In this document: positions 1 to 37,514 of the stretch, one piece after another
How positions within the stretch are numbered: the first letter of the stretch is position 1
Layout of the letters: each line of letters begins with the position of its first letter
The notes under the pieces: model-generated
Database searches by the model: none
Told to the model about the DNA's origin: nothing
The model's input: only the letters and a program-made list of their open reading frames with translations
Origin: a virus
Taxonomy: Duplodnaviria; Heunggongvirae; Uroviricota; Caudoviricetes
Length of the DNA stretch: 37,514 nucleotides
Direction: 5' to 3' (one strand)
Virus record (IMG/VR): IMGVR_UViG_2534681759_000011
Translations under genes and position numbers: made by a program

Positions 1-1002
1 TTACCCTCTATTGTCAAAAGGGTTCAATTCAACAGCAGCCTCTAAATGACCTGGAGCAAAATGCGCATAACGCATAGTCATTTTTATATCGCTATGCCCC
101 AGTATTTTTTGCAACACAAGAATATTTCCGCCCCGCATCATAAAATGACTGGCAAACGTGTGACGTAGCACATGAGTTAATTGCCCATCAGGAAGCTCGA
201 TCTTCGCTCTCTTAATTGCAGCGTCAAAAGCCTCATAACATGGTGAAAATAGCGCTCCTCGTTTTTTAGGAAGCATAGCCTGCAATTGAGGTGAAATCGG
301 TACAGTGCGGTTCTTCTTTCCTTTAGTTTTAACAAATGTGATTCGACCGGGCAGTACTTGAGATTGCTTTAATCCTTCTGCTTCACTCCACCGAGCACCA
401 GTCGCAAGCCCAATACGGACAACAACCCCCAAATCTTTATTCCGTGACTCATCACACGCAATCAGAAGGCGTTCAATCTCATCTACATACAGAAACGCCA
501 GTTCCTTTTCTTCCTCACGAAACTTGCGAATACCAGTCAGGGGGTTTTCACCAGACCACTCCCCAAGGCGCTTCAGTTCGGCAAAAACAGCATGTAGATA
601 TGACTGCTCGCGATTAACGGTTGCTTCACTAAGTTTTTTCTTCCCCTTGGGATTCCATTCTCCTGATAGCCTTCTTTCCCGATAAGTAGCAAACATATTT
701 TTGTCAAACTGCGAAGCAAATGGATCTCCCAGCCTGGAACAAATCGCCTCAAGTTTGACTTTGCGCTCTGCACCAGAGGACAAGGTTTTACCGTACATCT
801 CAAACCAACGAGCAATCAACTCAGAAAGACGAGGACCAGAACCATCTTGAAACTCGTCTCCAACTCTACTATTCATTAAACGGCGCTCATAAGAGAGCGC
901 CTCACTTTTTGTCGCAAACTGTTTACGAATGCGTTTTCCCGATGCCCCGTAGGGATAACATTCGCAAAGCCATTTACCTGATGGAATCTTACGAACCGAC
1001 AT
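1..1002 (-). CDS. int: Tyrosine recombinase (phage integrase), 333 aa, complete
   Basis: C-terminal catalytic box HVLRHTFASH...GHSDIKMTMRYAH (His-x-x-Arg and terminal Tyr of the R-H-R-Y tetrad); sits at the prophage end on the same strand as the repressor, as in P2-family prophages. Confidence 0.9.
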   Translation of the reverse strand: MSVRKIPSGKWLCECYPYGASGKRIRKQFATKSEALSYERRLMNSRVGDEFQDGSGPRLSELIARWFEMYGKTLSSGAERKVKLEAICSRLGDPFASQFDKNMFATYRERRLSGEWNPKGKKKLSEATVNREQSYLHAVFAELKRLGEWSGENPLTGIRKFREEEKELAFLYVDEIERLLIACDESRNKDLGVVVRIGLATGARWSEAEGLKQSQVLPGRITFVKTKGKKNRTVPISPQLQAMLPKKRGALFSPCYEAFDAAIKRAKIELPDGQLTHVLRHTFASHFMMRGGNILVLQKILGHSDIKMTMRYAHFAPGHLEAAVELNPFDNRG

Positions 1003-1007
1003 TTTAG

Positions 1008-1355
1008 TTACTTATCACATAAATCAAATGCAGCCTTAGTGACATCCCCCAGACTCTTTTTTAACCCTGGGGCGGCATCATTATCTAGCCAAAATGGATT
1101 ATTGTTATCTAACGGTAACGCACCAAATGTTTTACCTTTTATTCGAGCCAAACCTGTAAGTGCATATAACTTATTATCGTCAAAATTCATTACATAAGGA
1201 TTACCATCAAGACACTGTAATTGAACCTCATCAGTATTAAATGGCCACACCCCATTGAAACTCTCACGTTCAATGGTTTTAAAAGGCATTGCGACGGCGG
1301 AAAAAGAAAACATAGATAAAAAAGTAACTAATAGTTGAACCTTTTTAACTTTCAT
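1008..1355 (-). CDS. Small secreted protein with signal peptide, resembles the YebY/DUF2511 family (115 aa)
   Basis: N-terminal signal peptide MKVKKVQLLVTFLSMFSFSAVA; two Cys (C48, C113) that could form a disulfide; remembered similarity to E. coli YebY; AT-rich relative to the phage backbone. Confidence 0.55.
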   Translation of the reverse strand: MKVKKVQLLVTFLSMFSFSAVAMPFKTIERESFNGVWPFNTDEVQLQCLDGNPYVMNFDDNKLYALTGLARIKGKTFGALPLDNNNPFWLDNDAAPGLKKSLGDVTKAAFDLCDK

Positions 1356-1384
1356 ATCATTACCTCAATTTAGCTCAAGTAAGA

Positions 1385-2035
1385 TTACAAATTAAAAAAC
1401 GCTCTAGAAATGACACCGCCTACCAAACCCCCTACGCAGATAAAGAATATTATTTCTTTTGGATAAAGTCGGATTAATTCTGAAGCACGAAGTCGGACTT
1501 CTGGTAAGGTCGAACTCTCTGTGTGGCTTGATGCCGATTGTTGCTCTAACCACGACAATGCAGACTGTAACTGAGAACGAGTAAGATCGTTTAAACGTCC
1601 TGTACCGAAATTGATATGGCAATACCGCAGAAGTTTTTGTCGAAGTCCACAGTCTTCACTGTTACGTAGTAATAAACTTACAAGAGCCTTACAGGCATCA
1701 TGATCTTTACATCGCTCAAGCATTGCATGCAGAAAACTCTCCGCTGTTTTATATTGATTTACTGTCATATCATCAATACCAGCTACACCAATCTCCGCAT
1801 GTACTTTTTGCCAAATAATAAACGCTTCAGTATTGCTAGCTTCTGCAATAGCAGCAACCAAGCTATTTAGCTCCTTACGCTGAGCCTTAAGCAAAGGGCG
1901 ATCGTCATCATCATTATTCGAAGGGATTGCGATATTGACGGTATGAGAACCATCATATCGCTCTATCTGAATATTCTTTTCGTGAAAATCACGCCCAGCA
2001 ACGCGATTGTTTGAACCGTTTGAGTTGACGGCCAT
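1385..2035 (-). CDS. Tail-anchored membrane protein of unknown function (216 aa)
   Basis: Single C-terminal hydrophobic helix IIFFICVGGLVGGVI; N-terminus carries the motif NNRVAGRDFHE that matches the C-terminal tail of the upstream repressor; AT-rich; located between the repressor and int. Confidence 0.6.
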   Translation of the reverse strand: MAVNSNGSNNRVAGRDFHEKNIQIERYDGSHTVNIAIPSNNDDDDRPLLKAQRKELNSLVAAIAEASNTEAFIIWQKVHAEIGVAGIDDMTVNQYKTAESFLHAMLERCKDHDACKALVSLLLRNSEDCGLRQKLLRYCHINFGTGRLNDLTRSQLQSALSWLEQQSASSHTESSTLPEVRLRASELIRLYPKEIIFFICVGGLVGGVISRAFFNL

Positions 2036-2050
2036 GTCACCTCCCTACTA

Positions 2051-2455
2051 TCACCTGCCCTTAGTTTCGTTATAGTCACGACCAGCGATACGGTTATTAC
2101 CACCAGAAATATTTAACTCACGTCCTGATGGCTGAGTTTCCTTTTCACTGATCGCACCTTTTAAAGCCCCAATCACCGCGTTTTTCACATCTAACGAAGC
2201 TGCTCGAAAGCGAGTAATCAACTCCTGCTCATCATCGTTATAAGTTTCAGGTGAGTGAATTCCCAACACAACATACTGAACATCAAGGCCAAAACGAGAC
2301 AGCGCTGCCAAATACGCAGCATCAGGAAAGCTATCTCCTTTCTCATATCTAAGCTGAGTTAGCTTTTTGACTCCACCAATGTCGCTCATGGCAACTTGAC
2401 TAAGTCCCAATCTTTCCCTTTCCTCACGCAACCGCTGACCAATATCATTTTTCAT
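2051..2455 (-). CDS. HTH (XRE/Cro-C1 type) transcriptional repressor, probable immunity repressor (134 aa)
   Basis: N-terminal helix-turn-helix (QRLREERERLGLSQVAMSDIGGVKKLTQLRYEKG); transcribed divergently from the early operon and co-directional with int; too short to carry a LexA-like S24 peptidase domain. Confidence 0.75.
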   Translation of the reverse strand: MKNDIGQRLREERERLGLSQVAMSDIGGVKKLTQLRYEKGDSFPDAAYLAALSRFGLDVQYVVLGIHSPETYNDDEQELITRFRAASLDVKNAVIGALKGAISEKETQPSGRELNISGGNNRIAGRDYNETKGR

Positions 2456-2530
2456 ACAAAAACCTTGACAGGTATCTTTTTTGATACCAAAATGATTTCA
2501 CGAGCTATTAGATGATCACAATATACCACT
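2456..2530. promoter_or_regulatory. Divergent promoter/operator region between the repressor and the early operon
   Basis: TTGACA at 2465-2470 followed by the palindrome GGTATC-N6-GATACC (2471-2488); positioned like the P2 Pe/Pc switch region. Confidence 0.4.
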
Positions 2531-2737
2531 ATGAAACAAGTTCTTCACGATACCAGATCACGCATTCCGCGTAACACCGCCACAGGTCCAAGACTGGCAC
2601 TTCGGCTGTCCCTCGAGGAGCGAGCCGTCATTGATGAAATGGCAGCTAAAGAACAACGCTCATCCTCTAACATGGCGCGCATGATCTTCCTTCGCGGCCT
2701 AGAACTAACCCAGAAAGAACAAAACAAATCTTCCTGA
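2531..2737 (+). CDS. Small DNA-binding regulator, ribbon-helix-helix-like (68 aa), first gene of the early operon
   Basis: Pattern RLALRLSLEERAVIDEMAAKE typical of RHH (Arc/CopG-type) proteins; occupies the Cox/Apl/Cro position. Confidence 0.45.
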   Translation: MKQVLHDTRSRIPRNTATGPRLALRLSLEERAVIDEMAAKEQRSSSNMARMIFLRGLELTQKEQNKSS

Positions 2738-2753
2738 TCAAGAGGCTAGTGGG

Positions 2754-2957
2754 ATGTCAGGTATAACCATCAATATCAATGTGAATGCCCCCTATGTATC
2801 CCTGCAGAAATATGCAGAGATAACAGGTATCCCTCTTAATACATGCAAAAAGATGTTGGCTGACGGTCGAATTATTATCCGCCCCAAACGCGCCAAAATG
2901 GAAAAGCCTGAAGTAAACCTTGTGGCGATGTTAAAAGACGCTTTGACTAACAGCTAA
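2754..2957 (+). CDS. Small HTH protein, Cox/Apl/excisionase-like (67 aa)
   Basis: HTH segment YVSLQKYAEITGIPLNTCKKMLADGRI resembling AlpA/Xis/Cox-type winged helices. Confidence 0.45.
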   Translation: MSGITININVNAPYVSLQKYAEITGIPLNTCKKMLADGRIIIRPKRAKMEKPEVNLVAMLKDALTNS

Positions 2958-2978
2958 AACAATGAACAGAGCACCATC

Positions 2979-3329
2979 ATGAAAAAAAACGCTAATAATC
3001 CATACTCCAAATTTCGTAATGGCGTAGAACGCCATGTACACCACGTCGCTACCAGTGCATCACGTAGTAACAGTCGCTATAACCTGAACGAGACGCACGC
3101 AACACCGGATGGCCACGCTGTAAAACAAATCGGCGAGCATGCCTGGCTGATTGAGAAAGCTGGAATCGTGGTCCACAAATGCCCACGCAATCCGTTTACC
3201 GGAAACCGCATTTTTGCTCTAAGCAGTGGCGACAATCAGTTCGGGCAGGATTTCACATTATACGAAGCACTTCGCACGGTTGATCGTCTGCTTCGCGGGC
3301 AAAGTTTTATTAAACAGGCTGATTTATAA
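2979..3329 (+). CDS. Hypothetical early protein (116 aa)
   Basis: ORF in the early operon; function not recognisable. Confidence 0.45.
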   Translation: MKKNANNPYSKFRNGVERHVHHVATSASRSNSRYNLNETHATPDGHAVKQIGEHAWLIEKAGIVVHKCPRNPFTGNRIFALSSGDNQFGQDFTLYEALRTVDRLLRGQSFIKQADL

Positions 3330-3339
3330 CAGGTGCTTT

Positions 3340-3627
3340 ATGACCAAAGACCATGCACAAGGTGTATTTATCCGTTTTATTGATTTTCGCGGTGAACTGT
3401 TATTACGTGCATCCGCTATTGACGGAGTGACTCCGGCGGGTAAAAACGGAGCCGACGAAGCCACTTACGTTTATCTGAACGGCACGCGACTGCTTGTGGA
3501 ACTTCCGTACCAGACCGTACGAGAAATCATTAGCGAAGCTGAAAAGGCACGCCAGGTTAATGGCGATGAACCCTATATCGAAATTATTTGTATGGATTCA
3601 GAAGCTGAAATACAGAAAGCAGATTAA
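3340..3627 (+). CDS. Hypothetical early protein (95 aa)
   Basis: ATG at 3340 preceded by AGGTG; the longer annotated ORF from 3226 overlaps the previous gene and is probably not the true start. Confidence 0.45.
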   Translation: MTKDHAQGVFIRFIDFRGELLLRASAIDGVTPAGKNGADEATYVYLNGTRLLVELPYQTVREIISEAEKARQVNGDEPYIEIICMDSEAEIQKAD

Positions 3628-3635
3628 AGGGCGTT

Positions 3636-3881
3636 GTGATGGGCAAAGAATATAAAACTCTCATTAACAAAGCACTTGAGCGTTTTTATTTTCGCTTAAG
3701 TGCATCAGGCGCTCATGCTGAACGTGCGGCCCGTGACTCATTGACCAGAGCAATCCGAAGTCTGTATGACGTAGCTTTTTACGCTGATGATCTGGATGCA
3801 CTTAACGAACTTTCCGAGCTGATCTGTGCCGCAGAATGCGGGGAACATATTGAACCGTATAAGCTGGGGAATATCGCATGA
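3636..3881 (+). CDS. Hypothetical early protein (81 aa)
   Basis: ORF with coupled downstream gene (ATGA overlap at 3878-3881). Confidence 0.45.
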   Translation: MMGKEYKTLINKALERFYFRLSASGAHAERAARDSLTRAIRSLYDVAFYADDLDALNELSELICAAECGEHIEPYKLGNIA

Positions 3882-3991
3882 GTATATTTATCTCATGGCT
3901 TGTTCTGATTATTTCGGTGGCCTGCGCTATTGGGATTATGCGAATTATTCATTCAATAAAAAAGATTGAACGCTTTTTCACTGGCGAATAA
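3878..3991 (+). CDS. Small single-pass membrane peptide (37 aa), possible host-kil or toxin-like peptide
   Basis: Translation MSIFISWLVLIISVACAIGIMRIIHSIKKIERFFTGE; ATG overlaps the stop of the preceding gene; below the ORF-track length threshold. Confidence 0.35.
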   Translation: MSIFISWLVLIISVACAIGIMRIIHSIKKIERFFTGE

Positions 3992-4077
3992 CAGAACAAA
4001 TAAAACCACAGATTAAATAAGAAAATGTAAAAACAATCCGCATTCGCGGAGGTATTCGCACACGCCAAGGAGGCGTA

Positions 4078-4281
4078 ATGGCAATTAAGCATTTTCCTGT
4101 CGTTCGTTTTACCTCCAGAGGGCGGGAATACGAAGTCGACGAACGCCTGATTACCACAATCGACAAACACCGTTCAGAAAAGGATGCACATCACATCTAT
4201 CTCACTGACGGCACTTACTTCTGCGCCACGAATGTGGTGCGGGTGAACCTTATCCGACAGGTACAGGAGTCACGCAGATGA
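4078..4281 (+). CDS. Hypothetical early protein (67 aa)
   Basis: Strong RBS AGGAGG upstream of the ATG. Confidence 0.5.
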   Translation: MAIKHFPVVRFTSRGREYEVDERLITTIDKHRSEKDAHHIYLTDGTYFCATNVVRVNLIRQVQESRR

Positions 4282-4523
4282 CCATTCTGGACTATATTGC
4301 CGCCAATCCGGGGTGTAGCGGTGGAGAAATCGCCGCAGCACTGAATACCCCAACCACAGCCATTAATGCGGAGTTACGCCGACTCTGGCGCAGCGGTTCA
4401 GTCATAAGAAAAGAGCGCAAAACAGGCGGTCGCTTTTCTTACCAGATAAACCCGATGCCGTTCGGGTGTGGCAATCCACTTACCAACATGTTTAACCAGC
4501 TACTGAAGGAAGCCAGAGCATGA
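4278..4523 (+). CDS. Hypothetical early protein (81 aa)
   Basis: Start overlaps the previous stop; not otherwise recognisable. Confidence 0.4.
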   Translation: MTILDYIAANPGCSGGEIAAALNTPTTAINAELRRLWRSGSVIRKERKTGGRFSYQINPMPFGCGNPLTNMFNQLLKEARA

Positions 4524-4819
4524 GCGCCATCAACCACAAGGAATTACGCGAACTGGCGACTGACCTGCAACGAATGGCAACGCCTCAAAAATTACTGGCG
4601 TTTCGCGCAATGCTCTCGCCGTCTGCTGTGCTGGCGCTGCTGGATGAGCTGGAGCACGCCAGAACCACACCTCTCGCCATTCGCCTGACGCTCCGTCATG
4701 AAATCGAGGATTTCTGCGCGACGTTGGAGGCGCCAGGCGAACCGGAAACGCCGGAAGCAATACAGCAAGAGCTGCTGCAACGCATTGACAAGGTTTTTGA
4801 TTTTTTTCTGAACCACTAA
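4520..4819 (+). CDS. Hypothetical early protein (99 aa)
   Basis: Start overlaps the previous stop. Confidence 0.45.
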   Translation: MSAINHKELRELATDLQRMATPQKLLAFRAMLSPSAVLALLDELEHARTTPLAIRLTLRHEIEDFCATLEAPGEPETPEAIQQELLQRIDKVFDFFLNH

Positions 4820-5141
4820 GAAACCAGAACATGCACACACAAAAAAACCGCTTGCCATGCCGCAATCAGTCAGGTTACATTTCCGCTGCACCTCATAAAA
4901 CGGGTGCCGGGTTTCGCAGCCCGCTGACAAACGTAGCGCACAACCGCGCCAGCGGTTTTTTTGTGCGTACTGTATCGCCACGTCTTTTTCGCATCAGAAT
5001 TATGGTGGGGCGTACGGGGCCGACTTCGGTCGGGCCGGGTTCTGCGTTTGCCGGTACTGCGAACCTCGTACGTCTCGCCACCCACAGTTTCGCAGCTCTG
5101 GATGGTGAGTTTTCAAAACTTACACACGTAGAGGCCACACC

Positions 5142-5372
5142 ATGGCAAACCGCAAACAGCACCGCGCTATCGCGGAGCGTCGTCACATCCAGACTGAAAT
5201 CAACCGCAGACTTTCCCGCGCATCACGCGTCGCGCAAATCATGCACATCAATATGCTGCATGAGCGTAGCTGCGAACTTTCAAACCTCTATTCATCCGCT
5301 GTTTTCAGTTATCTGGCGGATGATCTGCGCGAGCTTCAGCAGCTCATCCAGCAGCAAAACAAACTCCATTAA
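5142..5372 (+). CDS. Hypothetical small basic protein (76 aa)
   Basis: Arg-rich N-terminus; follows a GC-rich structured intergenic region; weak RBS. Confidence 0.3.
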   Translation: MANRKQHRAIAERRHIQTEINRRLSRASRVAQIMHINMLHERSCELSNLYSSAVFSYLADDLRELQQLIQQQNKLH

Positions 5373-5444
5373 TTCCTGTTCCGGGCCTTTCCTGCACCTT
5401 GCGGCGGGAGGCCTTCGCACATCTGTAACAAGAGGATTGCCGCA

Positions 5445-7724
<2,280 letters not shown>

Positions 7725-7776
7725 ATTGACAACAGTCTGCCGCGACACCCTGAATGGCATAACGAAGTAAATCACT

Positions 7777-10584
7777 ATGACGGCAGAGTACATCAGGGAC
7801 TGGCAGCAACCGCGCCACGCAGTGGGGCGTGAAGGAACGGGGATCCCCGCTCCTGAATCCGCGCTTTCCTCCTGGCTGGATGCCTACCGGGCAGAGAACG
7901 AGCGCTGCCAGGAAATGGCTGATGCGGCGTTCTCCGCCACGCCGCTGGGCAACCTGATTAATAAAAGCCTGGACGCACAGGAAAAACAGGACAAAACCAT
8001 CACACTGGCAGGAGACGCCAGAAAGCAGGTACGCGGCGCGGTGGATGAAGCCATGGCCTCGCTGCGCCTGCTGCCATCCTATCTGCGCGATCCGCTTATT
8101 CGCCACCTCTCCTTCCTGCGCAAAAAACAGGAATCTGACCGCCAGAAAGGTAAAAAGAACCAGCAGGCTGAACGCTACGCGCGCGGGACCCTGCGCAAAA
8201 TATTCGAACGTCTGGATCGCACTGACGGGCGCTGGCTGACACCGGGTTATCGCTCCCTTGCCGGGCGCGAACGCCTGGACGATTTGCTTTACCTGCCGCA
8301 GCTCAACAAGCACCAGATACAGACGCTGGCCACCATGACGGCGGCGATGTTCAGCAGCACCTTCGAAACACTCTGCGATGGCTTTGGTGCCAGAGATGGC
8401 GAGCTGACCATGGATGTAATGTTGAAGGCTTACCGGATGCTGGCCCGTATCGCATTACGCCTGCACATCATGCCGCCACATTACGAAGCCCTGAACAAGA
8501 GCGATCCGGATACGGAACTGTTACCGGGCGCAATCCTTCGCCTGACCTGTGCGGAATGGTGGAAACGCAAATTGTGGCTGTTACGTTGCGAGTGGAGAGA
8601 AGAACAACTCCGCGCCGCCTGTCTGGTTTCCAGAAAAACATCACCCTATCTGAGCCAGGACGCGTTAAGCGAGTTTCGCGCACAGCGCGAGAAAACACGC
8701 GATTTCCTGAAAAGTTTCATGCTGGAAAACGAAGACGGGTTCACGATTGATCTCGAGACAGTGTATTACGCGGGAGTAAGTAACCCGGTTCACCGTAAGG
8801 CAGAAATGATGGCCACCATGAAGGGGCTGGAACTTCTGGCCGAAGCCCGTGGCGACAAAGCGGTGTTTCTGACTGTCACCTGCCCGTCAAAATACCACGC
8901 CACAACAGAGAACGGTCATCCGAATCCCAAATGGAACGGGGCCACCATGCGCGACTCCAGCGATTACCTGGTTAACACGTTTTTTGCGGCGGTCCGCAAG
9001 AAACTGAACCGCGACGGCCTGCGCTGGTATGGCATCCGCACGGTGGAGCCTCACCATGACGGCACCGTGCACTGGCATATGATGGTCTTTGCACATCCGG
9101 ACGAGATTGAAACCATCGTGTCCCACGTCTGCGATATTGCCATTCAGGAAGACCGCCACGAGCTGGGCGATGACATAACTCCGCGTTTTAAGGCGGAGTA
9201 CGTAGACGGCTCAAAAGGCACACCAACCAGCTACATCGCCACCTACATCGGAAAGAACCTGGACAGCCGCGCCGTGGATGGCATCGACCAGAAAACGGGC
9301 AAGCCACGCGTTGACCACGAAACCGGAAAATCAATGGCCGAGAGCGTGGAACGCGCCATCGGCTGGGCGCGCCTTCACCGGGTCCGCCAGTTCCAGTTCT
9401 TTGGCATCCCCTCCCGTCAGGTGTGGCGTGAACTCCGCCGCCTTGCCAGCCAGATGGCACGCAACCCGGAAGGCCCGCAACGGCTGAAGGATGACGCAAT
9501 GGATGCGGTACTCGCTGCCGCTGATGCAGGATGTTTTGCCACCTACATAGAGAAACAGGGCGGCGTACTTGTTCCACGCAAAGACTACCTGATTCGCACC
9601 GCCTACGACCTCGCCGATGAGCTGAACGATTACGGCGAACAGAGCGTACAGATTTACGGGATCTGGTCACCACTCATCGGGGAATCCTCCCGTGTGTGCA
9701 CGCATCCGGATAACTGGAAGCTGGTAAGACGCAAACCGGAAGCGGAAGACAGCGCCCGCGAAAATGGTTTTGACCTTCAGGGCGGCCCTGCCGCCCCTTG
9801 GACTCGTGGCAATAACTGTCCCCGTGTACAGGAAACAGGCAACAGCGGGACAGAACAGTCGAAAGAACGGCCAGCACCGTGGCCGCAGCTTCCTGACGGC
9901 GTTGAAGTGAACGAATGGATGCGCTCACTGAAACGGCACGAACGCCGGGCGCTGATGCGTTCGCTTCGTGACAAACAGGCAAAAAACAGCAGTGATGAAA
10001 TGCAGAGCTGGACACAGAGCCGCAAACAGCAGCGGCCTTTGCCTGATAACCACGAATTACTCGCTAAAGAATGGCGGGAGTCTGCCGAATCTCTCGGCCT
10101 GCATATCGGTGAACAGCAGATGCAGCACCTGCTACGGGGCGGCAGCCTGTACGTTGACGGCAGCATCATTGCACCGCAGGGATATGAAATTGTACGCAAA
10201 CCGGATACCCGCCCGGACAGCCGAATCACGCAGCTCTGGCAGCACCTGAGCCGTAATCACGGCGTAAGCAGCACGGAGATCCGCCATAACCCGGTCGCCA
10301 GCTATCTGGCACAGCTGGGGGCATCAGACCCCGAAGCCGCCGCACGCCTGGCATCCGCACTTCAGCAGGATCAGAACACCATGAAAACACCCGTTACCGT
10401 GCTTTCTGACATGCTGCGCGCCATCCGCGACGCAGAGCACGCACAGAGAATCAGTGAAACCACTGAACGCGCCAGCCGCAAAGCAGACCTGCTGCAGGGT
10501 GGCCTGACCAGTGGAAACAAAAAACAGACAGAAACGGGATCCACAAATCCCGTAAATGAGCAAAAAACGCGCCGCGATATATGA
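7777..10584 (+). CDS. A: Rolling-circle replication initiation endonuclease, P2 gpA family (935 aa)
   Basis: HUH motif in EPHHDGTVHWHMMVF and catalytic tyrosine pair in YIATYIGKNLD; weak RBS, start immediately downstream of the IS. Confidence 0.85.
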   Translation: MTAEYIRDWQQPRHAVGREGTGIPAPESALSSWLDAYRAENERCQEMADAAFSATPLGNLINKSLDAQEKQDKTITLAGDARKQVRGAVDEAMASLRLLPSYLRDPLIRHLSFLRKKQESDRQKGKKNQQAERYARGTLRKIFERLDRTDGRWLTPGYRSLAGRERLDDLLYLPQLNKHQIQTLATMTAAMFSSTFETLCDGFGARDGELTMDVMLKAYRMLARIALRLHIMPPHYEALNKSDPDTELLPGAILRLTCAEWWKRKLWLLRCEWREEQLRAACLVSRKTSPYLSQDALSEFRAQREKTRDFLKSFMLENEDGFTIDLETVYYAGVSNPVHRKAEMMATMKGLELLAEARGDKAVFLTVTCPSKYHATTENGHPNPKWNGATMRDSSDYLVNTFFAAVRKKLNRDGLRWYGIRTVEPHHDGTVHWHMMVFAHPDEIETIVSHVCDIAIQEDRHELGDDITPRFKAEYVDGSKGTPTSYIATYIGKNLDSRAVDGIDQKTGKPRVDHETGKSMAESVERAIGWARLHRVRQFQFFGIPSRQVWRELRRLASQMARNPEGPQRLKDDAMDAVLAAADAGCFATYIEKQGGVLVPRKDYLIRTAYDLADELNDYGEQSVQIYGIWSPLIGESSRVCTHPDNWKLVRRKPEAEDSARENGFDLQGGPAAPWTRGNNCPRVQETGNSGTEQSKERPAPWPQLPDGVEVNEWMRSLKRHERRALMRSLRDKQAKNSSDEMQSWTQSRKQQRPLPDNHELLAKEWRESAESLGLHIGEQQMQHLLRGGSLYVDGSIIAPQGYEIVRKPDTRPDSRITQLWQHLSRNHGVSSTEIRHNPVASYLAQLGASDPEAAARLASALQQDQNTMKTPVTVLSDMLRAIRDAEHAQRISETTERASRKADLLQGGLTSGNKKQTETGSTNPVNEQKTRRDI

Positions 10585-10642
10585 AGCGCGCACAAAACAG
10601 GCGAAAGCGGGATTTAAAAATCCCGTAAACGGTTAATTAACC
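10534..10642. promoter_or_regulatory. Palindromic repeats: two copies of CGGGAT-N6-ATCCCGTAAA plus GGTTAATTAACC; candidate parC-like centromere/operator or ori element
   Basis: ACGGGATCCACAAATCCCGT at 10534-10553 (inside the 3' end of gene A), CGGGATTTAAAAATCCCG at 10608-10625, and the perfect palindrome GGTTAATTAACC at about 10630-10642, all just upstream of the parM-like start. Confidence 0.35.
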
Positions 10643-10660
10643 AACATAAGGAAAATCGAC

Positions 10661-11620
10661 ATGAAAATTTGTATCGACGACGGCTCCACCAACATCAAGC
10701 TGGCATGGACTGAGAACGGCGAACGCCGCAACGCCATCAGCCCGAACAGCTTCAAGTCGGAATGGTCTGCGCCGTTCGGTGGCACGCATCCCGCGAACTA
10801 CATGCTTGATGGCGTGCGCTATGGCTTTGATCCGGTCAGCGATCGTTTTGTCCAGACGACTGACACGCAATACCAGTACAGCGATGTGAATGTAATCGCC
10901 ATTCATCACGCGCTGGTCAAATCAGGCATCACGCCACAGGAGGTGGATGTGGTTGTCACCCTGCCACTGAGCGAGTATTTCGACACAAACGCACAGCCGG
11001 ACATGGCCAACATCAACCGCAAAAAAGCGAACGTCATGCGCCCGGTGGAGTACCAGAACGGCGAAGCATTCACTATCCGTAACGTACGGGTTATGCCTGA
11101 ATCCATTCCGGCTGGCTTTAAGGCACTGGCTGACATGAGTCCGTTTGAATCCCTGCTGATTGTGGATTTGGGCGGAACCACGCTGGATGTGGCAAAGGTT
11201 CAGGGGCAGCTGGCAGGTATCAGCCAGGTGTTTTGCGATCCAAACGTAGGCGTTTCCCTGATGGCTGATTCCGTGCTGTCGGTGATGGCCACTAACGGTA
11301 TGCGTACCAGTCACCACATCGCCAATACCATTATTGAGCACCGTCACGATGAAGCCTGGCTGCGCCAGCACATTCACAATGACGCGCATTACAACAGCCT
11401 GATGGCGGTTATTCGTGAAAAGGAGGAGACACTGAAACAACGAGTGATCCGCGCGCTGGCGGGTTTTTCCGGTTACGGGCGGGTGATGGTTGTCGGTGGA
11501 GGGGCGGAGATTGTGGCACCCGCTATCCGCGAAGCCTGCGGAGTTAATGCGACTTTCATCGCGGACGGGGTGCCACAGTTTGCTCTGGTTAATGGGCTGT
11601 ACGCAATGAACAAGGAGTAA
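10661..11620 (+). CDS. parM: Actin-like segregation ATPase, ParM/StbA family (319 aa)
   Basis: Actin-fold motifs IDDGSTNIK (phosphate 1), LIVDLGGTTLDV (phosphate 2) and MVVGGGAE (adenosine); remembered close similarity to plasmid R1 ParM. Confidence 0.85.
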   Translation: MKICIDDGSTNIKLAWTENGERRNAISPNSFKSEWSAPFGGTHPANYMLDGVRYGFDPVSDRFVQTTDTQYQYSDVNVIAIHHALVKSGITPQEVDVVVTLPLSEYFDTNAQPDMANINRKKANVMRPVEYQNGEAFTIRNVRVMPESIPAGFKALADMSPFESLLIVDLGGTTLDVAKVQGQLAGISQVFCDPNVGVSLMADSVLSVMATNGMRTSHHIANTIIEHRHDEAWLRQHIHNDAHYNSLMAVIREKEETLKQRVIRALAGFSGYGRVMVVGGGAEIVAPAIREACGVNATFIADGVPQFALVNGLYAMNKE

Positions 11621-11624
11621 ACCA

Positions 11625-11936
11625 ATGACGACACCAACCAGAAGAATAAGTTTCTATCTGAAGCCAGCTGCCGTCAAGAACGAAGGAGAAGCATGCGCAT
11701 GGCTGGACAGCCTTACACCAGAAGCCCGCAAAAGCGGCCAACGCGTGGCTTTTCTGGCCGGGCTGGCACTTCTGAAGACGAATCCGGCAGAGGCTTACCG
11801 ACTGGCCGCATGGGCTGATGATGAGATGTTACCTGTGACACAAATCAGCTCAAAAAAGTTTGAAGCACAGTCTGCACCAGTGGCTAAGATAACCAGCCAG
11901 ATGGCTGGGAATATCCGGGCGTTATTTCCTGGGTAA
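11625..11936 (+). CDS. parR: ParR-like centromere-binding adaptor protein (103 aa)
   Basis: Immediately downstream of parM; N-terminal RISFYLKP and AFLAGLALL segments resemble R1 ParR. Confidence 0.55.
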   Translation: MTTPTRRISFYLKPAAVKNEGEACAWLDSLTPEARKSGQRVAFLAGLALLKTNPAEAYRLAAWADDEMLPVTQISSKKFEAQSAPVAKITSQMAGNIRALFPG

Positions 11937-12198
11937 AAGCATCTGCGCGAAAAATGCTCACATTTATAGAAACAGTATCATTCCATTTGGCGCACTTACT
12001 TCAATAATCGATCTGTTAAACAAATAGATTGTCTATTATCTATCGATTAAAACGATCAATTATCTTGACAGTAATGTGCCTTTTTGTAAGATCGTTCGCA
12101 TTGTGAGCGACAAGATAATTGCGCGGCATTGTCCATGCAAAACGCCCCAATAGCAGCAACTATTGGGGCGTAGAACTCGGTCGGACTCACTTAACCTG

Positions 12199-12284
12199 AT
12201 ATGCGTGCCTTCCGAAGTAAATCAAAATGTGCGTCGTATATTTTATTGCTTACACGCACCTCTGTAAAGGCACGCATATTTTTC
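12199..12284 (+). other. Structured leader ending in a T-run directly upstream of the 12301 ORF (attenuator-like or small RNA 3' end)
   Basis: ATATGCGTGCCTT (12199-12212) pairs with AAGGCACGCATAT (12266-12278) followed by TTTTT; inner hairpin GTGCGT…ACGCAC; an 11-bp perfect hairpin CGCCCCAATAG/CTATTGGGGCG lies at about 12139-12166; candidate sigma70 promoter TTGACA at about 12066. Confidence 0.3.
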
Positions 12285-12300
12285 CTATGAGGTAAATAAA

Positions 12301-12570
12301 GTGCGGGCTAAAACAGGTATTTGCAAGAACCCTCATCGTTATAACCCAACATTTCTGTCTCTCCCTGAATATCAAGGACAAGAAGGTCGGCACAAATGCG
12401 CTGCCTGTGCTTTTGAGCTAGGCATAAAAGATGCGCTTGAAGGACGCGCTATGGCTCAGAATGATTTAGTTTTAGCTAACATTCCGTTTAGCCAGGCTGG
12501 AACTGTAAGGCACAGAGATGCTTATGAAGCATATGTTCGTGGTTGGCGATTAATACACAGCAACAATTGA
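12301..12570 (+). CDS. Small Cys/His-rich protein of unknown function (89 aa)
   Basis: GTG start with RBS GAGG at 12289; pattern C-x4-H…H-x-C-x2-C suggests metal binding; followed by a strong terminator. Confidence 0.45.
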   Translation: MRAKTGICKNPHRYNPTFLSLPEYQGQEGRHKCAACAFELGIKDALEGRAMAQNDLVLANIPFSQAGTVRHRDAYEAYVRGWRLIHSNN

Positions 12571-12577
12571 TATTTTT

Positions 12578-12603
12578 GAAGCGCCGATAAGGCGCTTTTT
12601 TTG
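12578..12603 (+). terminator. Rho-independent terminator
   Basis: Hairpin AAGCGCC-GATA-AGGCGCTT followed by a T-run. Confidence 0.6.
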
Positions 12604-12727
12604 TTTGCACGATAGTGCACAAGTTTGCACAATTTTTTTGAACGACTTTTTGTACTTCCGGCCCGCGTGGCGGCTGGATCCGTCAAGGATCCGTACGTGC
12701 ACAAAAAACGCGTTTTTTCTACGCGCA

Positions 12728-12746
12728 GGTGACGGGGGAACAGCCC
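12728..12746. other. Candidate cos (cohesive end) core sequence, P2/186-like
   Basis: GGTGACGGGGGAACAGCCC matches the remembered P2 cohesive end GGCGAGGCGGGGAAAGCAC at 13 of 19 positions; lies in the noncoding stretch where cos is expected; flanked by repeated GCCCGCGT and TGCAC motifs. Confidence 0.25.
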
Positions 12747-13004
12747 GCGTTTCAGGGGGTAAATAGCATTCCCTGAACGATGTCGCAGAGACACAACAGA
12801 ATGGCCATATTTCTCACGCTGAGCATGAAAAAGGCGTGAGGGCTTTTGATTTGATGGGGTGAAAGGTAAGGCCGTCAAAATCGCACTGAGGCAGCGAGAA
12901 CATACAGTCAACGTGGTGGGATTGCGTAAGAGTCTGACCGTCGATGGTGGCGATAAACTGGAAGGCGTCGTGAAATTATCTGATTGATACAGGAGCTGGA
13001 GAGT

Positions 13005-13029
13005 CGGGGCATAAATTTTTTATGCCCCG
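13005..13029. other. Stable hairpin in the packaging region
   Basis: Stem CGGGGCAT/ATGCCCCG with a 9-nt loop; no T-run on either side. Confidence 0.3.
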
Positions 13030-13130
13030 GCGAAGCAGCAGACAAGCGAAGCGCGTCAGCGATACGGCACCTTGCCGACCATACTTCGTAAGTGCAAAAT
13101 ACGAGCAAAGAAATCAATGGAGGCTGTCTT

Positions 13131-13655
13131 ATGGTCATTAATTACAAGCAGTTAAGAGAAAAACGGGAGCAGGTAAAGGAGAGCTTTCGCCGCAATGAAG
13201 ATCTGACCCCGCTTGTACGCCTTGCCCAGGGCATTGTTGATGCTTATGAAATCTCGCTGGAGCTGCCATCACAGACCTGGACAGATAGCGACGGTAATCG
13301 CCAGCATTACGTTTCATGCGGACTGGAAGCAGCCGAAGGATTTCGCAGAATGCCTTTATCTCAGATCCCTGCCGCTACCCCCAAAGCAAGGGGCGGCAAT
13401 GATGAGCGAAAACTGATTTTCAGCATTGAGACAGTGGTTGACGACACACCTGGCGAAGTCGCCTTCGTGCATACTCCTCTTTCGATCGCAATGTATAACG
13501 ATGAAATACAGGTTCGCGTTAATAATAATATCGTGCCACTTAAAGAAGGTAATTCACCCTACACCACCGTTTGTGAAGCCATTCAATATTACGTTTTCTC
13601 TGAAATTGATAATCTCAAGCCTGACGGCACCCAGAAAATGGTTCAGCTCTGGTAA
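13131..13655 (+). CDS. Uncharacterised protein (174 aa) between the putative cos region and the portal gene
   Basis: ATG at 13131 with RBS GGAGG at 13119-13123; AT-rich compared with neighbouring structural genes; convergent with portal gene; no recognisable motif. Confidence 0.5.
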   Translation: MVINYKQLREKREQVKESFRRNEDLTPLVRLAQGIVDAYEISLELPSQTWTDSDGNRQHYVSCGLEAAEGFRRMPLSQIPAATPKARGGNDERKLIFSIETVVDDTPGEVAFVHTPLSIAMYNDEIQVRVNNNIVPLKEGNSPYTTVCEAIQYYVFSEIDNLKPDGTQKMVQLW

Positions 13656-13660
13656 AAAGG

Positions 13661-13686
13661 ACAGCCCCATCACGGGGCTGTTTTTT
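13661..13686 (+). terminator. Rho-independent terminator overlapping the 3' end of the portal gene
   Basis: Hairpin ACAGCCCC-ATCA-GGGGCTGT followed by TTTTTT. Confidence 0.5.
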
Positions 13687-14716
13687 CATCAAGAAGAGCA
13701 TAAGAGTTAAAACGGATCACCTCTTCGCCAAGCCAGTCATTGATGTGCTTCATGGCCTCCATAACGGGCATCAGCTCGTTAATTGCGTAAACCCGCGCGG
13801 CCTTCTCCACATCACCAAACGCACTTTTTTCGCCCGGCATCGCCCCCATCAGTTGCGGCGGAACACGGTGCGCAGCCAGCACATCATCACGGGATGCCGC
13901 CTTAACATTCATGAACTCATCTTTTGCGGTGATCTGCTGGAACGGCAAAATTTGCACCCCCTCTTTGCCCCCGTTGGGCGCATGAATGAGCACGTTTTTA
14001 AATGCACCACCACCACGTGCACCCTGTAATGTTTCTTTCAGGGAGTCCATGCTTTCGCGGTTTACCTGCGCTGCACCGATGTAGATGATGCACCCGGCGT
14101 GGGATCCGTTGTCGTAATACAGTTTTCTGAACATGTCCGCCGAATGAGACAGGCTGGCCGAGAGTAATGCGCCGAGATATTCCGGCATGCCGTAGATTTC
14201 CTGGTTAATGTCAGGATTCATCAGGTGGCACACTTTGCCAGGGCGAAACTGAAACGCATCCTTGCCATCCTGCACATACCACCATGATTCAAGATCGCTT
14301 CCGCGTCGCATGTATTTCGCCAGGGCGTGCCGTAATTTAAGCGGTTCGCCGAGCATATTGCTTCGAAGCTCAAGGAATGCGTTACCGAACACAAACCAGT
14401 CCAGCGTCAGCGCCGAGAAATCCTGCCGGGAAAGCAGCGGGTGCGGGATGTAGCAACCGAGCAATACATTACGCTTAAAGTAAAGCGCAGACTGATGCCA
14501 GGACGTTTGCCGGGCAGCTCTTGCCAGACCGTACCAGTCCACCGGGGTTTCATACCACCGCCCGTTATCAGCACAGTACATATTGTCCAGCAGGTCATGC
14601 CCGGTCAGGCGATAAGGACCATCAAATGTGAATGCACTGAGCGATGATTCTTTCCTGAGCGCATCAGCGAGATCAATGCGTGAACTCATGCGCACTTTTT
14701 TATTTTTTCTGCTCAT
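13670..14716 (-). CDS. Q: Portal protein, P2 gpQ family (348 aa)
   Basis: Size, position next to the terminase gene and remembered gpQ similarity. Confidence 0.85.
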   Translation of the reverse strand: MSRKNKKVRMSSRIDLADALRKESSLSAFTFDGPYRLTGHDLLDNMYCADNGRWYETPVDWYGLARAARQTSWHQSALYFKRNVLLGCYIPHPLLSRQDFSALTLDWFVFGNAFLELRSNMLGEPLKLRHALAKYMRRGSDLESWWYVQDGKDAFQFRPGKVCHLMNPDINQEIYGMPEYLGALLSASLSHSADMFRKLYYDNGSHAGCIIYIGAAQVNRESMDSLKETLQGARGGGAFKNVLIHAPNGGKEGVQILPFQQITAKDEFMNVKAASRDDVLAAHRVPPQLMGAMPGEKSAFGDVEKAARVYAINELMPVMEAMKHINDWLGEEVIRFNSYALLDEKTAP

Positions 14717-16467
14717 CAGAACTCCATAACCGTAAAACGCTCGTTTTCTCCTTCGCCGCCAATTGGTTCGTTAATGACAGCAAGCATGGTTGCCCACGCA
14801 AGGTCGCCGTGGCTGATCCCCCTCGCACGGTCCGTTTCGTAAGTGATAAAGCCGCCCGGTGTTTTCACCTTACGCACGGCGTTAAAGGCCGCGACCAGCT
14901 CGCGTTCGGCGCGATCGTATTCCCACCGCCCGGCACGCATTATTTGCAGCATTTTCAGTACCAGCGACCGTTTTGATGACAGCGTGAAGGTGTACGGAAT
15001 AGCAGCAGGGAAAAACCGTTTCACTATCTGATAAACAGCCTCCCCGTTCCCGCCCGTCACATCAATGCCGATGTGTTCCACGTTGTAGCGACACGTGAAC
15101 TCTTCAATGACTCTGGCCTGTTCTTCAAACTCCAGCCCCTGAACGCGTCGCGTCTCCACCGTTCGAAAACGGCCACCAGGAACAGCCGGAGGAACCACCA
15201 CGGACACAGCGCCGCTGTCGCCGTTGCCACTGCTGCCGTTTGCGTCATACCCAATCCATACCGGACGATTCCCCATCGGGCGGGGAGCAAAAGGTTTCCA
15301 GTCTTTCCAGTCGTCGTATCCGTCAACACCGCAGCCAATCAGGATATTCAGGTTAAATGCCGATTCCCCTTCGCGGACAAACTCACACATATAGAGATTG
15401 CGGAACTCGTCTTCGGTGTTTTCATCACGAATTTCGTCAATATCGGTGTGTTTCCAGCCGTGATTAACCACATCTTCCAGCGTGACAATTTGCCGCCACG
15501 TCCGGTCAGGGCAGATAAGCCCGTTATGCAGCGTTTTCCAGTCCACAGAAAAACGCTGGCGTTTATGCGTGGCCTTTTTCTCGTTCCAGCGGTCGCCGTT
15601 CCAGTAGGCGTATGCCTCGTGCGTTTCGGTGGATGGCGTGGAGAAGTAGGTGCGCCGCAGTCCGCTGAGGGTTGCCATAGCGCCAGCCACCTTGCGCAGT
15701 TCAGCAAAGCGACTGACCCAGAAAAATTCATCAAAATAAAAATTGCCCGTATAGGACTGTGCCGACGCAGCAGAAGTGCCGAGAAAATGCAGCTCTGCGC
15801 CGTTGGAGAGGATGATTTTATCGCCCCCTTTCAGCTCCACATCAACTTCAGCCGCGGCCTTCTGAATAATGCTTTTGAACTGGAACGCCTGACGACGCGA
15901 CGCAGACAAAAAAATCTGGTTACGCTGGTAAGGTTGCGCCACATCGTCACGCAGCGCCATCAGCAGAGCTTCCTGTGCAAAATACCAGGTCGCCCCAATC
16001 TGTCGGGATTTCAGGATCATCCTGTTACGTATCCCGGCTTCCCTGCAAAGTGTCAGGGAGTCAAACCAGCCCCGCTGATGCCACTCCAGCCTGCTGATGA
16101 TTTTTTCCCGCAGTGCGGCAATCTGTTCCGGCGTGAAATGATTTTTGAGTTTTTTCGCCCGGCCTTTCTTTCCTGCGGCCATCACATCCGGCTGGCCATC
16201 ATGCAGCTTTTTAAGCTGCCGGGTCAGCAGGTCTATTTCCTTAAAGTCACCGCCTGTTTTATTCTGTTTTTCAGTAAGCTGGATGAGGCGCGCATCGATG
16301 GACTGCGTGACACGCTGCACGGGTGGCGTTTCATCCCACTGGTCGCGTTTTTTCCACGCATAAACCGTGTTCGGGTTTATTCCCATCAGACGTGATATTT
16401 CTGCGGGCGGATAACCCTGCCAGTAAAGTTGCCGCGCACGCTGGCGCACAAAAGCGTCCTGAATCAT
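14716..16467 (-). CDS. P: Terminase large (ATPase) subunit, P2 gpP family (583 aa)
   Basis: Size and remembered gpP similarity; divergent from the O-N-M-L capsid operon. Confidence 0.85.
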   Translation of the reverse strand: MIQDAFVRQRARQLYWQGYPPAEISRLMGINPNTVYAWKKRDQWDETPPVQRVTQSIDARLIQLTEKQNKTGGDFKEIDLLTRQLKKLHDGQPDVMAAGKKGRAKKLKNHFTPEQIAALREKIISRLEWHQRGWFDSLTLCREAGIRNRMILKSRQIGATWYFAQEALLMALRDDVAQPYQRNQIFLSASRRQAFQFKSIIQKAAAEVDVELKGGDKIILSNGAELHFLGTSAASAQSYTGNFYFDEFFWVSRFAELRKVAGAMATLSGLRRTYFSTPSTETHEAYAYWNGDRWNEKKATHKRQRFSVDWKTLHNGLICPDRTWRQIVTLEDVVNHGWKHTDIDEIRDENTEDEFRNLYMCEFVREGESAFNLNILIGCGVDGYDDWKDWKPFAPRPMGNRPVWIGYDANGSSGNGDSGAVSVVVPPAVPGGRFRTVETRRVQGLEFEEQARVIEEFTCRYNVEHIGIDVTGGNGEAVYQIVKRFFPAAIPYTFTLSSKRSLVLKMLQIMRAGRWEYDRAERELVAAFNAVRKVKTPGGFITYETDRARGISHGDLAWATMLAVINEPIGGEGENERFTVMEF

Positions 16468-16621
16468 TGCTCCCCCTGAGTAATTACAGGAAGATTACCC
16501 GCGCGCGAAACCGTTCTCCTTAACCCCCTGTTCTGGCCGTTTTCTTACAACAAAAGCCCTTTGTATCAGCCTGTTACGCTTTGCCATCATGACTGAAGAA
16601 CCAGTCAGAGGGGCAAAAACT

Positions 16622-17458
16622 ATGGCTAATGAAAAAAAGACATCCCGCAAAAAGTTTCGCGTGGCTGTCTCCGGATCAACTGTTGATGGCCGCGAAATCA
16701 GCCCGGTACATCTGCGTGAAGCCGCCGAGAACTTCAACCCGGATGTTTACGCTGCCCGCGTGAACGTTGAGCACTATCTCTCGCCATGCCCGTCAAGCGA
16801 ATTTTCCGCAATGGGCGATGTCACCGCGCTGAGTACGGAAGATATTACGGAAGGCCCGCTGGCCGGACGTACTGCGCTGTATGCAGAAATCGAACCGACC
16901 GAGCGCATGAAGCAGCTTGTCGCTGACGGCAAGAAAATCTATTCCAGTATCGAACTGCACCCGCAGTTCTCCGTTAACGGGCGCGCCTATCTGGTCGGGC
17001 TGGCGATGACCGACACCCCGGCAAGCCTGGGCACTGAGCGCCTGAAATTCACGGCACAGCAACGTCAGGCGGTGATGACGTTCAACAGTATCCAGGGTGA
17101 AGCACCGCTTATCTCCGAAGCCATCGAGTCTGAAATCATCGAAATGGCAGAACAACGCCAGGAAGAAGGCACCCAGTGGTTTAACCGCGTAATGGGGATT
17201 ATTGGTCGTGGCCGCAAAGCGGATGACGCCAGTTTTTCCCGTATTCAGGAAGCGGTGGAAGGCGTCGCAACGTCACAGGCCGACATTATCGACCGTTTTA
17301 ATGTGCTGGAAACCCGCCATCAGCAGGACCGCCAGAAAATCACGTCACTGACCACAGAGCTGACAGCACTGAAGGAAAAACTGCGCACGCAGGACGGCGA
17401 TCCGCAGAACCGGTTCACCGCAACGGGCGCAGCCTCCGACCAGCTGGCTGACTTCTGA
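16622..17458 (+). CDS. O: Capsid scaffolding protein, P2 gpO family
   Basis: Start chosen at ATG 16622 (MANEKKTSRKKFRVAVSG) behind GAGGGG; the annotated ORF begins 33 nt upstream. Confidence 0.8.
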   Translation: MANEKKTSRKKFRVAVSGSTVDGREISPVHLREAAENFNPDVYAARVNVEHYLSPCPSSEFSAMGDVTALSTEDITEGPLAGRTALYAEIEPTERMKQLVADGKKIYSSIELHPQFSVNGRAYLVGLAMTDTPASLGTERLKFTAQQRQAVMTFNSIQGEAPLISEAIESEIIEMAEQRQEEGTQWFNRVMGIIGRGRKADDASFSRIQEAVEGVATSQADIIDRFNVLETRHQQDRQKITSLTTELTALKEKLRTQDGDPQNRFTATGAASDQLADF

Positions 17459-17481
17459 TAAGACAAAGGAGCAAATTTTTT

Positions 17482-18534
17482 ATGAATCTGGTGATGTCAG
17501 ATATTACCCGCAACAAGCTGGGTTGCTATATGGCGCAGCAGGCGTCGCTTAACAATATCCCGGTTTCCGCACTGGTATCGCGATTTACCGTGGAACCCTC
17601 GGTACAGCAGCGTTTTGAAAACGCCTCAAAGGAAAGCACCGAATTTACAAAAAGAATTAACGTGATCGGCGTGACCGACCAGAAAGGCGAAAAAATCCTC
17701 CTGGATACCACCGGGCCGATTGCGCGCACGAATACCAGTTATGACGGCACAAAACGCCGTAACCCGAATAATGTGGTTGATCTGAAAAACCGCAAATACC
17801 AGTGCGAACAGGTGAACTACGACACGTTTATTTCATATCCGCAGCTTGATGCCTGGGCGGCACACCCTGATTTTCAGTCCCGCATCAGCGCACAGATTGC
17901 CCGACAGGTGGCACTTGACCGCATCATGATCGGTTTCAACGGCACGTCTCACGCGGATGAGTCCAACTTCAGCACCAACAAGTTGCTTCAGGACGTTAAC
18001 GTGGGGTGGCTGGAGCACATCAGAACCGACGCCAGCGAACGCGTTATGAATGACGTGACGCTGACCTCCCGTAACATGGACAACACCGTGGCGCACGCGG
18101 GTAAGTATGCGAACGCTGATGCACTGGTACAGGACGCGCGCTCATCCCTGCTGGATGAATGGCACAAGGAAGCTGACGACCTCGTGGTGATTATGGGGCG
18201 CAACCTGTTTAACTCGCTGCGTCTGCCCGTGCTGAACAGCATCAGCGGCCAGAATCCTAATGCGGAATTACTCGCCGGGCAGCTCATTCTGTCATCGCGC
18301 ACCATTGGCGGGCTGGGCGTGTTCCTTGCGCCGTTCTTCCCGGATTCAACGATGCTGATCACCTCGTTCAACAACCTGTCGATTTACTGGCAGAAAGGTT
18401 CAATGCGTCGTCTGATGAAAGACGAACCGGAATACAACCGCATCGCCACCTACCAGTCCATCAATGACGCTTATGTCGTTGAAGACTATGGCAAGTGCGC
18501 GATGGTCACTGGCCTGAAGTTCGCCGACAGCTAA
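17482..18534 (+). CDS. N: Major capsid protein, P2 gpN family (350 aa)
   Basis: Remembered gpN similarity (FTVEPSVQQ…, IMIGFNGT…, DYVVEDYG…). Confidence 0.9.
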   Translation: MNLVMSDITRNKLGCYMAQQASLNNIPVSALVSRFTVEPSVQQRFENASKESTEFTKRINVIGVTDQKGEKILLDTTGPIARTNTSYDGTKRRNPNNVVDLKNRKYQCEQVNYDTFISYPQLDAWAAHPDFQSRISAQIARQVALDRIMIGFNGTSHADESNFSTNKLLQDVNVGWLEHIRTDASERVMNDVTLTSRNMDNTVAHAGKYANADALVQDARSSLLDEWHKEADDLVVIMGRNLFNSLRLPVLNSISGQNPNAELLAGQLILSSRTIGGLGVFLAPFFPDSTMLITSFNNLSIYWQKGSMRRLMKDEPEYNRIATYQSINDAYVVEDYGKCAMVTGLKFADS

Positions 18535-18579
18535 TCAACTCACGGCGGGCATCATGCCCGCCTGTAACGGAGAGAAAAA

Positions 18580-19380
18580 ATGATTACTCCTGCACAGCAA
18601 CACTGGCAGAACGTGATGGCACAGCGCGCAGGCCGGGCGAATGAAGGCGTGGACCATGCCGCGCGTACCGCGCATGAAGAGGTGCTGTATCGTCTGCGTC
18701 TGGCACAAGCCCGGCTTAAGGGCGTACAGGCCAGAAGCGCGAAAGCCGCCATCAAAAAAGAGTTGTTGCCGGATTTTTCCGGCTGGATTGAGGGAACGCT
18801 GGAGGCTGACGGCGGGCAGCAGGATGAAGTGATTGCCACGCTGATGGTGTGGGCGATTGACTGTGGCGATCTTCCGCTTGCGCTGCGTATCGGCGCGTAT
18901 GTGGTCCATCACAACCTCATCATGCCGGATAACTTTGGCCGTACTGCTGCCACGGTACTGACCGAAGAAATCTGTAATCCGGTACTGACGCAGGCCGGGA
19001 CGGATGCCGACGCGGATTTGTCCGCCTTTATCGAACCACTGGACACCCTCCGGGAGATTGTCACCGACCAGGACATGCCGGACGAAGTGCGCGCCAAATT
19101 ATGCAAAGCGTGCGCCTTTGCCCGCCGTGGCCTGACCGATGCGGACAGCATGGCCTCATCACTGAAGCTGCTGCGCGAAGCGATGCACCTGAACCCGAAC
19201 GCAGGTGTGAAACGCGAGATTGCAACCCTTTCCCGCGCCCTGAAAAAAGCCGATTCCGCAGCCGCACCAGAAGATGCCAGCACACCGCAGGCGCAGGACG
19301 AAAGCAGCAAAAGTAAAAAGACAACGCGGAAGCCTGCAACACGAAAAACCACCGCGACGCAGAAGGCGAAGCGCGGTTAA
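18580..19380 (+). CDS. M: Terminase small (endonuclease) subunit, P2 gpM family (266 aa)
   Basis: Position after N and remembered gpM similarity; basic C-terminal tail. Confidence 0.8.
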   Translation: MITPAQQHWQNVMAQRAGRANEGVDHAARTAHEEVLYRLRLAQARLKGVQARSAKAAIKKELLPDFSGWIEGTLEADGGQQDEVIATLMVWAIDCGDLPLALRIGAYVVHHNLIMPDNFGRTAATVLTEEICNPVLTQAGTDADADLSAFIEPLDTLREIVTDQDMPDEVRAKLCKACAFARRGLTDADSMASSLKLLREAMHLNPNAGVKREIATLSRALKKADSAAAPEDASTPQAQDESSKSKKTTRKPATRKTTATQKAKRG

Positions 19381-19483
19381 CGACTGACCCCGTCAGCGGG
19401 CGGCGTGCGCGGTGTTCCGGTTTGACTCCGTGACCGTTTACACCGCGCACCCACCGCCCGATTTTTTTCAGGAGTGAACCCCC

Positions 19484-19978
19484 ATGAGTATGGTTGCCAG
19501 AACTGAACCAAGACCCGCAGAGGACGACATCACCGATACCGATGATGGTGATACCCGTATTTCAGCGGGTGCATTCTGGCCGGATATTGTGCTGCGTGAG
19601 CTGCGTCTGGCGATACGACTGCCGGGCCGTGTGACCACCTCCCGCCTGCTGCATACCGCCACCGGGGCAGTGGCACACGTTACCCGCGAGCTGGAAGCGT
19701 GGCAGCAGGAACAGCAGGCGGCTGGCCATCTGACGCTGGCCGATGTTCCGGCATCCGTAATTAACGGAGAAAGCGTCAATCTCTGGCACTGGCGCAATGC
19801 TGTTTATACCGCCACACGCGCCCTGATTCTGGAGCGTTACCGCGATGCGGACACAACGGACAAGGGCGACCGCAGGGCGGACGCACTGGATATACAGACA
19901 TCGGATTTGTGGCGTGATGTGAGCTGGGCCATCTCTGACATTCTGTGCCGCCCGCGAATCTTTGCGGAGTTGTGCTGA
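19484..19978 (+). CDS. L: Head completion/stabilisation protein, P2 gpL family (164 aa)
   Basis: Position and size; stop overlaps the X start (TGATG). Confidence 0.8.
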   Translation: MSMVARTEPRPAEDDITDTDDGDTRISAGAFWPDIVLRELRLAIRLPGRVTTSRLLHTATGAVAHVTRELEAWQQEQQAAGHLTLADVPASVINGESVNLWHWRNAVYTATRALILERYRDADTTDKGDRRADALDIQTSDLWRDVSWAISDILCRPRIFAELC

Positions 19979-20178
19979 TGAAAGTAAAGGCACTGGAAGG
20001 CGACACCGTGGATTCGCTCTGTTTCCGGTACTACGGCACGACGCAGGGCGTCACCGAAAAGGTGCTGGATGCCAACCCCGGACTCTGTCAGCAGGTATTT
20101 CTGGACGCCGGGCAGGAAGTGGAGATGCCGGAGCCGGAGAAGAAGAAACGAGAAATGATTCAGTTGTGGGGGGAGTAG
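19978..20178 (+). CDS. X: Tail protein X, P2 gpX family (66 aa)
   Basis: MKVKALEGDTVDSLCFRYYG… typical of gpX; annotated ORF starts 33 nt upstream in frame. Confidence 0.75.
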   Translation: MKVKALEGDTVDSLCFRYYGTTQGVTEKVLDANPGLCQQVFLDAGQEVEMPEPEKKKREMIQLWGE

Positions 20179-20180
20179 CA

Positions 20181-20504
20181 GTGAGCACCATTCAAACAGG
20201 GATCACAGAGCAGGTTATTGCGTGGCTCTTTGACCACCTGCCAACGGTGTATGCAGTAGGCGCGGCGGTCAGCATTTCCGCGCTGATGAGTCTTTATGAC
20301 GGACGAACACTGGTTCAGACCGTAACGGGATCGCTGGCGTGCGGCGTTCTTGCCATGGCCGTGGCCGGGTCGTTGCGCTTCTTCGGGTTTCCTGAAGATG
20401 CCGTGACGTTTATCGGCGCATCAATCGGTTTTATGGGTGCAGAGAAAGCACGCGACAAGGTTATTGCGGCCTTTAATCGCAGGGTGAAGGAGAAAGACGA
20501 ATGA
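20181..20504 (+). CDS. Y: Holin (107 aa, GTG start)
   Basis: GTG at 20181 behind GGGGAG; three hydrophobic segments; position as P2 gpY; the longer annotated ORF from 19962 overlaps L and X. Confidence 0.65.
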   Translation: MSTIQTGITEQVIAWLFDHLPTVYAVGAAVSISALMSLYDGRTLVQTVTGSLACGVLAMAVAGSLRFFGFPEDAVTFIGASIGFMGAEKARDKVIAAFNRRVKEKDE

Positions 20505-20893
20505 GCAACACATTTAAATTCAGCAGCCGGAGCGAAAAGAATTTGCAGGGCGTAAATCCTGATCTGGTGAAAGTGACCCGACGAGCACTGGAAATCTCGG
20601 AAGTGGATTTTGGTATCACCGAAGGGTTGCGCAGCCGTTACCGCCAGAAGCAACTTGTGGCCACAGGTAAGAGCCAGACCAGGAACAGCCGCCACCTTAC
20701 GGGGCATGCCGTGGATGTTGTGGCTTATATCGGCAGCCAGGTGTCATGGGAATGGCCGCTGTACGAAAAAATCGCAGCAGCATTCAGACAGGCCAGCCGG
20801 GAACTGAATATTCCGGTGGAATGGGGCGGCGACTGGAAGACCCTGAAAGACGGACCGCATTTTCAGTTACCACACGGAGCCTATCCGGCATGA
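20501..20893 (+). CDS. Endolysin, peptidase M15 (L-Ala-D-Glu endopeptidase-like) family (130 aa)
   Basis: Candidate zinc ligands in SRHLTGHAVDV and GGDWKTLKDGPHFQ; replaces the lysozyme found in P2 itself. Confidence 0.7.
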   Translation: MSNTFKFSSRSEKNLQGVNPDLVKVTRRALEISEVDFGITEGLRSRYRQKQLVATGKSQTRNSRHLTGHAVDVVAYIGSQVSWEWPLYEKIAAAFRQASRELNIPVEWGGDWKTLKDGPHFQLPHGAYPA

Positions 20894-21297
20894 AGCTCTG
20901 GCCCACGCTGGGCGTCGCTTTCCTTCTGATTGCCGCATGGGGAACATCCATGCGTCTGTCGTGGTCGCTGGGCCGGGAGAACGCCAGAAACGAAGCGCAG
21001 GCCAGCACCCTGAAAAGTACCGTCGACACCCTGAATATCATCAGCGCCGGGGTACAGGATATGCAGCAGGTGCTGGCACAACTCCGCGTGGAAAATCAGC
21101 AACGCAATCAGGACGGAGAAGCCAGACGTGAACAGCTACGCAACGATATTGCAAAAGATGAATGCGCCCACGCTTTGCCTGATGCTCGTTTTACTGACAG
21201 GTTGCGCAGGCACGCTGAACGCGCCACGGCCAGCGCCGTCAGTCCGGCTTATACCGCAGACGCTGACCATACCGGTAACGCCTCCCCCCGTCCCTGA
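20890..21297 (+). CDS. lysB: LysB / Rz-like inner-membrane spanin component
   Basis: ATG overlaps the endolysin stop (ATGA); N-terminal transmembrane helix LWPTLGVAFLLIAAWG. Confidence 0.6.
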   Translation: MKLWPTLGVAFLLIAAWGTSMRLSWSLGRENARNEAQASTLKSTVDTLNIISAGVQDMQQVLAQLRVENQQRNQDGEARREQLRNDIAKDECAHALPDARFTDRLRRHAERATASAVSPAYTADADHTGNASPRP

Positions 21298-21448
21298 CAC
21301 TCCCACATGGGGAAATCTCGGTATATGGGGCGACCGCCTTCTGGATGCACTGGAAACCTGTAACGCGGATAAACGGGCCATTGAATTACTGGAACAGCGC
21401 AGGCTGCAACGACTGAACAACGAGGACAACAACCATGCTGAAAACTGA
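21158..21448 (+). CDS. lysC: LysC / Rz1-like outer-membrane lipoprotein spanin component
   Basis: Lipobox LLTGC after a short signal peptide; overlaps lysB in another frame; Pro-rich. Confidence 0.5.
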   Translation: MNAPTLCLMLVLLTGCAGTLNAPRPAPSVRLIPQTLTIPVTPPPVPDTPTWGNLGIWGDRLLDALETCNADKRAIELLEQRRLQRLNNEDNNHAEN

Positions 21449-21902
21449 TTCCCTGCGTGAAGCCATGACCCGTTCATGCCGATGGTGTCAGGCCAACCCG
21501 GAAAAATTCACCATTTTCGTGGAGAGCGGCAACATTGAAACGACCGGAGAAACGCCCTCGTTTGTTTAACGCTATCAGATGGTGATGTTTGTCATGGATT
21601 ACGCCGGGGAGCTGGACGACCTCACGCTGCCGCTACTGGCGTGGTTATCCGAAAATCAGCCACAGTTGTTGCTCAATCCGGAGCGTAATCAGGACATCAA
21701 ATTTTCCGCCGTTATCAATGACGATGACAGCGCCGATCTCCTGTTTACGCTCCCCCTGCGGGAACGCGTTCGCATTACGCGCAACAGTCAGGGGACACCG
21801 CAGGCAGAACACCTGCCGGAGCCAAAACCCCGTCTGCCCTCTTCCGAAGGCGACTGGTCGCATGTATTCCAGGATGTGACGTGGGGTGAAAGCAATGGAT
21901 AA
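21435..21902 (+). pseudogene. R: Tail completion protein R, interrupted by an in-frame TAA at 21567-21569
   Basis: A 44-codon ORF with good RBS (GAGGA) ends at TAA; the same frame resumes 9 nt later for 107 codons with no RBS of its own; combined length about 155 aa. Confidence 0.5.
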
Positions 21903-22530
21903 GGCATTCACCCGTGTGGATGAAACCTTTGAGGCCATCCGTGACAGCCTGAATCAGCAGGTCATCAATAACATCGCCAGAAAGCTGGCACAGGATTTAC
22001 GCCGCGCCCAGCAGGCACGTATCCGGTCACAGAAAGCGCCGGACGGGACCGCGTGGACACCTCGCAGACGCCGCGTAACCCGGATACAGGAGCGCATTCG
22101 CTTTATCTGGAATAACGAAGCACGCACGCTGAAAAACTGGCATCACGACACGGGGAAATACGGGCGAACCATTACCGGGTGGGATGAGGATAAAAACAAT
22201 ATCCGCACGTTTTACCGGGATGACATCGACCGTTTTCTGGAAATACGCACCCGGCGCATCAACCAGGACAGCACAAAGCGCGTCCCCATGTTCGTAAAAC
22301 TGCGCACCGCCCGCTACCTGAAAGCCCGTGCAGATGCTTCCGGTGTGACGGTGGGTTACAGCGGCGTGGCCGCACGTATTGCACGCGTTCATCAGTTCGG
22401 TGAGCGCGATCAGGTTGCGCCGGGCATTTTCACCGATTACCCGGTACGTGAGCTGCTGGGTATCAGTCAGGCAGATGAACGCCTGATTTATAACACGGTA
22501 CTGGGCCGGATTGCGGAGGCTGTACGGTGA
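21895..22530 (+). CDS. S: Tail completion / virion morphogenesis protein, gpS-like
   Basis: Position between R and V; start overlaps the R stop. Confidence 0.65.
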   Translation: MDKAFTRVDETFEAIRDSLNQQVINNIARKLAQDLRRAQQARIRSQKAPDGTAWTPRRRRVTRIQERIRFIWNNEARTLKNWHHDTGKYGRTITGWDEDKNNIRTFYRDDIDRFLEIRTRRINQDSTKRVPMFVKLRTARYLKARADASGVTVGYSGVAARIARVHQFGERDQVAPGIFTDYPVRELLGISQADERLIYNTVLGRIAEAVR

Positions 22531-23108
22531 GCGCAGAACTCATGCGACTGCTGAGCAACATCATCCGTACCGGGATCATCTCTGAAGTTGATGAGAAATC
22601 CTGGTGCGTGCGCGTTCGTAGCGGCGAACTGGAAACAGGCTGGCTGCGCTGGAACACCACGCGCGCGGGAGCCTTCAACGTGTGGCTTCCACCATCACCA
22701 GGCGAACAGGTGGTAATTGCCTGCATCGGCGGCAACCCTGAAACCGCCATGATAATTGGCAGTCTGTGGAGTGATGCCAATCCGGCACCCGGCAAAAACC
22801 TGAAAGAAATCGTGGTCAGCGCGCCGGATGGCGCGGTGTTCCGCTACGACGCAGACGCTGGCGCACTGAGCGCCAGCGGCATGAAAACAGCCACCCTGCA
22901 GGCATCCGTCAGCGTGACACTGGATACGCCCGTCGTGGAATGCACAAACCTTCTGAGAACAGCGACGCTTGACGTCACAAAAGGAGGAAAGATGAGCGGC
23001 AATATCACGCACAGCGGCGGCAGCTTCACCTCAAACGGCATCACAGTGCATACGCATAAACACGGCGGCGTTAAAGGTGGCAGCGATTCGACAGGAGGCC
23101 CGCAGTGA
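22527..23108 (+). CDS. V: Baseplate spike/assembly protein, P2 gpV family (193 aa)
   Basis: Position and size; Gly/Ser-rich C-terminus. Confidence 0.8.
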   Translation: MSAELMRLLSNIIRTGIISEVDEKSWCVRVRSGELETGWLRWNTTRAGAFNVWLPPSPGEQVVIACIGGNPETAMIIGSLWSDANPAPGKNLKEIVVSAPDGAVFRYDADAGALSASGMKTATLQASVSVTLDTPVVECTNLLRTATLDVTKGGKMSGNITHSGGSFTSNGITVHTHKHGGVKGGSDSTGGPQ

Positions 23109-23455
23109 CAACCCGCTACACAGGAATGAATCCGGACGGGACGGGAAACCTGAACGATATGGAGCACCTGAAACAGTCAGTCAGGGACATCCTGACCACC
23201 CCGCTGGCAAGCCGGGTTATGCGACGGGAATATGGCAGCCTTGTGCCTGATTTGATTGACGAACCCATGAATAACACCACGCGTCTGCAATGCATGAGTG
23301 CTGCCGTGATTGCGCTGACACGATGGGAACCCCGCATTGCCCTGGATGCCATCGACGTTGTCTGGAAAGCGGGAGGCCGCGCCGGGGTGACGTTGTCGGG
23401 CACTGTCATGCAGACCATGCAAAATGTTGAATTAACCATCACGCTGAGGGAGTAA
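23105..23455 (+). CDS. W: Baseplate wedge protein, P2 gpW family (116 aa)
   Basis: Size and position; remembered gpW similarity. Confidence 0.8.
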   Translation: MTTRYTGMNPDGTGNLNDMEHLKQSVRDILTTPLASRVMRREYGSLVPDLIDEPMNNTTRLQCMSAAVIALTRWEPRIALDAIDVVWKAGGRAGVTLSGTVMQTMQNVELTITLRE

Positions 23456-23457
23456 TC

Positions 23458-24354
23458 ATGCCTGCCGTTGACCTTGCCCAGTTACCGGAACCCGCCATCA
23501 TCGCGGAGCCTGATTTTGAGGCAATTCTGGCTGACACAAAGGCCATGATGATTGCGTCCTATCCTGCTGAACAGCGTGAAGCCGTCTCCGCCGCGCTGGA
23601 GCTGGAATCGGAACCCCTGAACGTTATCGCCCAGGCAACAGCGTTTCGTGAAATGCTGTTACGCCAGCGGATCAATGAGGGTGCACGCGCCTGCATGCTA
23701 AGCCACAGCGCCGGGACAGACCTGGACAACCTCGCGGGCAATATGAACACAAAGCGCCTGGTTATCACTCCGGCAACGGATACCACCGACGCAGTGATGG
23801 AAAGTGACACCTCGCTGAGACTGCGGGCGCAACGGGCGTATGACGGTCTGAGTGTTGCTGGCCCGTCAGGTGCATACGAGTATTTTGCACGCAGCGCCAG
23901 CGGTCTGGTACGCGACGCGCGGGCCATCAGTCCGTCTCCGGCAAATGTGACGGTTTCCATCCTGTCCACTGAAGGCGACGGCACAGCAACGGAGGCGTTG
24001 CTTAATACCGTTCGCGCCGTTCTGAATGCAGAGGATACCCGCCCGGTGGCCGACCGCCTGACCGTACAGAGTGCCAGAATCGTGACATGGCGGCTGAATG
24101 CAAAACTGTACTTTTACCCCGGCCCGGAATCCGAACCTATTCTGGCCGCGGCTGAATCGTCGTTCAGGAAGTGGCTGGCTGAGCAGGGGCTTATCGGTCA
24201 GGACGTGGCGTTGTCCGCCATTGCTGCCGCACTGCATGTGCACGGTGTGCAACGCGTGGAGATAATCGAACCCACACAGAATATGGCCATCAGCGACATA
24301 CAGGCGGCGCGCTGTGAGTCGTTCACCATCAGCGAAGGTGGGCGCAATGAGTAA
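23458..24354 (+). CDS. J: Baseplate protein J (298 aa)
   Basis: Size and position in the V-W-J-I-H order. Confidence 0.85.
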   Translation: MPAVDLAQLPEPAIIAEPDFEAILADTKAMMIASYPAEQREAVSAALELESEPLNVIAQATAFREMLLRQRINEGARACMLSHSAGTDLDNLAGNMNTKRLVITPATDTTDAVMESDTSLRLRAQRAYDGLSVAGPSGAYEYFARSASGLVRDARAISPSPANVTVSILSTEGDGTATEALLNTVRAVLNAEDTRPVADRLTVQSARIVTWRLNAKLYFYPGPESEPILAAAESSFRKWLAEQGLIGQDVALSAIAAALHVHGVQRVEIIEPTQNMAISDIQAARCESFTISEGGRNE

Positions 24355-24877
24355 TTCACTGTTACCACCATCAGCCAGCAGTTTCATGCGTTGTGCCGAA
24401 GCTGTCGGAACGCGCATTACAGACATCCCGGTAGACCTCAACACGCTGTGGTCGCCGGACACCTGCCCGGTGCACCTGCTGCCTTATCTCGCCTGGGCAT
24501 TTTCCGTTGACCGTTGGGATCGCAACTGGCCGGAAGAGGCAAAACGACAGGTGATTCGTGATGCATGGCTGATACACCGACACAAAGGGACCATCAGCGC
24601 ACTGCGCAGGGCCATTGAGCCGCTGGGATACCTCATTCGCGTGTCTGAGTGGTGGGAGTTCGGCGGAGAACCGGGAACATTTACCGTTGAAGTCGGCACA
24701 CTGGACAGTGGCGTGACGGAGGAAATGTATCTGGAAATGGAGCGGTTGATTGCTGATGCCCGCCCGGTCAGCCGCCACATGACAGGGCTGAATATCATTC
24801 AGGAGATCCCGGGAGATATTTTCGCGGCGGCAGCAACTTACGACGGTGAAGTCATTACCATTTATCCGGACGATTAA
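24347..24877 (+). CDS. I: Baseplate protein I
   Basis: ATG at 24347 overlapping the J stop; annotated ORF begins 33 nt upstream. Confidence 0.8.
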   Translation: MSNSLLPPSASSFMRCAEAVGTRITDIPVDLNTLWSPDTCPVHLLPYLAWAFSVDRWDRNWPEEAKRQVIRDAWLIHRHKGTISALRRAIEPLGYLIRVSEWWEFGGEPGTFTVEVGTLDSGVTEEMYLEMERLIADARPVSRHMTGLNIIQEIPGDIFAAAATYDGEVITIYPDD

Positions 24878-24879
24878 GC

Positions 24880-26439
24880 ATGAGTACCACAACACGTAAA
24901 TTTAAAACCGTTATCACCAATACGGGTGCCAAAAAATTAGCTCAGGCAGCCGCGCCAGATGGTAAGCCTGTCCGCCTGACTCATATGGCCGTGGGTGACG
25001 GCGGCGGCACTTTACCCTCGCCAGACAGTAAGCAGACCCGTCTGGTGCATGAGGTGTGGCGACACACTGTTAATCGCGTCTTCCTGGACGCAACACATCA
25101 GAACCGCATTATTGCGGAGCTGGTTGTTCCTCCAGAAACGGGCGGATTCTGGATCCGGGAAATTGGTGTGTTTGATGAGCACGGCGATTTAATCGCAGTA
25201 GGCAATACTGCCGAAAGTTACAAGCCAACCGTTGCCGAAGGGTCAGGACGTGCACAAACATTTCGCACCATTCTGACCGTATCCAGCACTGCCACTATGG
25301 CGCTTACCGTGGATAACACCATGGTAATGGCCACAGTGGATTACGTGGATGACAAACTGAAAGAGCATGAACAGTCACGACGTCACCCGGACGCCTCGCT
25401 GACCGCAAAAGGCTTTGTTCAACTTAGCAGCGCCACTAACAGCACATCTGAAACGCTGGCTGCGACACCTAAGGCTGTTAAGGCAGCATATGACCTGGCT
25501 AATGGCAAATACACCGCACAGGACGCAACCACTGCGCGGAAAGGGATAGTTCAGCTCAGTAGCGCCACTAACAGCACATCTGAAACGCTGGCTGCGACAC
25601 CTAAGGCTGTTAAGGCAGCATATGACCTGGCTAATGGCAAATACACCGCACAGGACGCAACCACTGCGCGGAAAGGGATAGTTCAGCTCAGTAGCGCCAC
25701 CAACAGCACGTCTGAAACGCTTGCGGCAACGCCAAAGTCTGTTAAGGCGGCATATGACCTGGCTAATGGCAAATACACCGCACAGGACGCTACCACTGCG
25801 CGAAAAGGGATAGTTCAGCTCAGTAGCGCCACTAACAGCACATCTGAAACGCTGGCTGCAACGCCGAAAGCAGTAAAGGCCGCATATGACCTTGCTAACG
25901 CAAAATATACCGCTCAGGACGCAACGACGGCACGAAAAGGGATAGTTCAGCTCAGTAGCGCCACTAACAGCACATCTGAAACGCTGGCTGCGACGCCAAA
26001 AGCTGTTAAGGCGGTAATGGATGAAACGAACAAGAAAGCGCCCTTAAACAGTCCTGCACTGACCGGAACGCCAACAACGCCAACTGCGCCAAAAGGGACT
26101 AATAATACTCAGATCGCAAGCACGGCTTATGTGATGGCCGCGATTGCCGCACTTGTAGACTCGTCGCCTGACGCACTGAATACGTTGAACGAGTTAGCGG
26201 CGGCGCTGGGAAACGACCCGAATTTTGCGACCACCATGACTAAAGCGCTTGCGGGTAAGCAACCGAAAGATGCCACCCTGACGGCGCTGGCCGGGCTTGC
26301 TACTGCGGCAGACAAGTTTCCGTATTTTACGGGGAATGATGTCGCCAGCCTGGCAACCCTGCAAAAGTCGGGCGGGATATTCTTGCGAAATCGACCGTTG
26401 CCGCTGTTATCGAATACCTCGGTTTACAGGAAACGGTAA
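24880..26439 (+). CDS. H: Tail-fibre protein H, constant N-terminal part; frame breaks near 26366
   Basis: N-terminus MSTTTRKFKTVITNTGAKKLAQAA… matches remembered P2 gpH; contains 132-bp tandem repeats; the conserved continuation KVGRDILAKSTVAAVIEYLGLQETVN is in the -1 frame from 26364. Confidence 0.75.
   Translation: MSTTTRKFKTVITNTGAKKLAQAAAPDGKPVRLTHMAVGDGGGTLPSPDSKQTRLVHEVWRHTVNRVFLDATHQNRIIAELVVPPETGGFWIREIGVFDEHGDLIAVGNTAESYKPTVAEGSGRAQTFRTILTVSSTATMALTVDNTMVMATVDYVDDKLKEHEQSRRHPDASLTAKGFVQLSSATNSTSETLAATPKAVKAAYDLANGKYTAQDATTARKGIVQLSSATNSTSETLAATPKAVKAAYDLANGKYTAQDATTARKGIVQLSSATNSTSETLAATPKSVKAAYDLANGKYTAQDATTARKGIVQLSSATNSTSETLAATPKAVKAAYDLANAKYTAQDATTARKGIVQLSSATNSTSETLAATPKAVKAVMDETNKKAPLNSPALTGTPTTPTAPKGTNNTQIASTAYVMAAIAALVDSSPDALNTLNELAAALGNDPNFATTMTKALAGKQPKDATLTALAGLATAADKFPYFTGNDVASLATLQKSGGIFLRNRPLPLLSNTSVYRKR
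25411..26010 (+). repeat. In-frame tandem repeat, 132-bp unit, about 4.5 copies, inside the tail-fibre shaft
   Basis: Repeated 44-aa unit ARKGIVQLSSATNSTSETLAATPKAVKAAYDLANGKYTAQDATT; unit starts at about 25411, 25543, 25675, 25807 and 25939. Confidence 0.85.
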
Positions 26440-27384
26440 ATCAGGCTTCTGGTGCATTACAGAAAAAACAGAACGGCGCAGATATTCCAGGAAAAGATAC
26501 CTTCACCAAAAATATTGGTGCCTGCCGCGCATATAGCGCATGGCTGAATATTGGTGGCGATAGTCAGACCTGGACAACCGCACAATTCATTTCGTGGCTG
26601 GAGAGTCAGGGGGCATTTAACCATCCTTACTGGATGTGCAAAGGCTCATGGGCTTATGCAAACAATAAGGTCATTACAGATACAGGTTGCGGAAATATTT
26701 GTCTTGCAGGTGCTGTGGTGGAAGTTATTGGCACTCGCGGCGCAATGACCATACGCGTTACTACGCCGAGTACATCCAGCGGTGGCGGAATTACTAACGC
26801 TCAATTCACCTATATTAATCATGGTGATGCTTATGCTCCTGGCTGGCGACGAGACTACAACACGAAAAACCAGCAGCCTGCATTTGCTTTAGGGCAAACA
26901 GGAAGCAGGGTTGCAAATGATAAAGCTGTTGGCTGGAACTGGAATAGCGGCGTTTATGATGCAGATATCAGTGGCGCATCGACATTAATCCTCCACTTTA
27001 ATATGAATGCGGGGAGTTGCCCTGCTGTACAGTTCCGCGTGAATTATAAAAACGGCGGTATCTTTTATCGTTCAGCGCGTGATGGTTATGGTCTTTGAAG
27101 CTAACTGGTCAGAGTTTTACACCACAACCCGCAAACCCTCTGCGGGGGATGTTGGTGCATATACGCAGGCAGAATGTAACTCAAGGTTTATTACAGGTAT
27201 TCGCCTGGGCGGTCTGTCATCTGTTCAGACATGGAATGGTCCCGGCTGGTCTGACAGGTCAGGTTATGTCGTTACGGGTTCAGTTAACGGAAACCGTGAT
27301 GAATTAATTGATACAACTCAGGCAAGGCCAATTCAGTATTGCATTAATGGAAGGTGGTATAACGCGGGGAGTATTCAATTATGA
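26370..27384 (+). pseudogene. Tail-fibre variable C-terminal segment, expressed orientation; reading frame broken
   Basis: Open in the -1 frame from about 26364 to 27098, then continues in another frame from 27079 to 27384 ending [13 protein letters not shown]; glycine-rich distal-fibre character. Confidence 0.5.
26407..26432. promoter_or_regulatory. gix/hix/cix-type recombination site (left inverted repeat of the invertible segment)
   Basis: TTATCGAATACCTCGGTTTACAGGAA; close to the remembered Mu gix consensus and an inverted copy of the site at 29336-29361; lies inside the tail-fibre reading frame. Confidence 0.75.
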
Positions 27385-27914
27385 TGCACTTAAAAACATT
27401 ACTGCTGGCAACCCTAAAACAAAAGAGCAATACCAGCTAACGAAACAATTTAACATCAAATGGCTTTATTCAGATGATGGAAAAAACTGGTATGAGGAAC
27501 AAAAGAACTTTCAGCCTGATACGTTGAAAATGGTCTATGACCGTAACGGCGTTATTATTTGTATTGAAAAGGATGTTTCAGCAATTAATCCAGTAAGGCG
27601 CAAGCGTCGTTGAATTACCTGATATTACAGCAAATCGCCGGGCTGATATTTCGGGTAAATGGATGTTCAAAGATGGCGTAGTGATAAAGCGAACTTATAC
27701 CGGGGAAGAGCAGAGGCAGCAGGCAGAGAATGAAAAGCAAAGCCTGTTGCAACTTGTCAGGGATAAAACCCAGTTATGGGACTCACAGCTACGGCTGGGC
27801 ATCATTTCCGACGAGAGTAAACAAAAATTAACAGAGTGGATACTCTTTGCGCAGAAAGTCGAATCTACAGACACTTCCAGCCTGCCAGTAACATTTCCCG
27901 AACAACCTGAATGA
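27381..27914 (+). pseudogene. Tail-fibre assembly chaperone, expressed orientation; split by frameshifts
   Basis: Pieces [25 protein letters not shown]… and …[22 protein letters not shown]… parallel the intact minus-strand paralogue but lie in different frames; the A-run at 27392-27396 and the region near 27592-27600 separate the frames. Confidence 0.5.
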
Positions 27915-27942
27915 GACAAGGCCCGATAGCGGGCCTTAATTT

Positions 27943-28470
27943 TTATTCAGGCTTTTGTGGCCATTCAGGATTTGCCGTATCCACACGGCTGACCAGAACA
28001 CTGTAGCGTTCCCATGCTTCCAGTCGTGTGCGCTCCTCGTCTGTTGCCATATTCAGCCTGGCAGCGCGTTCCAGTGGCTGGATGACTGATTCAGTTTCGG
28101 AAAGCAATGCGGCCTTTTGTGATTCGGCCTGTTGTTGCTGTTCGTCTGCTGTATAAATCCGCTTAACCACAGTTCCGTCCTTAAACATCCACTTCCCTGA
28201 ATCATCGGCACGACGATTGACTGTTATATCTGGAATCTCAACGACACTAAAGCCTTCGGGATTAAGCGTTGAGGCATCTTTGGTTATGGCAACAATAATA
28301 TTATTTTCGTCGTAAACAATCTTTATGGTGTCTTCCTGAAAGCTATTTACTTCCTCATACCAGTTTTTACCGTCTTCTGTATATAACCAGATAACATCAA
28401 AATTCTTTGTTAGCTGATATTGCTCTTTTGTTTTTGGATTTCCTGACTTAATATTTTTTAAATGCTGCAT
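27943..28470 (-). CDS. Tail-fibre assembly chaperone, alternative copy inside the invertible segment (175 aa, intact)
   Basis: [24 protein letters not shown]… typical of tail-fibre assembly proteins; silent in the present orientation. Confidence 0.8.
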
Positions 28471-28473
28471 AAT

Positions 28474-29335
28474 TTACACCTGTGCTACGTTATACCATGT
28501 GCCATTGATGTATTTTTGTATTGGTCTGAAGATGGCTTCATCATCGCCATCTACTTCACCAATGATTCTTAATCCGGTAATTGCGTGTCCGGCTTTTTCA
28601 TAACGACCACCACGCGCCATCAATTGAACAACTCGCGTACCCAGGCGAACATCTTTTACATAGCGTGAATCAAAATTCCCCCAGTTGCTGGGCTGTATCT
28701 GACCGTTAACAGAAAATATTACCGAGTTATCTGTATTTCGCTGGCTATAGAAATGCCATCCTGCCTCATCGCCTAACTCTGCAACTACTGGACGGGTTGA
28801 AGCACCCCATAAATTAAACGTTACATTCTTTGTGGAGGTGTTGGAGCTGGATAGCGAGATTTTTTTACATCACCTGCCTGAATGTTTTTAAAAGCAATAG
28901 CAACTCCATTCTGAAAGCGGAATACTCGCTGACTATTAGCGTAAACATCAAGAATACCGTCTCCATTCTGTTTAAATCCGGTATCATTATCACCAAGAAC
29001 AATAGAGCTACCACCTAACGCATTCGTCGTACCAACTCCAAGGCTGCCATTAATGACGGCATTAACAAGAATATTTAGTGCATCCCATTTCAGCGTCATC
29101 AGGTCTTTTGTTGTGGTGCCCTGGCGGCTTCTCCATTTGAAATATTCATTGCCGTTGTCGCCTGTTTCTAAACCAACATGAATGAATCAGTATCGCTGTC
29201 GGCATCATTTTTAAATCCAATCTTCGCCCAGTCAGTATTTCGAATCCAGGCAAGGATTGAGTCGTTTTCAAAAGTAAGCCCACCGGACAAGGTATCGCCA
29301 TTCTTTTGCACGGCGTTCCTGGCCCTGTTTACCGT
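28474..29335 (-). pseudogene. Alternative tail-fibre C-terminal segment (P2 H-like), promoterless and frameshifted
   Basis: Minus strand encodes LGLQETVNRA…GLTFENDSILAWIRNTDWAKIGFKNDAD…, …LETGDNGNEYFKWRSRQ…TLKWDALNILVNA… and a C-terminus INGTWYNVAQV, matching remembered P2 gpH, but in three frames; breaks near 29164-29180 and at the T7 run 28860-28866. Confidence 0.6.
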
Positions 29336-29361
29336 TTCCTGTAAACCGAGGTTTTAGATAA
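29336..29361. promoter_or_regulatory. gix/hix/cix-type recombination site (right inverted repeat)
   Basis: TTCCTGTAAACCGAGGTTTTAGATAA, near-identical to the remembered Mu gix sequence; immediately upstream of the invertase gene. Confidence 0.8.
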
Positions 29362-29415
29362 TGGCCGTTTCTGGCCTGCATGGCATGATTTGCGCTTTTG
29401 GACGGGAGATTCAGT

Positions 29416-30003
29416 GTGCTGATTGGCTATGTAAGGGTATCAACAAATGACCAGAATACAGACCTGCAACGAAACGCTCTTGTTTGTGCAGGATGTGAAC
29501 AGATATTTGAAGATAAATTAAGCGGGACAAAGACAGACCGACCGGGATTAAAACGCGCTTTAAAGCGCCTTCAAAAAGGTGACACGCTGGTTGTCTGGAA
29601 ACTGGATCGCCTCGGGCGAAGCATGAAACATCTGATTTCTCTCGTCGGGGAACTACGGGAGCGAGGGATTAATTTTCGCAGTCTGACCGACAGCATAGAT
29701 ACATCTTCTCCAATGGGGCGTTTTTTCTTCCACGTGATGGGGGCCCTGGCTGAAATGGAACGTGAATTAATTGTTGAACGTACACTGGCCGGACTGGCGG
29801 CAGCGCGCGCACGGGGGCGCACAGGCGGACGTCGACCGAAGCTGACAAAAGAACAGCATGAGCAAATAGCAAGGCTGATTAAAAACGGTCACGACAGAAA
29901 ACAACTGGCAATAATTTACGGCATTGGTATATCGACGATTTATCGTTACCACCCCGCAGGAGAACCAAGCGGAACAATTGAGAAGAGTCAGGAAACAAAA
30001 TAA
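29416..30003 (+). CDS. Serine DNA invertase, Gin/Hin/Cin/Pin family
   Basis: GTG start behind GGGAGA; N-terminus (M)LIGYVRVSTNDQNTDLQRNAL… with catalytic Ser; nearly matches remembered Mu Gin over the catalytic domain; C-terminal HTH. Confidence 0.9.
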   Translation: MLIGYVRVSTNDQNTDLQRNALVCAGCEQIFEDKLSGTKTDRPGLKRALKRLQKGDTLVVWKLDRLGRSMKHLISLVGELRERGINFRSLTDSIDTSSPMGRFFFHVMGALAEMERELIVERTLAGLAAARARGRTGGRRPKLTKEQHEQIARLIKNGHDRKQLAIIYGIGISTIYRYHPAGEPSGTIEKSQETK

Positions 30004-30031
30004 CCGCTAATCTGACCATTAGCGGTTTTTG
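30004..30031 (+). terminator. Rho-independent terminator after the invertase gene
   Basis: Hairpin CCGCTAAT-N6-ATTAGCGG followed by TTTTT; sits between convergent genes. Confidence 0.6.
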
Positions 30032-30038
30032 TGTTAAA

Positions 30039-30533
30039 TCAGAACATCCCTTTAACTGAACTGGCCGCGCTGTTAAGAGATGATGTCACCTTATCTTTGA
30101 AGCCGGACAGCATATCGCTGAATGATGAGGATTGCAGGCGCTCCCGCAAATCCTCATCACAGCGTTCAAGTGTCAGTGAAAATTCTATCTTTTTCGCCTT
30201 ACCGTAGCGATCAAACTCGGAACGGGTCGTATTCGTTCCGGTCAGGACATACATGCCGTAAATCTGCCCGACACCATCAATCAGAGGCCAGGGGCGTCCT
30301 GTATATGCCTGCGTGGTCAGCAGCGAAAGCGACACTTCGCCACCTGTAATTTCAGGATAAAGCACGCCAGAAAGCACGATGCGATCATCACCTGCACCGA
30401 TATACTGCCAGCTTGCTGAGCGGTTTACGCGCTCATTTTTCACATGCCGCCAGCTTTTGTTTTGCTGTAACTGCTGATGCGGCAATGTGCGCAGCTCAAA
30501 AACAAACATGCCGTAGATCATCATCATGGCCAT
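30039..30533 (-). CDS. U: Tail protein U, P2 gpU family (164 aa)
   Basis: Size and position downstream of the tape measure gene. Confidence 0.75.
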   Translation of the reverse strand: MAMMMIYGMFVFELRTLPHQQLQQNKSWRHVKNERVNRSASWQYIGAGDDRIVLSGVLYPEITGGEVSLSLLTTQAYTGRPWPLIDGVGQIYGMYVLTGTNTTRSEFDRYGKAKKIEFSLTLERCDEDLRERLQSSSFSDMLSGFKDKVTSSLNSAASSVKGMF

Positions 30534-30539
30534 GACTCC

Positions 30540-33383
30540 TCAATCTTTATCGTAAAAACTGCCACGTCCGGCACGGGCGCGCCGTTCCATTTCTGCCCTG
30601 ACCATTTCACCGACCAGTTTCGCCAGTTCGCGGGGATTCTGTGTAACAACGTTATGCAGATGAACATGAATTTCACCGCCAAATCCGGAGGCAACAGGCT
30701 CCCGGTTACGGGAATTTGCAGGAACTGATGCCACTGGCGATCGTATAGCCTCCGCCACCGGGCGGGAGCTGGCCGCAACAACAGGGACCAGCGCCGGAGG
30801 CAGCGGAGCCGGAACCACGGGTGTGATAGTAATTGCGGGGGCAGGCTTACTGACCTGCGCAATCTTCCGCTCCTGCCACTCCCCACGAACAGCAAGTGCG
30901 CGGGGCAGGTTCTTAAAGACAATATCACCGGGGCCAATGCGTTTTTTCGTCTCATCAACCAGCTTACCTGTGTTATCAGCAATTTTGCTGAGTCTGCGTA
31001 GCGTACCGGTATTGCTGTCTGTGAGTGGTTTGTTGTCTTTGGGTTTATCACCTCCGGTGCCATTGCCATTTTCCACAGGCTTCGGCGGATTGATTTTCGC
31101 CAGGTCCCCCTGAAGCAAGGCAACCTTGTCCTGAAGAATGGCCGCACGCTGTGCGTCTTCGATTTTCTTGCGCGCCCTTTCAGCTTCATCCGGAAGGACG
31201 CCAAGTTTTTCAAGTATCCACGCCAGCGTATCCAGTAGCATTTTTGCAGGTGTCAGAACAAGCTGTAACGCACCGCCAAGAACGTTACCGAATATCTCGC
31301 CAGCACTGGTACATTTATCCAGCGTTTCCTTACTGGACTCCATCGGTGACAGCAGCGATTTAAACCAGTTAAACACCTGGCTGATCCCGCTTCCGATTGC
31401 GTCAAAAACAGGGCCAAACCGTTCAAAGGTTTCGCGCAACGGAGCCAGCCGTTCCATAATCCCACTGAACACCCCTGCATAAAACGCCTTGATGGGTTCC
31501 CAGTATTTCCAGATGAGAACCGCCGCAGCCACAAACGCAGCAGCAATCAATCCGACCGGACTGAACAGCGCCCCGATAGCGCCTCCCAGTAACGAAATGG
31601 AACCCGTCACCATTCCCCATAATGCAGGCAGAACCCTGACAACATTCAATGATCCGGTCAGGAGGGAAAAACCAAGACGCAGTTTTGCCAGTGGGCCAGC
31701 AAGCACACCAATAGCCAGCGACAACGAGCCTATGGTTGCAGTCATTGCCAGCAGAGCACCGCCTGCAACCAGTAGCTGGCGCGTCAGTGCCGGATGGGCC
31801 TGCGCCAGCGCCGTCACCTTCGATACCACCCGCGTGAGCCACTGCGTGACAGAACGCTGCGGACCGTCAATCAGATCTGCAATGCGGATGCGCACCCCTT
31901 CCCATGCACTGCCGAGTGATTTCAGATCGCCGTCAAGGTTGTTGGCCATAACCTTTGCTGTGCGTTCAGCCTCACCGCGCGCGCCTTCAAGTTCTTTTCT
32001 CAGTTTGGGTAAGGAGCCGTCACCTGCCGCATCAACGAGGGCCATAAATGATGTGAAAGCCTCTTCTCCGGCAATATCCTTAAAGAACGATACCCGGTCA
32101 ACTTCCCCGTATTTGCGGGTGGCTTTATAAAGGTCAGCCAGCAGATCTTCCATCGGGCGCATTTTGCCGTTCGCGTCAGAGACGGACACGCCCAGCTCTT
32201 TCAGCGCCTCTGCTGCTGCCTTTGGCGGTGATGCCAGACGAGCCAGGCTGGCACGCATTGCCGTCCCGGCATCACTCCCTCTGATACCCATATTCGCCAG
32301 CACGCCAGCCATCGCTGCAGCCTGCTCCAGCGATATTCCCAGCTTACCCGCCACCGGACCGGCATATTTCATGGTTTCGCCCAGTGCGCGAAGGTCAGTG
32401 TTGGTACGGGTAAACGCTGCAGTGAGTGTGTCACCGACCCGGTCCATCTGGTCAGCAGAAAGGCCGAACTGCGTCAGGATATTTGAGCCAATATCCGCCG
32501 TCTCGCCGAGATCCATACCGCCAGCCGTTGCCATGCTCAACACGCCGGGAAGCGCAGCCTGAATGGCCTGCGGTGTGAAGCCAGCCATTGCAAGAAATGC
32601 CTGCCCACTGGCGGCATCGCCTGCGGTGAACTGCGTTTCAGAGCCAAGTTTTAACGCCTGCTCACGCAGCGCCTTAAACTGCGGGCTGTTCTGGTCGATT
32701 CGCGTCAGCGCCTGAACGCGGGACATCTCTTTCCCGAACCCGATTGCGGGCTGCAAAAAACGCCCGGCAGCATAGCCGCCCGCCGCTGCCGCACCAATTG
32801 CCAGTACACCACCTGTTTTCAGTTTTCCCGCTGTTTCCTGCGCACGCGAATACCGCTCACGCGCCCGCGTTACACGCGTAAGCGACTGCCGTTCGCGTTC
32901 AAGCTGGTTGTTGTACTGTTCGGTGCGCCTGATGGCCTGTTGAATGGTGTTATCGCTGCCTGTCAGGGAAATGCCGTGGCGTTTCAGCTCTCCGCCAAGC
33001 TCCCGCATTTTCTGAATTTCCCGTATGCGCGATTCATTCAGGCGTTCAAGCCGGGTGCTTAACTGCTGCATCAGCTTTTGTTGCTTTTCGCTGAGCACTG
33101 TACCCGTGCGTTGTAACTGATTAAGGGCGTTAAGCTGGCGTCGTGCTTTCACGATACCCGCATCCGCTTTACTGACAGCGTCGCGGGCGCGCTCAAATGA
33201 ACGCGCCTGACGCTCGAGATTTTTGATCGCCCCCTGCGTTCGCTGGATGGAGTCACCAAACTGCCCCATCAGGCGGCGGGCGTTTTCGGCAGGCCGGGTC
33301 AGCCTGTCAACGGCGCTGAAAGCGACCCGGATATCAAGAGTCTTCATTGTCTGCATTCCCGCTGCGAAGTGCCGCCCGCTCAC
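30540..33383 (-). CDS. T: Tail tape measure protein, P2 gpT family (947 aa)
   Basis: Long, Ala/Gly-rich, helical with hydrophobic central segments; uninterrupted 2.8-kb reading frame. Confidence 0.85.
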   Translation of the reverse strand: MSGRHFAAGMQTMKTLDIRVAFSAVDRLTRPAENARRLMGQFGDSIQRTQGAIKNLERQARSFERARDAVSKADAGIVKARRQLNALNQLQRTGTVLSEKQQKLMQQLSTRLERLNESRIREIQKMRELGGELKRHGISLTGSDNTIQQAIRRTEQYNNQLERERQSLTRVTRARERYSRAQETAGKLKTGGVLAIGAAAAGGYAAGRFLQPAIGFGKEMSRVQALTRIDQNSPQFKALREQALKLGSETQFTAGDAASGQAFLAMAGFTPQAIQAALPGVLSMATAGGMDLGETADIGSNILTQFGLSADQMDRVGDTLTAAFTRTNTDLRALGETMKYAGPVAGKLGISLEQAAAMAGVLANMGIRGSDAGTAMRASLARLASPPKAAAEALKELGVSVSDANGKMRPMEDLLADLYKATRKYGEVDRVSFFKDIAGEEAFTSFMALVDAAGDGSLPKLRKELEGARGEAERTAKVMANNLDGDLKSLGSAWEGVRIRIADLIDGPQRSVTQWLTRVVSKVTALAQAHPALTRQLLVAGGALLAMTATIGSLSLAIGVLAGPLAKLRLGFSLLTGSLNVVRVLPALWGMVTGSISLLGGAIGALFSPVGLIAAAFVAAAVLIWKYWEPIKAFYAGVFSGIMERLAPLRETFERFGPVFDAIGSGISQVFNWFKSLLSPMESSKETLDKCTSAGEIFGNVLGGALQLVLTPAKMLLDTLAWILEKLGVLPDEAERARKKIEDAQRAAILQDKVALLQGDLAKINPPKPVENGNGTGGDKPKDNKPLTDSNTGTLRRLSKIADNTGKLVDETKKRIGPGDIVFKNLPRALAVRGEWQERKIAQVSKPAPAITITPVVPAPLPPALVPVVAASSRPVAEAIRSPVASVPANSRNREPVASGFGGEIHVHLHNVVTQNPRELAKLVGEMVRAEMERRARAGRGSFYDKD

Positions 33384-33497
33384 GCCAGCTAACCACTTCG
33401 CCGGGCGTCATCATGAAGATTTCGGCGGGCGACCAGTTAAAAATAACGGCAATATCTGCCACAAAGTCTTCTATGTGCTCAAAGCACACAACCGTGA

Positions 33498-33863
33498 TCA
33501 GGCTTCCGTCGCCTGTTCGTTCTTCCCGCCAGAGTCCGCACCGCTCAAAAAATTTACGGCAACCACACATAACTGAATAAAGTCACGGGATGCCATTTTT
33601 TTGATCGTCACTTCATCCAGTCGCGGTGATGTCACGCGTGACAGCAGCGTAAACATGGATTCCGCTTTCAGATTCAGCACATCAGACAACGACAAATCTC
33701 GCAGAGATCCAGCCTGCTCAATAGCTCCGGTGATCTCCACATACGTGATTTTTTCGCCGCCTCGCTCAATTGGTTGGGTAAGTTTTACGCCACGCTCACT
33801 GGTTTCTTTCACAGTGTCAGCAACGACCGTGTTTTCGGTATCGATGTTTTTCGTCTCTTTCAT
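33498..33863 (-). CDS. E: Tail assembly chaperone E; the E' product extends to 33334 by programmed -1 frameshift
   Basis: E frame ends …VNFLSGADSGGKNEQATEA; the -1 frame entered at the TTTTTTG slip site continues KFFERCGLW… to a stop at 33334, overlapping the T start. Confidence 0.75.
   Translation of the reverse strand: MKETKNIDTENTVVADTVKETSERGVKLTQPIERGGEKITYVEITGAIEQAGSLRDLSLSDVLNLKAESMFTLLSRVTSPRLDEVTIKKMASRDFIQLCVVAVNFLSGADSGGKNEQATEA
33545..33551 (-). promoter_or_regulatory. Slippery heptamer T-TTT-TTG for programmed -1 ribosomal frameshifting (E to E')
   Basis: Minus-strand sequence AAATTTTTTGAG; same slip site as described for P2 E/E' and analogous to lambda G/GT. Confidence 0.6.
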
Positions 33864-33917
33864 CAGGAAACTCCTTTCAGTCAGAGGCGACGCACTGCGC
33901 CGCCTGCATATTACTTA

Positions 33918-34430
33918 TCAGCCAAGCCCAAGCGCGGAACGGATGCGATCGGGCACAATGTCCTTGCCGTCCTTCCGGTAAATGAAGTTCAGCAGGTCAA
34001 TCTCCCACAACGGGCGATCGTTAACACTCAGCTTGTAGTAGGTGTTTTTAATGGCGTAAGTGTGTGATGTGGCTTCGCCCTGTTTGGCTTCCCCCATATC
34101 AATTTCCGTCACACGTCCGCGCATTTCGACTTCATACAGGTCGCTTTCTGCATCGGTGTAGTATTCACCCGCAAAACGCAGCAGCGTGCCGTCAATCGTG
34201 CCGCCATACTTCAGGAACAGCTCACGAACTGCGCCCCCCATGACAAAGCTCGCATCAAGCGCGGAGTCGTCCAGACCGAGATCAATACTTACCGCACCCA
34301 TCATGCCACCACCCCGGTAGCTGTCGGTTTTGCGCGTCAGCTTAGGCAGAGTGACGGACGTCACCTTACCCACTTCGTTTTCACCATCCACAAACAGCGT
34401 AAAAAAGCGAAGATGTTTTGGCACAGCCAT
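33918..34430 (-). CDS. FII: Tail tube protein, P2 gpFII family (170 aa)
   Basis: Size and position after the sheath gene. Confidence 0.85.
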   Translation of the reverse strand: MAVPKHLRFFTLFVDGENEVGKVTSVTLPKLTRKTDSYRGGGMMGAVSIDLGLDDSALDASFVMGGAVRELFLKYGGTIDGTLLRFAGEYYTDAESDLYEVEMRGRVTEIDMGEAKQGEATSHTYAIKNTYYKLSVNDRPLWEIDLLNFIYRKDGKDIVPDRIRSALGLG

Positions 34431-35614
34431 CAGGCACCTCCCAGCACCGCAAATGCAGGTTCAAAGTATTCATCAGTAAACGTCTGGTAAAGCTCCATGT
34501 CTTCCAGTGGCGGAACAGGCGTATATTTGTAGCGAATACGCACACGCCCCTGACGTAAATCCGTGGTGCTGTTATCCACCACGTCATACCAGCACTCCGC
34601 GCCAATCAGTTTCCCGGCAGTAACCAGTGAATCCAGTTTTGCCCTGATGGCACTGATAACATCCTTCACGTTCGCAGGCGTCAGTGGACTGTCGATGGTT
34701 TCAAACTGCGCTTCTGCAATTGAATCAGCCAGCACCTGTGCGGTTCGGGTATACACCTCAAAGATGTAGGCGTTCGTTTCCGGTGTGCGGTTGCCCCAGA
34801 AGCGGAACCCGTTGCGACGAATAATGGTCGTGATTTCTTTGTTGTTGAGGCTGTTGGCATCACTGTCTTCGGCCTGCAACGACCAGAACACATGCCTGGA
34901 CATTCCCAGCACATTTTTAACAGGAACGTTGGACAGCGATTTGTGCCAGCCCTGCTCATGGTCAATGTACGCACGAAGGCCGCACGCATAGGCAGGCGCG
35001 GGGAACGTTTCGTTTTTGCCACTTTTCGGGTTGTAGGCGATGAAGTCCGGCCATAAGAGCATCACCTCACGTTCGTTGAATTTCTGGCGGTAGGTAATCG
35101 CCTCAGCCATCGTGTTACAGCCGTGACATGAGGCATACACAAACGCGCGCAGTTTACCCGCAATCACGCACAGGGATTTTGTTACCGCCTCCGTGTCCAG
35201 CTCCGGCGCGGCCAGAATACGCGGACGGTATCCGATGCTTTCATCCTGCTCTGCAACAAGCAGCGCATACATCCCCGTATAGCTGCCGTCAGATTCAGAA
35301 CCACCGATAACCAGTTGATCCTGCGTTTTTCCGTCTTCTTCTTTGTGTTCAGCCACGCGAACGACGATCACCTTTGTGCTCACCTGGTCTGCGATGGCCT
35401 TAAGCGCACGATAAAGCGTCCCCGTTGTCCCGCATTTTCCCAGCACGTCATTGACGCGGGTCAGCAGTGTGGGCTTGTTCAGCGGGAACAGCTTCGCGTC
35501 CGCATCATCCGCCGTTGCCACGATACCGATAACGCTGGAATCAACATCGTTAATCGCTGTTACCAGGTCGGTATTTTCCGTAACACGGGCACCATGAAAA
35601 CGAGTTTCACTCAT
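34430..35614 (-). CDS. FI: Contractile tail sheath protein, P2 gpFI family (394 aa)
   Basis: Size and remembered gpFI similarity. Confidence 0.9.
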   Translation of the reverse strand: MSETRFHGARVTENTDLVTAINDVDSSVIGIVATADDADAKLFPLNKPTLLTRVNDVLGKCGTTGTLYRALKAIADQVSTKVIVVRVAEHKEEDGKTQDQLVIGGSESDGSYTGMYALLVAEQDESIGYRPRILAAPELDTEAVTKSLCVIAGKLRAFVYASCHGCNTMAEAITYRQKFNEREVMLLWPDFIAYNPKSGKNETFPAPAYACGLRAYIDHEQGWHKSLSNVPVKNVLGMSRHVFWSLQAEDSDANSLNNKEITTIIRRNGFRFWGNRTPETNAYIFEVYTRTAQVLADSIAEAQFETIDSPLTPANVKDVISAIRAKLDSLVTAGKLIGAECWYDVVDNSTTDLRQGRVRIRYKYTPVPPLEDMELYQTFTDEYFEPAFAVLGGA

Positions 35615-35771
35615 AGCTTCAGCCCCTTGTATCCGTTAAATGATTCGGCAACAATCATCACCCACCACGCGCGTAATCTCACCCCTGCGCCGTTCTCCCG
35701 CCACGGCGACAACAAAAAGCAGTAACCCCCTCCGCACGCACATGCGACCATGCCGCACAGGGAGGGAGCAG

Positions 35772-36881
35772 ATGACCGACACCACCATGCAATTGCTCAG
35801 TCAGGGCACAGACCCCGTAAAAATGCCGGATTTTGATATTCTCGCGGAGGGTAAAACGCTGTCAGGCGTGGCAGAGCGCCTGATGAGCCTGTCACTGACC
35901 GACAACCGGGGATTTGAGGCGGACCAGCTCACCATCACGCTGGATGATGCGGATGGTCAGTTGCTGCTACCGCCACGGGGCGCGCGCCTGACGGTTCTCA
36001 TTGGCTGGAAAGGAGAACCGCTGACAGAAAAAGGCACTTACATTGTTGATGAAATCGCTCACGAAGGACCGCCGGACAGGCTGACTGTTTCAGCCAGAAG
36101 CGCAGATTTTCGGGATGAATTTAACGTTAAACGTGAGGTGTCCTGGCATGATGTGACCGTTGAGCGTGTGGTATCCGCCATCGCTCATCGGTATGGTCTG
36201 AAACCGCAAATCAGCGAAATGCTGATGGATATCGAAATCGACCACGCCGACCAGACCGAAGAAAGCGACATGTCCTTCCTTACGCGCATGGCGGAAATGC
36301 TGGGCGCAATCACCACGGTAAAAAGCGGCAATCTGTTATTCATCATGCCCGGCGGTGGCGTGAACGCACAGGGCCAGCCGTTGCCATCGTTCGCCATCAC
36401 ACGCAGCAGCGGCGATCGCCATCAGTTCCGCATTGCTGACCGCGAAGCGTATACGGGGGTACGCGCTTACTGGCTTGATCTTAATTACGGGAAAAAGAAA
36501 AAAGTCAGCGTGAAACGCCGCAAACCGCCAAAACCGAAAAAAGAGAAAAGCAGCAGCCGTGAAGGTGATTATATGGAAGGCGCGGAAGGCAATGTGTTTG
36601 TGTTACGCAAGACTTATCAGAACGAGCAGGCAGCAAGACGCGCAGCGGCGGCAAAGTGGCAACAACTACAACGCGGAGCCGCATCATTCTCCATCACGCT
36701 GGCACGTGGACGAGCAGAACTCTACCCCGAAATGCATGGCACGGTAACAGGATTTAAAAGCGAGATTGATAATCAGGACTGGATTATTGCAAAAGCCGGG
36801 CACACCATTGATAACAGCGGCTTTACCACGCAGCTTGAGCTTGAGGCAAAAATCCCGGAATGGATAGCGGAAACAGAGTGA
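35772..36881 (+). CDS. D: Tail protein D, P2 gpD family
   Basis: ATG at 35772 behind GGGAGGGAG; annotated ORF begins 132 nt upstream in frame; divergent from FI. Confidence 0.8.
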   Translation: MTDTTMQLLSQGTDPVKMPDFDILAEGKTLSGVAERLMSLSLTDNRGFEADQLTITLDDADGQLLLPPRGARLTVLIGWKGEPLTEKGTYIVDEIAHEGPPDRLTVSARSADFRDEFNVKREVSWHDVTVERVVSAIAHRYGLKPQISEMLMDIEIDHADQTEESDMSFLTRMAEMLGAITTVKSGNLLFIMPGGGVNAQGQPLPSFAITRSSGDRHQFRIADREAYTGVRAYWLDLNYGKKKKVSVKRRKPPKPKKEKSSSREGDYMEGAEGNVFVLRKTYQNEQAARRAAAAKWQQLQRGAASFSITLARGRAELYPEMHGTVTGFKSEIDNQDWIIAKAGHTIDNSGFTTQLELEAKIPEWIAETE

Positions 36882-36923
36882 GCAACTTAGAATAGCGGCA
36901 GCACCACGTTAAGGGAGGTCGCT

Positions 36924-37184
36924 ATGTTCCGTTGTCCGCTTTGTGGCGCATCTGCCCGTATCCGCACCAGTCGTCCGGAAAATGATTCAAACACCGTGCG
37001 GCAAAAGTATTACCAGTGTAACAACCTGGAATGCGGCGTATGCTTCTCAACACTGGAAGCTTTCCATAAATTCACATCGAAACACGCCTCCGGCGTTCAC
37101 TCATCAGAAGGTATCCCGTGGCATGAGCTGCCAGCTTCACACAGGGGAAACAATCAGATGAGTTTGCCTTTACCTCAGAATTAA
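36924..37184 (+). CDS. ogr: Ogr/Delta-family zinc-finger late-gene transcriptional activator (86 aa)
   Basis: MFRCPLCGASARIRTSR…YYQCNNLECGVCF: Cys4 zinc-finger arrangement of Ogr; RBS GGGAGG. Confidence 0.85.
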   Translation: MFRCPLCGASARIRTSRPENDSNTVRQKYYQCNNLECGVCFSTLEAFHKFTSKHASGVHSSEGIPWHELPASHRGNNQMSLPLPQN

Positions 37185-37373
37185 CAGGCAGAATTGCCGG
37201 AGTAACAAAAAAGCGATAGATTACGTGCGGGTGCCTTTCGGCTGATGGTCGGAGGGAATACCCGAAGGCCGGATGTGGAAAGGCCCCGGAAAACATTTCT
37301 GTTTAACCGAGGCCCTAACCCGTCAACCTAGCAAGTGATAGGTTAGCGCCTCTCCAACAAAGGAGCAAGCGCT

Positions 37374-37514
37374 ATGTCGCAAAAATCGCTTACGGCCATC
37401 ACGTTCTGCGTGACGGTAATCCTCATCATCTGGATGCTGCACGGTTCGCTGTGTGAAATACGGATGAGCTTCTGGGGAGCGGAGTTTGCGGCGTTCTTAC
37501 AGTGTAAGCAGTAA
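37374..37514 (+). CDS. Hok/Gef-family type I toxin (46 aa)
   Basis: MSQKSLTAITFCVTVILIIWMLHGSLCEIRMSFWGAEFAAFLQCKQ: one transmembrane helix followed by the Hok hallmark SLCEIR; RBS AAGGAG; GC-rich structured leader 37200-37373; below the ORF-track length threshold. Confidence 0.7.
   Translation: MSQKSLTAITFCVTVILIIWMLHGSLCEIRMSFWGAEFAAFLQCKQ

Follow-up and report, generated by a model that had tools for sequence, protein, structure and literature searches.

The tail genes of phage P2 form the F operon (pF-FI-FII-E-E'-T-U-D), which is followed by ogr, and the late genes are co-directional with D as the last gene of the operon, as the initial annotation of the DNA described here correctly stated. 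Co-directional organization was likewise observed for Fels-2, 186, Dagavirus, Ralstonia phage RS-AB1, Tigrvirus, Baylorvirus and Vhmlvirus. Fels-2 (Felsduovirus) resembles the present locus in combining a P2-like tail module with a Gin-type invertase and, between H and FI, a fibre segment that can invert, but it differs in being fully co-directional. A second layout, with FI–U inverted, is displayed by the annotations of P88 and Shae_phiSM and by SEN4, KSP20 and Kp4848-1. This arrangement is already known from deposited, annotated and ICTV-classified phage genomes; literature searches returned no explicit description of the FI–U inversion, and "known" refers here to the deposited annotations. 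The inverted layout is functional, since P88 and PhiSM can be induced and form plaques (PMC5285337, PMC6456863).

Gene organization of the window

The stretch of DNA analysed here (the window, 37,514 nucleotides) is, as judged from its nucleotide identity, a Xuanwuvirus (P88-like, Peduoviridae) prophage. Positions 28500-37514 share 95–97% nucleotide identity with P88, P884B11, Shae_phiSM, 500465-2 and PhiR44_2 over 83–93% of the query, and the early region is 93–95% identical to Xuanwuvirus across the matched 56–77%. By ICTV convention a genus is delimited at about 70% or more nucleotide identity and a species at about 95%. The gene calls of the initial annotation agreed with the open reading frames and Pfam domains of the window, which place FI, FII, E/E', T and U on the minus strand and V to H, the invertase, D and ogr on the plus strand:

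22527-26439, plus strand: V to H
26407-29361: invertible tail-fibre segment, gix-like 34-nt inverted repeats at both ends
29416-30003, plus strand: serine DNA invertase of the Gin/Hin/Cin type (Resolvase 1.5e-50, HTH_7 1.8e-13)
29994-30035, core 30002-30027, both strands: two-way intrinsic terminator hairpin (10-bp stem, 6-nt loop)
30039-30533, minus strand: U, gpU tail protein, at the end of the inverted operon (Phage_P2_GpU 1.5e-38)
30540-33347, minus strand: T, gpT tape-measure protein (PhageMin_Tail 7.2e-59)
33498-33863, minus strand: E, gpE (Phage_TAC_7, weak match of 0.0053, below the cut-off)
33863 down to 33334, minus strand: E+E', gpE+E' made by -1 frameshift (E' frame, Phage_P2_GpE 1.7e-12)
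33918-34430, minus strand: FII, gpFII tail tube (Phage_tube 7.5e-47)
34430-35614, minus strand: FI, gpFI tail sheath, at the head of the inverted operon (Phage_sheath_1, Gp18_domIII_N, Phage_sheath_1C)
35615-35771: FI/D spacer of 157 bp between the divergent FI and D
35772-36881, plus strand: D, gpD, baseplate hub/tail protein (Phage_GPD about 1e-16)
36924-37184, plus strand: ogr, zinc-finger late activator type (Ogr_Delta 5.1e-14)

The P2-type structural gene set is complete in the window, with V, W, J, I, H, FI, FII, E/E', T, U, D and ogr all present. The internal order FI-FII-E-E'-T-U of the P2 F operon is retained, as is its E/E' -1 frameshift signal, with a P2-type slippery TTTTTTG at 33545-33551 and both E and E' pieces annotated in P88. 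Compared with P2, FI–U occupies the strand opposite to V–H and D-ogr, with protein identities of 33–49%, and D is neither downstream of U nor co-transcribed with it; instead D lies divergent from FI with its own upstream region and heads a separate D-ogr unit rather than closing the F operon. U, in turn, is convergent with the invertase. The inversion of a 5.6-kb FI–U block relative to P2, and the divergence of FI and D from the 157-bp spacer, both put forward in the initial annotation, are thus supported. At the protein level, gpU is 99% identical to that of P88 and 46% to P2 U, gpD is 99% identical to P88 D and 49% to P2 D, and FI is 47% identical to P2 FI and 56–71% to its counterparts in SEN4, KSP20 and Kp4848-1. 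The T frame is open up to 33383, with the P88-equivalent ATG at 33347, and the invertase frame is open from 29398, with a likely start at 29416-29419; its P88 homologue is annotated as a DNA invertase of 588 nt.

All 13 compared genes have the order and strands of P88, and across Xuanwuvirus (P88, P884B11, Citrobacter Shae_phiSM, 500465-2, PhiR44_2) V through ogr is identical in order and strands, the differences being only in cargo, IS insertions and variable tail-fibre parts. Senquatrovirus SEN4, Reipivirus Kp4848-1 and Serratia phage KSP20 share the inverted FI–U and the dyad-bearing FI/D spacer, with FI and D 56–74% identical, and SEN4 carries no invertase, its tail-fibre assembly gene converging directly on U.

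Distribution of the two orientations

The inverted layout was observed in 80/80 IMG/VR loci (the best 80, D 62–100% identical) and, among the best 80 loci from GTDB species representatives, in each of the 62 whose D reaches 61% identity or more, a sample of 80 loci per scan from which rare reversions could escape. The GTDB hosts include Salmonella, Serratia, Erwinia, Pantoea, Klebsiella and Xenorhabdus, as well as Photorhabdus, Providencia, Morganella, Yersinia, Hafnia and Edwardsiella. At D identities of 53% or lower, the 13 classifiable GTDB loci were all co-directional and the other five have U directly upstream of D, so that the orientation splits cleanly at about 55–60% D identity in the sampled loci. 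In addition, 6.9 kb over both junctions formed a single co-linear match in 1358 of the 5426 complete E. coli genomes (~25%). The initial annotation had listed a lineage-typical arrangement among its alternatives and had proposed a synteny comparison with relatives; the orientation proved to be conserved in P88, Shae_phiSM, SEN4, KSP20, Kp4848-1 and the IMG/VR and GTDB loci, and the feature is therefore simply how the Xuanwuvirus/Senquatrovirus/Reipivirus branch of Peduoviridae is organized. This branch is a large and old one of P2-like phages of Enterobacterales; FI–U is inverted relative to V–H and D-ogr in every member examined, and the co-directional phages all fall outside it.

In neighbour-joining trees of FI and of D, which were simple trees of about 24 taxa without support values, the inverted loci formed one clade nested among the co-directional ones, indicating a single old inversion. 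Two character states alone give no polarity, and the divergent order might instead be ancestral for Peduoviridae with the P2-type order derived from it. This is very unlikely, as the inverted loci are one nested clade and the sampled outgroup genera, comprising Ralstonia, Burkholderia, Mannheimia and Vibrio phages, are all co-directional; in Mu-like phages the co-linearity of sheath, tube, tape measure and hub is also the rule, which likewise speaks against an ancestral divergent order.

Block boundaries and the resident invertase

The gix-like repeats of the tail-fibre segment lie at 26407-26440 and 29328-29361 (repeat I1, 94% complementary), and their sequence, TTATCGAATACCTCGGTTTACAGGAAAC, resembles the Mu gix site. 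Coding pieces for the tail fibre and for tail-fibre assembly are present on both strands between them. Compared with the near-identical ETEC H10407 prophage, this segment of the window shows six single-base indels, which are frameshifting. The gix-flanked segment 26407-29361 is the only substrate of the invertase, the FI–U block not being one, and the resident Gin-type invertase has no part in the FI–U inversion. As the initial annotation had reported, no gix-like or other inverted repeat occurs at the block boundaries (30004-30039 and 35615-35771) other than the terminator itself. This hairpin (inverted repeat I12) has T-runs on either side and scored as a terminator on both strands, and the invertase and U transcription units converge on it, the convergence having been noted earlier too. 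Repeats I13, I14 and I23, which pair sites near both ends of the block, were rejected as inversion repeats, being located within coding regions, 17–19 nt long, 82–84% matched and off the breakpoints. Examination of the FI–U block as a Gin/Hin-type invertible segment revealed no flanking crossover sites and a single orientation across the clade.

These observations bear on whether the block was turned recently, or in a programmed manner, in this prophage by the resident Gin-type invertase or another recombinase, as the adjoining invertase gene and the exact reversal of the block relative to P2 might suggest. Such an event is exceedingly improbable, since the boundaries lack inverted repeats, the gix pair flanks the tail-fibre segment only, and the orientation is constant in all 142 retrieved relatives and the 1358 E. 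coli genomes. Moreover, most inverted-type relatives, such as SEN4, carry no invertase, whereas Fels-2 and two prophages (L158 and L167) possess one and are co-directional, and flipping the block back would leave U unconnected to D and would not bring pF into any sensible place. Invertase carriage is independent of the FI–U inversion because Fels-2 has an invertase and is nevertheless co-directional, and the tie to carriers of Gin-like invertases implied by the initial annotation did not hold; its view that the inversion is old and was not made by the resident invertase did.

Misassembly beside the invertible segment, also raised in the initial annotation, deserves almost no credence. The six indels make local consensus problems plausible within the tail-fibre segment, but between 29400 and 31400 only one substitution separates the window from the H10407 prophage, and both junctions recur in independent finished genomes and in isolated phage genomes, with the 6.9 kb across them co-linear in the E. 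coli genomes counted above.

The FI/D spacer and the proposed origin of the layout

The spacer between FI and D contains the following features, in which the promoter boxes, the transcription starts and the Ogr dependence are predictions based on conservation and on the parallels offered by P2 and 186:

35615-35771: divergent FI/D control region, predicted bidirectional Ogr-dependent late promoter (conserved blocks)
35654-35659, minus strand: GATGAT, -10 box predicted for leftward FI transcription, with the predicted start near 35647
35694-35711, centre 35702.5: Ogr/Delta-type activator dyad TCT-N12-ACA (spacer alignment)
35746-35751, plus strand: GACCAT, -10 box predicted for rightward D transcription, with the predicted start near 35758
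35759-35767, plus strand: Shine-Dalgarno sequence of D, GGGAGGGAG

A dyad-anchored consensus of the spacers from 35 non-redundant relatives (less than 80% identical) exhibited conserved blocks amid otherwise unconserved sequence. The clade consensus of the dyad is gTTGTC-N10-GACAAC, that is TGT-N12-ACA, from which the window departs by one mismatch (TCT), and the dyad was present in 148/148 inverted-type spacers at 74–88 nt from the FI ATG. In the 35-sequence consensus a conserved xA..AT on the FI side occupies 43.5–48.5 nt left of the dyad centre and a conserved aA..aT on the D side lies 43.5–48.5 nt to its right, the latter preceded by a conserved CGCGCGC block. The FI-proximal box and its spacing also occur in co-directional phages, where the D-side box is absent or unconserved; in their pF regions most loci with a clear dyad have it 76–83 nt from the FI ATG, and its far side consists of terminators or unrelated sequence. 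In P2 itself an Ogr-type dyad precedes the FI ATG by about 83 nt, and the candidate site of the window, with its one mismatch, is equally far from the FI ATG as the sites of P2 and 186.

An exact search of the window for TGT-N12-ACA gave no match in the FI/D spacer, because the half-site of the window is TCT. A sigma-70 consensus scan gave no promoter in the spacer either, which is uninformative since activator-dependent late promoters are expected to give none. The extended motif GTTSTN12ACAAC was found at only two places in the window, the FI/D spacer and the divergent P/O spacer (16530-16551), and its chance estimate is partly circular, as the motif was derived from these two sites; in the P/O spacer, too, the half-site is TCT (GTTCT-N12-ACAACAAAAGC). 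A one-mismatch extended dyad at 20961-20982, in the lysis gene, was taken as a chance occurrence, being coding and having no -10 boxes at the expected distances.

The geometry of these elements matches that of described late promoters. The P2 dyad is centred at 3071.5, and 55.5 nt separate this point from the pP start (3016) on one side and from the pO start (3127) on the other. In 186 the annotated B-protein binding site is the equivalent of the dyad of the window; the mapped pJ start lies 56.5 nt from its centre, and pJ has the same geometry as the predicted FI promoter. As in P2 pP/pO, a single dyad is situated midway between two divergent late units, with starts about 55.5 nt to each side of its centre, actual in P2 and predicted in the window. 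The P2 pair serves packaging and head genes, and the clade is predicted to carry a second copy of this logic serving FI–U and D-ogr. A single dyad equidistant from two outward-facing predicted core promoters was found in the window and in the 35 relatives, suggesting that one activator site probably drives both FI–U and D-ogr.

A single inversion in the common ancestor is the simplest history of the layout. One break would have fallen between U and D and the other immediately before the pF activator site, carrying the late promoter pF along with FI. The activator site would then lie midway between FI and D and be usable by both, because the Ogr-type site is a dyad, and we infer that the clade-specific D-side -10 element lets the same site drive the two units. 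Firing leftward, it would transcribe FI-FII-E-T-U as far as the bidirectional terminator that the upstream operon or invertase also uses, and firing rightward, D-ogr, in the manner in which the single site of P2 serves the divergent pP and pO.

The same layout could have arisen had the FI–U or the D-ogr module been imported from another phage lineage and inserted in the opposite orientation by chance, as phage genomes are mosaic and the G–FI region is a known cargo hotspot, occupied by fun(Z) in P2 and by the invertase in the window. This origin is unlikely, given that FI, FII, U, D, V, W, J and I are similarly diverged from P2 (about 42–61%), that the FI and D trees are congruent within the clade and have the same sister relation to enterobacterial co-directional phages, and that the FI ATG and the dyad have retained the spacing seen in P2 and 186. 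We regard it as highly likely that minus-strand FI–U is the fixed architecture of an old P2-like branch, established by one ancestral inversion and probably served by a shared-dyad promoter. With somewhat less assurance, the balance leans towards co-option of the palindromic Ogr site in both directions after the inversion of pF-FI-U, which would have created a second pP/pO-like promoter and placed D-ogr under direct Ogr control.

The layout itself is of small discovery value, being carried by roughly a quarter of the complete E. coli genomes, and its orientation should not be marked as an error by annotators; the divergence of FI and D is a reliable marker separating this branch from P2-, 186- and Fels-2-type phages. 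What is newly proposed here, on sequence conservation and analogy, is the conserved Ogr-type dyad with putative outward -10 boxes in the FI/D spacer, a testable case of one activator site for two divergent late operons beyond pP/pO. If the prediction is true, D would be uncoupled from the sheath operon, with a possible positive-feedback loop on the activator via D-ogr, the symmetric conserved spacer would represent a natural promoter capture by inversion, and the spacer would be a clean synapomorphy of a Peduoviridae sub-branch spanning Xuanwuvirus, Senquatrovirus and Reipivirus.

Gene layout and identity of the prophage

The gene calls of the initial annotation, and its placement of the FI-U block of tail genes (FI, FII, E/E', T and U, 35614 down to 30039) on the opposite strand, were confirmed in full by the open reading frames, domain matches, spacer and terminator of the window, with the following features:

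22527-26439, plus strand, V to H
about 29416-30003, plus strand, serine invertase
30039-30533, minus strand, U (Phage_P2_GpU, 1.5e-38)
30540-33347/33383, minus strand, T (PhageMin_Tail, 7e-59)
33498-33863, minus strand, E (open reading frame)
end at 33334, minus strand, E', by a -1 shift at the P2-type slippery TTTTTTG, 33545-33551 (Phage_P2_GpE, 1.7e-12)
33918-34430, minus strand, FII (Phage_tube)
34430-35614, minus strand, FI (sheath domains)
35772-36881, plus strand, D (Phage_GPD)
36924-37184, plus strand, ogr (Ogr_Delta)

A 157-bp spacer separates the divergent genes FI and D, and a hairpin at 30002-30027, between the stop codons of the invertase and U, scores as an intrinsic terminator both ways. 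The inverted-repeat search of the window detected no inverted repeat at either boundary of the block, as first noted. Compared with the P2 F operon, one defining feature is lost, the co-transcription of D downstream of U; the order FI-FII-E-E'-T-U and the frameshift signal are kept, and a putative Ogr site upstream of FI is present with one mismatch (TCT-N12-ACA).

Escherichia phage P88, Xuanwuvirus P884B11, Citrobacter phage Shae_phiSM, 500465-2 and PhiR44_2 exhibit 95-97% identity to the right-hand 9 kb and also match the early region, and the 13 window proteins in the tblastn survey showed identical order and strands. Judged by its sequence, the window is a complete P88-like prophage (Xuanwuvirus, Peduoviridae); identity, gene content and gene order all place it in Xuanwuvirus. 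In the database records of P88 and Shae_phiSM, too, the baseplate genes, invertase and D are annotated on one strand and sheath to U on the other, and the layout is functional, since both P88 and PhiSM can be induced and form plaques (PMC5285337, PMC6456863). Product names in the Shae_phiSM record (OR565851.1) are one gene out of register, with 'late control gene D protein' standing on the sheath and 'ogr/Delta-like zinc finger' on D. The PhiSM virions were described in 2019 as siphovirus-like with non-contractile tails (PMC6456863), although the genome encodes sheath and tube. A Xuanwuvirus prophage whose D is 98% identical to that of the window was also observed on the 226-kb contig NZ_JBQPOM010000071.1, from an assembly that bears the name of a Firmicute (Vagococcus sp. 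WN89Y) but is probably contaminated or mislabelled.

Spread and origin of the inverted FI-U block

The inverted layout reaches beyond Xuanwuvirus: it is shared by Salmonella phage SEN4 (Senquatrovirus), which has no invertase and whose sheath and D are 56% and 64% identical, by a fragment of Serratia phage KSP20 and by Klebsiella phage Kp4848-1 (Reipivirus). Six aligned D proteins served as the query for scans of IMG/VR and then of one genome per bacterial species, with the best 80 loci kept from each. All 80 best IMG/VR loci (D 62-100% identical) carry FI-U opposite to D-ogr, and also opposite to J, I and H where those genes are present. Among the best 80 species-representative loci, those with D at least 61% identical were all of the inverted type (62/62). 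At D identities of at most 53%, the 13 loci that could be classified were all co-directional, and in the remaining 5 U immediately precedes D. The inverted type occurs in hosts across the Enterobacterales, including Salmonella, Citrobacter, Enterobacter, Klebsiella, Kosakonia, Serratia, Erwinia, Pantoea, Pectobacterium, Brenneria, Edwardsiella, Hafnia, Yersinia, Providencia, Morganella, Xenorhabdus and Photorhabdus. By contrast, P2, Fels-2, 186, Dagavirus, Ralstonia RS-AB1, Tigrvirus phi52237, Mannheimia Baylorvirus and Vibrio Vhmlvirus are co-directional. Unusual tail-gene orders were seen in Yersinia sp. HM-2024 (J and I within 1.6 kb upstream of D) and in a Mannheimia phage, locus L090 (tape-measure gene upstream of V, not between E and U).

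The lineage-typical arrangement raised in the initial annotation thus describes the block, which is conserved in P88, Shae_phiSM, SEN4, KSP20, Kp4848-1, the best 80 IMG/VR loci and the 62/62 species-representative loci. Neighbour-joining trees built from FI and from D both group the inverted loci in a single clade that sits inside the co-directional phages, and the branching within this clade agrees between the two trees. The simplest reading of these sequences is a single old inversion in the ancestor of the inverted branch, the P2 gene order being the ancestral state because the outgroups are co-directional. The arrangement is already visible in deposited annotations from 2009 onwards; literature searches found no paper spelling out the FI-U inversion or the shared-dyad spacer.

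Misassembly, the other option raised, is excluded, because a 6.9-kb query spanning both junctions (29300-36200) gave a single co-linear match covering at least 80% in 1358 of the 5426 complete E. coli genomes. Many copies in E. coli genomes are probably defective, because IS100 or IS30 insertions lie in the tail sheath or tape-measure region of several otherwise near-identical prophages (H1/H2, H11/H12, H99, H105-H108).

The invertase has no role in the FI-U inversion, an option raised at the outset. Its crossover sites, a recognisably gix-like 34-nt inverted repeat pair (26407-26440 and 29328-29361, 94% complementary), flank only the variable tail-fibre segment, and the invertase is sporadic among inverted-type loci and present also in co-directional Fels-2 and loci L158 and L167. 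The 2.95-kb invertible segment holds two tail-fibre assembly genes and alternative C-terminal parts, P2-H-like (93% nucleotide identity) and P88-like. The near-identical prophage of ETEC H10407 has intact fibre genes, and against it the window shows six frameshifting indels of one or two bases (26361 -A; 27092 +T; 27391 -A; 27594 +T; 28868 -T; 29169-29170 +TA). All of them fall between 26361 and 29170, within this segment or next to it, whereas 29400-31400 differs by one substitution only. The indels break H (stop at 26439, inside the left gix site), both variable fibre parts (split across frames) and one assembly gene, a pattern that fits errors in a consensus built from reads of mixed orientation, or local decay.

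The FI/D spacer and a predicted bidirectional late promoter

Aligned FI/D spacers of the clade display a few conserved blocks within otherwise free-running sequence, and the central one is gTTGTC-N10-GACAAC, i.e. a TGT-N12-ACA dyad, the consensus of the Ogr/Delta/B site in P2, P4 and 186. Its counterpart ahead of the 186 sheath gene is annotated as the site that the B protein binds. An exact TGT-N12-ACA search missed the dyad of the window because it is a TCT variant, and the same variant (GTTCT-N12-ACAACAAAAGC) occurs in the P/O divergent spacer. The extended motif has only these two exact occurrences in 37.5 kb, though it was derived from them and the chance estimate is partly circular. The elements are:

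16468-16622, P/O divergent spacer, TCT-N12-ACA dyad at 16532-16549
35692-35713, FI/D dyad, GTTCTCCCGCCACGGCGACAAC
complement of 35654-35659, minus strand, predicted leftward -10, GATGAT
35746-35751, plus strand, predicted rightward -10, GACCAT

In the scaffold ORF, the first ATG (16589) precedes the predicted start of transcription, and the start in the P88 annotation, 33 nt further on (about 16622), fits better. In two loci (L078/L079) the FI/D dyad is GTTCTC-N10-GAGAAC, with both half-sites symmetrically changed (TCT...AGA), which hints at co-variation with their own Ogr protein.

The distance between the FI ATG and the dyad centre is 74-88 nt in 148 inverted-type spacers and 76-83 nt in P2, 186 and most other co-directional phages with a clear dyad, and this likeness indicates that pF, the late promoter of the FI operon, moved together with FI. 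In a dyad-anchored comparison of 35 non-redundant spacers (under 80% identical), outward-facing -10-like hexamers (xA..AT) were observed on both sides, 43.5-48.5 nt from the dyad centre, and transcription is predicted to start about 55.5 nt either side of it, near 35647 and 35758. The P2 pP/pO pair has the same geometry (starts 3016 and 3127, each 55.5 nt from centre 3071.5), and the 186 pJ start, 56.5 nt from its site centre, agrees. The far side of the dyad, as seen from FI, holds terminators or unrelated sequence in co-directional phages, so the predicted D-side core promoter appears specific to the inverted clade.

The working model, drawn from sequence and analogy, is that one dyad would serve FI-U and D-ogr in both directions: the inversion would have set the palindromic activator site beside D, a new -10 element would have allowed it to fire both ways, and D would thereby have been uncoupled from the sheath operon, with D-ogr placed under late control. 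This putative bidirectional promoter would be a small, testable addition to an otherwise known lineage architecture.

Follow-up and report, generated by a model that had tools for sequence, protein, structure and literature searches.

The stretch of DNA analyzed here, called the window, is 37,514 nucleotides long. Judged by its sequence, it is a P88-like prophage (Xuanwuvirus, Peduoviridae, P2-like), and it is 98% identical to phage P88. Toward its right end lies ogr (36924-37184, plus strand), an 86-aa open reading frame (ORF) that scores 52.4 bits against the Pfam family Ogr_Delta. After a spacer of 189 nt comes a hok toxin gene (37374-37514, plus strand), which starts with ATG and encodes 46 amino acids; its RefSeq product is WP_000078920.1, 'Hok/Gef family protein'. 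The TAA stop codon of hok forms the final three bases of the window. The region from ogr to hok is 96-98% identical to phages P88, Chuche, and P88_4B11, where the same gene is annotated. From 35600 to 37514 there is 100% identity to more than ten E. coli chromosomes, and WP_000078920.1 is the RefSeq product in two of these, ETEC-2264 (L004) and 99-3165 (L005).

The Hok peptide (MSQKSLTAITFCVTVILIIWMLHGSLCEIRMSFWGAEFAAFLQCKQ) carries the motif SLCEIR at residues 25-30, a hexapeptide that is identical in R1 Hok. Its hydrophobic helix has its best 17-residue stretch at residues 6-22, with a mean Kyte-Doolittle value of 2.58. The peptide matches Pfam PF01848 HOK_GEF over residues 7-44 with 30.1 bits (E 3.7e-7; the gathering score is 22) and PHROG 251 ('MokW-like host killing') with 82.8 bits. 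Residues C12, T14, L26-C27-E28, and E37 fall on positions that are conserved in more than 80% of Hok peptides. The original prediction, a 46-aa Hok/Gef ORF with a single membrane helix and the SLCEIR signature, is confirmed by these matches, and on profile evidence its family assignment is correct. Among named proteins the nearest is HokA of E. coli K-12, with 43% identity; identity to R1 Hok is 39%. The best NCBIfam match is the equivalog NF007290 HokA, at 35.8 bits against a cut-off of 89. The protein is best described as HokA-like, not HokA.

The hok reading frame is intact and, by its substitution pattern, under purifying selection. Its dN/dS ratio is 0.20-0.46, and the length of 46 codons is kept in relatives down to about 50% amino acid identity. 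With a cut-off of 80% identity, 1548 of 5426 complete E. coli genomes contain the locus; it occupies 2013 places, with up to 7 copies per genome. Because of its conserved length, its dN/dS ratio, and this wide occurrence, the ORF is beyond what chance would produce. Decayed copies differ from the window locus; one on an E. albertii plasmid has a stop at codon 2 and several deletions.

For genome annotation this is a routine result. The locus is ordinary and already known: it is named in RefSeq and in phage records, and its peptide cluster has been catalogued. In the Hok catalogue of Escalera-Maurer et al. (bioRxiv 10.1101/2025.08.07.668861, 2026), cluster 72 is a high-abundance cluster, and the window Hok is one residue (V15A) apart from its representative 72_1621. 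The form found in Stx phages is 72_1589. Both 72_1621 and 72_1589 are among the 45 homologs tested for toxicity, and the three constructs named as non-toxic come from other clusters (10.1101/2025.08.07.668861); going by these reported results, 72_1621 was toxic. The catalogue covered the coding sequence only, with Mok, Sok, and the mRNA ends outside its analysis (10.1101/2025.08.07.668861).

The window begins at the end of the integrase coding sequence and stops at the end of the hok coding sequence. Its abrupt end can be explained by a prophage call that was trimmed at coding sequence boundaries. Circular permutation, with the window start continuing the 3' UTR of hok, was considered as well and was rejected, as no match was found. 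Comparison with the empty site of K-12 places the true ends elsewhere. The att site is a 124-bp direct repeat comprising the 3' part of the tRNA-Leu gene leuZ and the 3'ETS. Both copies lie outside the window, the left one at 2744-2867 of a second record (L022) and the right one at 6858-6981 of the ETEC-2264 record (L004). The right copy begins 943 nt downstream of the hok stop codon, and homology to the empty K-12 site resumes there. The repeat contains the 3' 55 nt of leuZ and the whole 3'ETS-leuZ small RNA together with its terminator. Because the whole small RNA is included, a lysogen has two copies of 3'ETS-leuZ.

One reading of the locus has the prophage end on its right side at hok and puts attR within 37185-37373. 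It draws on the window stopping at the hok stop codon and on hok being the last gene after ogr. This reading has practically no chance of being right. The 124-bp repeat maps to the point where empty-site homology returns, 943 nt past hok; the packaged genomes of P88 and related phages contain hok; the spacer is homologous to the hok leaders of unrelated phages and plasmids; and the position of the window end is accounted for by cutting at coding sequence boundaries. Since the right att copy lies so far beyond the hok stop, hok is internal cargo and not a prophage boundary. Of the two possibilities first proposed, the attR within 37185-37373 therefore falls, and the other, that the cassette belongs to the element and not to the host chromosome, stands: it lies inside the att repeats and occurs in free phage genomes. 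On the right side, the prophage call behind the window ends too early by about 1.07 kb and splits a regulatory RNA. Between hok and attR are a 282-nt ORF on the opposite strand and a second hok leader, which is decayed (L004 6621-6722). This leader lies about 700 nt beyond the window end, has no hok ORF after it, and can be aligned over about 110 nt to 37208-37317.

The full-locus RNA was read from ETEC-2264, which is identical over the region (L004 coordinate = window coordinate - 31599). A weak hok promoter is predicted at 37194-37222 on the plus strand, with -35 TTGCCG (37194-37199), a 17-nt spacer, and -10 TAGATT (37217-37222). Relatives whose left flanks are unrelated have their hexamers in this same place: TTGCCC/TAGATT in Stx phages and approximately TTGAAA/TAGAAT in IncI1 plasmids. 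A consensus promoter scan of the locus called none, since the hok promoter scores 8/12 and the antisense promoter described below 7/12 against a threshold of 9/12; both predictions draw on conservation and positional homology only. Transcription of hok should start near G37229, going by the start of the Rfam leader alignment and the +1 of R100 hok, GGCGCTTGAGG. No terminator was found between ogr and hok in a scan, so read-through from ogr into hok is possible, though hypothetical. Inspection by eye for an Ogr-type late promoter (a TGT-N12-ACA dyad) upstream of hok found none.

The leader matches Rfam RF01794 'sok' on the hok-sense strand (37229-37384) at 47.3 bits, below the gathering score of 59; the E value is 1.8e-9 in a 615-nt search, and the match is absent from a gathering-threshold scan of the window. 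In practice this family models the hok mRNA leader. At 37229-37376 the leader folds with -60.3 kcal/mol (z -3.9), which bears out its description as highly structured. The accompanying description as GC-rich barely applies, as the spacer has 53.4% GC against 52.3% for the window.

The full-length RNA would start at 37229 and end at a terminator outside the window, a length of about 408 nt; in the ETEC-2264 locus it folds with -182.3 kcal/mol (z -7.85). Its 5' end is a tac-like element, GGGUGCCUUUCGGCU (37229-37243, plus strand), which can pair either with a 3' fold-back element or with a ucb-like box. In the minimum-energy fold of the full-length RNA, nucleotides 1-15 pair with GGCCGAUAAGGCACCC (L004 5965-5980), 50-65 nt past the window end, and the terminator follows this fold-back box. 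The fold-back element, a 3' hairpin, and the terminator all lie 10-120 nt past the window end and are seen in genomes that are identical over the region. A fold-back element cut off by the window end had been suspected, and it is indeed present in ETEC-2264. The 15-bp closure of the 5' and 3' ends (helices 1-2) is 98-100% paired in 15 aligned loci, with pairs that are invariant or changed on one side only.

A consensus fold of these 15 loci is 97.7% paired, a value that drops to 36-45% if the 3' partners are shifted by 1-3 columns; the structure was scored on the same 15-locus alignment from which it was derived. Compensatory double changes occur in 13 pairs, most of which lie in two places: a long-range helix that joins the leader to the 3' UTR, and the 3'-UTR hairpin right after the stop codon. 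The long-range helix (helix 6) joins 37325-37338 to the 3' UTR at L004 5949-5962, 34-47 nt past the window end. Of its 12 pairs, 5 show compensatory double changes, and it covers part of the predicted Sok target. The ucb-like box GUGGAAAGGCCCC (37275-37287, plus strand) has GAGGCC as its partner in the full-length form, where GGCCCC (37282-37287) forms helix 5 of the consensus.

Two further elements involve the start of the toxin gene. The hok Shine-Dalgarno (SD) sequence, AAGGAG at 37360-37365, lies 8 nt upstream of the ATG and is sequestered in a predicted hairpin (37345-37373, plus strand), in which AGCGC pairs with GCGCU and the anti-SD sequence CUCU (37350-37353) pairs with GGAG (37362-37365). 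These helices (8 and 9) are 99-100% paired in the 15 loci, and the local stability of the hairpin is -14.2 kcal/mol, compared with -13.8 for its R100 counterpart. Within the coding region, UUUGCGGCGU (37485-37494, plus strand) pairs with the start-codon region AUGUCGCAAA (37374-37383); this helix (10) has 10 pairs and is 99.3% paired. An analogous complementarity, between CCAUGAAA and UUUCAUGG, can be read from the sequence of R100 hok.

RNA that stops at the window end, or else at the 3'-UTR hairpin, is predicted to fold otherwise. Its 5' end pairs with the ucb-like box at 37275-37287, and GAGGC/CUAACC (37309-37320) pairs with GGUUAG/GCCUC (37341-37352), leaving the hok SD largely open. The element GAGGC-C-CUAACC (37309-37320, plus strand) is the counterpart of the mok SD of R1 and hokC, according to Rfam and three-way alignments. 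In the truncated form, all 12 pairs of the tac/ucb stem (helix 1) are invariant in the 15 loci, and the GAGGC/GCCUC pairing is 99.4% compatible, with wobble-compatible changes only. Overall the truncated fold is 98% paired; its columns are almost invariant, so that covariation speaks neither for nor against it. In R1, a two-state scheme of tac/fbi, tac/ucb, and SD/dcb pairings has been described (PMC9841398), and the predicted layout of the window locus matches it.

A Sok-like antisense RNA is predicted on the opposite strand. Its putative promoter (37340-37368, minus strand) consists of -10 TAACCT (the complement of 37340-37345), a 17-nt spacer, and -35 TTGCTC (the complement of 37363-37368), which overlaps the hok SD region. 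The -10 is invariant in the 15 loci, and the -35 is TTGCTC, TTGCCT, or TTGACT in relatives. In a three-way alignment the position of this promoter coincides with that in the R100 and hokC loci. The predicted RNA (37276-37333, minus strand) is about 57 nt long, starts at about 37333, and has a tail of about 17 nt, a hairpin, and a UUUCC end. The hairpin is the complement of about 37281-37315, and the 5' tail is single-stranded and variable. Folds of the antisense strand give a tail and a hairpin in all 15 loci, with an upper stem that varies by lineage yet stays paired. The tail is complementary to the most variable part of the leader, a pattern that would fit lineage-specific recognition where several hok loci share a cell.

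Comparison with chromosomal hok loci, proposed as a check, was run on K-12. The predicted Sok is collinear with the annotated SokC and has in common with it the stem base GCCUCGG...CCGGGGC followed by a U-rich tail. The 5' end of SokC is 49 nt upstream of the hokC ATG, compared with about 42 nt for the Sok predicted here. The predicted Sok also agrees with SokC in layout. An in-frame upstream mok is present in both hokC and hokA; the window has an in-frame TAG instead, within the invariant box AGGTTAGCG.

The hok/sok locus of R1/R100 resembles the one predicted here in most of its parts. It has a small toxin with SLCEIR, and the tac element at its 5' end can pair either with a fold-back box in the 3' region, after which a terminator comes, or with a ucb-like element. 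The boxes GAGG and GCCUC are present, the hok SD is masked by CCUCU, and the start codon is paired with the distal coding region. Its antisense -35 abuts the hok SD, and its antisense RNA consists of a tail, a hairpin, and a U-rich end. The differences are that R100 has a mok ATG at +116 whereas the window has none, that the toxin is 52 aa rather than 46, that the nucleotide sequences have diverged beyond the reach of blastn, and that R1/R100 hok/sok serves plasmid maintenance whereas the window locus is phage-borne.

The absence of mok can be examined by looking for an ATG, GTG, or TTG upstream of hok, in any of three frames, within a stop-free stretch that spans the hok start. Applied to 20 loci, this test recovered its positive controls, the R100 mok ATG at +116 (as published) and the mokC of K-12 hokC (-57). 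It found no mok frame in the window and none in about 18 of 20 relatives. Taken by set, there is none in 10 of 12 relatives and nothing convincing in five further loci, Salmonella included; pC-Ec2-KPC, Stx2_6804, and S. diarizonae each have a single isolated candidate, and the positions of these are not homologous. The leader had been expected to hold both mok-like and sok-like elements. The sok-like part of this expectation is supported by the promoter and hairpin conserved in 15 loci, and the mok-like part is not, as the search for an overlapping frame was negative in the window.

A mok could still be hidden, either behind a non-canonical start codon in the leader or in the 21-codon ORF that begins at ATG 37273 and ends 35 nt before the hok ATG. 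The GAGG counterpart of the mok SD is kept in the window lineage, and ATG 37273 is invariant in the 15 aligned loci, is preceded by GAAGG, and in one relative, pC-Ec2-KPC, opens an ORF that runs into hok. Both conserved features sit in conserved RNA pairing partners, which explains their conservation. In the window, the sole frame that is open across the hok start has no ATG, GTG, or TTG at SD distance after GAGG, and inspection by eye found no convincing single-base variant of ATG there either. The upstream ORFs (37245-37331 and 37273-37338) are conserved neither in frame nor in length, and their ends vary from 1 to 61 codons in relatives. Because hairpin-loop indels shift its end in this way, the ATG 37273 ORF appears to be free of coding constraint. 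Dependence of the locus on such a concealed mok is very unlikely.

Taken together, the locus is probably an intact type I toxin-antitoxin cassette of the hok/sok type. Starting at 37194 and ending about 120 nt past the window, it would be about 440 bp long. A P88-like prophage integrated at the tRNA-Leu gene leuZ carries it as cargo, with ogr on one side and attR on the other. The computed part of this explanation consists of the intact ORF, the 5'-3' closure, the leader/3'-UTR helix, the anti-SD hairpin, and the antisense promoter and hairpin, whose sequences all intact relatives conserve. The steps of the mechanism, from the inertness of the RNA through to the action of Hok, are modeled by analogy on R1 hok/sok. 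The full-length hok RNA would be stable and inert. Slow trimming of its 3' end to the 3'-UTR hairpin would take off the fold-back element, and the freed 5' end would re-pair with the ucb-like box. GAGGC/CUAACC, released in this way, would capture the anti-SD strand GGUUAG/GCCUC, so that the hok SD opens and the Sok target becomes exposed. As long as the prophage is transcribed, the short-lived Sok-like RNA would pair with 37276-37333 and silence or destroy the trimmed hok RNA. Once the supply of Sok ends, whether through prophage loss, shut-off of transcription by an infecting phage, or induction, Hok would be made and would damage the inner membrane.

How Hok would be translated deserves attention. 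In R1, mok start-codon mutants lose toxicity, and no Hok is made without mok translation (PMC9841398). Alternately, then, the locus may be a relic that is translationally dead: its RNA elements and ORF would look intact while the toxin is never made without mok, as has been proposed for several chromosomal hok loci of K-12. The loss of toxicity in the R1 mutants fits such a relic, as do the lack of a mok frame in the window and in most relatives and an SD hairpin that is as stable as its R100 counterpart. Set against this, the dN/dS ratio is low (the 0.20-0.46 given above), relatives keep the length of 46 codons, the RNA helices are preserved by compensatory changes, and the 1548 genomes as well as free phage genomes still contain the cassette. 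Truly decayed copies, such as the E. albertii copy and the leader-only relic at L004 6621-6722, look otherwise. A dead relic is therefore unlikely.

For an intact cassette in a lineage without a mok frame, translation of Hok would have to begin at the hok SD itself or follow a route that has yet to be seen. A tentative proposal, to which somewhat less than an even chance is given, is that cluster 72 retains the whole hok RNA switch without mok, and that the 3'-trimmed RNA turns on Hok translation directly. The former mok SD (37309-37320) would capture the anti-SD strand (37341-37352) and free the hok SD, and the unpaired stretch at about 37317-37344 may be a ribosome standby site. Repression by Sok would then come from its binding over that stretch and from cleavage by RNase III, with no leader peptide to be blocked. 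If this is true, leader-peptide coupling is optional in the hok family, and the locus offers a natural system for studying repression by Sok without mok. Specialists might follow up one feature only, namely that mok is consistently missing from a hok switch that is complete in other respects.

Candidate roles for the cassette are prophage retention, abortive infection or exclusion, and help with lysis. Exclusion by R1 hok/sok has been reported against T4. Help with lysis is known from hokW-sokW of the Stx2 prophage Sp5 (Takada et al. 2021, PMC8621323), which aids lysis and phage release after induction and needs RNase III and Hfq to do so. No other phage hok is known to have had its role tested. 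Both loci are prophage-borne, and the PHROG family name 'MokW-like host killing' is common to both. Identity of the two was considered and rejected by primer and sequence comparison: HokW has 51 aa, begins MKQQKAM..., and is assigned to the HokD-like cluster 35. The Stx-phage copy that resembles the window locus (81-84% nucleotide identity) is separate from hokW and lies beside lom/bor.

Homology between the window locus and unrelated replicons starts at about 37194-37208 and ends either just past the fold-back box or past the terminator. The same 370-430-bp unit adjoins lom/bor in Stx-converting lambdoid phages, at the identity just given, and occurs in IncI1 plasmids (83-84% identity) and elsewhere. 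On this comparison of sequences, P2-like phages, Stx phages, and plasmids share a cassette that travels as one block of about 400 bp. A scan of species-representative genomes returned only 5 loci, three of them under non-enteric labels, and added little diversity.

Several minor observations were made in the collection of relatives. Identical or near-identical copies of this enteric hok locus are found on contigs labeled as a Planococcaceae metagenome-assembled genome (L025), Vagococcus sp. (L026), and Xanthomonas pisi (L028); these are probably contamination or mis-binning in the assemblies concerned. In STEC1012, beside serS, two Hok/Gef genes stand in tandem about 330 nt apart, each with a fold-back box (L018 1-29 and 363-503). 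Some megabase records labeled 'plasmid' resemble pieces of chromosome.

Other features of the prophage can be noted as well. In the early region, two Rfam families score above their gathering thresholds: isrK at 4888-4962 (plus strand, 69.6 bits) and, directly downstream, C4 antisense RNA at 4998-5085 (plus strand, 80.4 bits). This pair suggests an antisense immunity module of the P1/P7 type in a P2-like prophage. A 1.96-kb element of the IS21 family (IS100, istA/istB) occupies 5777-7731, just upstream of the gene for the replication endonuclease. The prophage of ETEC-2264, near-identical in other respects, has the same IS at another place, beside the tape-measure gene.

At about 10661-11936 (L024 8973-10248, offset +1688), right after the replication endonuclease, the near-identical prophage of ETEC-2264 has two annotated products, ParM and a 'plasmid partitioning/stability family protein'. 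This pair is the ParMR-like cassette that hok had been suggested to complement. The element that carries it is nevertheless a prophage with an integrase, integrated at leuZ, and not a plasmid. A link between the two cassettes is plausible, though hypothetical.

Finally, the segment at 26407-29361, which holds the tail fibre and fibre-assembly genes, is inverted relative to ETEC-2264. A gene for a small recombinase lies beside it, and the segment resembles the invertible host-range segments of the G/Cin type.
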